Shown piece by piece: positions 1 through 64,000 of a DNA stretch of 64,000 bases. Each line of letters opens with the position of its first letter. The stretch's first letter is position 1. The notes beneath the pieces are model-generated. The model was not told the DNA's origin, did no database searches, and worked only from the letters and a program-made list of their open reading frames with translations. The position numbers and the translations under genes were made by a program. The stretch lies in the IMG/VR virus record IMGVR_UViG_3300025121_000011, positions 62,001-126,000 of that record, one strand, 5' to 3'.

Positions 1-29
1 TTGATTATGTTTTTAGAGATAATATAAGA

Positions 30-2921
30 TTGGCAAAAGAAGTTTGGTCTGGATTTGGGAGCGCTACAGAAATGTATGCTGGAGAAGATCGCGTTTCATT
101 AATATCAGGCTCTAGGTTAATTCACGAAACAGCTAATGAAGAAGGAAAGTATACAAATTTTGGCGAAACTGCATCTGCGCAAGAATTTCAAACCGATAAA
201 TATAATATTGATAATGATCTAGTTGTAACAGAAATACCCGGCTCTGTTTTTACAGGTAATGTCAGAAAAGATTTGGATGCTAAGCGAATCGCGCTTTCAC
301 GTACTCTGTCTTCTGTACTCCGAATTATTTACACTTGGAATAGTGGTATCCCAAATGAAAATATGGCAGAAATTTTTACAATTAGAGAAAAAGAAAATGT
401 ACCTCTGGCTCCTATAGCTCTGGATGTTTTAACTAATATTCCCAAGGAACTAACAGAATTGCAACCTATATCAAATCTATTGATGTCTGAAGCTAGTGCT
501 TTAGAAGAAGCAATACGAGATAATGTAGAGTCTTTTGGTATTATAAGACCGCAAGAAGAGCCTTTAAACTTTGCTGTAAATATTTTAGTACGAGCTACTA
601 TGGAGGTTTTGACCTCTGGAAAATTTAGTGGAACTATTCATGAAGGAAATCTAGCTAAGATTCAGAAAATTGTTCGAAAAATTGCTCAAAATCTATTAGC
701 TGGTAATGAATCCGCTATTGGATTTTTGACTTCTTCAGCTAGATCTGCTCGTTCTAGAGTTAGAGATTCTTCTAAAGAACGAATGTTGCAGAAGTTATTT
801 TTACTTTCATTTGCATCTTATTTAGCGACTGAAGTAACAAATCTTGCAACAGACTATTTTAATACAGATAGTCCAATGTATATTGGATATGATATTGGAG
901 CAGATTTAACTGATTTTGATATTGTTTCTAATATTTCTGTTGATATTTTAGATAAAGTCTTATCAGCGGGAACGGCGGCATTGGGTTTGGAAGTTTATAA
1001 GAAGTTTGAAGGAATTGAACCAGAATATAATATAGATAGATTAGACCGCGCATATAATCGATTAATTTTGGTATTAGATCTTGCTAGTAAATTTTCTATG
1101 AATCCATATAATGTTGATAAAGCTAAAAAATATTTAACCAGAAGAATAGCTGAATTAAGTGGAAATGAAGCTAGTTGGGTTGCCGCAGAAATTGAAAAAT
1201 ATTTTCCAGTAGCCAACATGGTTTTAACTCATGATATTTTCTCTACAGATGAAGGGATGGCAAGATTAAGCAGAAATGTTCCCGTCACCGGTTTCTCAAG
1301 GCAAATTACAGATATGCCAGACACCAGATATCCAGGTGGAATAATAGTAAATCCAAGTATTAACTTTGATTCTTCTAAACTACAGATAGGAATGATTTCA
1401 GACCGACCACAAACAACAACCTTGTGGCCTCCAGAGCAGCAGGGTTTTGGCTCTAGTGCATTCGTAGGATTTAGACTTCCTGTGGTCTCACGTGGAATGG
1501 CTCAAAATATAACAGCATCAGCTATGGATTTAAAGATTCTTGACTTTTCAATGATGATTTCTATAGATGAAACACCAATAGATATATCATTTTTATTCCA
1601 AAGAGGATTTTCTGATAAAGATCGAGAAGCTCTCGACAGAATCGAGTCCTTAATATTAAAAGCCGAATCAGATCATAGTCGGGCGGTATCAATTCTTGGA
1701 CAGGAGTTATCTGGAGAGGAATATGATATTCAATTGGCAGAATTACAATTTGCATATAGAACTAGATTAGAATCTTTACGCGCAAGACGCAAAGAAATTC
1801 CGCTTAATTATGTAACGGGTTCTAATACATTTAGCGTGCAAAGCGCTTCTAGAAAAGATATTAATGATATAGCTTTTATACCTAAAAATGAATTTTTAGA
1901 AAAATATGCTAGATTGGTACAGGGAACCAAAGGTGTATATCATGGTTATCCTACTCATCGATTTATTAGAGTTGGATTCGTTATTAAGTCTGCATTACGT
2001 CAATATGAAATTTATGAAAAAGCATCAGAAGGATCTTTTGATAGTCAAGCTTCTATGGAAACTATTAGAAAGTTAATATTAGAATTAGATAATTATAAAT
2101 TAGAGGTAGTATCAACGCAACCATGTTTAGCTATAACTGATCCTATGAATGCTTTTAGACTTATCAACAGTCCGGCTTTAACAGGTAGAATATTGACTGA
2201 AGATGAAAAAGAAGCTTTAATCAATTTTATTATGCATGTTTATGGCGCCTGGAGGGCTAGAGATATTGCCGAAGAACTTATGGATAGAGAGGTTGATCCA
2301 GAGGAATTATTAACTCTTCGAAAACCCGATGGCACACCATGGGATGAAACTGAAATCAAAAAATTCAATTTAGCATTAAAAACTGAAGATGCAAGAGATA
2401 GCGCGGGATGGATGAATCATACTGGGCTTTATTATGATTTATATGATCCAGGATCAAAAGAAGATGCAGCACGAGCAAGTTATATACAATATATTTATGC
2501 TATTCATACTGAAAAAGGTTCTCAAACTATCCAACCACCAGTAAACGGTATTCCTACGCGAGTTCACCTTAGAGACGTTAAGTTTCAGGCAATACCTTAT
2601 GGATTAGATATAACGAAGAAAGAGAAGGGTGCTAAAAAAGATTCTGAAGATCGTTTAGATAAACAGGCTATTAAGATGTCTAATAGGGCTCGTGCTGCCA
2701 TGCTTAGATTTGTAAAAAATTCCACTCATAGCTCACCAGAGGTTGTTGGCCCTAAATCAGAAAATACTGAGGGAAGTCAAATTATTGATAAGATTTCCAA
2801 GAGGCGGAATATTGTGGCCAGTATCATTAGAACCGGCACCATACCAGAGTTGATGCCAGATCGGTTAATTGGAGAAGTCATGTTGGAAATGATGTATGAA
2901 GACATGGCTGATGTAAAATAA
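30..2921 (+). CDS. large hypothetical protein (963 aa)
   Basis: Long ORF with TTG start; no recognisable motif. Confidence 0.75.
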   Translation: MAKEVWSGFGSATEMYAGEDRVSLISGSRLIHETANEEGKYTNFGETASAQEFQTDKYNIDNDLVVTEIPGSVFTGNVRKDLDAKRIALSRTLSSVLRIIYTWNSGIPNENMAEIFTIREKENVPLAPIALDVLTNIPKELTELQPISNLLMSEASALEEAIRDNVESFGIIRPQEEPLNFAVNILVRATMEVLTSGKFSGTIHEGNLAKIQKIVRKIAQNLLAGNESAIGFLTSSARSARSRVRDSSKERMLQKLFLLSFASYLATEVTNLATDYFNTDSPMYIGYDIGADLTDFDIVSNISVDILDKVLSAGTAALGLEVYKKFEGIEPEYNIDRLDRAYNRLILVLDLASKFSMNPYNVDKAKKYLTRRIAELSGNEASWVAAEIEKYFPVANMVLTHDIFSTDEGMARLSRNVPVTGFSRQITDMPDTRYPGGIIVNPSINFDSSKLQIGMISDRPQTTTLWPPEQQGFGSSAFVGFRLPVVSRGMAQNITASAMDLKILDFSMMISIDETPIDISFLFQRGFSDKDREALDRIESLILKAESDHSRAVSILGQELSGEEYDIQLAELQFAYRTRLESLRARRKEIPLNYVTGSNTFSVQSASRKDINDIAFIPKNEFLEKYARLVQGTKGVYHGYPTHRFIRVGFVIKSALRQYEIYEKASEGSFDSQASMETIRKLILELDNYKLEVVSTQPCLAITDPMNAFRLINSPALTGRILTEDEKEALINFIMHVYGAWRARDIAEELMDREVDPEELLTLRKPDGTPWDETEIKKFNLALKTEDARDSAGWMNHTGLYYDLYDPGSKEDAARASYIQYIYAIHTEKGSQTIQPPVNGIPTRVHLRDVKFQAIPYGLDITKKEKGAKKDSEDRLDKQAIKMSNRARAAMLRFVKNSTHSSPEVVGPKSENTEGSQIIDKISKRRNIVASIIRTGTIPELMPDRLIGEVMLEMMYEDMADVK

Positions 2922-2939
2922 TTTATTAAAGGAGTTGTT

Positions 2940-3356
2940 ATGGCTGCTGAACATTTTAAAGTTAAGATCAATATGGGTGCGGATAAGAAAGAGGTAACGC
3001 CAGAGGCTATTAGAAATTTTGTTAAAGGTCTTGGTGAATGTCAAGAGAAAATTAAGGACGCCAGAGATGCGCTTAAGGCGGAGGTTGATGGCAGTGAAAT
3101 TATTGAAAATATAAAAGAACAAATTAAGGGACTCAAAGAGGATATTGTTAAAATTATTGATGAAAGTCCTGTGATTTCTAAGTATAAAGAAATCTTAGAA
3201 GATGCAGTAGAAGAAAAACATCAATTAATTAATGACGCAAAATCAGATGGAATCCCTCGTAAAGAAATAGACTTGGCAATTAAGGCATTACAAAAAGATA
3301 TAGACATGGCTATATCTATAGATATTTATTCTAATATTGCAGACCTGGTCGATTAA
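2940..3356 (+). CDS. GapR/T4 DsbA-like dsDNA-binding protein
   Basis: AGGAG SD; helical IRNFVKGL..EKIKD and LINDAKSDGIPRKEIDLAIK pattern resembles the GapR/DsbA family. Confidence 0.5.
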   Translation: MAAEHFKVKINMGADKKEVTPEAIRNFVKGLGECQEKIKDARDALKAEVDGSEIIENIKEQIKGLKEDIVKIIDESPVISKYKEILEDAVEEKHQLINDAKSDGIPRKEIDLAIKALQKDIDMAISIDIYSNIADLVD

Positions 3357-3357
3357 A

Positions 3358-3897
3358 ATGAGTTGGTGCCAAACCTATTCCGGACGAGGAGTTTATCCAT
3401 TAGAACCGGAATCAACAAATGATGATGATATTTTAATAGAAGATATTGCCCATTCATTATCACATATATGTAGGTTTAATGGACATTGTAAAACATTTTA
3501 TTCTGTAGCTCAACATTCGCTTCTTGTTGCAAATGAAATATATAAAGAAACTCAAGATATAATCTTAGCACAACAGGGCTTATTTCACGATGCTTCTGAG
3601 GCATATTTAGGAGATATTCCAAGTCCTATTAAAATGTTGTTGACAAATTATAAAGAAAATGAAGCCAAATGGATGAAAAAGATTTTTAATAAATTTGGCA
3701 TATCATATCCATTAAACAAAATTGTTAAAATAACTGATATGAGAATGTTGATGACAGAAGCTAGACAGCTAATGGTTTGGCCACCTTCAATTTCATGGAA
3801 TGCCAAATATGAGCCATATAATATCACAATAGATCCTCTTGATCCGGAAAAAGCGAAACGGCTATTTTTGGATTCTTATAAAGTTTTCATCAAATAG
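3358..3897 (+). CDS. HD-domain phosphohydrolase (YfbR/YfdR-like deoxynucleotidase)
   Basis: IEDIAHSLSHICRFNGH..YSVAQHS..LFHDASEAYLGDIPSPIK; ATG at 3358 preferred over TTG at 3337. Confidence 0.85.
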   Translation: MSWCQTYSGRGVYPLEPESTNDDDILIEDIAHSLSHICRFNGHCKTFYSVAQHSLLVANEIYKETQDIILAQQGLFHDASEAYLGDIPSPIKMLLTNYKENEAKWMKKIFNKFGISYPLNKIVKITDMRMLMTEARQLMVWPPSISWNAKYEPYNITIDPLDPEKAKRLFLDSYKVFIK

Positions 3898-3942
3898 AAA
3901 TATAATCTGGATAACAAACAACAGACTAAGGAATGGAAAATA

Positions 3943-4305
3943 ATGGATAATTTGGAAGTTTCAGATAAATCAAAATCTACAGACAGCAATGAAGAATATT
4001 TTATTTTTACTCATAAAATAAGCGGCAGTGGATCTCTTATGAAAAAAGTGAATAATATATTTTATAATTTCGGCTATGGTGGCGCAGCATCTCTGATGCG
4101 ACCGAGAGAGTGGAATGTGTATGGGTGGTGGTTCGAAGATGAGATAATTCATAAAAGCGATAACTTCACTTGTAAATTTCTATCTAAAATAGAGATCGCG
4201 GATGCTATGGCTGAGGTTATGGCCTTAGATCAGCGTAAATTCACACACCCATACGAATATAAAAAACTTATCGATCACATAATAGAATGGATAGACAGCC
4301 AGTGA
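3943..4305 (+). CDS. hypothetical protein
   Basis: ORF in operon orientation. Confidence 0.6.
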   Translation: MDNLEVSDKSKSTDSNEEYFIFTHKISGSGSLMKKVNNIFYNFGYGGAASLMRPREWNVYGWWFEDEIIHKSDNFTCKFLSKIEIADAMAEVMALDQRKFTHPYEYKKLIDHIIEWIDSQ

Positions 4306-4338
4306 AAGCAATCAATTTCCTTTCTTTGAGATTGTATA

Positions 4339-5106
4339 ATGTCTTATAAGAATGATTTAATTGGGTTGAAGTTTGGCCTTCTAATCGTCTTATCAATGGC
4401 TGGGAAAACAAAGCAAAATAAATTGAGATGGCTTTGCAAATGTACCTGTGGAAAGGAAAAAGTCATTGTTGGGGCAAGTCTTACTATGGGGATGACCAAA
4501 AGTTGCGGCTGTCTGAGAGCGACTATTGTATTACCTAAAGAAAACAAAGATTTAATTGGCAAGCGATTTGGAAAGATTTTGATTATTGGATTAGCGCAAA
4601 CTGAATTAGCTTCAAAGAGCACAGGTAAGAGGTCTAGAATAAAGTATAAGTGTGAGTGTGACTGTGGTAATATTAAGGATATAAGTATATATTCGTTAAC
4701 GTCGGGCGCTACAAATAGCTGTGGTTGCATACAAAGAGAATATGCTCAAAAATCCCGAAGGAAGTACCCAAAGGCAGAATCTACAGTCAGAAGAATTTTT
4801 TCAGGGTATAAAAGTAACGCTTCCAGTCGTGGGCTGAGCTTTGAAATTACTTTTAAGGAATTTCAAGACATTGGAACCCAATATTGTGTATATTGTGGCC
4901 AGCCTCCAACAGAAAGAAATACAAAACATATTAAAAGTGCATCCGCAATTTTATTCAACGGAATTGATAGAGTAGATAATAATATTGGATACACGGTAGA
5001 TAATTGCAGGCCATGCTGCTCATTATGCAACAGAATGAAGTCAGATATGTCACGACAAGATTTCCTTAAGCATATATCTAAGATAAACGATTATAAACCA
5101 ATTTAG
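4339..5106 (+). CDS. free-standing HNH-type (homing) endonuclease
   Basis: Two DLIG.KFG.L..CKC.CG..SCGC repeats plus C-terminal CVYCG..GIDRVDNNIGY..NCRPCCSLCNRMK. Confidence 0.8.
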   Translation: MSYKNDLIGLKFGLLIVLSMAGKTKQNKLRWLCKCTCGKEKVIVGASLTMGMTKSCGCLRATIVLPKENKDLIGKRFGKILIIGLAQTELASKSTGKRSRIKYKCECDCGNIKDISIYSLTSGATNSCGCIQREYAQKSRRKYPKAESTVRRIFSGYKSNASSRGLSFEITFKEFQDIGTQYCVYCGQPPTERNTKHIKSASAILFNGIDRVDNNIGYTVDNCRPCCSLCNRMKSDMSRQDFLKHISKINDYKPI

Positions 5107-5115
5107 GAAGTAGCA

Positions 5116-8100
5116 ATGTCAAAAATGTATTTAAATCAAAGCAACTATATTTCCTTGCACAATCACACACAGATCGGCTCCCCACTTGATTCGATTATTG
5201 ATGTGGATTTATTATTTAAGAAAGCAAAGGAATACGATATGCCGGCAGTAGCAATTACTGATCACGGAACAATGACGGCTCATTATGATGCCTGGAAAGC
5301 TAGCCAAAAAACAGGTGTTAAGCTGATTCCAGGAATTGAATCATATTTTGCGGATAGCTTAAGTGATAAGAAATCTTATCACATGGTCTTATTAGCGAAA
5401 AATGAAACTGGGTATAAGAATCTTTTGCATCTTAATTTTTTGAGCTATAAGAATCAACATTCAGGCTATATGGGTAAAAAGATTCCAAGAATCTCATGGG
5501 AACATATCGAAAAATATAATGAAGGAATCATATGCTTGACTGCCTGTTCAAGTGGTCTAATTGCACAGACATTAATCACACAAGGAGATACGGCGAAAGC
5601 GTTAAATCAAATTCACAGATTGAATCATATATTTAAAAATAGACTTAGACTTGAATTACAACCTCACAAATTATACTCTGTAAATAAAAATGGAGGTATA
5701 GTTAGCCAAGTCAATTTAAATGAAGAATTGCTTAAAATATCTCATGATCTTAAAATTCCTTATGTTATTACATCTGATTCGCATTATCTTAGCCCCGAGG
5801 AAGCACATATGCACGATTTAATGCTCGCCATTCGAGATAAAAAAGCATTTGACGATCCCAATAGATTTCGTTATGGTGTGCAGGATATGTATTTAAAAAC
5901 AAAAGAAGAGATTATATCTTTTTTCGGTGCTGATGTAGCTAATTTAGGAATTCAAAATTCTATTGATATTATGAATGCATGTGAAGAACCTTCTTATTTA
6001 AAGCCCCGAGGGCCTATGCTGCCAAAGTTTGATATGAGCGATCAAGAAGACTTTGAGATATTTAAAGATTGGAAACAAATTAACTGTCCAGCGGTAGAAG
6101 ATGATAAAGCATATTTGCGTTTTAAATGTATAGAGGGATTTAAAAATAAGTGTTCTGATTTCGATATTAAAACCCGTCGAGAATATTGGGAACGTGTTAA
6201 GTTAGAACTTGGAGTATTAGAAGAGAAAGATTTTTCATCTTATATGTTGATTGTTTCAGATTATATAAATTGGGCAAAGAAATCGATGCCTGTGGGTCCA
6301 GCACGAGGTTGTTTTATAGCCGGTAGTCAAGTTACATTATATAATGGTTCTAGAAAATCCATTGAAGATGTTTCTATTGGAGAGTTAGTACTATCTCATG
6401 ATGGCACTAGTCAATGTGTTATAAATACCATGATTTATCCAGTAGATGAAGAATTGATTGAACTTGAGTTTGAAAATGGAAAAGTCATTACTTGCACAAA
6501 AGAACATGAATTTTTTACTATCAATAGAGGTTGGGTAAGTGCTGATGAGTTGACAAAAAGCGATGATATTAATCATAGATTATGCAGAAAAAGATACGTT
6601 TGGTATTTTGGGCCGGTATATGATCTTACAGTTGAAAATACACACTCTTATCATGTAGAGGACTTGGCGGTTCATAATTCAGCGGCAGGTTCAATGGTTG
6701 CGTTTTTAACTGATATAACAAGTATAGATCCAATTAAGTATGGATTAATCTTTGAAAGATTTCATAATAATCAAAAGAAGAGTTTTCCAGATATTGATAC
6801 AGATTTTAGTCGTCCAGGTTTAGTAAAAGAATATATTAAAGAAAGATATGGTGAAGATAGAGTGGCTTCTATTTCGAATTGGAGTACACTATCTCCAAAG
6901 GTTATTATTAAAGATATTGCTAGAAGTTTGCGAATTGGTGGTGATAAATCATCTGCTTTCCAAATTTCTGGAAAAATTACAGATTGTATGGGTGATGAAA
7001 AAACTATTGCTAAAGAAAGAAGTGCTAATCCAATTTTTGATGCTTACATGCACGATCATTCTGATTTATGTTTATATGCAGAAAAACTTCAAAATCTTAC
7101 CAGAAATTGGTCGGTTCATGCCGCAGGTATGGTAATCGGAGCAGAGCCTCTATCTAAAATTATTCCACTTAGAATAGAAGACAGAGTGGACCACGGTGAA
7201 GCCTTGGTAGTTACTCAGTGGGAGAAAACTAGATGTGAGGATAATGGTTTGATCAAGATGGATTTATTGGGCTTAAAAACCTTAACAGTAATTGATGAGA
7301 CTTTTAAATTAATTAAAAAAACTGATAATTTAGACTTAACTGTTAAAGATATAGACTTAGATGACTTTAAAGTTTATGATATGATTGGAGAGGGTTCTAC
7401 ATCAGGAGTATTTCAATTAGAATCTTCTCTTACCCCTTTATGCATGAGATTAAAACCTCGCGACGTAGAGGATATATCAATTATTAATGCGGTAGGTAGA
7501 CCATCATGTCAACCAGCAGAAAGACGCAAATATATTGCGAGACGTTTAGGAGAACAGCAGGCTGAATATCTGCATGATAGTACCAAAAGGGCATTGCAAT
7601 CTACTTATGGAGTATTGGTTTATGAAGAGCAAGCCATGTTTTTGGCACAAGACTGTGCCGGCTGGGATCTCAATCAAGCTGATGCATTAAGAAAAATTAG
7701 CAAGTTAAAAGGAAAAGATCCTGATTTAGTTTTAAAGACTGAAACAGCTTTTATAGCCGATTGTATGAGTTATTCCAAAATGTCATATGATATAGCATCA
7801 CAAATCTGGGAACAATTTATTCTGCCTCTCGGAAATTATGCGTTTAATAAAAGTTTGTTATTTTCTACGCCGGTGCGTGTTATAAGAAATTCAGAGGAAA
7901 TGATTCTTCCGATACAAAAAGTTAGATCAGGTGATTTTGTTTATTCAAGAAATGAAGATAATCAAGAAGATTGTTTAATTAAAGTCAAAAACAATCATTA
8001 TCATAATAAATGTTTTGTATACAAAGTTACGCTAGATAGTGGGGAAGAGGTTGTATGCACACGGAATCACAAATTCAGAACAACAACGGGAGAGATGCTT

Positions 8101-9333
8101 CCACTGTGGTTGATTCAAGATCAGAATATGGAAATAGTTGTATCTGTGGAAAAACAGCCAAAAGTTAAAAAAATTATGGCTAAAATAACATCTGTAGAAT
8201 ACGTTGGAGAGCAAGATACTTATGATTTAGAAGTAGAGAACTCTGATCATCAATATTATTTGGCAAATGGTATTTTAACATCTAATTCTCATTCTATTTC
8301 ATATTCTCATATTTCTTTTTATACAGCTTGGTTGAGGTGTCATTATCCCACACAATTTATGTGCGCATTATTAAATTCTGAAGATCCAAATTCAGATAAA
8401 ACTCAAGAATATTTAACTGAATGTGTAAATATGGGTATTTCAGTTTTACCGCCATCTATTAATGCCAAGGGAGATTATACAGTAGTTAAAACTGGACAGA
8501 TTTTAACTGGATTGGGTGCAATGAAAGGAATAGGCGAATCTGCAATTGTAGAGATTCAAAGTTTTAGCCCGTATGATTCAATAGAAGCATTTTTCGCAAA
8601 GACAAGCGGGCGCACAGTTAATAAACGTGTACTGCAAGCTTTAGCTAAATCTGGTGCTTTTGATGAGTATAATATTCCAAGAAAAGTAATATTTGATGAG
8701 TATGCTAAATATAGAACTAAAGTAAATTTATTTATTAATAAATATAAAAAAACATGGATATTAAAAAATAAAAATTTGTTTTCGGTTGGAATAGAAGATG
8801 GTGATAAAATACAAAACGAAATTGATGAAGCTGCTGATAAATATATTGGACAAAATATAGATTCAATAATAAGTCAGATGCCTAAAATATATGACGGAAA
8901 TTGTACAGAGTGGACTAAAAAAGAATTACTGGTTAATGAGCAAGAAGTGCTTGGAAGAACAATTTCTGGTTCCCTACACGAAGTGTTTTCTGGATTTTTT
9001 AGAGGAGAGGGTTCTCTTGCTACAAAATTTGATAAGATTTTAAATCTTCGTCCGAAATCAAGAATAAGGGTGGAAGCCATTGTTAAGTCTAAAGTAAAAG
9101 AATTTAAAATTAAGAATGGTAAGAATATTGGTCAAAAATTTGCCAAATATATTATTGAGGATTCTGCTGGTTCAACTATAACTATGACCGTTTGGGCAGA
9201 TGATTATTCTGTTTTAAAAAGTGTATTAACAGATGGAACGCCTATTAAAGCAATTTGCTCTGTAAATGAATTTATGGATCAAAAAGATCTGGCCTTGGTT
9301 AGTTTAGAAAAAGCTTATGGTAAGGGAGTATAA
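5116..9333 (+). CDS. dnaE: DNA polymerase III alpha subunit with two inteins
   Basis: PHP domain (HNHT, AITDHG), GPARG|SAAGS, PDIDTD, HAAG, KMDLLGL, FNK|SHS, C-terminal OB fold. Confidence 0.97.
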   Translation: MSKMYLNQSNYISLHNHTQIGSPLDSIIDVDLLFKKAKEYDMPAVAITDHGTMTAHYDAWKASQKTGVKLIPGIESYFADSLSDKKSYHMVLLAKNETGYKNLLHLNFLSYKNQHSGYMGKKIPRISWEHIEKYNEGIICLTACSSGLIAQTLITQGDTAKALNQIHRLNHIFKNRLRLELQPHKLYSVNKNGGIVSQVNLNEELLKISHDLKIPYVITSDSHYLSPEEAHMHDLMLAIRDKKAFDDPNRFRYGVQDMYLKTKEEIISFFGADVANLGIQNSIDIMNACEEPSYLKPRGPMLPKFDMSDQEDFEIFKDWKQINCPAVEDDKAYLRFKCIEGFKNKCSDFDIKTRREYWERVKLELGVLEEKDFSSYMLIVSDYINWAKKSMPVGPARGCFIAGSQVTLYNGSRKSIEDVSIGELVLSHDGTSQCVINTMIYPVDEELIELEFENGKVITCTKEHEFFTINRGWVSADELTKSDDINHRLCRKRYVWYFGPVYDLTVENTHSYHVEDLAVHNSAAGSMVAFLTDITSIDPIKYGLIFERFHNNQKKSFPDIDTDFSRPGLVKEYIKERYGEDRVASISNWSTLSPKVIIKDIARSLRIGGDKSSAFQISGKITDCMGDEKTIAKERSANPIFDAYMHDHSDLCLYAEKLQNLTRNWSVHAAGMVIGAEPLSKIIPLRIEDRVDHGEALVVTQWEKTRCEDNGLIKMDLLGLKTLTVIDETFKLIKKTDNLDLTVKDIDLDDFKVYDMIGEGSTSGVFQLESSLTPLCMRLKPRDVEDISIINAVGRPSCQPAERRKYIARRLGEQQAEYLHDSTKRALQSTYGVLVYEEQAMFLAQDCAGWDLNQADALRKISKLKGKDPDLVLKTETAFIADCMSYSKMSYDIASQIWEQFILPLGNYAFNKSLLFSTPVRVIRNSEEMILPIQKVRSGDFVYSRNEDNQEDCLIKVKNNHYHNKCFVYKVTLDSGEEVVCTRNHKFRTTTGEMLPLWLIQDQNMEIVVSVEKQPKVKKIMAKITSVEYVGEQDTYDLEVENSDHQYYLANGILTSNSHSISYSHISFYTAWLRCHYPTQFMCALLNSEDPNSDKTQEYLTECVNMGISVLPPSINAKGDYTVVKTGQILTGLGAMKGIGESAIVEIQSFSPYDSIEAFFAKTSGRTVNKRVLQALAKSGAFDEYNIPRKVIFDEYAKYRTKVNLFINKYKKTWILKNKNLFSVGIEDGDKIQNEIDEAADKYIGQNIDSIISQMPKIYDGNCTEWTKKELLVNEQEVLGRTISGSLHEVFSGFFRGEGSLATKFDKILNLRPKSRIRVEAIVKSKVKEFKIKNGKNIGQKFAKYIIEDSAGSTITMTVWADDYSVLKSVLTDGTPIKAICSVNEFMDQKDLALVSLEKAYGKGV
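6310..6678 (+). mobile_element. mini-intein 1 in DnaE (123 aa)
   Basis: CFIAGSQV...CTKEHEF...YDLTVE...VHN|S; excision restores GPARGSAAGS. Confidence 0.93.
7852..8286 (+). mobile_element. mini-intein 2 in DnaE (145 aa, Ser1, ends TSN)
   Basis: SLLFSTPV...CTRNHKF...TYDLEV...NGILTSN|S; excision restores YAFNKSHS. Confidence 0.9.
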
Positions 9334-9389
9334 TATAAAGTTTAGATGTTATAAACATTATTTATATATTATTAATAAGGAGAAGTAAA

Positions 9390-9902
9390 ATGAAATGTGA
9401 GAAATGTAAGTTTATAGTTCCTACAAATATGCGATTTTGTTTAATGAAAAATATTTGCCCATCATGTGGAGGTAGTTTGTTTTCTAGAGATGATATGAAT
9501 CACATTTCTTTAATGCGAAATAGAATTGGAGGAGAATCTTTTGCTAAAAACTTTGATGAGATTCAGATTTTTGATTTAGCATTATTTATTTATAATGAAA
9601 TTAATTCTGGTTATGGGCGAACAATTTTAGATTCAGAATTAAAGAAATTTAGAGAGCTTACCAGTGCAACATCTGATGTTGCAGTAGAATCTATATTGGG
9701 AATGGATGAAGTTAAGGCCAGCGACATAAGAAAAGAAGTTGAAGCAGAGATAAATGATAAGATTATAGAAAGTTTATCATCGCACAACGAAACGATATAT
9801 GAAGAGGATGATGAAGAAGATGACCGAGTTTCTCGGCTTAAAGCGCAAGCTAAAGATATTAATAAGCATATTTCCGGCACATCAGTTAGACGAGTTGGTT
9901 AA
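9390..9902 (+). CDS. zinc-ribbon protein with acidic tail
   Basis: CEKC..CPSCG at the N-terminus; AGGAG SD. Confidence 0.65.
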   Translation: MKCEKCKFIVPTNMRFCLMKNICPSCGGSLFSRDDMNHISLMRNRIGGESFAKNFDEIQIFDLALFIYNEINSGYGRTILDSELKKFRELTSATSDVAVESILGMDEVKASDIRKEVEAEINDKIIESLSSHNETIYEEDDEEDDRVSRLKAQAKDINKHISGTSVRRVG

Positions 9903-10201
9903 TGATTAAAATAATTGCAAATCGAGATATAGAATTAAGTAATGAAGAATGGGAGTATTATCTTAAATTGGAAGAGGCTTTTGGTAAAAATGCTTTAATG
10001 GATATGTTCGAAACAAATAAGCAGGGTCATATATTAATGGTAAAGCCTCCAATTAAAAACCCTACTGCACTGATTTTAATCTTCTTTCTTCTTAATGTGC
10101 AATTCAATCAAAAACTTAGAAGTTTAACAGATGGTCTTATAAACATTCGCGATTTAGAAGCAAGAGTAGAAAAAATAGAAAAGAAGTTGAAGGAGTTATA
10201 A
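9902..10201 (+). CDS. hypothetical protein
   Basis: Translationally coupled ORF (TAATG junctions). Confidence 0.65.
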   Translation: MIKIIANRDIELSNEEWEYYLKLEEAFGKNALMDMFETNKQGHILMVKPPIKNPTALILIFFLLNVQFNQKLRSLTDGLINIRDLEARVEKIEKKLKEL

Positions 10202-10785
10202 TGTCAACTTTTGGTCAAAAAATTGATATTTCTGATTTTACAATAGAAAACATTAATACATCTGAAATTGACAGAGTAATCGCTTGGCTTCCAACCAATG
10301 GAGTGATAGATTTAAACTTAGCAGAACAAGGTCTTATTCATACCTTGAGTGCATTAAATTTTTGTCAAGATAAGGTTTTGATAGTTGATCGTTGGATAGG
10401 TTATTTGGAATCAGAAAGAAATAGAGCATGGTCGCATGCAGCTTTAGATAAATCAAAAGAGGAGGGACACAAGACCATTAAGCTGAAAGAGTGGTACGCA
10501 CAGGCAGATGATGCATATATAGAGGCATGCAATAAGCTTGTATTGGCAAAAGCATGCAAGAGATGGTTTGAGAATAAAGCAAGTTATTTTTCAGCATGGC
10601 ATTATTCATTTAAAACATTCTTAAGGCGAGATTATGAGATTGAGAAACTTAGTAATATTGGGTATAATGTAGATGTAGGTACTCCCCGGCCTACATCTAG
10701 ACCATCTTCTCACAATAGTGATTTTGGTGGTGAATATGACTGGGAATCTGAAGACTCAGAGGAATCTAATGATTCAGATGAATAA
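10201..10785 (+). CDS. UvsY-like recombination mediator (putative)
   Basis: Helical KEWYAQADDAY..KRWFENK..YSFK pattern; lies next to ssb and near recA. Confidence 0.45.
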   Translation: MSTFGQKIDISDFTIENINTSEIDRVIAWLPTNGVIDLNLAEQGLIHTLSALNFCQDKVLIVDRWIGYLESERNRAWSHAALDKSKEEGHKTIKLKEWYAQADDAYIEACNKLVLAKACKRWFENKASYFSAWHYSFKTFLRRDYEIEKLSNIGYNVDVGTPRPTSRPSSHNSDFGGEYDWESEDSEESNDSDE

Positions 10786-10861
10786 CAAGGGGAATATACA
10801 AACAATAACAAAGCCCTTCATGTCAAAGATGACACTAATAGGGTAATTAGGAGAAAAATAT

Positions 10862-11494
10862 ATGTCTAAAATAGTATTTGGCGAAGTAGATTGGAATTCA
10901 TCAGCCGGCGAATCTGGTGCTGGCAAAACACAGTTTATGTATTTAGAAGCTGGAAGACATGTTGTACGAGTTATGGGTAATCCAATTCAGTTTTTTGTAA
11001 ATTGGATTGAAACTGATGCAGGAAAGAAAAAGGTAAATAGTCCCATTTCTTCTCCAGAGTTACTTCAAAGATTAGAAGATGCTGGCTTTAAACGTAAGGC
11101 AAAGTGGATGATTAAGGTTCTTGATCGTGCTGATGGTCAGTTTAAAATCTTAGAAATAGGCTCACAGATATATAATGGGATTCGTCAATTAGTTAATGAC
11201 CCAGAGTGGGGAAAAGCAACCGCTTATGACTTAACTATCACCAGGGGTAAGCCTGGATCTCAACCCTTATATTCAGTAAGTCCTCGTCCAAAAAGTTCTT
11301 TGGATGACTCTTTGAAGAGCGCATTTATGGATTTTAATGATAATCTTAAATTAGATCGTTTGGTTCAGCCTTCTGATCCAAAGTACGTTTTAGAACTTTT
11401 AAAATGGACTAAGGGCTCAGAATCATCAGATTCTGATGTAGGTGAAGAAGATGAATCCGAGAGTGGTGAAGAATTTCCTTTTGATTTTAGCTAG
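10862..11494 (+). CDS. single-stranded DNA-binding protein (gp32-like)
   Basis: ILEIGSQIY, YDLTITR..G..PLYSV; acidic tail ending EEFPFDFS. Confidence 0.75.
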   Translation: MSKIVFGEVDWNSSAGESGAGKTQFMYLEAGRHVVRVMGNPIQFFVNWIETDAGKKKVNSPISSPELLQRLEDAGFKRKAKWMIKVLDRADGQFKILEIGSQIYNGIRQLVNDPEWGKATAYDLTITRGKPGSQPLYSVSPRPKSSLDDSLKSAFMDFNDNLKLDRLVQPSDPKYVLELLKWTKGSESSDSDVGEEDESESGEEFPFDFS

Positions 11495-11513
11495 GCTAAG
11501 ATAAGGTAAAGGT

Positions 11514-11548
11514 AAAAGCCTGTAGAGCGAGAGTTCTACGGGCTTTTT
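11514..11548 (+). terminator. rho-independent terminator
   Basis: AAAAGCCTGTAGAGC-GAGA-GTTCTACGGGCTTTTT stem with a GNRA loop and T-tract. Confidence 0.85.
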
Positions 11549-11563
11549 AAGTATCATTTAGAT

Positions 11564-12124
11564 ATGGAAAGAATACTAGCATTAGATATTAGTTCATCAA
11601 CCATTGGATGGGCTGTTTTAGAGCTTGATGATAATCAAGTGGTAACATTGCCAAAAATGGGATATATTAAGCCGCCAAATAAAGCCAAAGGAAGTTTATC
11701 AAAGCGAATTAATTATGTGTTCGAAGAAATTGAAAAATTAATTTTAGAGGTAAAACCAACTGATGTAGTTGCGGAGGATTACGCCCGTAAGTTTAGTAAG
11801 GGTCGTTCTAGTGCTAATACTATTATTTTGTTAAGTGTATTTAATGAAACTTGTTCTTTAGTTTCTTATAGAATTTTGCATAGAGATGTATTTAAGTATC
11901 CAGTAGTATCTATAAGAGCGGTATTGGGTAGATATTTTGGGTTGAAAATTATCTCTAAGGATGATATTTTTCCTGTTATTCAACAGCATTGTCATAGTTT
12001 TACTCCAGAGAAAAATAAAAATGGTGGAATTAAGAATGAAAGTGGGGATATTGCTGACGCTATTGCAGTTGGAATCACATATTTTCTTAAAGAAAATAAA
12101 GTTATTTCTAGTTGGAGTATCTAA
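11564..12124 (+). CDS. ruvC: RuvC-like Holliday junction resolvase
   Basis: ILALDISSSTIGWA, VVAED, DIADAIAVG acidic catalytic motifs. Confidence 0.85.
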   Translation: MERILALDISSSTIGWAVLELDDNQVVTLPKMGYIKPPNKAKGSLSKRINYVFEEIEKLILEVKPTDVVAEDYARKFSKGRSSANTIILLSVFNETCSLVSYRILHRDVFKYPVVSIRAVLGRYFGLKIISKDDIFPVIQQHCHSFTPEKNKNGGIKNESGDIADAIAVGITYFLKENKVISSWSI

Positions 12125-12372
12125 TATAGATAGACAATATATATATAAACTCGGAACAATGGCGTCGACAGAAGTTCTTACTAAAAAGAAATCTGAAACA
12201 TTTGCATTTAATGATGGAATGCAGGCATCTAAAATGTAGAATAATGTTTTCTTAATTTAATAAACGACCTTATTGATGCAGATAAATTACTTAGTTTTTT
12301 TTAGACAAAGAAGATGTAGAAGATATTATTTTTAATTTAGATTTAGATATAATAATTAATATGTGAGGAATT

Positions 12373-14037
12373 ATGGGTAAATTACTTGTTTATGGTGAAG
12401 ATTTAAGAGTACAAATTTTATCAGGCGTAGCAAAATTATCTAAAACTGTTGGAGTAACAATGGGTCCAGCGGGAAAGAATGTAATTTTGCAACAACATAT
12501 TGGAGCACCGGTTATAACTAAAGATGGAGTTACGGTAGCAAGACAAGTTGTTTTATCAGATCCTATAGAAGAATTGGGATGTCAATTAGTAAAAGAGGTA
12601 GCTGGGCGAACTGCGGCGGTAGCTGGAGATGGAACTACTACCGCTACAGTATTAGCACATGAGATTTTGCATCAAGGCTTACAGCTAATGAGCCGTGGAT
12701 ATTCGCCTCTTAAATTTAAGATAGGAATAGATTGGGCATTAAGTAATTTGCTTGGATATTTAGAAGCCGCTTCTAGTCCTATAAATGGGTTTGAAGATCT
12801 TAAACATGTTGCTACTATTTCTGCTAATAACGATCCCGAGTTGGGAGAATTGATTGCACAAGCATATTCTCAGGCTAATGGTGGAATGGTTATGGCACAG
12901 GCGCGCCCAGGTATTGAAAACCATGTGGTACAAGTTGATGGGGTTGAAATTAAAAGTGGATATATAAGTCGTGGATTTTTAGAAAAAAATCAAAATAAAA
13001 TTTCATTAGATAATTGTCGTATCTTAATATGTGATAGAGAAATCACACATATCTCAGATAATTCAGAATTATTTGATGAAATTAGCAAATCCAATACTTC
13101 ATTATTAATTATAGCAAAAGATGTAAAAAAAGAAGCTTTACAGTTATTTTTGCAAAATAATGCGCAGGGACGCATACGCGTGTGTGCGGTTAAGCTTCCT
13201 GTGGATGGATTTGGAAAATATAATATTCAGCAAGATCGATGGATTGAAGATTTAGCGATGCAAATGGGAACCGTAGTTGTTAGCGAAGAAAAAGGTGTTC
13301 CATTGGCTAATTTAAAAATTGAAAATCTTGGTTTTGCTAAACATGTGGTGGTAGATCGTTATTTAACCAAAATAATTGAACCACGAAGCAATAAAGAACA
13401 AATTCAATCCAGAATGCAAGAATATGTATTAGATAAAGAAAAACTTATTAAAGACCGAGATAGATTAGATATTGAAGATAGAATTGCCAACCTAAAAGGT
13501 ACTGGAACCATTTTAATGATTGGGTATGCTACAGAAGCAGAATTAAAGCAAACTGGTGATAGAATTGATGATGCAATGTTTGCTGTAGAATGCGCAATTG
13601 AATCAGGATATGTTCCTGGTGGTGGAGTGGCTTTGGTTAGGGCTGCTCATTGGGTTCGTTTGATGAAGTTAAATGAATTAGCGGAAGATTTACGACCCGC
13701 CGCAGAAGTACTTTTATTAGCTTGTGTGAGACCTTTTGCTCAAATTTTAAAAAATGCTGATGCTCCAATAGAAGAAATTTTAAATAAGATTTTAACAGAA
13801 ACTGACCCTCAGTTTGGGTATAATGTAGCTGAAAGTAAGTTTGGCAATCTAGTTGAATTAGGAGTTATTGATCCTAAAAAAGTTACACAGACTGCCCTTA
13901 TTAACGCAACCAGTATAGCAACTTTGTTAATTAGAACTGAAGCTGCTGTAGCGGAAAATATAAAAGAACCCATTGGGTGGCAGCCTCCCGCTGGTTATCG
14001 CTTACCTTCTGATACTGGATATAATCATCAATACTAA
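12373..14037 (+). CDS. groEL: phage-encoded chaperonin GroEL
   Basis: TMGPAGKNV, ITKDGVTVA, AGDGTTTATVLA, VPGGGVAL, GVIDP. Confidence 0.96.
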   Translation: MGKLLVYGEDLRVQILSGVAKLSKTVGVTMGPAGKNVILQQHIGAPVITKDGVTVARQVVLSDPIEELGCQLVKEVAGRTAAVAGDGTTTATVLAHEILHQGLQLMSRGYSPLKFKIGIDWALSNLLGYLEAASSPINGFEDLKHVATISANNDPELGELIAQAYSQANGGMVMAQARPGIENHVVQVDGVEIKSGYISRGFLEKNQNKISLDNCRILICDREITHISDNSELFDEISKSNTSLLIIAKDVKKEALQLFLQNNAQGRIRVCAVKLPVDGFGKYNIQQDRWIEDLAMQMGTVVVSEEKGVPLANLKIENLGFAKHVVVDRYLTKIIEPRSNKEQIQSRMQEYVLDKEKLIKDRDRLDIEDRIANLKGTGTILMIGYATEAELKQTGDRIDDAMFAVECAIESGYVPGGGVALVRAAHWVRLMKLNELAEDLRPAAEVLLLACVRPFAQILKNADAPIEEILNKILTETDPQFGYNVAESKFGNLVELGVIDPKKVTQTALINATSIATLLIRTEAAVAENIKEPIGWQPPAGYRLPSDTGYNHQY

Positions 14038-14047
14038 GGAGATGTAG

Positions 14048-15226
14048 ATGGCAACTAAAGAATTAACATCTGGAGAAGCATTTAAGCAGTTAGAAGAGTT
14101 ATTTGGAGATGATTCAATTTTTCATCCAAGTTCTGTAGAAGAAATAGAGACAATTTCCACTAAGAGTCCTGGATTAGATTTTGCAATTGGACGTGGAGGT
14201 ATACCAAGAGGTAGAGTAACTCAATTTGCTGGGAAAGAAGCTTCGGGTAAAACATTTTTAGCCCTACAGGTTGCTGCGCAGTGGCAATCTCAAGATCCAG
14301 AAAATTGCTTTGCTTTTTTGGATGCAGAGTATACTTATGATCCAAAGTGGGCAGCATCATTTGGAGTAGATAATGATAGGGTGTTTTTGGTTAAAAGTAA
14401 TAATGCTGAGAGGTTGTTTGGTGGTTTAGTGGGAAAAACCAAAGTTAATTCGCAAACCAAGAAAGAGACTAAGGTTAATGGTTTATTTGATATGATAGAA
14501 TCAGGCATTATTTGTAAATATCCACATCCAGATGGCGAAAAAACAAATACTCTTAATCTTGCTAAGTGTGGTGTAATAATTGTAGATTCTATTGCAGCAA
14601 TGCAGGCTCCAATGGAAAGGCAATCTGATGTTGGAAAGCAGAACATGGCTGTTATGGCTCGATTTTTATCAGTAGAACTTAGAAAAATTACTCCTGGTGC
14701 GGCACAATCAAATACAGCGGTAATTTTTATTAATCAATTAAGAGTGGATCCAGGACAGATGTTTGGGAATCCTGAGACTTCGCCAGGAGGAAGAGCTTTA
14801 AAACACGCGTGCAGCTTGATGATAAACTTTGCCCCTATGGGCGGAGCAGACAATCTTCTGTTAGATGGTAATGGCATTCAGGTAGGGCATCGTGTCAGAG
14901 CGAAAGTATTAAAAAATAAAGTGGCGCCTCCAGGCCCTCGTTGTGAATTTTTCATTGAATATATGAAAGGTATTTCGCAAAGAGAGCAGGAATTACTAGA
15001 TCTCGGTACAATATTGGGATATTGGGAACGACCCGGAGCAAGAAGTTATATTATTAATGATATTAAGTGTTCAAGTAAAGAGGCAGCTCTGGAAGCTATT
15101 AAGAATGATGTAGTGCAAATTGAAAAAGATCTTAGATTGCATTATATTCAAAGTGCTTTAACCGCTCCACCGACAACCGAAGATGAAGTAGATCACCTTA
15201 CTGTGGATGATCCATTTGAAGAATAA
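14048..15226 (+). CDS. recA: RecA/UvsX recombinase
   Basis: GGIPRGR, Walker A GKEASGKT, IIVDSIAA, IFINQLR, PGGRALKH, KNKVAPP. Confidence 0.95.
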   Translation: MATKELTSGEAFKQLEELFGDDSIFHPSSVEEIETISTKSPGLDFAIGRGGIPRGRVTQFAGKEASGKTFLALQVAAQWQSQDPENCFAFLDAEYTYDPKWAASFGVDNDRVFLVKSNNAERLFGGLVGKTKVNSQTKKETKVNGLFDMIESGIICKYPHPDGEKTNTLNLAKCGVIIVDSIAAMQAPMERQSDVGKQNMAVMARFLSVELRKITPGAAQSNTAVIFINQLRVDPGQMFGNPETSPGGRALKHACSLMINFAPMGGADNLLLDGNGIQVGHRVRAKVLKNKVAPPGPRCEFFIEYMKGISQREQELLDLGTILGYWERPGARSYIINDIKCSSKEAALEAIKNDVVQIEKDLRLHYIQSALTAPPTTEDEVDHLTVDDPFEE

Positions 15227-15286
15227 ATAATAATTTTACTATATTGTTAATAAATTTATATACTAATTATAAAAGAGAGATTTAAA

Positions 15287-16063
15287 ATGTCAAATGTTAC
15301 TGCTGAAAATAAAACTAAGGAATTAACTAAGTTGATAGAAATTTGTCATGAAAATCTTAAGAAGTCAAAAAAGGCTGCACATTATTTTATTAATAAGCGT
15401 GGCATTAGCATATCTGATGTGAAAAAATATCAATTAGGATTTTTTCCGCAGAATATAAATATGCTTGGTAAATATGTAGATCTCGAAATCCTCAAAGGTG
15501 AAAGAATAGTTGGCTACTTTGAAGATAGTAAGTTTGCGGCCACACATAATATGATTTTTCCAATTCATGATGAATATGGGAAAGTAGTAGGTATCAGCGG
15601 CAGAACCCTTCTAAATGATGATCAAAGGAGTATTCTATCTTTAGCCAAATATGAGGGTTCAAGTTATAAAAAATCTCAATATTTATATGGCTTAAATTTT
15701 TCTAGAGGTCATATTTTAAAAGCCCAAAACTGCTATGTAGTTGAGGGCTATTTTGATTTTATGGCGATGGCTAGTAATGGATTTCCAAATACAGTAGCTA
15801 TTTGCGGCACAGCTTTTTCCAAAGGACATATAATAAAATTAGCGAGATATACAAATAAAATTACTTTTATATTGGATAGAGATGATGCTGGAATCAAATC
15901 GATGGAAAGAATATACACCAAATATTCAAATAATGGTATAAAATTTAGATTTATGTTGATTCCCGAAGGTTATAAAGATGCAGATGAATATTTTAGCTCT
16001 AGTAATCATGATGGACAATCTTTTTTAAACAGTCTAGAATTATATATTCCAAATTGGTCATAG
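15287..16063 (+). CDS. dnaG: DnaG-type primase catalytic (Toprim) core without zinc-binding domain
   Basis: IFPIHD..G.SGR, KY, YLYGL, VVEGYFD, GTAF, LDRDDAG, KDADE. Confidence 0.85.
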   Translation: MSNVTAENKTKELTKLIEICHENLKKSKKAAHYFINKRGISISDVKKYQLGFFPQNINMLGKYVDLEILKGERIVGYFEDSKFAATHNMIFPIHDEYGKVVGISGRTLLNDDQRSILSLAKYEGSSYKKSQYLYGLNFSRGHILKAQNCYVVEGYFDFMAMASNGFPNTVAICGTAFSKGHIIKLARYTNKITFILDRDDAGIKSMERIYTKYSNNGIKFRFMLIPEGYKDADEYFSSSNHDGQSFLNSLELYIPNWS

Positions 16064-16070
16064 GAGCTAA

Positions 16071-16505
16071 ATGAATAAATCTAAACTTTATCAGTATAAA
16101 ATAGTCGAGATATCCTTTGATCATGATAAGTTGGATAATTTTCCAATAGATCGTGGTATTGGGTCTTTACTTGCGGCAAATGAGTGTAATGATAAAATTG
16201 CAGAATTAAGAGATGATTTGGTTGAAGAAATTTATTCTATTATTAGTGGTGAGTATCTTACCGAACATCAAAAAATTATTTTAATGATGCGATTAACTGG
16301 AAAAACTCAAAATGAAATTGCTGAGCATCTTGGAATTACTCAATCTGCTGTACACAAAGCTATGCATGGGAATATAGATTATAAAAATAATAAAAAAAGA
16401 TATGGCGGAATAATTAAAAAGTTGAAAAAAATATGCACAAATAATCTTAAAATTGTAAATATCCTCAAAGAGATTGATGAGATCAAGAATAGCGATATAT
16501 CCTGA
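16071..16505 (+). CDS. sigma70 region-4-like HTH protein
   Basis: LTEHQKIILMM..GKTQNEIAEHLGITQSAVHK. Confidence 0.75.
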   Translation: MNKSKLYQYKIVEISFDHDKLDNFPIDRGIGSLLAANECNDKIAELRDDLVEEIYSIISGEYLTEHQKIILMMRLTGKTQNEIAEHLGITQSAVHKAMHGNIDYKNNKKRYGGIIKKLKKICTNNLKIVNILKEIDEIKNSDIS

Positions 16506-16514
16506 TTCCATTTC

Positions 16515-16522
16515 TATTAATA
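16515..16522 (+). promoter_or_regulatory. putative late promoter TATTAATA at the start of the virion module
   Basis: Motif recurs about 31-42 nt upstream of many late ATGs. Confidence 0.5.
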
Positions 16523-16551
16523 AATCGTAGGATTTACGAAGAGGGTTTAAT

Positions 16552-17058
16552 ATGATAAGAGAGAAGTATAATACGGACATCGATGCGGTTCTACGAAACG
16601 TCTTAGAAAAAGCATCCTCTAGTTTAAAAACCATTAATTCTATTGAGTTTACTGATACCTTAGTAGCATCTCATGATATTAAAAAGATTGCTTTTGACGT
16701 ATATCGTGTAGAAAACGATCCATATCATAGCTTATGGATGTTGGAAGATATAGATGGAAAGCCTCATTTAGTTAGAGCTGCGGATCCATCTTATTCATCT
16801 AACAAGCAGGGTGATTGGTCTGCGATTAGCGATTATGAACATAAAAATGTCACCCTAGCATATAAAGATATACCTATTGCTAGATTTTCTTCAGATGAAT
16901 ATTCATTTAAACCAGAAGATGTTGGAACTTTTAAAACAGCTTTATTAGAATTAGCTGGTGAAAATGGTAAGTTTATTAAAGATGTTTTGCTGGAGCAATC
17001 CAATGATAAACGTAATGCTCTGGTATCTACCTTCCCAGAGTTAAGCAAATTTATTTAA
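16552..17058 (+). CDS. putative virion head protein
   Basis: First gene after the late motif; IKKIA site. Confidence 0.55.
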   Translation: MIREKYNTDIDAVLRNVLEKASSSLKTINSIEFTDTLVASHDIKKIAFDVYRVENDPYHSLWMLEDIDGKPHLVRAADPSYSSNKQGDWSAISDYEHKNVTLAYKDIPIARFSSDEYSFKPEDVGTFKTALLELAGENGKFIKDVLLEQSNDKRNALVSTFPELSKFI

Positions 17059-17069
17059 GGAATATAGTA

Positions 17070-18650
17070 ATGAAAGATATACAAATTAAAGATATTAGAA
17101 GCATCTTAAGTCAGGCTAAGACTGCTATGGGACAAATTGAACATGGAAGAGAACTCCCTGTATCATATGTCTTAGATAGATTTATTCAGGCATCATACAA
17201 GCATCCTACGGATCAATTAATAGGTAATATGCGTGATGTTTTAATGAAACGCGCCAATAAGCAAAGTTTTTTTACCGAGCAAGAAATTACTGCATGTTAT
17301 GACAAAATGTATGGGATTTCTGGTGGACAGACAGCTTTTAGAGACGAACTTGGAGATCTATTATTAGTTGATCCGAAATTATCAAAAACAGCTTATTCTT
17401 CATCTTCTAGACGCGGGTCAGATGAGGGTCGAGAAATTAAGGCTGATACAAACGAAGACTTATCAAATGCATTTGCTTCAATTTTTGACCTCGGTAATAA
17501 TAACTCATTTGGTACGTACAATTTACGTGATAAGAAAGAAATAGAAATGTTAGTGGTTGCCAAATTAAATGCAATGGGAATGCAACCAAATGATGTTATT
17601 CTATCAGAATCTAATGAACACTTTGTTTTGGCCACAGCAGTATATAATACAAATAGCTTAAATAAGGTGGCTGTGCATATACCTGTTCAGATTTCTAACG
17701 GAAAAATTCCCGTTCCAACTCAGATGATTTCTGATGGAGCTATGACTGATTTAAATCGTGCCAATCTTTTGGTTCACCTGAAAATGAGTGAAAATCAGAT
17801 AAAAACTTCTAGTCGTCAAGCTTTTTCAGGACAACATGGTTCTAAAGATATAGTTGTCGATCGAGCAGTAACTCCAGCTGCACTTACAGATTTTACTGAT
17901 TTAGAAAATCAATTAGTGGTAGCAGCATCGAATTATACAAAAGAACAAGTTATGATGGCCTCTAGTATGCTTTCTGCGGAATTTAAGGCTGTTGGAGTTG
18001 TTAATCCTCAAATCAAAGTTGCATCATCAGATAATAAAATGATATTATTTAATATATCTATACCAACCATAGCTGGACGAAGCAACATACATGTTCCTGT
18101 AGAGTTTCATAATAAGAAACCGATTTTACCAAGTAGATTTATTACTAGTAATGATAAAAAAGAATCTATTTATGATTTTACAGTTAATAATATTAATAAT
18201 TTTATTAAAAACGCTTCCCACTTAGATTTAGGCGTTACTCAAGCAAGACAAACTGGTGAATTGAGCAAGATGTCTTATCATCAATTGGTAGACAGGATTA
18301 TTGAAGGTGTAGCAACAGAAGATTATAAGTTAGCAGAAGATGCTTTATCTTCTATTCAAGAGCGTTTTGGTGCAACACAACATAAAATAGCTTTGGATAA
18401 GTTTTCAGAACTTCTTAAGGTTTCTTCTACTAAGGGCTCTACCAGAGAGCAACTAGTTAAGGAAGCATTCAAGCGAGGAGATTTGATCACACGGCCCACG
18501 TCTGTTGAGCCTTATTGTCCAAAATTAGGTCTTCCACTAAGTAAAGTAGACTTTGATAAGCATGGGCGGCCATATCCTAAGTATAGAAATAAGACTGCTA
18601 ACAATGATGAAGAAACTTTAATTTCTTCGTCTAGAATTTTATTTACATAA
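17070..18650 (+). CDS. putative internal head protein with an internally duplicated domain
   Basis: VHIPVQISNGKIPVP and IHVPVEFHNKKPILP repeats; several KxA/S sites. Confidence 0.55.
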   Translation: MKDIQIKDIRSILSQAKTAMGQIEHGRELPVSYVLDRFIQASYKHPTDQLIGNMRDVLMKRANKQSFFTEQEITACYDKMYGISGGQTAFRDELGDLLLVDPKLSKTAYSSSSRRGSDEGREIKADTNEDLSNAFASIFDLGNNNSFGTYNLRDKKEIEMLVVAKLNAMGMQPNDVILSESNEHFVLATAVYNTNSLNKVAVHIPVQISNGKIPVPTQMISDGAMTDLNRANLLVHLKMSENQIKTSSRQAFSGQHGSKDIVVDRAVTPAALTDFTDLENQLVVAASNYTKEQVMMASSMLSAEFKAVGVVNPQIKVASSDNKMILFNISIPTIAGRSNIHVPVEFHNKKPILPSRFITSNDKKESIYDFTVNNINNFIKNASHLDLGVTQARQTGELSKMSYHQLVDRIIEGVATEDYKLAEDALSSIQERFGATQHKIALDKFSELLKVSSTKGSTREQLVKEAFKRGDLITRPTSVEPYCPKLGLPLSKVDFDKHGRPYPKYRNKTANNDEETLISSSRILFT

Positions 18651-18659
18651 GGAGATGAT

Positions 18660-19127
18660 ATGTCCAAAAAAATATCAAATATGCTGAAAGAGGCTCACAA
18701 GCTGAATCGGACTTTAGCCAGAGACTTTAGAAAAGCGGCTTTACATACATTAATAGAAATGTCTAAAGAAGCTGCTACAACTAATGAACAACACGGCGCT
18801 TTGCAAAATATGCAATCTGGAGTAACTAATTATCCAACCAGACAAGAATTTGCGCATCAACGAGGTGGAACTGGTAACGATCTTAAGTATGATACAGGTC
18901 CGGTTCATGAAAAGTCTAAAATAAGTTACGAAGAGGCTCCAAGAACTTTGTCAACCAGATACTCTCCAGATAGGGTGGGCCAACAGGCACATCTCAAAGA
19001 TGGTATTCAAACAGATCCTCTTACAGGGCGTGAATATAATTGGAATGAAGGTTTTACAACAGAAACTGGAGAAAAGTTTCCTGGTGGATCTGTCGATTTG
19101 CAAACCGATTTATACTTCGATTACTAA
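18660..19127 (+). CDS. putative virion protein
   Basis: AGGAG SD; LSTRYSPD..DPLTG..YNW. Confidence 0.55.
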   Translation: MSKKISNMLKEAHKLNRTLARDFRKAALHTLIEMSKEAATTNEQHGALQNMQSGVTNYPTRQEFAHQRGGTGNDLKYDTGPVHEKSKISYEEAPRTLSTRYSPDRVGQQAHLKDGIQTDPLTGREYNWNEGFTTETGEKFPGGSVDLQTDLYFDY

Positions 19128-19175
19128 GAATATATCCCGAGGTTAAGAGCTGGATATATACTGATAATAAATCCT

Positions 19176-19216
19176 AAATCCACTACTATATTTTGGTAAT
19201 ATAGCAGTGGATTTTT
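19176..19216 (+). terminator. rho-independent terminator
   Basis: AAATCCACTACTATATT-TTGGT-AATATAGCAGTGGATTT stem (1 mismatch) followed by Ts. Confidence 0.75.
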
Positions 19217-19228
19217 AAGTTTGGAGGA

Positions 19229-19939
19229 ATGGTGAATAATAAAGTTTTAAGACATCCAGACAAGGAAGATATTATAAAGCGTCTTTTAGATGGAGAATCT
19301 GTTCAACACGTTGATGCTTGGTTAAAGGAAAAATATCCAAAGCGTAAATCTCTTTATATTAGTTATGTAACTTTACAAAAGTTTAGAAAGGAAAATCTAG
19401 ATCTTCATGGTGACGTTTTAGATGCAGTTAAGAATGCTCGAATTGATGCCAATAAAGATGGTGAAAAAATTGAAGCCAAATATATTATATCACAAGGAGA
19501 TGCATATCAACGTAAAATAAATGAGATTGCAGATGCAGAATTAGATGTTTCACGCAAACTACGAGAGATGGATGCTTTGGTAACATCTAGATTAGAATTT
19601 TATTATAATTTTTTAGCCAATGGTGAAGGTGATATAAAACACGATAAAGTATTTTTAGAGTATTTAAATATGTATAAAGGAATTTTGCAGGATTGGAAAA
19701 AATATATTGAGGGTGTGGCCGATAAAACAATTGAACATAATATTAATATTAATGTAGTAAATGAACAAGTTAATATTTTAAAGGGTATTGTTTTTGAGGT
19801 GTTACAAGAATTAGATCCAACATTAATTCCTGTTTTTGTAGATAAAATAAACAATAAAATGTCTAGAGCTAATCACAGGGCGACAGAATATAAACAATTA
19901 GGAGTTATTGATGCAGACTTTAGCTCAGACGAAGATTAA
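19229..19939 (+). CDS. putative terminase small subunit
   Basis: N-terminal HTH-like HPDKEDIIKRLLDGES, central coiled coil, NININV strand; upstream of terL. Confidence 0.4.
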   Translation: MVNNKVLRHPDKEDIIKRLLDGESVQHVDAWLKEKYPKRKSLYISYVTLQKFRKENLDLHGDVLDAVKNARIDANKDGEKIEAKYIISQGDAYQRKINEIADAELDVSRKLREMDALVTSRLEFYYNFLANGEGDIKHDKVFLEYLNMYKGILQDWKKYIEGVADKTIEHNININVVNEQVNILKGIVFEVLQELDPTLIPVFVDKINNKMSRANHRATEYKQLGVIDADFSSDED

Positions 19940-20180
19940 AAAGCTGAATTTATCAGATTTAATTAATCTTCATGCATTTGAAGCCTGGATAAGAAAATAT
20001 ATCAAATTTTATAATGAGAGGAAGATACCAGGCAAACATATGAATTTATTTTTATCTTATATTGAAGACTTAGTAAGAGGAACAGATTTTCCTCATGATC
20101 GTCAAGTTTGGTTTGAAACAATTAAACATTTACAGGATTCATTAATTCAAAATGAAAGATTTAAACAAAGACATTCATAG
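19908..20180 (+). CDS. hypothetical protein
   Basis: AGGAG SD; overlaps neighbouring genes. Confidence 0.55.
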   Translation: MMQTLAQTKIKKLNLSDLINLHAFEAWIRKYIKFYNERKIPGKHMNLFLSYIEDLVRGTDFPHDRQVWFETIKHLQDSLIQNERFKQRHS

Positions 20181-21618
20181 GATTCAAAAGAAGTATCCTG
20201 GGATTAAATTTGGCAGCCATGAGGATGCTAGAGATTTTGTGAATATTCATAATATCTTAGAAGCAGCCTTTGGTAGAGTAGATGCAGAAATTTTATCAGC
20301 TGCTTACTTAGAACGAAAAGAGCAAGACTTAAAAACTCCTAATGATTATTATTATTTAGTAACGAAAGCAATTTTAAAATTTAGTAACTTTAAAAAAGTA
20401 GCATATCCAATGGGAATGGGAACCTTATCTGAACCGTATTTAGTAAAATCTGATTTAGAGCAATGGGTCGGTTTAGTCCATAAGATATATCAAGCTGTTC
20501 AGTCAGGAAAGATGTCTTTTCATCAAGCACTAGATTATTATGCGAGTCTATTAGACAACAAAGATGATCAGCGCTTTAGATTCAAGAAATGGCTACTTTA
20601 CTATAAGAATGGAGAACATGAAAAGTATTCTGAGGAGGGAGCAGTAATTATGAAGAAACAATCTGATTTTCAATTTGGACTAAATTCTGTACCATATGAT
20701 AGATCTCCTGTTGTATTAGATGAGTCTGTTCAAAAGCAATTAAATGATTTAAAAGAATTTACTAAGAAAGAAGAAGATTTTGTCGCATGGAAGGCTCGGA
20801 TTAATGGAGCAATTAGACGCATAGACAAACTTCTTAGAGACGATCAGCATCTTAATCCCGAAGAACAGGCTGATTTAGCGGATATGCTGCATGCCTTTGA
20901 TCTTCAAATGCGTAGAGTGAGGCTGCAATCTATGGCTAGTGATATTGCATTTAGAACAGCAGGAAACTTTAAAAAGGTTGGATATTCCAAAGCATCAGAA
21001 ATTCTCACTGCTATCGCACAGGATCTTTCAGAACCCATTCCAGAGGCTCCGGTGGCGCCAGAATCCAGGCCCCCTGCGGCTATTCCTGGTGCTCCTGAAG
21101 GCGCTGGCCAGGGTGCAGAGTCTCCCGGAGCATCAGAGGCAATAGGGAGAGCCCTGGAGGCTGGCGAAGGTAATGAAAAAAGTCCGGGTATTTTGGTTGA
21201 GCCAAAAAAAACTCCCGGAATCAGAGGCGACTTAGCACAAGCTGCCACAAAATTAGAAGACGTGGCAGCGAGATTAGCAGATCGTAGAACGATTCGCCAA
21301 TTAGCAGAGTTTGATATAATATTAGATCAACTTGGATTGGCATCTTTATTCCCAGAGTTAATGGAAGCTCAAAGTAAGTTAATTGATGCATATTCTTATG
21401 CTATGGTTCGTGTCACAAAAATGTTGGGAATGTTATCTTCAGGTAGAAGCATGTCGGAAATTTCCGAAGCTAAGAAAACTGATATTTCTAATAAAGCAAT
21501 TAAAGAAGTAAATAAGACTATGTCTCAAGGTGAAGAACCTATTGATAACGGAAAAGGGCAGGGCGCCATTAATCAAGAGTTTTCTCAAGAAGTTACACCT
21601 CCTAAAAATATTGTATAA
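20152..21618 (+). CDS. putative internal head protein (carries the 20-aa tag; possible internal start at 20650)
   Basis: KKVA and KKQS sites; AFRTAGNFKKVGYSKASEIL motif; Pro/Ala/Gly linker. Confidence 0.55.
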   Translation: MKDLNKDIHRIQKKYPGIKFGSHEDARDFVNIHNILEAAFGRVDAEILSAAYLERKEQDLKTPNDYYYLVTKAILKFSNFKKVAYPMGMGTLSEPYLVKSDLEQWVGLVHKIYQAVQSGKMSFHQALDYYASLLDNKDDQRFRFKKWLLYYKNGEHEKYSEEGAVIMKKQSDFQFGLNSVPYDRSPVVLDESVQKQLNDLKEFTKKEEDFVAWKARINGAIRRIDKLLRDDQHLNPEEQADLADMLHAFDLQMRRVRLQSMASDIAFRTAGNFKKVGYSKASEILTAIAQDLSEPIPEAPVAPESRPPAAIPGAPEGAGQGAESPGASEAIGRALEAGEGNEKSPGILVEPKKTPGIRGDLAQAATKLEDVAARLADRRTIRQLAEFDIILDQLGLASLFPELMEAQSKLIDAYSYAMVRVTKMLGMLSSGRSMSEISEAKKTDISNKAIKEVNKTMSQGEEPIDNGKGQGAINQEFSQEVTPPKNIV

Positions 21619-21630
21619 GGAGTCTAAGTT

Positions 21631-22386
21631 ATGGATATTAATGAAGCATTAAAGCTTATTGCTAAAGTTGCCGAACATAATTTAATAGATAAGCCTTATA
21701 TAGTTGGTGGAGTACCTAGAGATGTTTATCTTAATGAAAAGGTTCAAACTACAGATATAGATTTAACAACTAATTCTCCGGATGTTTTACGACTCGGTAT
21801 ATTAATGGCTGATATTTTAAATGTTACATTTGAATTATCTGATGATGGACACGTTACCGTTTTTACAGAATCTTATGATATGGATTTCTCTAGTAATTTT
21901 GAATCTCTAAGAGTTATTGAACATTTGGATGTTGATAAAAAACATTTAGCAGAGGTATATAGTCGAGACTTTACAATTAATACTTTACATCAGGATTTGC
22001 TTACTAGAGAAATTATAGATCCAATTGGTACGGCTTTTGAAGATATTAAAAATAGAATAATTAAAACTCCAGTTCCCGCTGAAATCACGTTATCAGATGA
22101 TCCTCGTAGAATATATCGAGCTATTAATTTGGCAGTACGATATGATTTTGAAATCTCCAAAGATATAGAAGATTTTGTTTTAAAAAATGCACATTTATTT
22201 ACTTCGGAAAATATTAAAGATAAATATATTACAGTTAAACTAGCAAAAGCTTTAAAAATTAATCCAGATAAAACAATTAAACTTTTAAAGAAATTTAATT
22301 TATTTAAAAATGTACCATTAGTTGGTGAATTTAAAAATATTTTAATTCAAAATAAATTATTGGCGGAGTATTTGCAAGATGCCTGA
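21631..22386 (+). CDS. class II tRNA nucleotidyltransferase / poly(A) polymerase family protein
   Basis: YIVGGVPRD, DIDL, SRDFTIN, DDPRRIYRA. Confidence 0.88.
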   Translation: MDINEALKLIAKVAEHNLIDKPYIVGGVPRDVYLNEKVQTTDIDLTTNSPDVLRLGILMADILNVTFELSDDGHVTVFTESYDMDFSSNFESLRVIEHLDVDKKHLAEVYSRDFTINTLHQDLLTREIIDPIGTAFEDIKNRIIKTPVPAEITLSDDPRRIYRAINLAVRYDFEISKDIEDFVLKNAHLFTSENIKDKYITVKLAKALKINPDKTIKLLKKFNLFKNVPLVGEFKNILIQNKLLAEYLQDA

Positions 22387-23314
22387 TTCAGTTAAAAATC
22401 CATTTATAGCATATAGTTGGCCAGAGTATGAATCTCAAGGGCCTTCTTATAAAATTTTATCTGATTGGTGGAAGCAAAATGCAATTAATCTACCCGGAGA
22501 GTTTGATTCAAGTTATCAATCTTGGACTAAATGGTATCGAGAAAAATATAATACTTCTTGGGGTCATCAACATATGAACCCAGAAGACGTGCTAAAAATA
22601 TTAAAAGAATCAGTTCCAGAAGTTAATAATAGTATTATGAAAAATATTCAACATCGAACACAAAGATTGTTGAATATTAAAAAAGATGATGAAGCAAAAC
22701 CAGATTTATCAAATCCTATAAAATTTGGTCCAAGTAATTATAAGGGTCTTGTAGGAGTTAAACTTGGAGCAGATGTTGATGGAACATCAGAAGCTGTAAA
22801 ATCTTTTTTAGCCACTCTTGGTAAGTTAGCCAAAACAAAGGGTTATCAAAAACCATTTGTTACTAGCGGACATCGTTCTACTCGTGGACAAATTAGAGCT
22901 ATGGCTAATAATTGGAATAAGAATGGTGCAAATAAAGTTGTTACTGATGATGTCGCAAAACGATCGGCTAAAAATGAAAATACTATTAATAGAATTAGAA
23001 ATTTAACTCAAGCGCCAATTAATCTTGGACTTATATATCTTTTTGAATTATATCAAGATAAAGAAATGGTAATTCATATTAATGAAATTTTTGTGGAATT
23101 AGGTACAAATAGGCAAGGACTTAAAGCTGCATCAGAATATTGGGATGCAATGGGTAGACAGTCTAGTGCGCATCTTAGAACGCCAGCAGAAGCTGTAGAT
23201 TTAAGACAAACTGATGGAATTTTAGAACTTTTAAACTTAATCAAAGATAGTGGCAGATTTAATATGAAATTGATTTCAGAATCAGATCACTATCACGTTA
23301 GAATTTATAGCTAA
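22379..23314 (+). CDS. M15 (hedgehog/DD-peptidase fold) zinc peptidase, putative
   Basis: VTSGHRS..Q, SAH..AVDL, E.DHYHV. Confidence 0.6.
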   Translation: MPDSVKNPFIAYSWPEYESQGPSYKILSDWWKQNAINLPGEFDSSYQSWTKWYREKYNTSWGHQHMNPEDVLKILKESVPEVNNSIMKNIQHRTQRLLNIKKDDEAKPDLSNPIKFGPSNYKGLVGVKLGADVDGTSEAVKSFLATLGKLAKTKGYQKPFVTSGHRSTRGQIRAMANNWNKNGANKVVTDDVAKRSAKNENTINRIRNLTQAPINLGLIYLFELYQDKEMVIHINEIFVELGTNRQGLKAASEYWDAMGRQSSAHLRTPAEAVDLRQTDGILELLNLIKDSGRFNMKLISESDHYHVRIYS

Positions 23315-23337
23315 TTGCTAATATTTATTATTAAAGC

Positions 23338-23622
23338 ATGGAGTATAATGTGCCAGGAGATCACGATTTTATTGATTTTTTAAATCAAACAAAAGCTGAA
23401 GATGACGACTATACGGATCAGGAAGAATCTGAGGATGAAGAATCTGAGGATAAGTCTGAAGGATTTTCTGTTAATATTCCTTTAAATGGTAGTCCATTAT
23501 ATCCTCGGATATATACGGGAGATTCAGCTAAACCACTTTCCACTGGATTATTTCCAGTATCAGAAGTTGGAGATGATAATATCAATAGTACTTGGAATGG
23601 AATTATGAGTTTTTACGGTTAA
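23338..23622 (+). CDS. acidic hypothetical protein
   Basis: ORF after TGCTAATA. Confidence 0.55.
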   Translation: MEYNVPGDHDFIDFLNQTKAEDDDYTDQEESEDEESEDKSEGFSVNIPLNGSPLYPRIYTGDSAKPLSTGLFPVSEVGDDNINSTWNGIMSFYG

Positions 23623-23634
23623 GGAGATAATACA

Positions 23635-24765
23635 ATGGAGAAACTTAGTTTTTCAGTAACCTCATATATGGAGCCAATCCCAAATAACGCGGGATTTGTA
23701 CATCCTCCAGTAGAGGAAAATTTAGCAGAGGACGATTCAATGGTTGTCGAGTTTGTAGAAGAGGTCTCTATGCCAAAAGGTTTACCTATGCCTATACAAC
23801 AAGATGTAGAGCCACTAGTTATTACATTTGAAGAAGACACGGATTTAGATGATTATGAAAAAATTCTGCATGAAGTTATGGGGTATAGTGAAGGTGAAGA
23901 TGATCATGAAGATGAAGACGTTGATGAGAAAGATGCTTCTGAAAGCGATGCTCAAGATGGGGTTCAATATAATCTATTAGACACACCTGATGAATTTACC
24001 AGTGAAGAAAACGCTTGGAGTGCATCGGGTTCTGAATCATCTGAATCAAAAGGAAGATATATTCCCGGAGCAGATAGTGTATATATAGACGATGAACCAG
24101 AAGAGCCAAAAGAAGAGCCAAAAATTACCAATTGGAATGATGATAGAGATGTATCTCACTTTACTGATTATCTAAGGGATAGTTTAAATAATTATCCTAA
24201 GCATGATGGACATTCTATTTCAGGTTGTGAAAGAACTTATGCTTATATTAGTCGTTTAAATAATGAAATTTCTGAAGCAGTACGAAAAGATGTGAATCAA
24301 GAGCTTGATACTGATTTTCTAGAAAAAGCCAGAGTTAAAATGATGCAGGATATGAGAACCTTAAAAGAGCATATGGGGAAATTAAAAAAGAAATTAAAAA
24401 GTTCTACTGGTGAAGATAACTCCGTGGAATCTGCTATAATTGCATTAGGCAGAAGTGCATCCAACGAAATAGAAAAAGAAGCAACAGTTGCAAGACAACA
24501 AATGGTTATTACTCCATTTGAGAGGGCGATATCTGGTATATTAATAAATGCGGTTATATCTGCTGGCCATCCATTTGAAGATGTATATGATTTTCTGAAA
24601 GAAAAGTATAAGTTAGATGAGAGAGAAGAACTTGCTCTTATGCAAATGGTTATGGATGCCGGTTTCCCAATTTTTAAAGATAGAGGATCAATAGGGGTGA
24701 GCCCAGAAAAGGGTAAAGAAACCGAAAGACATGGTGTTGATTTTATCAAAACTTATTTTGGATAA
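23635..24765 (+). CDS. acidic putative head/core protein
   Basis: AAGGAG SD; IEKEA site. Confidence 0.6.
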   Translation: MEKLSFSVTSYMEPIPNNAGFVHPPVEENLAEDDSMVVEFVEEVSMPKGLPMPIQQDVEPLVITFEEDTDLDDYEKILHEVMGYSEGEDDHEDEDVDEKDASESDAQDGVQYNLLDTPDEFTSEENAWSASGSESSESKGRYIPGADSVYIDDEPEEPKEEPKITNWNDDRDVSHFTDYLRDSLNNYPKHDGHSISGCERTYAYISRLNNEISEAVRKDVNQELDTDFLEKARVKMMQDMRTLKEHMGKLKKKLKSSTGEDNSVESAIIALGRSASNEIEKEATVARQQMVITPFERAISGILINAVISAGHPFEDVYDFLKEKYKLDEREELALMQMVMDAGFPIFKDRGSIGVSPEKGKETERHGVDFIKTYFG

Positions 24766-24774
24766 GGAGAAGAT

Positions 24775-25353
24775 ATGAAGGTATCCAGACAAACAGATTT
24801 GCAAGAAACAAATAAAATTACATGTGATTGGCTGGATCAATTTGCTCGTGGGCTTGCCAAATCTGCAAATTTAGAATATTTAGATCCGGATAAAAAAGCA
24901 ACACTTGAAAATGCTTCTAAGTTTAGAACAATAGAAGCAAAGATGGAAGATATTAAAACTAGAATAGGTTTTGAAAAACTTATGTTTCATAATAAACAAG
25001 AAATAACTGCTACCTCCATAGAATTTAATAATGAAGTTAAAATTGCTAAAATTAAACATACTCCAGAAGATATAGCAGCTATGAAGCAAATTTTAGAGCA
25101 TATTGCAAAAATTATGGAACATGAGCCACATCTTGATGCAACTGCTATTATTAATCGATGTCGACAAGAAGATGGTTTGCGTTTTTTAGACCTCCCTATT
25201 GATGTTAATAAACTCCGTAGGGCAATTGATAAAAAATTATCAAAAGATGAAAGTGCTGAAATCGTAACTTACGTACCACCAGAACCAATTAATTCTGGTG
25301 AGGCAGAAGATACAAATGCAGATTATTATCGACATTCTGAGATCACAACCTAA
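24775..25353 (+). CDS. hypothetical virion protein
   Basis: AAGGAG SD; LAKSA and VKIA sites. Confidence 0.6.
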   Translation: MKVSRQTDLQETNKITCDWLDQFARGLAKSANLEYLDPDKKATLENASKFRTIEAKMEDIKTRIGFEKLMFHNKQEITATSIEFNNEVKIAKIKHTPEDIAAMKQILEHIAKIMEHEPHLDATAIINRCRQEDGLRFLDLPIDVNKLRRAIDKKLSKDESAEIVTYVPPEPINSGEAEDTNADYYRHSEITT

Positions 25354-25365
25354 TGTGGGTGATGG

Positions 25366-28239
25366 ATGTCAAAATATCAACAAGATTTAATTAAAAGTGA
25401 AGAAGAATTATTTAGTCAAATACGTTCTAGTTTTTTAGACTATGATCCTGCTCATTTTGTGGAAAACAATTTAACTATTGATGGCCAGTCTTTTAAAATC
25501 ATTGGTAATGGCTGGAAATTTATGGCAGACATTTATCGATATATTGCTCTGCAAGCTACAACCGGCACAGGAAAACCGGTTGTATTATGTAAAGGTCGTC
25601 AGATCGGCGCCACTATGATGGCTGGTGCATTAGATTTATATTTGACAAATAGTGGATTATTTTCTAATCCACCAATTCGAGTTCTACACGCCTTTCCTTC
25701 TTTAGCTATGGTTAAAAAGTTTACTCAAGATAAATTAGAGGGTATGGTTAGAACGGCTAAAGATGATTTTATTAATAAAAATAAATTACATTCTACCAAT
25801 GCAGTAGATAATTTAACTATGAAGCAGTTTAATACTGGCACTATTTGGGTTGATAGTTTGGGTAGAGATGCAGACAGAATAAGAGGTATGACAACAGATG
25901 CTATCTTTTTTGATGAATGTTTTCCATACAACCAAAATATAGAAATAGAAGGTGGAAAAAAAATATTTATAGGCAAAATTTATGATATGTATAAAAATAA
26001 TAAAACTTTGCCAAAAATAAAATCTTTTAATGAATCAAGTCAATTATTTGAATATAAAAGCGTAATAAATGCTTGGAATAGAGGGGAAAAAGAATTAATA
26101 GAAGTAGTCTGTAATAGAAGAAAAATTAAATGTACTGAAAATCATTTATTTTTAACAGATTCTGGATGGAAAAAAGCTAAAGAATTAACATCTAATGATT
26201 TATTGGTTTCATCTTTTGGCGGAGGACAAATGTCTTATGCCCTTGGAGATGAACAACATCAGGTTGTGTTAGGATCTTTTCTCGGAAATGGTCATTTAGA
26301 TAATTATGCAAATAAAAAATATAGATTATCGGTAATTCATTCTGAAAAGCAAACAGCTTATTGCTCTTGGAAAGCATCTCTTTTTGATTCTAAATTAACA
26401 TTAGTTGAAGAAAATAGATATGCAAAAAATAAAGCTATCAAATTCACAACAAAGGGGTTTGGATTATCAAATAAGATTTCCTCTGAAAAAAAATATTGTC
26501 CTCCTTGGATTTTAAAAGATTTAACCGCCATTGGTATTGCCATATGGTATATGGACAAGGGATCTTCAAAATTTTGGAATAATGGTTCTTCTGAAAGCGG
26601 AAGTGGATCTTTATCAACCCATTCTTTTGATGAAAAAACTCAAGAAATGATAGTAGAAAAATTTAAAAATTTAGGAATTCAATGTCATTATAAATCTTAC
26701 AATCATGGCGGTTCTGATTTCTTTTTTATTTACTTTAAGAAAAATGAATTTGATAAATTATGTAAATTAATTGCACCATATATACATCCATCCATAGAAT
26801 ATAAAATTCTTAAAAAGTATAGAAGTGTTAAAAAGCACAACTGGAATGCTAATTATAAGGAATATAGATTTTTAAGTATTAATGATGTACATTATTTAAA
26901 TCAAAAAGAGATCGTTTATGATATAGAAGTTAAAGATAATCATAATTTTGTCGTTACATCTTCTAATCGGGCTAAAAATGCTGGAGGACCATTGGCCCAT
27001 AATTGTCAAGAAATGTATGGTTTAGCTATTGGCAATGCTACTAAAATTCTAACCGCAGCAAAATATGGTCCGGTTGGTAAAGGTGTGCAAGTTTATTTTG
27101 GAACGCCAAAGGAGCGAAGTTCTTTTTTCCATTCCATATGGGAGTTATCAGACCAACGATATTATCATTTGGGATGTACTAACTGCAAGCAAACATTTCC
27201 ATTTTATCTTTCTGGCGATGATAGATGGAAGCACATTTGGGTAGATGGCTTTATTATACAATGCCCACTTTGTGGACATAGGCAACATAAAATAGAAGCA
27301 ATTGAAAATGGAGCATGGGTTCCAACAAAAGATCCAGAAACCGCTAAATATGTTGGATATCATATTAATCAATTATATTTACCACAATTTCCTAAGCAAA
27401 ATATTTTAGATTTAATGCCGGAAAATAATCCTACACAATCAATGAGAGTCTGGAACAACGAAGTAATTGGTGAATTTTATTCTGGTGCTGGTTTACCTTT
27501 AACTAAAGCTGATATTTATGAACACTGTAGAGATGCAGATCGATGCATGGCACGCAGAATAGACTCAAGAGAAAAGAAAACATATCTCGGAGTGGATTGG
27601 GGTGGAAAGGTGGAAAATGATAATATTGATAGAGGTCAATCATTTTCTTGTATTGTTGTATTATCTGCACAACATGATGGAACATTGCTTGTGGAACATA
27701 CACATAAAATTGGTGAACACGGATTTCGTCATAAAATTGCTACTATTAAAGAATGTTATCGTAGATTTGGTATCATACAAGGAGTGTCAGATCATTTTTA
27801 TGGTAATGATGTAGTATCTGATTTACAATTACTTTATCATAGTAAATTTTTAGGAGCACAAGGAAGCGGAAGTTTAGTTAAACCACTTAAATATCGTGAA
27901 GATGAATTAATTATTGGTTATAATAAAGATTTATTAATCGATGAAATTTTTGATAAATTCAGAAAAGGTAAGATTAGATTTCCATGGGGAAGTTATGAGC
28001 ACATAGAATGGCTTATAGATCATTGTACTTCTATGGAAATGGGTGTAAGAATGTCTGGTGGACAACAGATTAAAACTTATAAAAAGGGTAGCATACCAAA
28101 TGATGGATTGATGGCTCTGCTATATGCTTATATAGCTTGGAAATTTGATATCACTCATGGTTTTTCAATTAAACCAGGAATAGATACACAACCAACCATG
28201 ATAAGGCCGTTTTTAGTCCACTTGCCGAGACTTAAATAA
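25366..28239 (+). CDS. terL: terminase large subunit (gpA-like) with intein
   Basis: Walker A KGRQIGAT, Walker B IFFDE, GTP motif III, CxxC..CxxC, nuclease LGVDWG. Confidence 0.92.
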   Translation: MSKYQQDLIKSEEELFSQIRSSFLDYDPAHFVENNLTIDGQSFKIIGNGWKFMADIYRYIALQATTGTGKPVVLCKGRQIGATMMAGALDLYLTNSGLFSNPPIRVLHAFPSLAMVKKFTQDKLEGMVRTAKDDFINKNKLHSTNAVDNLTMKQFNTGTIWVDSLGRDADRIRGMTTDAIFFDECFPYNQNIEIEGGKKIFIGKIYDMYKNNKTLPKIKSFNESSQLFEYKSVINAWNRGEKELIEVVCNRRKIKCTENHLFLTDSGWKKAKELTSNDLLVSSFGGGQMSYALGDEQHQVVLGSFLGNGHLDNYANKKYRLSVIHSEKQTAYCSWKASLFDSKLTLVEENRYAKNKAIKFTTKGFGLSNKISSEKKYCPPWILKDLTAIGIAIWYMDKGSSKFWNNGSSESGSGSLSTHSFDEKTQEMIVEKFKNLGIQCHYKSYNHGGSDFFFIYFKKNEFDKLCKLIAPYIHPSIEYKILKKYRSVKKHNWNANYKEYRFLSINDVHYLNQKEIVYDIEVKDNHNFVVTSSNRAKNAGGPLAHNCQEMYGLAIGNATKILTAAKYGPVGKGVQVYFGTPKERSSFFHSIWELSDQRYYHLGCTNCKQTFPFYLSGDDRWKHIWVDGFIIQCPLCGHRQHKIEAIENGAWVPTKDPETAKYVGYHINQLYLPQFPKQNILDLMPENNPTQSMRVWNNEVIGEFYSGAGLPLTKADIYEHCRDADRCMARRIDSREKKTYLGVDWGGKVENDNIDRGQSFSCIVVLSAQHDGTLLVEHTHKIGEHGFRHKIATIKECYRRFGIIQGVSDHFYGNDVVSDLQLLYHSKFLGAQGSGSLVKPLKYREDELIIGYNKDLLIDEIFDKFRKGKIRFPWGSYEHIEWLIDHCTSMEMGVRMSGGQQIKTYKKGSIPNDGLMALLYAYIAWKFDITHGFSIKPGIDTQPTMIRPFLVHLPRLK
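25918..27003 (+). mobile_element. LAGLIDADG intein in terminase (362 aa), endonuclease probably inactive
   Basis: DE|CFPY...CTENHLF...VYDIEV..HNF...AHN|C; motifs GSFLGNG and WYMDKG. Confidence 0.92.
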
Positions 28240-28248
28240 GGAGATTAA

Positions 28249-31200
28249 ATGAATAGACGAGGAGCGAGAACGCCAAATTCTAATATTTCTAAAGAAAACG
28301 AACCTGTAACTCAAGATACTTTACGTAAATTAAGTGATCTTAGACGAGCAGAGGTGCATCAATCCTTGAGTCGAGAAGAAAAGACGGATGCAGAAAGTAA
28401 TTTTATGCATTCTGCTGTAGCCCATAGTCCTAATTTTAGAAAGACTGCCACTGCAAGTGCTTCAGTTCTTCCAACTACCACGAGCATGTCAGATCGAATG
28501 GCGCCTGATTTATATTCTCCTTTGTTTCAATTGGCGAATTTAAATCTTCCTCGTGATCGTGTTACAATGAATGCGTGGAATAGAATTTTTTATGATACAC
28601 ATCCAATCGTTAGAAATGCAATCAACCTGCATTCATCATATCCTATTTCTAAAATCAATATTACATGTAAAAGTAAAGAGATTCAAGAGTTCTTTTTAGA
28701 AATGGCCGATAGAATAGATTTATATTCTGTTGTGTATGGTGCCTCATTGGAATTTTGGAAAAATGGTGAGTCTTTTCCTTATGCAGAATTAGATAGAAAT
28801 GCTGGTATATGGAAAAGAATCACGATTTTAAATCCTGATTATATTCATGTTAAAAAACCAGCAATAGGCGATCAGACTATAATATCATTAAGGCCAGACG
28901 CTTCTTTACAGCGACTTGTAAACTCCAGCAATCCATCTGATATTCAAATGAAGCATAGAGTACCTAAATATATTTTAGATTATGTTAAAAAAGGACAAAA
29001 TATTCCTTTGGATAATTTAAACATATCGCACCTTAAATTGCTTAGCTCTCCATATGATATTCGTGGAACTTCAATTATAGTATCAGTATATAAAGATTTG
29101 ATGCTTTATGATAAATTGAGGGAATGCTATGATAATCAAACAGAAATTGCAACTTCAGAAGGCTTCAAAAAATACTCAGATGTTATTTATACAGATGATA
29201 ATGGCTGTCATTATTTAAAAGAGAATTTAAAAATTCTTTGTTATAATTCAGAAACAAAAGAGGCTGAATATCATCAACCAACCAATACAATTCTTAAGCC
29301 ATACAATGGAAAAATGTTTCATTTTTCTGGAGAAAAGATTGATGTATGTGTAACTCCAAACCACAGAATGTATGCATCTAAAAAAACAAGTAGAGGCTGG
29401 AACCAATATAAAATTATCAAAGCAGAAGATATGAGTAAAGGATCTTTTTATAGATTTCAAAGCAAAACCGATTTTTCCTCTTCCTGTTTTAAAAATATCA
29501 ACTTTGTTGATATAGGCGATAACACTATTGATATTGATACATATCTAAAATTTGCCGGGTACGTGGTTAGTGAGGGATGCATATATTCCAAATTAAGAGG
29601 AGGTTTGGGATCGATATGGCGCGATAATAAAGTTCTTATTTCTCAGCAACCTACTTCTGATTGTTATGAAGATATAAAATATACTTTTGAAAAGGTAGCC
29701 GATATAATTGGAAGGAAGTTAACTAGCAGTATAGTGATGCAAAAAAGTGGATTTTCATCCACAAATCCGCAGGATATTTGGAAAGCAAGTATCGCAGACA
29801 AAGAACTCACCCTGCATTGTATTGAAGAATTTAGTGTAGATGGCAAGACAGATTCTTATAATAAGAAGATTCCTCGATGGATCTTAAACCTTCCTCCGGA
29901 AAAACAGAAGATAATGCTCGATGCGCTCATAGCTGGTGATGGTTCTGTAGTTCCAAGTAAGTATAAAAATGGAGCAATAGGATATCGTTATAATACAGTA
30001 TCTAGACAACTTGCAGATGATATTTATGAAATGGCCTATAAATGTGGATTCACGCCTAATATAAATATTACAACGCGTCCTGATAGAGATTTTGAAGAAT
30101 ATACTGTTCTATGGTCAGATGGAAATTATGGCGATACTCCATTAGTATATGGCAATCCGAATCACGGTGGAGCAAATATTAATGAAGTTGATTATGATGG
30201 AGACGTCTGGTGCTTTGAAGTACCTACCGGATTATTTGTCACCAGAAGAAATGGTAAAGTAACTATTCAAGGTAATAGTAAGTTTGCTCAAGCTGATGGA
30301 ATGGTAAACCCCTTAACATTAGTTAAGCTTGGAGGCTCTAATGATTATCGTCCAACTCAAGCGGATATTGAAGCATTTAAAATTATATTAGAAGAAGCAC
30401 AATATGATAAAGATTTTAAAATCATTACTCATGATGGGGTCACAATAGAGCGAGCTGGATTCTCTGGTTCTGTATTGGACATAGCGGCAGATATAGAGTT
30501 AATAAATAATAATATTTATACTGGCTTAATGACACCTAAAGCTTTAATGGACCAAGAGGGTGTTTGTATGAGTGTAGATGATAATGAGATTCTAACTGAA
30601 CGTGGATGGCTTTATTATGATGATTTAATTTCTAATGACAAGATTGCTACAGTTGTTCCAGAAACTGGGGAGTTAAAGTTTCATAAGCCGACATTCACTA
30701 CAGATTTTGAATTTACAGGAATGATGTTTAGATTTAAAAATCAAGAAGTAGATATTGAAACTACTGATTTCCATGAAATGTTTCTTTCCAGAAATAATGG
30801 CGTAACCTTTAATAAAGAAAGAGCTTTGAGCATATTTGATATTAATGATATAAATTCTAATAAAGATTTCACTTCTAAACCTGAAGAAAGTGTTAGATTT
30901 AAAACAAGTATAGATTTATGGAAAGGAAAAGACGCACCAGAAGTTATTAAGACTCCTTGCAAAAATGGATATTCTAAAGAAATTTTAATAGGTGATTATT
31001 TGGAATATTTAGGATATTATTTATCAGACAATTATTTAAAATATAAAGATATAAAGTTTGAATTTTTTGCAGAAGATATTTTGTCTGGATACAAAGAAGG
31101 TATTGAAAAACATATACCAGAATCAGTGAAACAATTTTCAAAAGAAAATCTCGAAATACTTTTGAAAGCCTTGGTTTTGAAAAATAGTACAAAAGAGATA

Positions 31201-32109
31201 ACTTGCTGTTTTACGGTTTCAAAACAGTTAGCGGATGATATTCAAGAGATTGCATTTAAATGTAAATATGCTACAAAAATTACTTTAGAAAAAATAGAAA
31301 AAATAGAGAAACAAGTCGATATATACAAAATTATAATCTCTAAGCAAAATGAATTAGAGAAAACCATGCCAATTATAAAACCTACAGATGCTTCCGTTCG
31401 CTGGGTCAACAACTATAGAGTGTTTTGTGTCGAAGTTCCAAATCATGTTTTTGTAACAAGATCTAATGGAAAGATCGCAATACACGGAAATACATATGCG
31501 AGTTCTTCTGTTGGTTTAGAAGTATTAAGACAGCGATATGATATCTTTAGAAATATGCTTAAAAAGTGGTTGGAGCAGAAAATTTTTGCACCAATCTGTG
31601 AAATTCAAGGATTTTTTGAATATGTTGATGGAAAGCAAAGATTGGTTGTTCCTCAAGTAGACTTTAACCATATGAATCTATATGATATGAATGATTACAT
31701 TCAAAATATCTCTAATTTCGTTTCTAACAATCAGGTATCTCTTCAGACTCTGTACCGTAGTCTTGGTTTAAGTAAAGAGGAAGAAGATCGAAGACTTAAG
31801 GAAGAGTTGATTGCAAATGTTATTCGCCAAAAAGAAGAGCAAACTATGAATACTATGCGTCTAGCAGAACTTAGAAACTTGGATGCTGATAGTGCCATTA
31901 CTGAGCCTCCAGATAAAGAACTTCCTGGATTACAAGGTGGAGGTGGTGAAGATATGGGTGGTATACCGGGTGTTGGAGGAGGAGGCGGATTAGATTTAGG
32001 TGGATTACCCGCAATGGGTGGTGGAGAAGCACCGGATCTTAGTTCAGCTTTAGGTGGTGGAGCCCCCGCCGGAGGAGCAGGTCCGGGTGGCGAACCAACT
32101 CCTACATAG
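28249..32109 (+). CDS. portal protein with two inteins and a Gly/Pro-rich tail
   Basis: Follows terL; HPIVRNAI, GESFPY, ILNPDY, RGTSII; about 590 aa after splicing. Confidence 0.85.
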   Translation: MNRRGARTPNSNISKENEPVTQDTLRKLSDLRRAEVHQSLSREEKTDAESNFMHSAVAHSPNFRKTATASASVLPTTTSMSDRMAPDLYSPLFQLANLNLPRDRVTMNAWNRIFYDTHPIVRNAINLHSSYPISKINITCKSKEIQEFFLEMADRIDLYSVVYGASLEFWKNGESFPYAELDRNAGIWKRITILNPDYIHVKKPAIGDQTIISLRPDASLQRLVNSSNPSDIQMKHRVPKYILDYVKKGQNIPLDNLNISHLKLLSSPYDIRGTSIIVSVYKDLMLYDKLRECYDNQTEIATSEGFKKYSDVIYTDDNGCHYLKENLKILCYNSETKEAEYHQPTNTILKPYNGKMFHFSGEKIDVCVTPNHRMYASKKTSRGWNQYKIIKAEDMSKGSFYRFQSKTDFSSSCFKNINFVDIGDNTIDIDTYLKFAGYVVSEGCIYSKLRGGLGSIWRDNKVLISQQPTSDCYEDIKYTFEKVADIIGRKLTSSIVMQKSGFSSTNPQDIWKASIADKELTLHCIEEFSVDGKTDSYNKKIPRWILNLPPEKQKIMLDALIAGDGSVVPSKYKNGAIGYRYNTVSRQLADDIYEMAYKCGFTPNINITTRPDRDFEEYTVLWSDGNYGDTPLVYGNPNHGGANINEVDYDGDVWCFEVPTGLFVTRRNGKVTIQGNSKFAQADGMVNPLTLVKLGGSNDYRPTQADIEAFKIILEEAQYDKDFKIITHDGVTIERAGFSGSVLDIAADIELINNNIYTGLMTPKALMDQEGVCMSVDDNEILTERGWLYYDDLISNDKIATVVPETGELKFHKPTFTTDFEFTGMMFRFKNQEVDIETTDFHEMFLSRNNGVTFNKERALSIFDINDINSNKDFTSKPEESVRFKTSIDLWKGKDAPEVIKTPCKNGYSKEILIGDYLEYLGYYLSDNYLKYKDIKFEFFAEDILSGYKEGIEKHIPESVKQFSKENLEILLKALVLKNSTKEITCCFTVSKQLADDIQEIAFKCKYATKITLEKIEKIEKQVDIYKIIISKQNELEKTMPIIKPTDASVRWVNNYRVFCVEVPNHVFVTRSNGKIAIHGNTYASSSVGLEVLRQRYDIFRNMLKKWLEQKIFAPICEIQGFFEYVDGKQRLVVPQVDFNHMNLYDMNDYIQNISNFVSNNQVSLQTLYRSLGLSKEEEDRRLKEELIANVIRQKEEQTMNTMRLAELRNLDADSAITEPPDKELPGLQGGGGEDMGGIPGVGGGGGLDLGGLPAMGGGEAPDLSSALGGGAPAGGAGPGGEPTPT
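29125..30276 (+). mobile_element. portal intein 1 (384 aa) with apparently intact LAGLIDADG motifs
   Basis: RE|CYD...VTPNHRM...GYVVSEG...ALIAGDG...VWCFEV...QGN|S. Confidence 0.92.
30565..31491 (+). mobile_element. portal intein 2 (309 aa) with decayed endonuclease
   Basis: GV|CMS...TTDFHEM...GYYLSDN...VFCVEVPNH...HGN|T. Confidence 0.9.
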
Positions 32110-32138
32110 TAATATTTAAAATCTAAGCAGGAGCTATT

Positions 32139-32378
32139 ATGGGATTATATAACGAGCAAATTCCTATTACAAAAGAAGAAATAGAGGATATGAAAAAAAT
32201 AGCATCTTCCTCTAGTTCTACTAGTTCTTACTATCAAGGAGCAGATGGTAAGAAGTTTTCTGTTGCAGATGTAGTTACTGGAAAGGTAAAACTTCCTGAA
32301 AAATACACTACTGCCAGCAAAGCGGATGAAATATCTGATCCAAATTATGGTATCAAGAATGTAAGGGGTGTAAAATAA
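32139..32378 (+). CDS. small hypothetical virion protein
   Basis: AGGAG SD; MKKIA site. Confidence 0.6.
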   Translation: MGLYNEQIPITKEEIEDMKKIASSSSSTSSYYQGADGKKFSVADVVTGKVKLPEKYTTASKADEISDPNYGIKNVRGVK

Positions 32379-32379
32379 A

Positions 32380-32913
32380 ATGATTAAAACATCCTATTGG
32401 TCTAAAAAGATAGAGGAATCTAAGCCTGCCAAGGATAAAGATGTACCTATTTCTATGCCTGAAAATGATGTATCGGCAGAAGGAGCCAATGGGTTTAATG
32501 CATTAGAAATGGGGATTGAGGGTTTCGGTCAAGATCCAGATTCTTATAAAGTTAATAAAGGTAAAAAACTAAATCAATCTGGGTCAGTTGAAGGCATAAT
32601 AGATTTATTGGTAGAATTAGGTGATTTAGCAGATGAACAAGACGAATATGCTTTTGCGGATTTTGCGGATTTTTTATTAATAAAATATGCCGAGACAAAA
32701 AGTGACGATCCAACATTGTTGTTTAATCAATTAATGATTAAGATTGTAAATGCAGATCTCCCGAATACAAATGATGTTTTAAAGAAGCTAGCAAAAATTT
32801 ACAGTAGAACTATTTTGTTAGAATATCCTAATCATAATAATCTTAATAAAGCAAAAGAATCTGCTTATAAGAAAGTGGTGATGCGTGCCAGTCAATATAT
32901 GACGGAGTTCTAA
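32380..32913 (+). CDS. putative internal head protein carrying the 20-aa tag
   Basis: MIKTS N-terminus; LVELGDLADEQDEYAFADFA. Confidence 0.55.
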   Translation: MIKTSYWSKKIEESKPAKDKDVPISMPENDVSAEGANGFNALEMGIEGFGQDPDSYKVNKGKKLNQSGSVEGIIDLLVELGDLADEQDEYAFADFADFLLIKYAETKSDDPTLLFNQLMIKIVNADLPNTNDVLKKLAKIYSRTILLEYPNHNNLNKAKESAYKKVVMRASQYMTEF

Positions 32914-33200
32914 TGAAAAAGGAATCACAATATGTTTATGATAATCCAAAGTATGTGGCTGAACAAATTAAAAGCATTATTGATATTATGTTACATAAAA
33001 TGTCTTTAGAAGCTAGGAATAGAGCTTATCCAAATTTGCGAAATAAGGTTAATCAATTAAATGTATCTGAACTTGCTTCTAAAAAAACCCCTGGCGGGGC
33101 TGCGATTGGAGCGAGTATTGGTTTAATTAAAAATATGTTAAATGGTAAAAATCCGGCTTTCATTATTCAAACTCTTGATGAGTTGGCTAAAGCTTTATAA
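32913..33200 (+). CDS. small hypothetical virion protein
   Basis: MKKES start; PGGAAIGASIGLIKN. Confidence 0.6.
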   Translation: MKKESQYVYDNPKYVAEQIKSIIDIMLHKMSLEARNRAYPNLRNKVNQLNVSELASKKTPGGAAIGASIGLIKNMLNGKNPAFIIQTLDELAKAL

Positions 33201-33209
33201 GGAGGGTTT

Positions 33210-35072
33210 ATGAAAAAAAATGCATGGCCAGGAGTTATAGGCACCCCAGAAGAATATGGCGATGGACTTGGGTTAACTCAAGATGGCCCAACAAAAATAG
33301 ATTTGCAAACTTCTGTTCCATCGGATGGTTTGACTCCTGAAAAATCTGTATTAGAGAATATGGATTCTGAGCAGGGTTTGTCTGAGACAACGGAATATGC
33401 TGGTGGAATAATTAGTCCGGTAGAAGGTAGTGATTATAATTGGGTTCTTGATGATGTGCGATATAAAAAGGCTCAGGTTACTATATATAAAGGTGCTAAT
33501 GCTCCTTTAGCATCTTTTCAATGTGGAATAGCAGAAAGTGTTCAAGACCAAGTAATCGGATTACAATCATATAAATCATTAGATGACTCCGCTGGTTTAT
33601 TATTTAAATATAGTCGGCCTCAAAGTGTATTATATCACATGGGAACGGTAACATTTCCAATAGATATTTTATTTGTAGATGATGAAAATATTATTAAAAA
33701 AGTTTATAGCAATATTCAGCCGGGATCTTTGGCTACTTTTGGATGTGCTGAAATAAAATATGTTTTAGAAATTCACGGAGGATTGTCATCTAGACTTGGA
33801 ATTGATACAGGTGATATGATTGATATAGAGACATTATCAAGTTTTTTAAAAGATGCAACTAAAATTGCACAAGAAGTTGGGTTTGTTAAGGCGGCTATTG
33901 TTACTAATTTTAAATTTCAAGACAATTCTAATATGAATTGGAAGGGATTTCCTATAATTAATATAAATACAGGTTTAATTAAAACAGCCTCAGAGAAATC
34001 TAAATTATCATCAACTGCTGAGTTTTTAAAAGTATCTCCGATAACTAATAAAGTTGTAACCGCTTTTTATATTGATGGCTTAATAAACGCAGCTCCAATG
34101 GTTAAATATTATAATAATTATAGTGAAGTAGATGATTCTTGGAATGGAACACTAGACATAGATATCTATGGTAGAACAATAACTGTAGGTAAAGGCAAGG
34201 AAAAAGACGCTCGGTTAGAATTGCCGTATGGAAAAGACACTATGGTTAGAAAGAGCTTTGCTTCTTTTATGTATATGGATTCAAATGATTATTATAATAA
34301 GGAAGTATTTAAATTTTTAGAAGATATTGTGGCTGCAACTAAAGTGAGTAATAAAATAATTATTTGCACCTCCATGAGAGAACCTAAACATTTGCTTAAA
34401 ATGTTACAGCATAAAATATATTATAGTCTCGGTGAAATTATTAATTTAGAAGCATCTCAGATTTTGCAAATTTCTGAAGAAATGGATGCACAAAATATTT
34501 TAGAATGCATCTCTGAGAGATATCCAGAGGCTAAAATAGAAATTAGAGCAGATAACTCTATTTTAAAGCGGGCTGGTGTGCCTGTATCAGATGATATAAA
34601 AAAGAAAGCTAAAGAAATTTTAAAGATGCTAGATCGAGCAATAGAGTTGATAGAAGATTCTTTAGATAAAATGTTGCAAAATAAGATGGAATATGAAAAA
34701 CATCAAGATAATGCTGAAGTAATAGAAAAATCTAAGGGGCAATTTCATCAGTCTGCAAAAAGAAACATAAGAATCATTAAGGCATATTTAATTAAAATCA
34801 GAGATGCTATTAGAATTTTTAATGATATTAAAGATGCAACGACTACTTTAGAAATTATTGATGGTTTAGTATCATCTTCTAAATCTGCATCTGATGCAGC
34901 AGAAAAGATCTTTGCTTTACGAGATAAAGTTGGTTCTCCTGATTTTTTTATGGAGTTTTCTGCACATACAGATGGATATGAGCGTACAATAGAAGACTTA
35001 GTCTCTTCTGTGGAGCGTGCCAAAGAATATATAAATACAAATATTTTGGGTATGATTGTTTTATCAGAGTAA
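33210..35072 (+). CDS. multidomain protein with a DUF192-like domain and C-terminal coiled coil
   Basis: GLQ..SL..AGLLF..HM..VTFPIDILFVD..YVLEI.GG; domains bounded by KKA, KTA and KRA. Confidence 0.65.
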   Translation: MKKNAWPGVIGTPEEYGDGLGLTQDGPTKIDLQTSVPSDGLTPEKSVLENMDSEQGLSETTEYAGGIISPVEGSDYNWVLDDVRYKKAQVTIYKGANAPLASFQCGIAESVQDQVIGLQSYKSLDDSAGLLFKYSRPQSVLYHMGTVTFPIDILFVDDENIIKKVYSNIQPGSLATFGCAEIKYVLEIHGGLSSRLGIDTGDMIDIETLSSFLKDATKIAQEVGFVKAAIVTNFKFQDNSNMNWKGFPIININTGLIKTASEKSKLSSTAEFLKVSPITNKVVTAFYIDGLINAAPMVKYYNNYSEVDDSWNGTLDIDIYGRTITVGKGKEKDARLELPYGKDTMVRKSFASFMYMDSNDYYNKEVFKFLEDIVAATKVSNKIIICTSMREPKHLLKMLQHKIYYSLGEIINLEASQILQISEEMDAQNILECISERYPEAKIEIRADNSILKRAGVPVSDDIKKKAKEILKMLDRAIELIEDSLDKMLQNKMEYEKHQDNAEVIEKSKGQFHQSAKRNIRIIKAYLIKIRDAIRIFNDIKDATTTLEIIDGLVSSSKSASDAAEKIFALRDKVGSPDFFMEFSAHTDGYERTIEDLVSSVERAKEYINTNILGMIVLSE

Positions 35073-35134
35073 ATTACACAAAAATATTAAATGGCTAATA
35101 TAAAAACACCTAGTGATTATTAAGGATTTTCATC

Positions 35135-38100
35135 ATGTCTACTTCAGGATTTATTAAAATTGGTTATTCTAGCGGTAATGTGGTTAAAGAAGTTTCTTCT
35201 GATATTGTTGCTGCCTCTCCACATATTTTGGCTAGACTAGAAAAACTCGCTAATACCTCTAAAGTATTGGCTCCTAAATCAGATGATTTTTTATATTTTA
35301 CAATTATATTTTTAAAAGCAGCGGAATCCGCTCTTGTTGATGATGATGGAAATTTAAAAAAAGTCGGTCACGAGCGTGCTTGGGGATATTTTGATGATAA
35401 ATATCATTGGCATGGAAATGTTCCAGCGCACAAAAATAATAATGGTGATATATTTCCTGAATCTGAATTAAAGAAGGCAGCTAGAGATTGGATTGGAACA
35501 CCATTATGTGTAGACCACAAATCAGAATCTGTTGATGGTATTCGTGGAATTATTTTAGATACTTATTATGATGAAAAGCACAAACAGGTTGTTGGTCTTT
35601 GTGCTTTGGATAAAGTGAATTATCCAAATTTAGCTCGAAAAGTTCAAACGGGTGTAGTGCGGTATGGCTCCATGGGAACTGCTGTAACTACTTCTATTTG
35701 CAGCGATTGTGGGAATAGAGCTACCACTCCTAAAGAGTATTGTGTCTGTGTTACAGCACGTTCAGCATATGGAGAAGTTAATATTGGTCTAAAGCCAATG
35801 GAATATAGTTTAGTAGTTCAGCCTGCCGAACCGGGTGCGCGATTGCTTCGATGTATTGCTTCTATAGGAGAACATAAGGCTGAATTAAGTAATTATGGAG
35901 TTTCTGATTTTGAAAAGTTTAGTGCTCAATTATCCTTGGGACAAGCAGAAGAATTAGACCAAATTTTAAAAGTTGCTTGTGGTCCACGTGGTTGTTCAGT
36001 AACTCAGCGCCAATCTATAGTAAATAATTATTTGCATAAGTATAATCTTGTTAAAACAGCAGAAGAAGGCGGATTAAGGTGGAGTGAAAATAGAGAGGTG
36101 CAGTTTGCTAAAGCGTTATCTCAATTGAGAGATGCAGGGGCTTCTGATTCTGATATTTCAGATTTATATGAAAGTTTTGGCAAATCCTATGATGATTCTC
36201 TTGAGAATAATATGTCTGTTGGTCAAGGAGAAACCTTTAGTAGCGGACAAGATGCTTCTGGAAGGGCAGCTATAGAAACTGTTGATAATGAAGGGGTTAG
36301 AGGAACTGGTGGAGAGTCTACCGGATTAGTTGCTAGTGATAATGGTGAGAATATTGATACATTTCAAACGGGAGGCGTAGGTCCTGAAACTTATGCTTTT
36401 TCTAGTTTAGATAAAAATAAAACGCATAAAAACATTATGGAGGAAATAATGAATGATTCTAAGTTAAACAAACGAGCGGAATTACGTCGTCGGATTGCAT
36501 ATTACTATGGTGGAGCCGCAGGAGATGGTAAGGCTGAACCTGTAGAGCCAAGTACTTTTACTTCAGAAGATTACAAGAAATATTGGATGGACGACAAACA
36601 CATGCATCAAGATAAGGCAATGGGCGGTCAAGATGGTATGTTTCCTGGTGACGAACAAGTTAAGGAACAACAGAAGCGCGCTCAGTTGGCCCAACGTCGA
36701 TTGGAGAGAAAAGCTTACTTTTATGGTGGAGCCGCAGGAGATGGTAAGGCTGAACCCGTAGAGCCAAGCACTTTTACTTCAGAAGATTACAAGAAATATT
36801 GGATGGATGATAAGCATATGCACCAGGATAAAGCTATGGGTGGACAAGATGGTATGTTTCCTGGTGACGAACAAGTTAAGGAACAACAGAAGCGCGCTAG
36901 ATTAAGTACAAAATTTAAGCAAGTTCGAGCACTAAATGGTGCGATCAACAAACAGGCTTCATGTTTTGAAGTTTATGCTGATGATAAATTAATTTTAGCA
37001 ACAACTGCTAAAGATATTTATGGTCCAAAACTAGAAGAGAATTGGAAGTTTTTAACCAGCAAAGAGTATGGCAAGGCTGTTGTTGCAGCTATTCGTACTG
37101 ATGGTTTACGTTCTGTGGCTGGAAAGCTTACTAGATTAGGTCAAGCAGATCCGATGGCTGGATTAGGTGCTCCTCCTGCTGCTCCCGGTGCTTTGGATGC
37201 TCCAATGCCGGAAGAGGCTCCCCTACCAGAAGAATCTATAATGCCAGAAGAAGATCCAGAAGCTGGTGCTGAGGATATTGACGAAGAAGATCCTCAAGCT
37301 AAAGCATCAGATGCTTTAGTGGTAGTAGAGGAAGCTTTTGCTGATCTAAAAGAAGCAATTGAAGACTTGGGCAGTGGAAAAGGTGGAGTAGAAGTAAATA
37401 TTGATACAGATGCCGACAAACCAGTAGATGAAATTACCAATCTATCTCGTAACCTTTTAAAAGATATGAAGATTGTTTTGGCAGAATCTAGTGAATCAGC
37501 TGACGAATTAGCTTTAATTATTGAAGCTTATGATCACAAAAATAGGATTTCTCCTAAAAAGTACTCAGAGCTTAAATCACTAACTGCTAGTGCATTGGAA
37601 GATTCAGCACAATTAACCAGCGAAGCACGTACCCTGCTAAAGATGGCAAAGATTGTTTCTTCGGCTATGGTAAAAACTTCTGAATATGTAGAAGAAGCAG
37701 AAGATAGTGCAAAAGAACGAGAGGAAGTAGCTACTAAAGAGCCCTCAGGAAAAGATACTTCAAAGGCAGCCTCAAAGGCAGAGTCTGAGTTGTTTGCTCA
37801 GGCGCTTAATTTACGTAAACAACGTAGATTAGCTTTGTTAGAATCTGCTCGTAAAAAAATTGCTATGGAAGCTTTAGATTCAGACGAAGTAGAAAATGAA
37901 TCTCCAGATTTAAATGAAGCAGATGATGGTGCTGGTCATGCGCAACGCGTAGCAGAATCAACTCCAAAAGGTGATTCTGATAAAGCAGGTGCTCCGGCCG
38001 TTCCAGTAGGTACCCCTCAAGAGGTGGCTAATAAAGCTCCAACAGGTAATCTGGCTGATGACGGAAAATTCAACTTAGCTGACGATAAAGAAAATGAAAT

Positions 38101-38590
38101 GGAAGATATTGCAGAAGAAGAAGCTGAAGAAGAAGTTGAAGAGCACGAAGAAGATATGCATGGTGGGAAAGATGAAAATGATGCAAATGACGTAGTCCCA
38201 AATGATGGCGTTCAGGGTGCGTCTTTTGTAGTTGAAAAACTTCCATCACCACGCGCTGCAATAGCTAAAAAGTTGATTGAAAGAAAAGCGGCAGAAGAGA
38301 AGGAGGCCGTTAAACTTCGGATGAGAAGAGCTTATGACTTAGCAATGGATATGCAACGCAAGGGTTTGATTGCTCCAACTAGAGCATCATTAGATAGCCA
38401 AGTAGATTTGGTTTTAGAATTTGATGACAAAGCCTTTGAAGCATTTAAACGATCTATAGCTAATGCGAGAATGCCTGAGACTATTAAGGTTGCTAGTGAT
38501 CTTGGCGGATTAAACATAGGTTATGAAACACCTGAGGATGCACCACAAAGATCAATGGTAGAAAATCTTTCTGCATTATTCAACAAATAA
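35135..38590 (+). CDS. prohead protease/scaffold polyprotein
   Basis: N-terminal NNNGDIF..G.PLCVDH..RGIILD..SMG..CSDCG..EYSLV..PA; acidic coiled-coil C-terminus; lies between portal and capsid genes. Confidence 0.75.
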   Translation: MSTSGFIKIGYSSGNVVKEVSSDIVAASPHILARLEKLANTSKVLAPKSDDFLYFTIIFLKAAESALVDDDGNLKKVGHERAWGYFDDKYHWHGNVPAHKNNNGDIFPESELKKAARDWIGTPLCVDHKSESVDGIRGIILDTYYDEKHKQVVGLCALDKVNYPNLARKVQTGVVRYGSMGTAVTTSICSDCGNRATTPKEYCVCVTARSAYGEVNIGLKPMEYSLVVQPAEPGARLLRCIASIGEHKAELSNYGVSDFEKFSAQLSLGQAEELDQILKVACGPRGCSVTQRQSIVNNYLHKYNLVKTAEEGGLRWSENREVQFAKALSQLRDAGASDSDISDLYESFGKSYDDSLENNMSVGQGETFSSGQDASGRAAIETVDNEGVRGTGGESTGLVASDNGENIDTFQTGGVGPETYAFSSLDKNKTHKNIMEEIMNDSKLNKRAELRRRIAYYYGGAAGDGKAEPVEPSTFTSEDYKKYWMDDKHMHQDKAMGGQDGMFPGDEQVKEQQKRAQLAQRRLERKAYFYGGAAGDGKAEPVEPSTFTSEDYKKYWMDDKHMHQDKAMGGQDGMFPGDEQVKEQQKRARLSTKFKQVRALNGAINKQASCFEVYADDKLILATTAKDIYGPKLEENWKFLTSKEYGKAVVAAIRTDGLRSVAGKLTRLGQADPMAGLGAPPAAPGALDAPMPEEAPLPEESIMPEEDPEAGAEDIDEEDPQAKASDALVVVEEAFADLKEAIEDLGSGKGGVEVNIDTDADKPVDEITNLSRNLLKDMKIVLAESSESADELALIIEAYDHKNRISPKKYSELKSLTASALEDSAQLTSEARTLLKMAKIVSSAMVKTSEYVEEAEDSAKEREEVATKEPSGKDTSKAASKAESELFAQALNLRKQRRLALLESARKKIAMEALDSDEVENESPDLNEADDGAGHAQRVAESTPKGDSDKAGAPAVPVGTPQEVANKAPTGNLADDGKFNLADDKENEMEDIAEEEAEEEVEEHEEDMHGGKDENDANDVVPNDGVQGASFVVEKLPSPRAAIAKKLIERKAAEEKEAVKLRMRRAYDLAMDMQRKGLIAPTRASLDSQVDLVLEFDDKAFEAFKRSIANARMPETIKVASDLGGLNIGYETPEDAPQRSMVENLSALFNK
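36500..36898 (+). repeat. two direct repeats (period 216 nt) encoding near-identical 61-aa peptides
   Basis: Y(Y/F)YGGAAGDGKAEPVEP...GMFPGDEQVKEQQKRA at 36500-36682 and 36716-36898. Confidence 0.97.
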
Positions 38591-38605
38591 CAAAAGGGGG
38601 ATCCT

Positions 38606-39205
38606 ATGATTGGAAATAGATTTAATGGCGATAATATCGCCGCAGAGTTTCAGAGGATTCTTCAGAAACATAATCTGGAAAAAAAGGCTCAAGCTCTTTT
38701 TGATTCTTCTGCCGAAGATGATCCTATAGAGAATATATTGAATTCAGGAGAGGATGAAGAGTTTGATGATTCCTTATCTGATCCAGAGTCTTTTTTGATG
38801 GCTGATGAATTACATGCAGATAATATTAGTGGGGCTCTAGATGGAAACATCAAAGCATTAGATGGTATATCTGAATCTTGCCCTATTTGTGGTAAAAGAG
38901 TATGTAATTGTTCAGATAATAAAGCTGTTTCTGCAAATGAATATTTTGATACCACAGCTAATCATATTTTGACTGGACTTGGAAAGATTGCTGGAAGCTT
39001 AAAGTTAAAAGGTCATAACTTTGCTGCGGATATTGTGGAGGCTACCGCCATGGGTATAAAAGATGATTTTATAAAAGAAGCATCTGCAAAAATGGCTGTC
39101 GCCGTAGAACTTAAAAAAATGGCTAAAGATTTATCTAAATCAGGAAATCAAATGGCTGCTGATATGGTTCTTGCTACAATTGATAATATCAAGAAAACCT
39201 CTTAA
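38606..39205 (+). CDS. putative head protein with two copies of the 20-aa tag
   Basis: LGKIAGSLKLKGHNFAADIV and LKKMAKDLSKSGNQMAADMV; LEKKA site; CPICG..CNC. Confidence 0.6.
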   Translation: MIGNRFNGDNIAAEFQRILQKHNLEKKAQALFDSSAEDDPIENILNSGEDEEFDDSLSDPESFLMADELHADNISGALDGNIKALDGISESCPICGKRVCNCSDNKAVSANEYFDTTANHILTGLGKIAGSLKLKGHNFAADIVEATAMGIKDDFIKEASAKMAVAVELKKMAKDLSKSGNQMAADMVLATIDNIKKTS

Positions 39206-39243
39206 GATAAATTGATAATCAAAATTTAAAACAAAGTATTATG

Positions 39244-39275
39244 TATAGGAGACTACAATGGTCTCCTATATTTTT
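39244..39275 (+). terminator. rho-independent terminator
   Basis: TATAGGAGACTA-CAA-TGGTCTCCTATA followed by TTTTT. Confidence 0.8.
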
Positions 39276-39313
39276 ATTAATTATTTGTATTGAATTAAAA
39301 TACTGGAGAATAT

Positions 39314-40009
39314 ATGCTAAGAGTTATACATACCGGCACATCATTACCTGCAAGTTATCCTTTGGATCCTACGGCCGAATTTGAGCCAGGTATGATTGCA
39401 CAGCTTAAAATTTTAGGAAATGATATCGTTGTGGGAGTTAGTGATGGAACGGCGCCATTAGGAATAATAGATGATGCCAGGACAAATGCATTTAGTAAAG
39501 CTCAAATTGATGAAATTATAGTAATTGAAGTAGCCTCCTCTAATATAGTAGAGGTTAATGGAGTAAAAACTAATATTGCAGAAGTAATGGCTCCATTAGA
39601 ATTTCCAAATGTAAATCGAAATAGTTTCACATCTACCATTACAGTATCTTTAAATGATGTAAATGGGTTGGTAATTGTACCTGCTGGTACTGTATTGAAT
39701 TATGATTCAGATGAAGATGGAAATAATGATGCTTTTAAAATAATAACTAGTTATGTATATAGAATAGCAACGAAACCTGGAGATGATTCTACAGTTGGAT
39801 CGGGTCGGGTAACGGTACATTATCATCGGGGAATATATGCTACAGACCAGTTTGATACCACTCAAATTTATCCATTAAATGCAAATTTATATGTAGGATT
39901 AGACGGAAAATTAACTACCGCCCAACCTACAGAGGGCCATCCCGCAGTAGCATATGTGACTGGTCCGCCATCATCATTGATGGGAACTTTGGAATTTCTT
40001 TTCGTCTAA
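39314..40009 (+). CDS. capsid decoration/cement-like protein
   Basis: PLGIIDD..STVGSGRVT..G.Y.TD..LY..DGKLTT; paralogous to 43320. Confidence 0.55.
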   Translation: MLRVIHTGTSLPASYPLDPTAEFEPGMIAQLKILGNDIVVGVSDGTAPLGIIDDARTNAFSKAQIDEIIVIEVASSNIVEVNGVKTNIAEVMAPLEFPNVNRNSFTSTITVSLNDVNGLVIVPAGTVLNYDSDEDGNNDAFKIITSYVYRIATKPGDDSTVGSGRVTVHYHRGIYATDQFDTTQIYPLNANLYVGLDGKLTTAQPTEGHPAVAYVTGPPSSLMGTLEFLFV

Positions 40010-40026
40010 AATAGAGGATATAATTT

Positions 40027-40110
40027 ATGAATAAGTTGGGTCTAAAATTAAAAGAATTATTGCAATTCTTAATATCCATGAATCTGAATAATTTTGCATA
40101 TGCTATTTAA
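40027..40110 (+). CDS. 27-aa mini-ORF consisting essentially of the 20-aa tag (or a gene remnant)
   Basis: AGAGGA upstream; MNKLGLKLKELLQFLISMNLNNFAYAI*; not in the ORF track. Confidence 0.4.
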   Translation: MNKLGLKLKELLQFLISMNLNNFAYAI

Positions 40111-40250
40111 AAATTATCAAATGATATTTAATCTTAAGAGTGATAGCATAGATTAGCGGCAGCATTAAAATATAATTTAGATGTACCCGCTTTGATATTA
40201 ATACACTAGACTACTAATTAAACTAATTTATCATAGATTAGGAGATTATT

Positions 40251-40637
40251 ATGCCAAAATGGGATCATATAACTAAACAGGCTTGGGAACAGAGCGAAAC
40301 GGCTATGGAATTTGAAAAATATATTCTTTCTTTAGCCGAAAGATTAGATTTGATGGCTCAAGCTTCTACGTTAGATACAGTCAATCAGAAGGCTACTGAA
40401 GTTAAAAATACTATGGGTGATGCAAAGAAAAGTTTAGATGCATTTGTTGATTCTGCCTTAGCAGATGACGCAGAAACAAATCCTGAGTTAGAAGAGATAA
40501 GCGAAGAAGAGCAAAAAGAAGCAAAAGCAAAGTTGTTATTAGAACTTAAACTTGCTGCTGAAGCTGCCGCAGATCTAGGTAATATTAAACTGGCCTACCG
40601 GATTGAGAGAACAATATCTGAAATTTCCGGAGAATAA
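40251..40637 (+). CDS. putative head protein with C-terminal tag
   Basis: TACTAATT at 40212; AGGAG SD; LKLAAEAAADLGNIKLAYRI. Confidence 0.6.
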   Translation: MPKWDHITKQAWEQSETAMEFEKYILSLAERLDLMAQASTLDTVNQKATEVKNTMGDAKKSLDAFVDSALADDAETNPELEEISEEEQKEAKAKLLLELKLAAEAAADLGNIKLAYRIERTISEISGE

Positions 40638-40640
40638 ATT

Positions 40641-43298
40641 ATGAAAATAAATCGCGCAGGTTCCTCAGAAATATTTGATATTTATTCTGATATAATGCAA
40701 AAATATTTGACCAAAAAAGCTGGTAAAGCAACGGAAGTTGGTGAAGCTTTATTTAAAGAATTATTTCCATCTGCTACTAAAATATCTTTTGATTCTTCCC
40801 AACAACTTTTAGAAGTTTTTACGAAAGTCACCGAAGGGAAATCTTTACCTGCTATCGGTAGAAAACTTAGATTTATTGGGGAACAGCTTTCTAATAATGG
40901 ACCTAAGTTGACAGATCCAAACTGGATAGATACTTCGGAAGATTTTATACAAGAAGCAGTAATGAATTGCGAAGATGTATTAGATGCTATTAAAGGGATT
41001 TCTATAAATGATACAGAGTCTGCTAAATTAGTTGCATATATGCAGCGAGTCGTCTCAAAAGAAGGCCCAGATCAAGTTGCGCTTTTAGAAGTAGCCTCAA
41101 GACGTTTAAAGACCATAGGTCCTCCAAAAGTAGAACCTTCAGTTACTCCAAAAGTAGAACCTTCAGTTACTCCAAAAGTAGAACCTCCAGTTGCTCCAAA
41201 AGCAGAACTTCCAATTGCTCCAAAAGCAGAACCTCCAATTGCTCCAAAAGTGCAGTCTCCCGCTCAACCAGCGGCTGGTATAAGAGGTCGAGGCGTCCCG
41301 GTGGCTCCAAAACCAAAGCCACTTCAAGAAGGCGAGTTGGGCGCAAGAATTCGACAAAATTCTGCTCCAAAAGTAGCAGTTACAAAAGCTAAGGTTGAGC
41401 AAGCTACTGGTGTAGCTATGCCAGCTAAAGCTGTAGAGTCATTAGATAATAGCGTTGAAATTGCTGCCAGACTTGGTGCGATGGAAGCTTCTATTGCAGA
41501 ATTATCTACTGCCGCCGCACGTTCTGGAGAAGAAACTAAACGAGCAATTCAGCCAGTTATAGAGTCATTAAAACAAGAATCTGCTGAATCTGCTCAAAAA
41601 TTGCAAAGTATTGCAGATGAAGTCGCTCAAATACACACAGATAAAGCAAAAATAGCAAAGGGCTTATCTGACGAACAAGCAAAAGCTGTCAAAAAGATGG
41701 TGGAAAAAGAGACTAAAAGTTTGGCCACAGCTTCCAAGAAGGCTGGTGCCGAAGAGTCAAGTAGACTTTTAAAAAATACAGAGATTGCTCAAAATTTTTC
41801 AGCCGCTGTTCAAAAGGGAGTGGTAGGAAAATTTTTACTCGGAGTTGCAGGACCACTAGCCCTTAAAGGGCTGGGTATAGCCGCAGTATTGGGTTTATTA
41901 GCTTGGGGTGGAATATCGTTGTGGGATTACTTATCTAATCCTGATAATAAAGATGACCTACAAACATATCAAACCAGCGTTTCAGATTTGGGAAAAGCAA
42001 TTGCTGCCGCTAGAGCTGCTCATGGAACGTTACGTTTTAATCAAAGAACTTATGGTAACGAACAGAATATAGATGTTTTGGATGAATTAAAAGATAATGA
42101 AGAGAGTGCTTCTATTTTAATGGAACCAAAAGATCCGGCCGCTATGATAATTGCCGCAAAACAAACGGAAGAATTAAAAGCTGAAATTACGGAATTTTTA
42201 ACAAATCAAGAAGCTCTTAGAGGTGACTTGGCTTCTCTAGATGGCTTCCAAGAGACTATTCAGGCGGATCAGCAACTGCTGAGTGCTTTAGAACATTGGA
42301 GACAGGTGGTAATCGACATTTACCCAGCCGCTGAATCTGCAATTAGTGCAGGAGCTGGAAGTGCTAATATTGGTGCAGCCACAGGACCTATTGCAGAAAG
42401 TAGACCCGGAGCCTCAACTGGAGCCTCAACAGATCTTGGTTCTGGATCTGATAATCCTATTATTTTAGATGTTTATGGAGAAAAAATAGATATCTCAAAT
42501 AAACCACCAGGATTTAGAAGTGCGGCTTTTAGAATTGCAAGTGATTTATTACAAACTCCATTAGGTATGGCCTTTATGGATCCGGATAATAGATGGGGAG
42601 GTTTTATCAGGAAAACTGGTAATCCACAAATTGATTATTTAAATTCTTTAGGTTATCTTTATAAAGAGGGCGTATTTAATCGTTCTCAATTAAGAAAGTT
42701 TATTCGACATTCATTACCCAAACAAGGACGCCGCAGACATAGTGGATGGAAAAATGCTATAAATTATTATCGTAATAATCCAGTTTCACAAAAAGTGGCT
42801 GAAAATCTATTACTTTCACAGAGTTTTATTAAAGAATCTACTAATAGATTAAACATTGGTATGAGGAAAATGGCAGATCAATATCCAAATAAGTATATAA
42901 GTGATGCTATTTCTGGTCTTTCAGATCAATATTCTAAGTTATATTATGCAGGGCTTAAAAGCATGTATAATCAGAAGAGGGAGAATGTAAAGGCTGATTA
43001 TTCTGATCTTTATGATGTTCATAAAGAGAAGGGTGCAGACTTAATTCACGAAGCACATCCAAATGCTATTGTTGTTTCTGATGCAATGGGAAATGGGGGC
43101 TTAGTGGAAAATTTGCTAGAGCAAAAATCACATTCTGAAGGTGTGGCTAAGAGCGCTCCTACAGGAAACTTTCGAGGAAAACACGCTGATCTCGCAGTGA
43201 TTGACGCTTTGATTAAAATTGCAAATCAAGCTGATAATGACGGACTTTTTGAAGTTTCTAAAATGATAGATTCAACGATTGAATCTATTCTAAATTAA
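40641..43298 (+). CDS. large putative internal virion protein (Pro repeats, coiled coil, hydrophobic segment, C-terminal tag)
   Basis: PKVEP repeats; LLGVAGPLALKGLGIAAVLGLLAWGG; LIKIANQADNDGLFEVSKMI. Confidence 0.6.
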   Translation: MKINRAGSSEIFDIYSDIMQKYLTKKAGKATEVGEALFKELFPSATKISFDSSQQLLEVFTKVTEGKSLPAIGRKLRFIGEQLSNNGPKLTDPNWIDTSEDFIQEAVMNCEDVLDAIKGISINDTESAKLVAYMQRVVSKEGPDQVALLEVASRRLKTIGPPKVEPSVTPKVEPSVTPKVEPPVAPKAELPIAPKAEPPIAPKVQSPAQPAAGIRGRGVPVAPKPKPLQEGELGARIRQNSAPKVAVTKAKVEQATGVAMPAKAVESLDNSVEIAARLGAMEASIAELSTAAARSGEETKRAIQPVIESLKQESAESAQKLQSIADEVAQIHTDKAKIAKGLSDEQAKAVKKMVEKETKSLATASKKAGAEESSRLLKNTEIAQNFSAAVQKGVVGKFLLGVAGPLALKGLGIAAVLGLLAWGGISLWDYLSNPDNKDDLQTYQTSVSDLGKAIAAARAAHGTLRFNQRTYGNEQNIDVLDELKDNEESASILMEPKDPAAMIIAAKQTEELKAEITEFLTNQEALRGDLASLDGFQETIQADQQLLSALEHWRQVVIDIYPAAESAISAGAGSANIGAATGPIAESRPGASTGASTDLGSGSDNPIILDVYGEKIDISNKPPGFRSAAFRIASDLLQTPLGMAFMDPDNRWGGFIRKTGNPQIDYLNSLGYLYKEGVFNRSQLRKFIRHSLPKQGRRRHSGWKNAINYYRNNPVSQKVAENLLLSQSFIKESTNRLNIGMRKMADQYPNKYISDAISGLSDQYSKLYYAGLKSMYNQKRENVKADYSDLYDVHKEKGADLIHEAHPNAIVVSDAMGNGGLVENLLEQKSHSEGVAKSAPTGNFRGKHADLAVIDALIKIANQADNDGLFEVSKMIDSTIESILN
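41122..41252 (+). repeat. 24-nt tandem repeat (about 5.5 units; PKVEPSVT/PKAEPPIA)
   Basis: ctccaaaagtagaaccttcagtta units that diverge along the array. Confidence 0.9.
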
Positions 43299-43319
43299 AA
43301 ATAAGTAGGAGAACAACTT

Positions 43320-43982
43320 ATGTTAAAACCACTACAGCCAGGAATTGAACCCCTAGGCCAATTTGATATCGAAGACGACAACGTCTCCTTAATTGTGGGC
43401 GGTGAAGTTGCGGTACTTCAGGCTCTTAACGTAGCAACAGACTTGTATGCTGCGGATGTTTTTGGTGACCCAGGTCCCCAGATTCATTTGATCTTAGGAC
43501 GCGTAGCAACTCATAGCGTTTTCTATGGATTAGTTGATGAAGGTAGCTCTGTCGGCGGTGACGGATCCGCAAGTTATGGCACCATGTTTGGTACTGTAAT
43601 TGGAGCAACTGTCGGTAAAGGAACTGGATTTGGTACCTCTTCAACCTCAGGTGTTGTTGTTATTGGACCAAGCACCATGGTCGGTTCAGGTAAGGCCACT
43701 TTGTGGACCAAACCAGGACTTTATGGTATCACTTCTGATGCATGGACTTCTTCTGCCGAATATGCTGCCGCAACCCTTAATGCACCAATTTATGGTGATG
43801 CTGCCGATGGTACTAATGATGGTAAATTAACTACCACAGGTGGTGGCAATGGTATTGCTGTCGCTTTACATATCGGTCGTGTTGATGATATTTCTCTAGT
43901 TTCAACTACGAATACCATGGCCGGCGAAACCTCAACCTCACAGTATGGTGCATTGTACCTTGCTGGCGTCCAAATTGCATAA
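43320..43982 (+). CDS. capsid decoration/cement-like protein
   Basis: Immediately upstream of the capsid gene; YGLVDE..STMVGSGKAT..G.Y..D..DGKLTT. Confidence 0.6.
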   Translation: MLKPLQPGIEPLGQFDIEDDNVSLIVGGEVAVLQALNVATDLYAADVFGDPGPQIHLILGRVATHSVFYGLVDEGSSVGGDGSASYGTMFGTVIGATVGKGTGFGTSSTSGVVVIGPSTMVGSGKATLWTKPGLYGITSDAWTSSAEYAAATLNAPIYGDAADGTNDGKLTTTGGGNGIAVALHIGRVDDISLVSTTNTMAGETSTSQYGALYLAGVQIA

Positions 43983-43996
43983 TAAGGAGTTAAATT

Positions 43997-45010
43997 ATGT
44001 TTAATACACAAGGCGAATTAAGCGCAAAAAACGTAAAAGATGCTTTGGCCCAGATCGTAAGGTATGCGTCAATTATTGAAGAGTTAGCACCTTCTAGTTC
44101 AGCTCTATCTCAAGGTTCCTCACTAAATGAAGAGCAGAGAGATGAGATGATCAAGCAAGCTCTAATGACTCAAGAAGGCAAAATTGCTTTAGGTCAGGCT
44201 ATGGCCAACCCAATCCGAAGAAACCTTGACTATCAGGGTGTAGGACGAAAGGCTCTCGTAGTCGATCCCCTCCCACAAGGTGCTTTGCCAATATATGACC
44301 GCGATATTGATGTTGGTGCAGTTGTTATTTCTAGTAACGGTACCGCTCCAGAATCACGCGTTTTTGGTGACAGAGTAACTATTCCTGAGTTTGAAGTGGT
44401 TTCTAACCCAACTGTCCGTATTGCTGAAGTCAAGCGTCGGAGATTTAATGTTATCGATCGTGCCCAGCAAAAGGCTCGTCAGGAAATTCAAGCCCAGGAA
44501 GACAAGAACGTATTTGCTGCTCTTGATTTCGCAACTGATAGTGCTAAAGGTGGAGAGAATGCCTACCAGCGTTTAGATAATACTACAACTGCTGATGAAC
44601 TTTCAAAGCAGGGCCTTTTGGCTCTAAAGCGTCAAGTTGATCGGTGGGACCTGGTAACTTCTAAATATTTTATGCATATCAACGAATTTACCGATATGCT
44701 CAATTGGGAATCTGCTGGTGCTGCTGGTGCTTCACAGGTAGATCCTGTTACTCAGCGTGAATTGCTACAAACTGGCCTTTATGGCTCAATCTTCGGTGCC
44801 GACATCATCGTCTCTAAGGTTGTTGAGAACCGTCAGGTTTTCGCAGTTGCAGATCCTGAGTTCGTAGGTGTTATGCCTATTCGCCAGGACATAGAAGTAT
44901 TACCCGCTGACGAACCTAAACAATTGAAGTTAGGCTGGGTGGTGAGTGAAATAATAGGTATAGGTATCGTCAATCCTCGTGGCGCTGCAAGTGGTTATGT
45001 GACTGATTAA
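43997..45010 (+). CDS. major capsid protein (HK97 fold)
   Basis: ALGQAMANPIR, P.FEV.SNP.V, IQAQED, G.IFGADI..S; strong SD, optimised codons, strong downstream terminator. Confidence 0.85.
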   Translation: MFNTQGELSAKNVKDALAQIVRYASIIEELAPSSSALSQGSSLNEEQRDEMIKQALMTQEGKIALGQAMANPIRRNLDYQGVGRKALVVDPLPQGALPIYDRDIDVGAVVISSNGTAPESRVFGDRVTIPEFEVVSNPTVRIAEVKRRRFNVIDRAQQKARQEIQAQEDKNVFAALDFATDSAKGGENAYQRLDNTTTADELSKQGLLALKRQVDRWDLVTSKYFMHINEFTDMLNWESAGAAGASQVDPVTQRELLQTGLYGSIFGADIIVSKVVENRQVFAVADPEFVGVMPIRQDIEVLPADEPKQLKLGWVVSEIIGIGIVNPRGAASGYVTD

Positions 45011-45041
45011 ATCTAAGTTTTAGAGAGATCGTTAAAATTCC

Positions 45042-45075
45042 AAATCCTCCAAAAGAAATTTTGGAGGATTTTTTT
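45042..45075 (+). terminator. rho-independent terminator after the capsid gene
   Basis: AAATCCTCCAAAA-GAAA-TTTTGGAGGATTT followed by Ts. Confidence 0.9.
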
Positions 45076-45214
45076 ATAAAAGATTTCGGTTACAACCCAT
45101 CCTAGTTTAAATTGCTTGGCAAAATTTTTATAAAAATCCCAAGAGTGTTTTGAAATAATTTAGTATAATTTCTATGGCTGCATTAACAAGTGTAAAATAA
45201 ATAGGAGTTATACA

Positions 45215-46630
45215 ATGAATGATAATTTTGATACCAAAACATGCTCTGCGTGCAAGCAAACAAAATCAATATCTGAATTTGGAAAAGATAAATATAATTT
45301 AGATAATTTAAAATCTCAATGCAAAGCATGTTGCCATGATATTTATTTAAAACGAACTTCAGATCCTGCAAAAAAACAAAAAATGATAGATACGAGAGAT
45401 AAGTGGAGAATCGAAAACAAAGAGCATTATAATGCAAGCGCCCTTGAGCATTATCATTTAAATAAAGATAAAATTAATGCAAAACGAGCTGAAAAGCGAA
45501 AAAAATTAAAAAGTAATAAAATTAAAGAGCCTATAAATATTAACCTATTAACTCATAAAACCTGTAAGAAGTGTGAACAGAGATTATCATTAGTTGATTT
45601 TGATCATAATAATATAACCAAAGATGGTTATGAGAATAGTTGTAAATCTTGTCGAAAAGAGCAAAGACGCAAAAGTGTTTTAAAAAAACAACAACAGATT
45701 GCGTTCGGAATAGTACAGGCTCCAACTATTAAAAAATGCAAAGTATGTCAACAAACCTTATTGATAGATTCTTTTAATAAAGATTCTTCTAGAGGTGATG
45801 GTTATGAAACGGCTTGTAAAACTTGTAAAAGTAAATTACATTCTAAATATATTTCAAATCCAATAAATAAAAGAAAATATCTATTAAAAAGCAAAAAATG
45901 GAGACTGGAAAATTTAGAACACTATAAAAGAGTAAATAAAAAATACTATATAGTACACAGAGAGGAAAGATTAAAAAAGAATGCAGAATATCACAAAACA
46001 GATAATGGCCGATGGACAAGTCTTATTTGTCAGGCAAATTATCGCAAAAAGAATGTTTCTATCTCTATGAGTGAATTTTTGGAAATAACTTCTAAGCCAT
46101 GTAGATATTGTGGTATATTAAATAATAATGGTATTGATAGAATAGACTCTAGTAAAGGATATGAAATAAATAATTGTGCTCCATGCTGTACGCGATGCAA
46201 TTATATGAAAAATGCATTAAGTGAATCTGAATTCTTTAATCATCTTCGTAAAATATCTTCTTATCAAGAAACCGGAGAAATAGAAGATGTTCTTCCTCAT
46301 GTAAAATATTCTGGTAATATAACGAAAGATATGTATCTTACACCAACCGCAAGATATAATGTGCACAAAAGAAGAGCGAGAAAGAAAGGTTTTCAATTTG
46401 CTTTATCATATACTTATTTTATTAAGTATTGGCAAAAACCATGTCATTATTGTGGCTCTGTTATAAATACAATTGGATTAGATAGAGTAAACAACGATGA
46501 AGGTTATATTCCGGAGAATATTGTTTCTTGTTGTCAAACGTGTAATTCTATGAAATCTGTTTCTCTACAATCAGATTTTTTAAATCACGTACAAGCAATT
46601 TTAACCTTTTTGCAAAATAATATTAAATAA
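45215..46630 (+). CDS. HNH endonuclease with three CxxC..CxxC modules and two HNH-like domains
   Basis: CRYCG..GIDRIDSSKGY..CCTRCNYMK and CHYCG..GLDRVNNDEGY..CCQTCNSMK. Confidence 0.8.
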   Translation: MNDNFDTKTCSACKQTKSISEFGKDKYNLDNLKSQCKACCHDIYLKRTSDPAKKQKMIDTRDKWRIENKEHYNASALEHYHLNKDKINAKRAEKRKKLKSNKIKEPININLLTHKTCKKCEQRLSLVDFDHNNITKDGYENSCKSCRKEQRRKSVLKKQQQIAFGIVQAPTIKKCKVCQQTLLIDSFNKDSSRGDGYETACKTCKSKLHSKYISNPINKRKYLLKSKKWRLENLEHYKRVNKKYYIVHREERLKKNAEYHKTDNGRWTSLICQANYRKKNVSISMSEFLEITSKPCRYCGILNNNGIDRIDSSKGYEINNCAPCCTRCNYMKNALSESEFFNHLRKISSYQETGEIEDVLPHVKYSGNITKDMYLTPTARYNVHKRRARKKGFQFALSYTYFIKYWQKPCHYCGSVINTIGLDRVNNDEGYIPENIVSCCQTCNSMKSVSLQSDFLNHVQAILTFLQNNIK

Positions 46631-46659
46631 TTTTTCTTACCTTTCTAATTCATATAATC

Positions 46660-46688
46660 TTGAACCAAGATCCCCCGTCCGGTATATT
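46660..46688 (+). promoter_or_regulatory. sigma70-type promoter
   Basis: TTGAAC-N17-TATATT upstream of the small ORFs and purB. Confidence 0.55.
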
Positions 46689-46788
46689 CCATATAGGTGG
46701 TTTGCCGTCTATTTTGGGCAATTGATTTACTAGATATAGATTGTTCTGGAACAGATTTAAGAAAAATCATCGATTAACTGATAAAATA

Positions 46789-46896
46789 ATGGATTTAGAT
46801 TCAGATATTCAAAACTTTATTAGTGACTTTTATAAAGATGCGTGGAGAATTATTATTAGACCTTGGAAAGATTATATATTTCAAGAAGATTTATAA
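46789..46896 (+). CDS. 35-aa hypothetical ORF
   Basis: MDLDSDIQNFISDFYKDAWRIIIRPWKDYIFQEDL; read manually. Confidence 0.3.
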   Translation: MDLDSDIQNFISDFYKDAWRIIIRPWKDYIFQEDL

Positions 46897-46905
46897 GGAT
46901 TATAA

Positions 46906-47157
46906 ATGAATTTTTGGTTTTCTGAATATAAACAATTGTGTGATGATTTTGAGGCAATTGGTTATGATATTGGAAAATATCGCCTTCTCGACCAAAGCGA
47001 ATGTGTAAAATTTTGTATTGTAAATAGCAAAGTTACATTATGGATTTGGTCTGATGAGATGCACGAATATGAACCATATCAAATATCTGAAGTATTTGAT
47101 GTATTATCAAAAAAAGTACAAGAAATAATTATTCATAATATGGATCTATTTGTATAA
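46906..47157 (+). CDS. small hypothetical protein
   Basis: AAGGA SD; ends VQEIIIHNMDLFV. Confidence 0.55.
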   Translation: MNFWFSEYKQLCDDFEAIGYDIGKYRLLDQSECVKFCIVNSKVTLWIWSDEMHEYEPYQISEVFDVLSKKVQEIIIHNMDLFV

Positions 47158-47166
47158 AGGAGCATT

Positions 47167-48480
47167 ATGATTTATCGATATGCAAAACCAGAAGCTATTG
47201 CTATTTGGTCAGATCAACGCAAATACAGTATCATGCTGGAGATTGAATTATTGGCATGCGAAGCAATGGAAGAAATTAAAGAAATCCCAGATGGAATTGC
47301 GGCAGCTTGTCGTTTGGGTTCAAAATGTTTATTGCCAGATAAGTTTCCTGTAGAACGTATTATCGAAATTGAAAATACAACAAAGCATGATGTTATTGCT
47401 TTTTTAACTATGATAAACGAAACTATTGGAGAATCGGCCCGATATCTACATAAAGGAATGACAAGCAGTGATGTATTAGACACAGCTTTTGCAATACAAC
47501 TAAAAGAGTCTGGAGAATTAATATTAAATTCTTTAAATAATGTATTACAAATATTAGAAGCGTTGTCTCATAAACATGCTTTTACTTTATGTATGGGTCG
47601 TAGTCACGGAATCCATGCTGAACCAACAACCTTCGGAATGAAGATGGCTATATTATGGGATCAATTACGGAGAGATAAAGAGAGATTGTCTCGGGCCACA
47701 AAAGAAGTTGCTGTTGGTAAATTGTCCGGTGTAGTTGGAACATTTGCTCATCTAGATCCAAGAATAGAGGAATACGTTTGTCAACACTTGGGGTTAACTC
47801 CTTCTCCAATTTCAAATCAAATCATTCAAAGAGATCTTCATGCTCACTATTTTCATTGTCTCGCGTTGTTAGCAACTTCAATTGAAAAAATTGTGGTTGA
47901 AATTCGTAATCTTCAACGCACAGAAATTATGGAAGTAATGGAGCCATTTTCTGATGGCCAAAAGGGTAGCTCTGCGATGCCTCATAAGAGAAATCCTATT
48001 CTTAGTGAAAATCTTTGTGGGTTAGCCAGACTTGTCCGTGGTTATGCAGATTCTGCAATGGAAAATGTGGTATTATGGCATGAGCGAGACATTTCTCATT
48101 CTTCAGTGGAACGGGTTATAGGCCCAGATGCTACGGTTACGGTACACTTTATGTTAGAGAGATTAAATGAGATCTTATCTGGATTGCAAATCCTACCTAA
48201 TAATATGCTTAAAAATATAGAACTGACTGGTGGCGCCTTTGTAGCTCAACGTATAATGTTAGCGTTAGTAGAAAAAGGACTATCTCGCGAAGAGGCATAT
48301 ACTTTGGTTCAAAATTGTGCAGCTAAATCTTGGTCAGAAAGTCGCCTACTATATGATGTAGTACTTGAATCATCAGATTTAAAAAAATATTTAAATAAAG
48401 AAGATCTAGATGTATTATTTAATTTGGATTGGTATACTCGTAAAATAGGTAAAATACTTGACAGAGTCTTTACCGTTTAA
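47167..48480 (+). CDS. purB: adenylosuccinate lyase
   Basis: TKHDVIAF, H.GMTSSD, GRSHGIHAEPTTFG, GSSAMPHKRNP, WHERDISHSSVER. Confidence 0.97.
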   Translation: MIYRYAKPEAIAIWSDQRKYSIMLEIELLACEAMEEIKEIPDGIAAACRLGSKCLLPDKFPVERIIEIENTTKHDVIAFLTMINETIGESARYLHKGMTSSDVLDTAFAIQLKESGELILNSLNNVLQILEALSHKHAFTLCMGRSHGIHAEPTTFGMKMAILWDQLRRDKERLSRATKEVAVGKLSGVVGTFAHLDPRIEEYVCQHLGLTPSPISNQIIQRDLHAHYFHCLALLATSIEKIVVEIRNLQRTEIMEVMEPFSDGQKGSSAMPHKRNPILSENLCGLARLVRGYADSAMENVVLWHERDISHSSVERVIGPDATVTVHFMLERLNEILSGLQILPNNMLKNIELTGGAFVAQRIMLALVEKGLSREEAYTLVQNCAAKSWSESRLLYDVVLESSDLKKYLNKEDLDVLFNLDWYTRKIGKILDRVFTV

Positions 48481-48541
48481 TGTGGATTTATAGAAGCAAA
48501 CATATTAATATTTAGCGCTCCCATTAGATGGGAGAAATTTG

Positions 48542-49471
48542 ATGAATCGATTTTATCGTGCTATGCCAATTACAGCAGACAATATTCGACCCGGAGATTA
48601 TTTAACTAAAAATCGTAAGTTTGCAATTGATCACGCCATAACCTCCTCTGTTTACCATGGAGAAGATTATGGCGTTTTTCTTTGTTTAATTCCTGATGAT
48701 ATGTTTAAAGATGCAGATAATCCCGGTGAATATAAATATACAGGCAAAGAATTATTAAAAGCCACTTTAGTGGGAATAGCTAAATATAATAATTCTACAG
48801 CAGATTCAGAATTTCTGAGAGTTAAATTATCTTCATATAGTAATAAAGTTATAAGCCTATATGATTCACTTAAAAAATATAACTTAAATGGATATAAAGA
48901 TGTTTTAAAATTATTGACTTGTTCAAATAATATTAAAAATATGTTAATCTTAATACATCCAGACTGCTCTTTGGAACTTTCCCAAGAGGAATTCGGCAAT
49001 TATGTTAATGTAGTAAAATCTAATATTTCAAAATTTGATCTTGTAATAACAAATTTTTTTTATTCTTATGATTATAGAAATGATCGTTTTATCAAAAAAA
49101 ACCCAAGTCATGATAAATATATAGAATTAAGAGATTTTTTAGAACAGAATACCAAGCATTCTCTTGATACAGAGATGGGAAAAGATGTTTTTGAAAAAAT
49201 AGTTTCAGATATTTTAATTGATAATGAAAATGTCAATATTTACATGTCTGGAGGATATCAGGATTTATGCCTCGCCCAATCATATTCTAATTTTTGCGGA
49301 ATTTTGGATTGGATTATTAAAGATATGAATCATAAAGTTCTGATATATAAACCATTAGTTTTTTACAGAAGAGGAGGAGCTTTTAATCCTTCTGAGAGTA
49401 AATATGATAAAAGTATCAAAGAGGATTGGTGGAAGGATTTAGAGCACGAAGAAGATATAGATACGATTTAA
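48542..49471 (+). CDS. two-domain protein: ADP-ribosyltransferase-like N-terminus plus possible cysteine-hydrolase-like C-terminus
   Basis: FYRA..IRPGDYLT...FAIDHA..GEY; LILIHPD..IYMSGGYQDLCL; ATG at 48542 after GGGAG. Confidence 0.4.
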   Translation: MNRFYRAMPITADNIRPGDYLTKNRKFAIDHAITSSVYHGEDYGVFLCLIPDDMFKDADNPGEYKYTGKELLKATLVGIAKYNNSTADSEFLRVKLSSYSNKVISLYDSLKKYNLNGYKDVLKLLTCSNNIKNMLILIHPDCSLELSQEEFGNYVNVVKSNISKFDLVITNFFYSYDYRNDRFIKKNPSHDKYIELRDFLEQNTKHSLDTEMGKDVFEKIVSDILIDNENVNIYMSGGYQDLCLAQSYSNFCGILDWIIKDMNHKVLIYKPLVFYRRGGAFNPSESKYDKSIKEDWWKDLEHEEDIDTI

Positions 49472-49476
49472 TTATA

Positions 49477-50274
49477 TTAAAGCATTTGGCTTACGGATGC
49501 ATCTATTATTCTAAATTCTCCTGTGACTTTCGATGTGCCTACATTTCCTTTTCTAATTTCACTTAAAGTCATACCTATTTTTTCTCTCAAATCTAATAAT
49601 CTAGAAAATAGTGGATCCATTCTTAAAATATTTATGACATCATCTTTTTCGCATCGTAGTAATTGTGCTGTATATATAGAATTATAACTATATGCAAGTA
49701 TATTTGCTATTAATGGTTTTTTTTCAATATAAAGCGCTTGTTGTTCCAAGGGATATTTCTCGTCTAAATAAGAAGTTAATATAGGAAAGAATCGGTCTAT
49801 ATCTTCATCGTTAGTTATAACATTTACTGCTTCAACCATAATCCAAAAGAAATCCTTAGAATGAGCGTAAACCTTTGGAAATAGACCGCTAAATTCTTGC
49901 TGTAGTTTAAACTCATTTTCATTCATATCATAATAAAGGGAGCTTTTGGAAACTTTTAATACAAAAGCATCATTATTTGGTAAACTATAAACAGCTCTAA
50001 ACGCACCTTCACTAATATATTTAAATCCAAGAGACTTTAGATAATCATTTACGGCTCTTAGAGTAGATTTATTTTGTAATTCATTATTTAATTTATCTAA
50101 TAACCCAGAGGTAAGTCCCAGAAATTCTTCTTCTTCTTGTGTATCTGAAAGCGGTTTCTGTCCTAATTCTTTTTCCCAATCAATAATAGATAAATCATCT
50201 ACTTCTTTTGCTTCATCATTTAATTCTTGAGCACGTAGAAGATTAGATAATATTTTAAGCTTTGAAGTAAACAT
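49477..50274 (-). CDS. protein kinase-like enzyme with N-terminal tag
   Basis: SEGAFRAVY, VLKVS, NENEF, EIRKGNVG, IIDAS. Confidence 0.7.
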   Translation of the reverse strand: MFTSKLKILSNLLRAQELNDEAKEVDDLSIIDWEKELGQKPLSDTQEEEEFLGLTSGLLDKLNNELQNKSTLRAVNDYLKSLGFKYISEGAFRAVYSLPNNDAFVLKVSKSSLYYDMNENEFKLQQEFSGLFPKVYAHSKDFFWIMVEAVNVITNDEDIDRFFPILTSYLDEKYPLEQQALYIEKKPLIANILAYSYNSIYTAQLLRCEKDDVINILRMDPLFSRLLDLREKIGMTLSEIRKGNVGTSKVTGEFRIIDASVSQML

Positions 50275-50296
50275 ACGGTCCTCTTAATAAAAAGAT

Positions 50297-51145
50297 TTAA
50301 AATAATCCTTTATGTGGTTCATCGAAGATAGAAGCATCTAATATCATAAATTCGCCAGTTATTTTAGAAGTTCCAACGTTATCCTGGCGAATCTCATCTA
50401 TGCTTAGCCCTGTTTTATTTGAAACTTTTAATAATCTTAAAAATAAAGGATCGCTCTTAAGAACCGCTTTAACTTCTGTTTCAGTGCAGTGTAATAAGTT
50501 TGCTATAGGTAGCAGATCATATCTATTAAATATACTAAATATATCCGTAACAAGTGGTGAATCATCAGAGTTTTGTTGATCTATAAACGCAGCTATTTTT
50601 GGAAAAAATTTATTTATTTCAGAATTAAATTTTATAACATTTGCTGATTCTATAATAATCCATGAAAAGGAATCTGAATGAGCATAAACTTTTGGAAATA
50701 AACCGCTAAATTCTTGCTGAAGGTAGAACTCATCTTTATTCATTTTAATGCCAGATTCGCCACTTTTTGATATTTTTAAAACAAAATCTTCACTACTTGG
50801 TAAAGAATATACTATTCGAAAGTAGCCACTTCCACTCTCTTTTAATCCTAAATCTATCAAGGACTTTTTGATGTTTTTAATATCATATGTATTTGTATCT
50901 GTAAATGGCTTTTTATTTAGTTCATACAATAGAGAGTTAGATAATCCAAAAAAACTTGCCTCTTCTGGATCAATATCTCCGGCAAATGGTTTTTGATTTA
51001 ACTCTTGTTCCCAATTTATAGCAGAAAGGGTTTCGTCAGTTTCTTCGCCAAAATTATTAAAAAGATTATCTATTGCCTTTGCTTCATCATTTAATTCTTG
51101 AGCCCGTAAAATTTTGGATAACGTATTTAGTTTTGAATGAATCAT
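50297..51145 (-). CDS. protein kinase-like enzyme (paralog) with N-terminal tag
   Basis: GSGYFRIVY, VLKIS, NKDEF, EIRQDNVG, ILDAS; start MIHSKL at 51145 chosen by alignment with the paralog. Confidence 0.7.
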   Translation of the reverse strand: MIHSKLNTLSKILRAQELNDEAKAIDNLFNNFGEETDETLSAINWEQELNQKPFAGDIDPEEASFFGLSNSLLYELNKKPFTDTNTYDIKNIKKSLIDLGLKESGSGYFRIVYSLPSSEDFVLKISKSGESGIKMNKDEFYLQQEFSGLFPKVYAHSDSFSWIIIESANVIKFNSEINKFFPKIAAFIDQQNSDDSPLVTDIFSIFNRYDLLPIANLLHCTETEVKAVLKSDPLFLRLLKVSNKTGLSIDEIRQDNVGTSKITGEFMILDASIFDEPHKGLF

Positions 51146-51193
51146 GCGCTTTCCCATTAATATGTTGGATAATACTCTCATCATATTTCATAA

Positions 51194-51207
51194 TATTAAT
51201 ATTAATA
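51194..51207. promoter_or_regulatory. overlapping palindromic TATTAATA pair, putative bidirectional late promoter
   Basis: TATTAATATTAATA between the divergent kinase and peptidase genes. Confidence 0.45.
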
Positions 51208-51230
51208 GTCATATTGTATAGGAGTAATTA

Positions 51231-51959
51231 ATGCCTTTCAATGTTAAAAGTCCGCCTAATGATTTGAAGAGACTAAGGCTAATTGCATTGGCTTCAATTT
51301 TATCAAAACAAGGATTATATCAAGAAAGTTTAGATGTTTTAGATCTAATGTTTAGCGATTCCGATGAAGACCCTTTTCTTGTTGATGTTTCAGAACATGG
51401 ATTTAAAATAGATGCCAGATGGTTAGTGGATGGTAAAAATATAAAATTGGCTACAGATGTATTAGAATCTTTAAGAAAAGCCGAAGATACTCTTCCTGAT
51501 GGTTATAATTTTTTAATTTTATATGGATACAGAACTCTTGATGAACAGAAGAAAATAGTTAAAACACAAGAGAGGGAATTGAAAGATACTAATCCAGATG
51601 ATTGGCGTGAAAAATTAAAAACTTATACAGGAGGGTATGAAGAACTTAAATTAGATTCAGATAATATTTCATACTTAAATCATAGAAGTGGCCGATCGGT
51701 AGACTTAACTCTTTTATATAAAGATAAAGAAGTAGAGATGGGTTTTGATAAAAATGGAAATGCTAATATGGATCAAAGTGATAGATTAGATTCTGATGAT
51801 ATTGATTTAGATATCAAACAGAATAGAAAAATTCTTGCAGATGCTTTATCTTCTGAAGGTTTTGAGAATTACAAAGAAGAATGGTGGCATTGGGGTTTAA
51901 AAATGAAGGAGGGTGGAGATGAGAAAGAATCTTCTAATTCAGCGGACGTTTTTAATTGA
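51231..51959 (+). CDS. VanX-like D-Ala-D-Ala dipeptidase (M15D) with N-terminal tag
   Basis: YGYRT..EQ, NHRSGRSVDLTL, EMG, NR.IL...GF.NY.EEWWHW. Confidence 0.85.
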   Translation: MPFNVKSPPNDLKRLRLIALASILSKQGLYQESLDVLDLMFSDSDEDPFLVDVSEHGFKIDARWLVDGKNIKLATDVLESLRKAEDTLPDGYNFLILYGYRTLDEQKKIVKTQERELKDTNPDDWREKLKTYTGGYEELKLDSDNISYLNHRSGRSVDLTLLYKDKEVEMGFDKNGNANMDQSDRLDSDDIDLDIKQNRKILADALSSEGFENYKEEWWHWGLKMKEGGDEKESSNSADVFN

Positions 51960-52380
51960 GGGTAAACCTCAAAGGCAGGTGCCTTTACCAAAAGATTCTG
52001 GACGACGCGGTATACAATTGGTTGAAAAAGATGTAGAAGAATATGATGCTGCTTATAATGATTTTTTTGAATTTCAAAAAGACTTAGATGATATTGAGGC
52101 GGCAAATGAACAACAGCGTCGAGCTGAAATTTATGGCTTCGAAGAATTACAAGATTCGGAATCAAATACATCTCCAGAATTTAAAAAAGAACAAGCTCCA
52201 TCTCCTATTGTTATGGAAGAAGATGAAGATTTAGAAAACTTTTCTCCAATTATAATGGAAGATTTTGATGAGATTCCGACCATTACAGAATTTAAAAGAT
52301 GTTTGTTTACAAAAGAAAATGGGAAGCAGTGCAAGCGACAAGCTCCAAAAACTCATGATTTTTGCTCAGCACATAGATAA
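51919..52380 (+). CDS. acidic protein with a C-terminal CCCH zinc finger
   Basis: CLFTKENGKQCKR...FCSAH; start uncertain (51913 or 51919). Confidence 0.6.
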   Translation: MRKNLLIQRTFLIEGKPQRQVPLPKDSGRRGIQLVEKDVEEYDAAYNDFFEFQKDLDDIEAANEQQRRAEIYGFEELQDSESNTSPEFKKEQAPSPIVMEEDEDLENFSPIIMEDFDEIPTITEFKRCLFTKENGKQCKRQAPKTHDFCSAHR

Positions 52381-52419
52381 AAGTAATCTATTAATTAATG
52401 TTAGATAAGTGAGCCCATC

Positions 52420-52656
52420 ATGAATAATATATACATTATATCAGACTTATCGTTAGCTGCTTTTTTATCAATGAAAGGTTTAGAAATTAGAAAAGCTATT
52501 AAGCATAATGATGGTAAATTTAAATTAGATAATCACAACCAAATGGCTGCCCGCTTGTCTTTAGAATATATTAATTCAGATTTTTCTAAATTTGATAATC
52601 AAATAAGATTAATCAAAAAGCTTCTATACAGTAAACAAGGAGTTTATAATGGCTAA
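52420..52656 (+). CDS. small DUF5659-like protein
   Basis: SDLSLAAFL..KG pattern. Confidence 0.5.
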   Translation: MNNIYIISDLSLAAFLSMKGLEIRKAIKHNDGKFKLDNHNQMAARLSLEYINSDFSKFDNQIRLIKKLLYSKQGVYNG

Positions 52657-53572
52657 TAATAGAGACGCAGCAGTACAGGGCCAAGAAGTTCTTCTTCAAA
52701 TTCAATATTATGATGCTAATGGAAAAGAAGTTGATGCAGATGATTCACCCACAATAGAGATTTTAGATCCAAATGGTTCTATAATATTATCTGCCACCTC
52801 AACAGATGTATCAAGAGTAAGCATTGGTCTTTATCAATATACTTATACTGTAGAAGCTGATGCAGAAGTTGATGATTGGGTCGATACCTGGAGTGCAAAT
52901 ATTGATAATGCACCATTTGAAGTGTCATTTTCATTTTCTGTTGTAACAGCAGATAACGCTTTGACCGCAGATACCGGTCCCGGACAGATTACATTAGGTG
53001 ATGATGTTTCTTTAGATTTTTCACAAGAAGAATTAGCAACAATAAATTATTTATTATATTTATTAAAAATTAGACTCAATTCAACAGGTGTTAAACCTTC
53101 TAGAGATAGATTTGGAGCATTCATTACAGATGGATATGGTGAAATAGTAACAGAAACGTGTAATGTTTTTGATGATGAAGCATTAGTAGCCTTTTTAAGC
53201 ATGGCTTTATCTGAATTTAATATGGTGCCCTTCTTTACGGCTTATACATTTGCGGATCAAATTATTAAAACTTTATTCTCTGAAGCAATTGTCGAAGGAG
53301 CGTATATTTTTGCCTTAGCTTCTCAGGCAATTATAGAAAAGGGTAGAGACTTTACAATTTCTGATGGTGGGTTAAATTATCAACCACCACAGTTGGGTGA
53401 CTTTTTACAAACTCATTATAGTAATTGGTTAACTGCATATAGAGAGCGTTTGAAGTTTATGAAGAATAGTATTCGTCCTGGACCACGCGGTTATGGAACT
53501 TATAGCAACCTTTCTAGTGGGGCCCCCGCTTTTCAACGTTTAAGACATTGCCGTTCTAGGCGCATCATTTAA
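52649..53572 (+). CDS. head-tail adaptor/neck protein with Ig-like N-terminal domain
   Basis: GLYQYTY..W.DTW beta domain; FDDEAL..FL..ALSEFN..P; ISDGGL.Y. Confidence 0.6.
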   Translation: MANNRDAAVQGQEVLLQIQYYDANGKEVDADDSPTIEILDPNGSIILSATSTDVSRVSIGLYQYTYTVEADAEVDDWVDTWSANIDNAPFEVSFSFSVVTADNALTADTGPGQITLGDDVSLDFSQEELATINYLLYLLKIRLNSTGVKPSRDRFGAFITDGYGEIVTETCNVFDDEALVAFLSMALSEFNMVPFFTAYTFADQIIKTLFSEAIVEGAYIFALASQAIIEKGRDFTISDGGLNYQPPQLGDFLQTHYSNWLTAYRERLKFMKNSIRPGPRGYGTYSNLSSGAPAFQRLRHCRSRRII

Positions 53573-53760
53573 CAGATTCAGTGACATTAGAACACGATGT
53601 ATCTTCATCATTTACTAATTATTTAAAAAAAAATCATATAATAGAATCGGTTCTATACGTGAAAGGGCTTGAGAATTGAGAGTAGGCTACTACTAAAAGA
53701 TAATACTATTAAAAGATATATTGATAAACAAAATGTCATTTTTTATATTGGGAGGATCTA

Positions 53761-54276
53761 ATGGAATTGCTTGTAGCATTCTTACTGGAAAAAGGAGGAA
53801 TCTTTGGATTTCTCTTTATCCTTTCAATAATATATATTTGGTGGACAGGTTACAAAAAGGATTCCAAACCAAAAGTGCAATCACCTGATGCTGTGCAATT
53901 ACCTGATGCTGTGCACAAAGATATCTTAGATGATATTAAAAGTTTAAATGTACGGTTTCTTGAAATAGAAAAAGAAATTTATGATATACATGTAAAAGTA
54001 TTTGATCTTTGGAATTGGCACTCTGTTAAAGATGCAGATGGTATCCCAATTTGGTATGTTCGTCGGTCTATAGAGGAAAGTATTAATTCTTTGAGTTGTA
54101 CCATTAGAAATGATGCAGACCGATTATCTCAACATAGCAAGGATATATCTAAAGTAAACGCAGAACGTGTAGATGAATTAAAAGACATTATTACTAAATA
54201 TAATAAAAATATCTTAGAATTAACTATTGCATTAGAAAAGGTCAGAATGACACTTGAAACATATAGGAGTCAATAA
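53761..54276 (+). CDS. membrane-anchored coiled-coil protein (holin-like?)
   Basis: GGAGG SD; N-terminal TM GIFGFLFILSIIYIWW. Confidence 0.5.
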   Translation: MELLVAFLLEKGGIFGFLFILSIIYIWWTGYKKDSKPKVQSPDAVQLPDAVHKDILDDIKSLNVRFLEIEKEIYDIHVKVFDLWNWHSVKDADGIPIWYVRRSIEESINSLSCTIRNDADRLSQHSKDISKVNAERVDELKDIITKYNKNILELTIALEKVRMTLETYRSQ

Positions 54277-54507
54277 ATGAGTCTAAAAGATGATGGATGT
54301 ATTTTGTCAAGTTCATTAGCAGAACAAGAGTTAAATAAATTATTATTAGAGTGTCACACGTTGCAAGAACACCTTGGGATTACTATAGACAATTTATTTA
54401 ACTCTTTTAAAAGATCATCAATTAATGTGGAGAAACTTTATGATAATAATTCGAGCAAAAAAAATGGGAGTCTTGAAGAGCAAAGTAGAAACATTAGCGC
54501 AGATTAG
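54277..54507 (+). CDS. hypothetical protein
   Basis: AGGAG SD. Confidence 0.5.
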   Translation: MSLKDDGCILSSSLAEQELNKLLLECHTLQEHLGITIDNLFNSFKRSSINVEKLYDNNSSKKNGSLEEQSRNISAD

Positions 54508-54988
54508 ACGTGATTTAAAAGAGTCTCCAATTATTCAGCAGACTTGTAAAGATTATAAATTACCTATAGATATCATTGATGGCATCCCTATAGATTTTAT
54601 AGAGTTAGATGTTTCTGCTAAAACTATTGATTCTAAGATTTATCTTAATGAAGATCTTTTATCTGAAGATTATGATGTTATTATGAGATATGCAATTCAT
54701 GAAGTTACGCACTCTCTTCAGCATATGGAAAGAGAAGATTTGGACAAGGATCCATATGCTGATGATGAATATTTGGATCGTCCAGATGAAAAAGAGGCTT
54801 TTGCTAATCAATTTGCTTTTATGATTGGTGATACAGACTTGGAAGATTTAGACTTAGAAGATATGCTTAATAAATTACAAGGTCCAGCCAAAAAAGATTT
54901 TTTAGAATATATTATTAGACTCTTAGATCATCATGATATTCCTCGTTCTGAGAGGTATGATAAAATTGAGGAAATAATGAAAGCATAG
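54425..54988 (+). CDS. HExxH zinc metalloprotease-like protein
   Basis: AIHEVTHSLQH..YLDRPDEKEAF; start uncertain. Confidence 0.65.
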   Translation: MWRNFMIIIRAKKMGVLKSKVETLAQIRRDLKESPIIQQTCKDYKLPIDIIDGIPIDFIELDVSAKTIDSKIYLNEDLLSEDYDVIMRYAIHEVTHSLQHMEREDLDKDPYADDEYLDRPDEKEAFANQFAFMIGDTDLEDLDLEDMLNKLQGPAKKDFLEYIIRLLDHHDIPRSERYDKIEEIMKA

Positions 54989-55037
54989 AAATTGTGCATC
55001 TCTATTAATAGAAGCCAATTTTAATATGGAGATGTAT

Positions 55038-57026
55038 ATGATTTCAATTTCAGGATTATCACCATCAGAAGGAGAGAAACAGGTTTCTCTTGATACAAAT
55101 ATTGAATTTACTCTTTTAGATGATGGTACTGGAATAAATATTTCTACTCTAATAGTAGAAATGCGTGGTTATAGAGTTATAGAAGGTGTTGAATTTCAAG
55201 AAGGATTTGATGGATTAAATTCTGAAATAAATCCAGATGGAGCAAATTTTAATATAGTAATTGATCCAGAAAGTAACTTACCTAAAGGATCTCAAATATA
55301 TGTCAAAATACAAGTCCAAGACATTAATGGAATATATTTTAATCAAACATATATGTTTAAAACTATTAAAGAAGCACCAGTATTGATTGAATCAAATCCA
55401 GTACATCGAGGTATAGTTACTGGTCCACAATTATATACTTTAGAATTTGAAGATCCATTAGATGATATTGACTTATCATCAATCCAAGTAAGTATCAATG
55501 GATTAGATTATATTGTTAGTGGTATATTTGAGTCTGGTCCAAATGGAGCTTTATCTGCTATTGATTCTGATTCAACATCTGTATTGATCAAAATAGATCC
55601 AATAGAATCATTTCGCAATGGAGATTATTATATAAATTGGTCTATATCTGATGAAAATGGGGGTCAATCTACAGGTCGAATCGACTTTACCGTTAATCAG
55701 CTTAAAGCTACATTACCTGCTATTTTTCCACAAACCGGATTTATAGGTTTTTTTCAAGGTATTCAAAAGGTTTCTGATGTTGGAGATGGACAATCATTAA
55801 AACTAGAATGGAATATTCCGGCGAAACGAGCGTATAAAAGTGATATTTATGTTTTAATTTATATTAATCAAAATAGATTGGAAATTTTTGATTCTTTGCC
55901 AGATTATATTGCTAGAGCAGATGTTCTCTCTGCAACGATTTCGGGATTTTCCACTGGGGTCACATTATCATTTGCGGCTAGAGCAATGGAAACCTATAAG
56001 GATGCCTTGGACTTTTCTGGTGCCACAGAGATTTCTGATGGGTTATGGGCCTTTCCCTCGTCCACTACAATAGCAAGACCAACATTAGATACTGACACCA
56101 AGATCTATGTAGACTCTATAGAGGGATTTGGTGAAAAGGGTTATTTATTAATTGGCACAGAACTTCTTAGATATAATGGATTATCTATAAATGATAATGC
56201 CTTTTTAATTCCAGCAGATGGACGTGGGCTTCTAAATTCTTCTGCCGGCATTTATGTAATTGGTGATGAAGTAACTTTTTTCTCAAATTGCAAAGATGAA
56301 AATACAGTGATTACAATGGCTACCCCAACATATCATGATGGGTATGATATGCAAAGGCAGGTTAATAATGTTGGTTTAGTTGTTACTGATTATTCAGATA
56401 ATGACAGAAAGTTTTTTCAAGGTTATGACTTCTGTGGGTATCACAGAGCCCTTCCTCAACGTACATTAAATGGAATAGATGATTGCGGAAGTTATCTTGG
56501 AGGAGAATATAATGGACTTAGAGGTTTTAATCTTTGGGATAGATTAATCGGCATAGAAGAGGTTTTGTTAGACCAAGTTGGAGAACCGATAATTTTATTA
56601 AAAAGAATTTGGAATGGGCAAACATGCAGTTGTGTATCTTCTAGACGAATTCATCCAAAGGTTAAAAGCTGCAAAGAATGTTTTGGAACTGGATATGTTG
56701 GTGGATTTGTTCAATATAATAATTTACGCAGAGAAGATAGAAGAGTAGTTTTATCTTTTGCTGATTCTGCGGAAGATTTAAAGTTAGGTTCTTATGAGCA
56801 CTTACAACAAGAGTTTGAACCTAGTGCTTGGACTATACCCATCCCCGCTATCAAAGATAGGGATTTGATAGTTAGGTTTGATTTTACTGATGATCAAGAA
56901 TATATTTATGAGGTTTTAAAGGTGAGCCGTGAAAAAATAGTCTTTAGACATTTTACTAGACAAAGATTAGAATTAAAAAGATTAGATAAAACAGATATAG
57001 TATATACATTTGATTGGATATTATAA
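55038..57026 (+). CDS. Ig-like-domain virion protein with a C-terminal neck/head-closure-like domain
   Basis: Two Ig-like repeats and an Fn3-like segment; GEPIILLKR..CSC..CKECFGTGYVGGF; start 55038 chosen from the GGAG SD. Confidence 0.6.
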   Translation: MISISGLSPSEGEKQVSLDTNIEFTLLDDGTGINISTLIVEMRGYRVIEGVEFQEGFDGLNSEINPDGANFNIVIDPESNLPKGSQIYVKIQVQDINGIYFNQTYMFKTIKEAPVLIESNPVHRGIVTGPQLYTLEFEDPLDDIDLSSIQVSINGLDYIVSGIFESGPNGALSAIDSDSTSVLIKIDPIESFRNGDYYINWSISDENGGQSTGRIDFTVNQLKATLPAIFPQTGFIGFFQGIQKVSDVGDGQSLKLEWNIPAKRAYKSDIYVLIYINQNRLEIFDSLPDYIARADVLSATISGFSTGVTLSFAARAMETYKDALDFSGATEISDGLWAFPSSTTIARPTLDTDTKIYVDSIEGFGEKGYLLIGTELLRYNGLSINDNAFLIPADGRGLLNSSAGIYVIGDEVTFFSNCKDENTVITMATPTYHDGYDMQRQVNNVGLVVTDYSDNDRKFFQGYDFCGYHRALPQRTLNGIDDCGSYLGGEYNGLRGFNLWDRLIGIEEVLLDQVGEPIILLKRIWNGQTCSCVSSRRIHPKVKSCKECFGTGYVGGFVQYNNLRREDRRVVLSFADSAEDLKLGSYEHLQQEFEPSAWTIPIPAIKDRDLIVRFDFTDDQEYIYEVLKVSREKIVFRHFTRQRLELKRLDKTDIVYTFDWIL

Positions 57027-57041
57027 GGAGGAGGAGGTTTA

Positions 57042-57380
57042 ATGTGGATTAAAAATACAGATGGTAAACCAGATGCTATGCTAACTATCGCAATTATTGC
57101 GTTTATAGTGGTAGTAATTAACATATTATTATCTACATTTGGTGTATGTACTATTTTTGGAGTAACTTTTTCTTTTGCAGCTATGGAGGCTGGAGCTATG
57201 ACAGCATTTTTAGCCCCAACTTTAATGGCTTATGTGACTAGACGATGGACCGGTACAGCTTATGGAAGCTTGAAATTTCCAATCTCTACTCCTTCAAATC
57301 AACCTGATCCTATTGTAACCAAAGATCCCGCCTCTTTAGTAGGATTTGAACCTTCCGGCGAACCTTCTGGAGTAGAATAA
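57042..57380 (+). CDS. two-TM membrane protein (holin candidate)
   Basis: Two hydrophobic segments; GGAGG SD. Confidence 0.45.
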   Translation: MWIKNTDGKPDAMLTIAIIAFIVVVINILLSTFGVCTIFGVTFSFAAMEAGAMTAFLAPTLMAYVTRRWTGTAYGSLKFPISTPSNQPDPIVTKDPASLVGFEPSGEPSGVE

Positions 57381-57709
57381 TGACTTGGTTTAAGAAATTT
57401 AATATAAAATTTAAAATTGCTCTTGGCATACTAGGCTTTATATTGGCGATGTTTTTGTTTGCCACTATTAAAAGAAAATTTTCAGCAAGAGATAAGCTGA
57501 AATATGAATTAGCTAAAAATACACATGAAATTGAACTAACACATTTAGGAAAAGATGAAGAAGCAAAAAAGGCTAAATTAACCCTTCTGGTTGATGAAAA
57601 GCAGAAGATTATTGAAAAACTTGAAATTATTGATACCAAGGAATTAAAACTTGGCAGAGAAATGTCTATAGAAGAGTTAGATAGTTTTTTTGATTCTAGA
57701 GGATTTTAA
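57380..57709 (+). CDS. N-anchored coiled-coil protein (i-spanin candidate)
   Basis: TM IALGILGFILAMFLF followed by a coiled coil. Confidence 0.4.
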   Translation: MTWFKKFNIKFKIALGILGFILAMFLFATIKRKFSARDKLKYELAKNTHEIELTHLGKDEEAKKAKLTLLVDEKQKIIEKLEIIDTKELKLGREMSIEELDSFFDSRGF

Positions 57710-57939
57710 TGAAATATAATTTAACAAATTTGATTAAATCTATAGATACAACAAATCTAAAAACTAAAATAGCAATTGCGATAATAAGATATTCTAATGA
57801 TTTAGAAGCTAAAGAAACTGCTTTAAATAGTTTAGATCAAGAAATAGATATTGATGTATTGCAACTAGAATCTATGATTAATCCAAATAAATTTGACTTT
57901 CCAGAAATAAATATAGATAGGGTAGAAACAGATGCTTAA
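57709..57939 (+). CDS. hypothetical protein
   Basis: GAGG SD; translationally coupled. Confidence 0.5.
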   Translation: MKYNLTNLIKSIDTTNLKTKIAIAIIRYSNDLEAKETALNSLDQEIDIDVLQLESMINPNKFDFPEINIDRVETDA

Positions 57940-58381
57940 AGCTATTACACATATTTTCTTTGCTATTATGATTTCTTTTACAATAATTTTTTCTAATATA
58001 GCTTATGGATCAGATGTAATGAAGTCTGGTGCTATTCTACAAGAAGATTCTATCGTATTTTCTGTGGATGAAGCAGATGATCTAAGAAAAAGGATTGAAG
58101 AATTAGAACTAAAGGAGGAGCGCCTAGTGGCTGTTCAAGATCTGATAGTTGTTCAGGAAAAACAAATTAATACTTTAGATGAATTATTAGAAGTAAAAAA
58201 TGCACAAATTACTGAATGGAAGTCTTTAGGTGAACTTCATCAAAATAGAATAAAAGATTTAGAGCGACAAGAAAATTTAAATATTTTACGTAATATTGGA
58301 TACTTAGCCTTAGGAATGGTTGTTGCTGGTGGAGCTATCTATATTGGTGATAAGGTCGGGGATACAGTGGAGACGAATTAA
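57932..58381 (+). CDS. signal peptide + coiled coil + C-terminal TM protein (spanin-like)
   Basis: Hydrophobic N- and C-termini flanking heptad repeats. Confidence 0.45.
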   Translation: MLKAITHIFFAIMISFTIIFSNIAYGSDVMKSGAILQEDSIVFSVDEADDLRKRIEELELKEERLVAVQDLIVVQEKQINTLDELLEVKNAQITEWKSLGELHQNRIKDLERQENLNILRNIGYLALGMVVAGGAIYIGDKVGDTVETN

Positions 58382-61300
58382 TGGCTAAATCAAATTATCC
58401 GGCATCATTGGATACTTCTAAAGAGATCCCAGCCGTAAGAGACAATATTTTAGAGATAGGTTCAGAGGCTATTAATGGCTTACGTACTGCTATTTTTAAT
58501 ATTGAAAAAACTCTTGGAATAAATCCTCATGGAATTGTAGGAAATACTGTATCTAATCGGATTAATATTTCATTGGATGGTAATGGAAATATTAGAAAAG
58601 ATGCTTTAACTTTAGCAAACGTGTTATCTGGTCCAATTACGGATGCTGATGTTTCAAATGTTGCTGCAATTTCTGAAGATAAATTACGACTAGCATTTCC
58701 AACACAAGTTTTACAAGATGAGATTTCTATTGTAAATAGTGAATTATCATCTATAATTGCAGAAATTGTAGCACTATCTACATCTTTAGCTGCTCATTTG
58801 CATAGTGCTGCAATTAATCGTCATAAAGCTGCTGCTATCTCAACTGCCCCCATTACTGCTATAGGTTCTGATACATCGATAATCAATATTGAGGCTGATG
58901 ATGTTCAGGAAGCATTTGAAGATCTTCATAATAGACATATAAATTATACAGGTTCTGGTATTTCTTCAACAAATAATTCACATCAGGCTTATCAAATATA
59001 TTTTGATGATGATGATGTTAATGGACTATTAACAGCGGATGATGTACAAGAAGCTATTGAAAAAACAATTTTATTAACAGATTTACAGACTATAGCCCAT
59101 CAAGGGTTTATGCATACAAATGGATATTTACGAAAAGGATATATTACAGATCCAACAAGTTCATTACTTGGATTAATTTTAGCAGAACAGATATCAGCAA
59201 CATTTTCCACTTCATCTGGAGATTCTGATGGTTTAACTTTAATTACTCCAAATACACCAATTACTTTAAGTGGATTTGATCTTAAGATTGGTGATTTGGT
59301 TTATATAGAAGATATTATTGATATAGATAATTTGTATACTGGTACGTTCCAAATTGCCAAAATAAACCTTTCAACAGATTTATCTAAAGTGCAAAGTGTA
59401 GAAATATGCGCTCTTTTACATGGTGGAAGCACCTCCACCACGAAGGTAACTATAGCTAAAAATCCTCATAAGACTCAAAATGTTGCTGGGTTATTATTAT
59501 CAGTTAGAGAAAAGGCATTGCTCACTTCTGCTAATGCAATTCAAATTGCAAATCCAAATGCAGTGGCCGTTGTATCATCTGGTGTAAAACCATCAGAAAT
59601 AACTAGTACAAATAAATTAATAACATTAAGTGTAGATGGCGCATCTGATATAATCCTAAACCTTTATGATGCGGGCTCTATACATCAATCAGTAGATTCT
59701 ATTATAAAAAGAATCAATGAACAATGTGTTGAATCAAATTATAATTTTTCTGCTTATCGATTAAATCTAGAGGATGGTGGTGTTGAATTTGTTATAGTAC
59801 ATAATCTTCCTGATACAGAGATAATTAATCATACTTTTAAAGTAGGACAAAGTACTGATAATGGTATCGTTGCAGCAGGATTGGATTATATACAAGATGA
59901 AACTTTCTATTCTGAGATTGGCTCAAAATATTATATTGCTGGAATACCATATACTGGACTTAAGGAGAAGCTAAATACTACAGGCTTATCTTTTTTCTCT
60001 GGGAGTACATCTATTTCTATTGGAAATACATCTGTTAATTTTTTAGAATTAGATATTAAAATTGGAGATATTTTAGTTATATCTAATGCAGTAAATAGTG
60101 GAGATAATGGATCTTTTGTTATTTCAGGCATTTCATCTACATCTATTATTTTGAGTTCAGATCAGCTACCAAGCGGTTTTGTTAATGCATCAACTGATAC
60201 CACTTTATTTGAAATTTATGATAGTATTTTAAATTTAGATACATTAGTATTCGATAAAGTATCAGGGGGTTATGGCACAGCGATCGTCGAAGCATATTTA
60301 GATGAAAATCAGAAAGCTCAGTGGAATAAGAGATTGGAATATTCTGCAAGTATTTCTGGAATAGATGCAATTTTTTCTATTGTTGACTATACTGATACCA
60401 TAATAACAGATGATGAATTATCTATAATTATTGAAATAGAAAATAGTGAAGTGAAAATTTCCTTAGATGGTGGAACTAAAACGAGAATTGAAGGAAATGA
60501 TATATATTTATGGATTCACTCTGGAATTGAAAATAGAAGTTTAAAAATTCATATACCAAGTGCAGCAATTTTAGAAGCATATCTTACTATTAATGGCACA
60601 ACCACAACTACAGTTTATGGATTTAATTCTCTTAATCAAAAATCCTCTTTACTACTTGGAAAAATTCCATATAGTAATTTTAAAGGAAGAGTTACAGGTG
60701 GAGTAGGTACAGATAATTCAAGAATTTTTTCATCAATATCCAAGGGTACAGTAGGTTGGGAAGATCTTCATACGCAGGCGATTGCTAATATTATAGAAAG
60801 ACCAATCTATGAAATGCGAACCGGAGGTATTATTCGCGGACTAGAATTAACTGATTGTACTATATCTAGTGGATTATATTCTATTACAATTGATGCAGGA
60901 GTTTGTTATGTGAGAGGTAAAAGATTTGTTTTAGATACCATCACAATTATAACCGACATACCATCCTCTTCTGTAGATAAATTTTATATCGCTGTTAATT
61001 TAGAAGGAGAAATAGTATTTGCTCCAGCTATCTCCGGAAGTTGTAATAATCCCTTTGCTGAAAGTGACTATGTTTTGATAGCCACCATAGAATATGACAA
61101 CACTACTGTTAGGATTTTAGATCTAAGATTGTTCATAAGTAATTTAGATATGAAATTATTAAATGCAGTGTCTGTTTCTCCCGATCCAAAATTTGGACAT
61201 TTTTCTTCATTTCCAAAAGCCGTTAAATATGTAAAAAGATTTTCAGATTTATTTCCAGCTTCTGGTACTCCATCTGTTCATTTGAAATCTGGAGTTCATG

Positions 61301-62637
61301 AAGTTACTGTCGAAATAGATCATTCAGATATAACTTTGGGTGATTATATGATCAGTTTAATTTTTGATCCTATCACTACTGGAAATGAAATTTATACTGA
61401 AATCTATAATCAAGGAGTAATTATTGACTTCCCTCTTAATATTATTGGAGAAGGGAATAGTTCAGTTCTTAAATTTAGAATAAAAATAATTTGTAGTGAT
61501 ACAACTGTTTATTTACGAGGAATACTTCCAATAGTTGGCGGCGGATTTGCTGTTATAACTGTACCAGTTGATGCTTTAACTAATGGATTTGTTAAATTTT
61601 CAGATTTTAAATTAGAAAATACAAGACTTGAATTAATAGACCTTAATTTAGATGATGGAGCTGGGACTAATTATTCTTTTGGTATAGAATTAGATTCGTT
61701 AATTTTTGATTTTACTAATTTTACAACCAATGCAATTGATAGTTTACTTGGTAGTATGTCGATTATTCTTGGAGAAATTAGTGATACTTCTTCAAATAAA
61801 GGTAATATTAGAATAAATAATTGTAAATTTATAGCATGCAAAGTAAGCGTGGAGGAGACTTCTAGGATTCAAAATTTACAATTCTGTAACAATATAAAAC
61901 TACAAGATTCCGGCGGGGATTTTTTTAACGAAGATATTCTTAGTTTCGCATCAGTTGCAGATGGCGCAAATATTGATATTTATGGAAATTGTATTTCTGA
62001 TAATCATAATGACATGTCTAATGTTAGTGCTCCAGAGTTTTCCAGTGGAGTAAAACTTGGCACAAGATCTGAGGCTAATCAATATATTGGCGGATTTATT
62101 GAATCTAGTGATTATATTAAGGGAGATTCATTTGAATATAATGCATCCAAAGATGCTTATAAATATATTCATGTGGATCAATTATCTGAGATAGCAATGG
62201 GTATTCCGATTCCGGGAATGAGTTTTACAGTTATAAATAATGGCACAAGATTTGTAAAAGTCATCCGAGATAATAATAGTATAACAGATTACTGTATTAT
62301 TCGTCTTCCAGATCTCATGGCTGGTCAGACCATGACACAGATTGAAGTTAGTTTTTATACTTCTGGCGCATCTTTTAGTTCTTATGATTATGAGATATAT
62401 TCTGAGGATTTAAATTTAACACGAACTCTTGAAAGTTCAGGAACTGGTACTGTCGGATTACATGGTGGAGCAGCAACATTGGGTTTTTCTAGAGCATCTG
62501 GATTAAGTATTAGTGGAGCAAATAATAAGTTCTTTTATGTAAAATTTTTACGTACTAGTGTAGTGGATGAGCAATATATTGTAGATATAAGATATAAAGT
62601 AACTATTAGTGATGTCCAATCTATTGGAGGATTTTAA
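58381..62637 (+). CDS. large tail fibre/baseplate-type structural protein
   Basis: SNYPASLD N-terminus, H.A..I and DVQ.A.E repeats, beta-rich body. Confidence 0.65.
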   Translation: MAKSNYPASLDTSKEIPAVRDNILEIGSEAINGLRTAIFNIEKTLGINPHGIVGNTVSNRINISLDGNGNIRKDALTLANVLSGPITDADVSNVAAISEDKLRLAFPTQVLQDEISIVNSELSSIIAEIVALSTSLAAHLHSAAINRHKAAAISTAPITAIGSDTSIINIEADDVQEAFEDLHNRHINYTGSGISSTNNSHQAYQIYFDDDDVNGLLTADDVQEAIEKTILLTDLQTIAHQGFMHTNGYLRKGYITDPTSSLLGLILAEQISATFSTSSGDSDGLTLITPNTPITLSGFDLKIGDLVYIEDIIDIDNLYTGTFQIAKINLSTDLSKVQSVEICALLHGGSTSTTKVTIAKNPHKTQNVAGLLLSVREKALLTSANAIQIANPNAVAVVSSGVKPSEITSTNKLITLSVDGASDIILNLYDAGSIHQSVDSIIKRINEQCVESNYNFSAYRLNLEDGGVEFVIVHNLPDTEIINHTFKVGQSTDNGIVAAGLDYIQDETFYSEIGSKYYIAGIPYTGLKEKLNTTGLSFFSGSTSISIGNTSVNFLELDIKIGDILVISNAVNSGDNGSFVISGISSTSIILSSDQLPSGFVNASTDTTLFEIYDSILNLDTLVFDKVSGGYGTAIVEAYLDENQKAQWNKRLEYSASISGIDAIFSIVDYTDTIITDDELSIIIEIENSEVKISLDGGTKTRIEGNDIYLWIHSGIENRSLKIHIPSAAILEAYLTINGTTTTTVYGFNSLNQKSSLLLGKIPYSNFKGRVTGGVGTDNSRIFSSISKGTVGWEDLHTQAIANIIERPIYEMRTGGIIRGLELTDCTISSGLYSITIDAGVCYVRGKRFVLDTITIITDIPSSSVDKFYIAVNLEGEIVFAPAISGSCNNPFAESDYVLIATIEYDNTTVRILDLRLFISNLDMKLLNAVSVSPDPKFGHFSSFPKAVKYVKRFSDLFPASGTPSVHLKSGVHEVTVEIDHSDITLGDYMISLIFDPITTGNEIYTEIYNQGVIIDFPLNIIGEGNSSVLKFRIKIICSDTTVYLRGILPIVGGGFAVITVPVDALTNGFVKFSDFKLENTRLELIDLNLDDGAGTNYSFGIELDSLIFDFTNFTTNAIDSLLGSMSIILGEISDTSSNKGNIRINNCKFIACKVSVEETSRIQNLQFCNNIKLQDSGGDFFNEDILSFASVADGANIDIYGNCISDNHNDMSNVSAPEFSSGVKLGTRSEANQYIGGFIESSDYIKGDSFEYNASKDAYKYIHVDQLSEIAMGIPIPGMSFTVINNGTRFVKVIRDNNSITDYCIIRLPDLMAGQTMTQIEVSFYTSGASFSSYDYEIYSEDLNLTRTLESSGTGTVGLHGGAATLGFSRASGLSISGANNKFFYVKFLRTSVVDEQYIVDIRYKVTISDVQSIGGF

Positions 62638-62639
62638 TA

Positions 62640-64000
62640 ATGTCTAAATCGAATTATCCTAGCTCTTTGGATACATCTAGGGAAATCCCACCAGTACGTG
62701 ATAATATTACTGAGATTGGTTCTGAGATAATTAACAGTTTACGCTCTGCAATTTTTAATATCGAGCAGACTCTTGGAATCAACCCTCAAGGATCAAGTGG
62801 GAATACTGTTGCTTCTAGAATTAATTCATCCATTGATGAGAGCGGAAATATTCGCAAAGATGCTTTAACTTTAGCAAACGTACTATCGGGACCTATTGTT
62901 GACACTGACGTTTCAAATGTAGCTGCAATTTCTGAAGCAAAACTTAGATTAACCTTTCCTACACAAGTTTTGCAAGATGAAATTTCTATTTTATCTAGTG
63001 AGATTATGACTTTTGCAGATCAAATAGAGGCTTTGAATGCTGTATTTTCAGCACATATATATCCTGGTTCAATTAATCGACATTTAGCTTCTGCTATTAC
63101 TGTAGAAGAAGCCGTTGTATCAGCTAGCGCCACAGCTTTCACTGGTTTAGCTGGAGAAAGTTTGCAGGCTTCATTAGAGTCATTAATAAATGGACATATT
63201 AATTTCGATGGAACTGTATCATCAACTAACACATCACATCGTGCAGACCAGTTATTCTTTGATAAGTCTAATGTTTCAGATGTAGTTTTTCAAGATTCAG
63301 TACAAGGCGCAGTAGAAGATCTTGCAAATTTAGAGGGAGTCGGACTTAGAAATCACGCCTTAAATCTATCTTCTAATGGAAGAATTAGAACAGGCTCCAT
63401 AACTGATGGATATGAAGCTTTAGGATTGGGAGATGTGGTTGTTGCTTCGGCCTCAGTCAGCTTTGTTAGGGAAGGATCCAGAACAAGATTTTCTTTTAAT
63501 TCTGCACAAACACCTCTTAATCTTGTTGAGGTTTTTGATATTCTTAATTTAAGCAATTCTGATACAGATGCTGATAACAAAGGTTATCAAATCGTAGAGA
63601 TAATAACATCTGGTGTGACTATTACTGCTGTAATAGTCTTGGGAACCCCATTGGGAGACTCAACCTCAGGACTATCTGCATCTATTTCAAAAAATCCATA
63701 TGTTGTTTATAATGCAAACGGATTAAATTGTACAGTTCGCCCAAGGGCTGATTATAGTAATACACCAGATGTTGTAATTGCAAACCCGAATTCTGCAACA
63801 ATTATTTCTAATGGAATTATGCCATCTAAAATTACAGTTAATGAGAATGCTTTTGGTTTAGCTATTGATGGTAAAACTGTCGTTCAAATTAGCACATATG
63901 ATAATAATGTTAGTGAACAAACCTTGTCTTCCGTTGTTAATAAAATTAATGAACAATCAGTTGAACAAAATCTAAATTTTTTAGCTTATAAGCTTAAGCA
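62640..64000 (+). CDS. paralog of 58381 tail protein, running off the window end
   Basis: MSKSNYPSSLDTSREIPPVRDNITEIGSE...VEQNLNFLAYKL aligns with 58381; GGAGG SD; absent from the ORF track. Confidence 0.85.
   Translation, partial: MSKSNYPSSLDTSREIPPVRDNITEIGSEIINSLRSAIFNIEQTLGINPQGSSGNTVASRINSSIDESGNIRKDALTLANVLSGPIVDTDVSNVAAISEAKLRLTFPTQVLQDEISILSSEIMTFADQIEALNAVFSAHIYPGSINRHLASAITVEEAVVSASATAFTGLAGESLQASLESLINGHINFDGTVSSTNTSHRADQLFFDKSNVSDVVFQDSVQGAVEDLANLEGVGLRNHALNLSSNGRIRTGSITDGYEALGLGDVVVASASVSFVREGSRTRFSFNSAQTPLNLVEVFDILNLSNSDTDADNKGYQIVEIITSGVTITAVIVLGTPLGDSTSGLSASISKNPYVVYNANGLNCTVRPRADYSNTPDVVIANPNSATIISNGIMPSKITVNENAFGLAIDGKTVVQISTYDNNVSEQTLSSVVNKINEQSVEQNLNFLAYKLK

Follow-up and report, generated by a model that had tools for sequence, protein, structure and literature searches.

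In a huge phage, four adjacent enzyme-type genes whose products were noted to share a short peptide tag lie directly 3' of the major capsid gene. What is this tag, and what would it do on such different enzymes beside a head gene? The stretch of DNA analysed here (64,000 nt, hereafter the window) comes from the complete 335-kb genome of an uncultured phage from groundwater, which is present only in DNA metagenome runs. Its capsid protein is 50–51% identical to gp27 of Bacillus phage G and has ~40 additional N-terminal residues relative to the phage G protein.

The initial annotation described the locus as a variable cassette of tagged effector enzymes. Comparison with relatives bears out the variability: the region is a variable accessory-gene insert, a hot spot directly 3' of the major capsid gene, and the slot between that gene and the conserved downstream genes has a different content in each of the four phages compared, this one included. 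It is empty in one relative, holds a 440-aa gene that looks seryl-tRNA synthetase-like by eye in another, and contains a zinc-finger gene with one tagged kinase on the opposite strand in the third; in one relative, a tagged kinase occupies the same position and orientation beside the capsid gene as here. In this phage, the slot carries an HNH endonuclease gene, purB and the four tagged genes. The terminator-like hairpin behind the capsid gene is the left edge of the insert. Its first gene probably encodes a mobile endonuclease and is missing from the capsid-flanking slot of the three relatives, as is purB from the corresponding slot. As originally reported, purB has no tag, and since it sits in the same variable insert, the island is not purely one of tagged effectors. 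The four enzyme-type genes themselves are adjacent and non-overlapping (Table 1).

Table 1. Features of the insert, its flanks and the neighbouring head module, in window positions.
Feature	Position	Strand	Remarks
Head maturation protease domain	35135-38590		
885-aa conserved head-module protein, no family assigned	40641..43298	+	conserved in relatives
Major capsid protein	43997..45010	+	phrog_2522, 1.5e-72
Strong terminator-like hairpin, 13-bp stem then T run	45042..45071	+	3' of capsid gene
Multi-domain HNH / endonuclease VII-like gene	45215..46630	+	phrog_1035, 5.5e-50; several further HNH families match
purB (adenylosuccinate lyase)	47167..48480	+	Pfam Lyase_1 6.4e-52, ADSL_C 8.8e-20
TATTAATA promoter-like element	48503..48510		36 nt 5' of gene 1
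Gene 1, 310 aa	48539..49471	+	domain architecture from homologues P0005-P0011
K1, 265-aa protein-kinase-like protein	49477..50274	-	tag residues 2-30 (50185-50271)
Hairpin between convergent gene 1 and K1 ends	49482..49500		possible bidirectional terminator
K2, K1 paralogue (44% identity)	50297..51184	-	tag residues 15-43 (51056-51142)
Two overlapping palindromic TATTAATA copies	51194..51207 (51194/51200)		46-nt gap, divergent K2/VanX
VanX-type M15 D-Ala-D-Ala dipeptidase homologue, 242 aa	51231..51959	+	tag residues 12-41 (51264-51353), then acidic linker
First conserved gene right of insert	51913..52380	+	homologues in 3/3 relatives; start uncertain
DUF5659 gene, next after the preceding	52420-52656		Pfam
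Conserved 307-aa gene	52649-53572		

The identity of the last island gene as a VanX homologue is well founded. Its product matches Pfam PF01427 (1.6e-10, 41.6 bits, cut-off 27), and the equivalents of R71, H116, D123, E181 and H184 of VanX (1R44) are all conserved; the alignment keeps GYR, H-x6-D and E-W-W-H, which comprise the zinc ligands H, D and H together with the catalytic E and R. Identity at the equivalog level was not reached (NCBIfam dipept_VanX NF033115, 7.7e-12, 45 bits against a cut-off of 320).

All other minus-strand ORFs of the window fall within plus-strand genes; K1 and K2 alone do not, in agreement with their earlier description as its only convincing minus-strand genes. Their assignment as kinases holds at the level of the fold. 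All of the top 50 Foldseek hits in the PDB were protein-kinase-like (best E 2.2e-4), and 47 viral matches at E <= 1e-3 included T7-type phage protein kinases; small-molecule kinases with this fold reach equally high scores, and neither protein has a Pfam kinase match. The AlphaFold2 model of K1 is of moderate confidence (pLDDT 65). G-x-G-x-F-R and V-L-K, corresponding to the glycine-rich loop and the beta-3 lysine, are conserved in all four members of the kinase family. In the D-x-K/R-x-x-N loop, the catalytic Asp is present in the orthologue P0003 and the G003 copy and is replaced by Glu in K1 and K2, which makes the activity of these two proteins uncertain. The true start of K2 is likely Met14 at 51145, in which case its tag would be N-terminal; the first ATG of the ORF is only 10–23 nt from the promoter-like element.

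Gene 1, whose start is likelier to be the ATG at 48542, had been described as ART-like with a possible cysteine hydrolase. Its product consists of an ART-like "FYRAMP" domain (residues 1–98), the tag (residues 100–128; 48836-48922) and an alpha/beta domain with no assigned function (residues 130–310). The first part of the description is partly supported: the N-domain models confidently (pLDDT 84–91) and its best structural matches are ART toxins, with Z scores of only 6.5–6.8. Across TreX, TreTu, pertussis S1, PltA, diphtheria toxin and Arr, the range was only 5.7–6.8. In AFDB, the domain matched an unnamed cluster (2.7e-5) and an arginine ART at probability 1.0. No ART family profile matched it; the family alignment shows conserved R7, S36-S37 and E64. 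The cysteine hydrolase was not recovered. The C-domain had no Pfam match even at E <= 1, and its model (pLDDT mostly <60) gave mixed alpha/beta folds as best matches, at Z about 6. An isochorismatase-like cysteine hydrolase, considered for residues 130–310, found neither a profile nor a fold match.

The promoter-like element TATTAATA had been placed before each transcription unit of the island. There are three such units because K1 trails K2 by 22 nt, and the element indeed precedes each of them, at 48503 and at 51194/51200. The latter two copies are candidate promoters for K2–K1 on the minus strand and VanX on the plus strand; K1 is probably co-transcribed with K2, given the short gap and a GAGGA ribosome-binding site. 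The octamer occurs 16 times in the window compared with 7.2 +/- 2.6 in shuffled sequences. Its general form is TA(C/T)TAAT, and TATTAAT is the most enriched upstream 7-mer (25 against 7.7 expected). The motif lies upstream of 8 of the 15 tagged genes and 27 of 393 other genes (p = 5.5e-6), and all eight tagged genes with an upstream gap of their own have it. It is also found 5' of several large structural-type genes. No -35 partner of TA(C/T)TAAT was found; the phage encodes a Sigma70_r2 protein, and a phage-encoded sigma factor probably reads the element. Since the motif also stands 5' of a DNA primase gene, the proposed late timing is unproven. The sigma70-type promoter suggested for purB found no support: the 42 sigma70-like sites counted compare with 45 +/- 6 in shuffled sequences, and only 9 nt separate the start of purB from the preceding ORF.

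The tag is a real helix-turn-helix motif of ~30 residues common to very diverse proteins. Its canonical form is M-I-K-E-L-I-K-L-A-N-x-L-D-S-K-G-L-T-K-E-A-D-x-L-D-x-I-I, an amphipathic two-helix hairpin that resembles a single TPR-like unit; in the K1 model, the helices span residues 2–15 and 19–29 (pLDDT about 52–74). The claim that each island protein carries it stands for three of them, as a profile built without the four proteins was independently significant for VanX (5e-6), K1 (6e-5) and K2 (6e-3). Gene 1 was not detected by this profile; its copy is internal and degenerate, recognisable only via the clearer copies at the same place in orthologues. A search of 1.84e9 proteins with a profile of 22 tags gave 302 cluster representatives (E <= 1e-3), with the match mostly at residues 1–31, and the tag begins at or before residue 12 in 119 of 139 full-length matches. 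At least 15 proteins of this genome are tagged, and relatives with a capsid protein 81–83% identical have 9–27 copies each. Phage G has no tag, and none turned up among 50,697 cultured phage records or 185,579 prokaryote genomes; the tag is confined to this kind of phage. It is not a family in Pfam or PHROGs and is not in the searchable literature, so that recognising it would improve annotation at once.

The initial annotation also held that the cargo had acquired the tag. Indeed, bacterial VanX is untagged, the C-domain of gene 1 occurs alone and untagged as P0006, and in P0008 the ART-like domain is fused ahead of the tagged protein P0013. These patterns suggest that cargo proteins acquire the tag when it is fused or added to them.

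The shared N-terminus could be a by-product of cassette shuffling, in which the 5' coding stretch serves recombination or translation initiation and the peptide does nothing. The tagged genes are moron-like, with their own promoters and fast turnover, and the minority strand holds 6 of the 15 (p = 2.6e-4), as this reading would have it. However, conservation acts at the amino-acid level: identical tag residues use the same codon in just 43% of cases, and identity at third positions is 42% compared with 68% at positions 1 and 2. Synonymous change is free, and the tag is selected as a peptide and not as DNA. One residue pattern is moreover retained across the 302 divergent clusters, and the motif also occurs internally and at the C-terminus of some proteins. 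The shuffling reading, already disfavoured, is thus very improbable.

All kinase-like proteins found in the genome are tagged (at genome positions 3760, 247725 and 252466, in addition to K1 and K2), as are all its recognisable peptidoglycan enzymes and its only Phage_lysozyme match. A lysin/tape-measure-like protein has two tags, an HExxH protein has one, and a tagged 678-aa protein (genome 195563) shows by eye an ART-type R / S-T / E-x-E pattern. Some tagged cell-wall hydrolases bear LysM or peptidoglycan-binding domains.

The peptidoglycan enzymes, including the sole lysozyme, could be taken to mean that the tag targets the cell envelope or the lysis machinery, through a holin/spanin-type partner or the membrane, and that the island groups late genes for lysis or envelope remodelling. 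A GDSL lipase found elsewhere, which is tagged and has a peptidoglycan-binding domain, and a hydrophobic stretch directly after the tag in a few proteins would fit. Against this, at least five tagged kinase-like proteins and the ART-like proteins have no obvious envelope role, and only 6 of the 119 N-tagged proteins contain a membrane-like stretch. The tag itself reads as charged and not hydrophobic, and is therefore neither a signal peptide nor a SAR (signal-anchor-release) domain. We regard envelope targeting as improbable.

The arrangement of tags within proteins bears on a stronger competitor. Two or more tags occur in 45 of the 139 top-scoring proteins, often at both ends with acidic linkers between them. 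The tag might accordingly be a general docking or oligomerisation module that gathers accessory enzymes on an intracellular phage assembly (a hub protein, a replication or takeover factory, or a condensate) and is not packaged; proteins with several tags would form the scaffold, to which enzymes with one tag attach as clients. Internal tags agree with such a role, as do the TPR-like hairpin, the repeat proteins among weak profile matches, and the large arrays of tagged genes that in relatives lie distant from the head module and resemble rows of small accessory genes. However, hydrolases with LysM or peptidoglycan-binding domains and proteins that contain membrane-like segments are ill-suited to a cytoplasmic hub, no candidate hub was found, and both the kinase beside the capsid gene and a tag-like end of a head protein point towards the head. 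An intracellular assembly is a serious possibility that we nevertheless consider unlikely.

The head protein in question is the 885-aa product, whose gene is flanked by the protease fusion on one side and by the decoration and capsid genes on the other; the protein had no match in Pfam or PHROG. Its final ~35 residues (about 43200-43283) are tag-like: hhalign aligned the C-terminus with the canonical tag profile over 28 columns (probability 72%, E 3.3e-5), a likeness that is borderline once the ~400 examined proteins are allowed for. The tag-like C-terminus is missing from two orthologues.

Docking of cargo in the capsid for delivery is the best-supported explanation of the tag, although we put it at somewhat short of an even chance. 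The tag would be a docking peptide whose target is part of the head under assembly (the scaffold or the inner surface of the capsid), in a mode akin to the T4 capsid-targeting sequence or the C-terminal helix-turn-helix of scaffolding proteins. The capsid would take up the tagged kinases, the ART-like protein, cell-wall hydrolases and membrane-active proteins, and these would leave it along with the DNA; the TA(C/T)TAAT element in front of each independently transcribed tagged gene would be read by a phage-encoded sigma factor. Head docking, ejection and the timing of expression are all inferences. Counted in favour are the specificity of the tag and its restriction to one phage clade, the promoter pattern, the published precedent for packaged enzymes encoded beside head genes, the position of the island, which abuts the capsid gene, the kinase position kept in a relative, the tag-like end of the 885-aa protein, and a cargo spectrum that suits ejected proteins. 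Counted against are the tag arrays remote from the head module in relatives; the promoter motif in front of a primase gene; the borderline and patchy likeness of the 885-aa C-terminus to the tag; the tagging of the sole recognisable lysozyme, whose packaging would be odd if it is the endolysin; and internal, C-terminal and multiple tags, which are unlike a cleavable N-terminal leader. With tags that are internal, C-terminal and often paired, the pattern favours a docking module over a cleavable leader of the T4 type, and inspection revealed no common cleavage motif. Complex prediction of the tag with the capsid protein and a candidate scaffold scored 0.05 against a mark of 0.34, a score that is uninformative either way.

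A more specific version of head docking, which we hold somewhat more tentatively still, is that the tag represents a previously undescribed cargo-loading tag, recognisable from sequence, of an uncultured huge-phage clade; its origin might lie in a docking hairpin at the C-terminus of a protein of head assembly. Multi-tag proteins might then build an internal protein body, with single-tag enzymes joining it.

Nearly all that is known of huge phages comes from metagenomes, and orphans make up most of their gene content. A short tag marking a functional class across hundreds of clusters would organise such orphan proteins. If head docking is true, the "ejectome" of an uncultured phage clade would be definable from sequence alone, with an injected set of kinases, ART-like enzymes, cell-wall hydrolases and dozens of orphans; candidate enzymes of host takeover and anti-defence would come into view, and the tag could serve as a natural peptide with which to load large capsids with foreign proteins. 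Should the tag dock elsewhere, it would still be an undescribed organising principle of infection.

Among known systems, the capsid targeting sequence of T4, about 10 residues long, is found on the internal proteins IPI–III and Alt, and T-even phages have polymorphic internal-protein loci. As in T4 targeting, a short, mostly N-terminal peptide is here common to otherwise unrelated proteins, and, as in the internal-protein loci, genes turn over between related phages and a probable ADP-ribosyltransferase is among the cargo. The putative promoter is likewise of a -10-type-only kind, TATTAATA being one position off the T4 late TATAAATA. The earlier analogy with T4 Alt is therefore reasonable, also in view of the ART-type pattern in the tagged 678-aa protein. 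In contrast to the T4 sequence, the tag forms a helix-turn-helix of ~30 residues with no sequence similarity to it, occurs internally, C-terminally and in multiple copies as well, and is found on at least 15 proteins in this genome and up to 27 in relatives; no cleavage site was recognised.

The scaffolding protein of P22-type phages has a C-terminal helix-turn-helix coat-binding domain, which has been used for engineered cargo loading of P22. The tag resembles this hairpin in its two helices and ~30 residues, and the 885-aa head-module protein ends in a hairpin with a borderline likeness to the tag. There is no sequence relationship, and the tag, unlike the scaffold hairpin, is near-neutral or acidic, not basic, and is mostly N-terminal on cargo.

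The cargo, too, has known counterparts. The VanX homologue belongs to the same fold family as VanX/DdpX (MEROPS M15D) and has each of their zinc-binding and catalytic residues, but scores far under the equivalog cut-off and is phage-encoded; where VanX has its first ~43 residues, it has a 74-residue N-terminus of tag plus linker. K1 and K2 have the kinase-like fold, glycine-rich loop and lysine strand of T7 gp0.7-type kinases and of the effector kinases NleH and SteC, and by this analogy a role in host takeover is plausible; unlike these, they have no Pfam kinase match, carry Glu for the catalytic Asp and bear an N-terminal tag. The N-domain of gene 1 superposes on minimal ART toxins (Rhs TreTu, TreX) and the pertussis-type S1 over 83–97 residues (Z 6.5–6.8), scores too low to exclude that only a common arrangement is shared, and comprises only ~98 residues. 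For ARTs and other host-modifying enzymes encoded beside head-morphogenesis genes, injection together with the DNA has been inferred (Iyer et al. 2022, PMC9503650), and the MuF/portal fusions and "polyvalent proteins" provide a precedent for the packaging of enzymes encoded near head genes (PMC9503650). In contrast to MuF/portal fusions, the enzymes here are separate small proteins with a common short peptide.

Iterative profiles seeded with the N-terminal sequences of K1, K2 and the VanX homologue recovered the same ~30-residue helix-turn-helix tag on many other proteins of this phage, a single virus record of 335,169 bp with direct terminal repeats and 34% G+C, rated 100% complete and recovered from groundwater and soil metagenomes. 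The window covers its bases 62001-126000 and includes a head-morphogenesis module with the large terminase, the protease-domain protein and the major capsid protein listed in the table. In the AF2 model of K1 the tag forms two helices (residues 2-15 and 19-29), and an acidic linker usually follows it. When the four island proteins were excluded from the profile, the tag was detected in the VanX homologue (5e-6), K1 (6e-5) and K2 (6e-3), but not in gene 1, whose copy (residues 100-128) has decayed; the initial annotation, which gave a tag to each of the four, is thereby independently supported for three. A separate 678-aa protein with a weak N-terminal tag carries Y-R-G, F-S-T-D and G-E-H-E-V-G in the order typical of R-S-E ADP-ribosyltransferases and has no Pfam, PHROG or NCBIfam match. 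The two H-E-x-x-H proteins are suggestive of zinc metallopeptidases.

Coordinates of tagged and neighbouring features (window positions unless marked genome)
Feature	Position	Strand	Remarks
Gene 1	48539-49471		three-part protein
K1	49477-50274	minus	paralogue of K2, 44% identity
K2	50297-51184	minus	paralogue of K1, 44% identity
VanX-type M15 dipeptidase homologue	51231-51959		Pfam PF01427, 1.6e-10, above cut-off
Polymerase III alpha-like	5116-9333		1405 aa
GroEL-like	12373-14037
RecA-like	14048-15226
DNA primase	15287-16063
Large terminase	25366-28239		carries inserted LAGLIDADG element
1286-aa protein	28249-32109		adjacent to terminase
620-aa head-module protein	33210-35072		DUF192 domain, 3.1e-20
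1151-aa protein	35135-38590		head-maturation protease domain
885-aa head-module protein	40641-43298		conserved
Major capsid protein	43997-45010
H-E-x-x-H protein	54425-54988		string read by eye
Very large gene pair	58381-62637; 62640-64000		consecutive
Tagged protein kinases (two)	genome 3760, 247725		Pfam-positive
Tagged kinase-like protein	genome 252466
Tagged lysozyme with LysM	genome 231300		only Phage_lysozyme match of the genome
Tagged lysin/tape-measure-like protein	genome 28420		two tags
Tagged HExxH protein	genome 27023-28417		by eye; internal tag
Tagged 678-aa protein (locus L013)	genome 195563-197599		ART-type R / S-T / E-x-E motifs by eye

When a 32-position profile was run exhaustively against 1.84 billion representative proteins, 302 of them scored at E <= 1e-3; this approach was needed, as a word-based homologue search on the tag region found only 6. 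Among the best 150, the tag starts within residue 12 in 119 of 139 full-length matches, mostly at the initiator methionine, and 45 of the 139 carry two or more tags, often one per end. The cargo is overwhelmingly orphan, with scattered matches to gamma-glutamyl cyclotransferase, a GDSL lipase with a peptidoglycan-binding domain, lysins and a T7-scaffold-like protein. IMG/VR records encoding a capsid protein 81-83% identical hold 9-27 tag copies each, often in tandem arrays, and there is none in Bacillus phage G, the closest cultured relative identified (its gp27 is 50-51% identical to the capsid protein). Searches of 50,697 cultured phage records (tblastn with divergent and canonical tags) gave nothing meaningful, those of 185,579 prokaryote genomes no copy, and those of PDB sequences with the tag profile chance-level matches only; neither Pfam nor PHROGs holds a family for the tag, and its motif string led only to unrelated papers. 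The tag is phage-only and clade-linked, and this widespread, phage-restricted peptide module does not appear to have been described. Its conservation is at the peptide level: a residue that is identical between tags is encoded by the same codon in only 43% of cases, and nucleotide identity falls from 68% at codon positions 1 and 2 to 42% at the third. Because codon usage at identical residues varies, we rejected a DNA- or RNA-level cause; a purely DNA-level rival reading is less likely.

All four island ORFs are present as initially described. In gene 1, residues 1-98 form a conserved 'FYRAMP' domain whose C-terminal partners in other phages vary widely, one of them being ParB-like. This domain gave a confident model and an AlphaFold cluster match at 2.7e-5, and its top structural matches are the ADP-ribosyltransferase toxins TreX, TreTu, pertussis S1, PltA, diphtheria toxin and Arr. 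Since the Z-scores reach only 5.7-6.8, the 'ART-like' label is reasonable but not established. Residues 130-310 form an alpha/beta domain that stands alone elsewhere (protein P0006); with no family match, a low-confidence model and a G-G-Y-x-D-x-C-L string as its sole basis, the proposed cysteine hydrolase is not upheld.

The kinase assignment of K1 and K2 stands at the level of fold. Among 5.8 billion proteins searched they have only three close relatives, and the family conserves a glycine-rich loop, a V-L-K strand and an I-I-D-A-S segment. The AF2 model (pLDDT 65) matched exclusively protein-kinase-like folds in the PDB and, among viral models, T7-type phage protein kinases; when compared by hhalign with a tagged kinase that Pfam recognises, the family aligned sensibly over the N-lobe, but at only E 0.0027. 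Both paralogues carry a glutamate at the site of the catalytic aspartate, which two orthologues keep, and their activity is therefore uncertain. The first ATG of K2 lies just 10-23 nt from the promoter-like motif; initiation at Met14 is more plausible and would make the tag N-terminal. The VanX peptidase call was borne out by the Pfam match and by comparison with structure 1R44, in which the active-site arginine, two histidines, aspartate and glutamate are all conserved, although the protein is far from equivalog level. Its 74-residue N-terminus stands where VanX has its first ~43 residues.

We compared the slot between the capsid gene and the conserved genes downstream in four related phages, the present one included. 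The slot is empty in G002, holds a 440-aa gene (seryl-tRNA synthetase-like by eye) in G001, and in the phage of locus L003 contains a zinc-finger gene and one tagged kinase on the opposite strand; here it contains an HNH endonuclease, two small ORFs, purB and the four tagged genes. With different content in each phage, the slot is a true hot spot, in agreement with the variable cassette first proposed; purB is part of the same insert, and a tagged kinase is the most persistent occupant. A strong terminator-like hairpin lies 3' of the capsid gene, and a second hairpin lies where gene 1 and K1 converge. Related loci retrieved via purB were both the same phage (100% identity) and offered no variation, and a DNA search of cultured phages matched short purB-like stretches only. 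Public sequencing reads matching the window yielded solely identical DNA contigs from groundwater and soil metagenomes, with neither RNA nor a variant island among them; 'joints' reported from such reads were disregarded, being based on 21-nt matches from other organisms.

Tagged genes are also associated with an upstream signal. The window has 16 copies of the palindrome TATTAATA, including the candidate promoter elements at 48503 and 51194-51207; shuffles give 7.2 +/- 2.6. Genome-wide, TATTAAT is the most enriched upstream 7-mer (25 versus 7.7 expected), with TACTAAT likewise enriched. TA(C/T)TAAT stands 15-65 nt upstream of 8/15 tagged genes versus 27/393 others (p = 5.5e-6), and before all eight tagged genes that possess their own upstream gap. 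The plus strand holds ~90% of the phage's ~400 genes, and tagged genes are over-represented on the minority strand (6/15, p = 2.6e-4) and therefore behave like self-contained cassettes. No -35 partner was found for the motif, which differs at one position from the T4 late consensus. Genes that follow the motif include those of the head module, a tail-fibre-like one and several that are very large, but also a DNA primase gene, so that the 'late' timing first proposed for these promoters is plausible but unproven. The phage encodes, at genome ~56.9 kb, a sigma-70-family protein, but no RNA polymerase beta subunit. Sigma-70-like sites occur no more often than expected by chance, and the start of purB lies 9 nt past the ORF before it; the sigma-70 promoter proposed for purB is not supported. 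At genome 256,000-290,000, outside the window, numerous short ORFs lie on both strands and the composition differs; at least 10 of these ORFs are preceded, at a distance of 40-85 nt, by another recurrent motif with a consensus of about AAGTTAACTCTAAAAAGATATC, which may be a further promoter class or a repeat family. Nine tRNA genes lie between genome 209 kb and 330 kb.

Several features of the surrounding genes were recorded in passing. The LAGLIDADG homing-endonuclease-like insert occupies residues ~294-482 of the large terminase, and a LAGLIDADG_3 domain is present in the neighbouring 1286-aa gene too; these elements are probably inteins in two packaging/head genes. The DUF192 domain of the 620-aa protein is unusual within a phage morphogenesis cluster. 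About 40 residues at the capsid N-terminus (43997-44120) are absent from phage G gp27 and conserved in tag-bearing relatives. Read by eye, N-termini indicate a PHP-type, DNA polymerase III alpha-like protein, a GroEL-like chaperonin and a RecA-like protein; the primase is backed by PHROG matches. The two very large genes share nearly identical first ~60 residues (M-A/S-K-S-N-Y-P...D-N-I...E-I-G-S-E), seen also in relatives, and may encode a fibre-like pair with a common N-terminal attachment region.

As to what the tag does, we favour a model in which tagged proteins would dock into the head and then be ejected with the DNA. Three observations point this way. The cargo is what phages are known to inject, its spectrum covering kinases, ART-like enzymes, every recognisable cell-wall hydrolase and a lysin with membrane-like glycine-rich segments; the place of the tagged kinase next to the capsid gene is conserved; and at its C-terminus the 885-aa head-module protein has a hairpin resembling the tag (hhalign probability 72%, E 3.3e-5, borderline after multiple testing), missing in two orthologues (G001 and G002) whose reading frame stops where it would begin. 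For ARTs encoded beside head genes, packaging has already been inferred (PMC9503650). Complex prediction on whole window proteins, run without alignments, gave no answer, and a search by eye for a protease cleavage consensus after the tag, common to the capsid N-terminus, found nothing convincing. Internal, C-terminal and multiple tags, together with arrays that in relatives lie far from head genes, count against head docking or are unlike T4; the main rival is that the tag docks proteins onto a different structure built by the phage. The tagging of the sole lysozyme counts the same way, and an envelope or lysis targeting signal is a less likely alternative.

Taken together, the initial observation was largely right, with three details to be corrected: the gene 1 tag, the proposed cysteine hydrolase and the promoter of purB. 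The tag itself is the most valuable result, as a label on a rapidly evolving set of proteins across a clade of huge phages. Among known systems, virion delivery in the manner of T4 Alt, as first suggested, is an apt analogy, one that the data neither prove nor refute, and for head docking the tag-like end of the 885-aa protein resembles the C-terminal coat-binding hairpin of scaffolding proteins.
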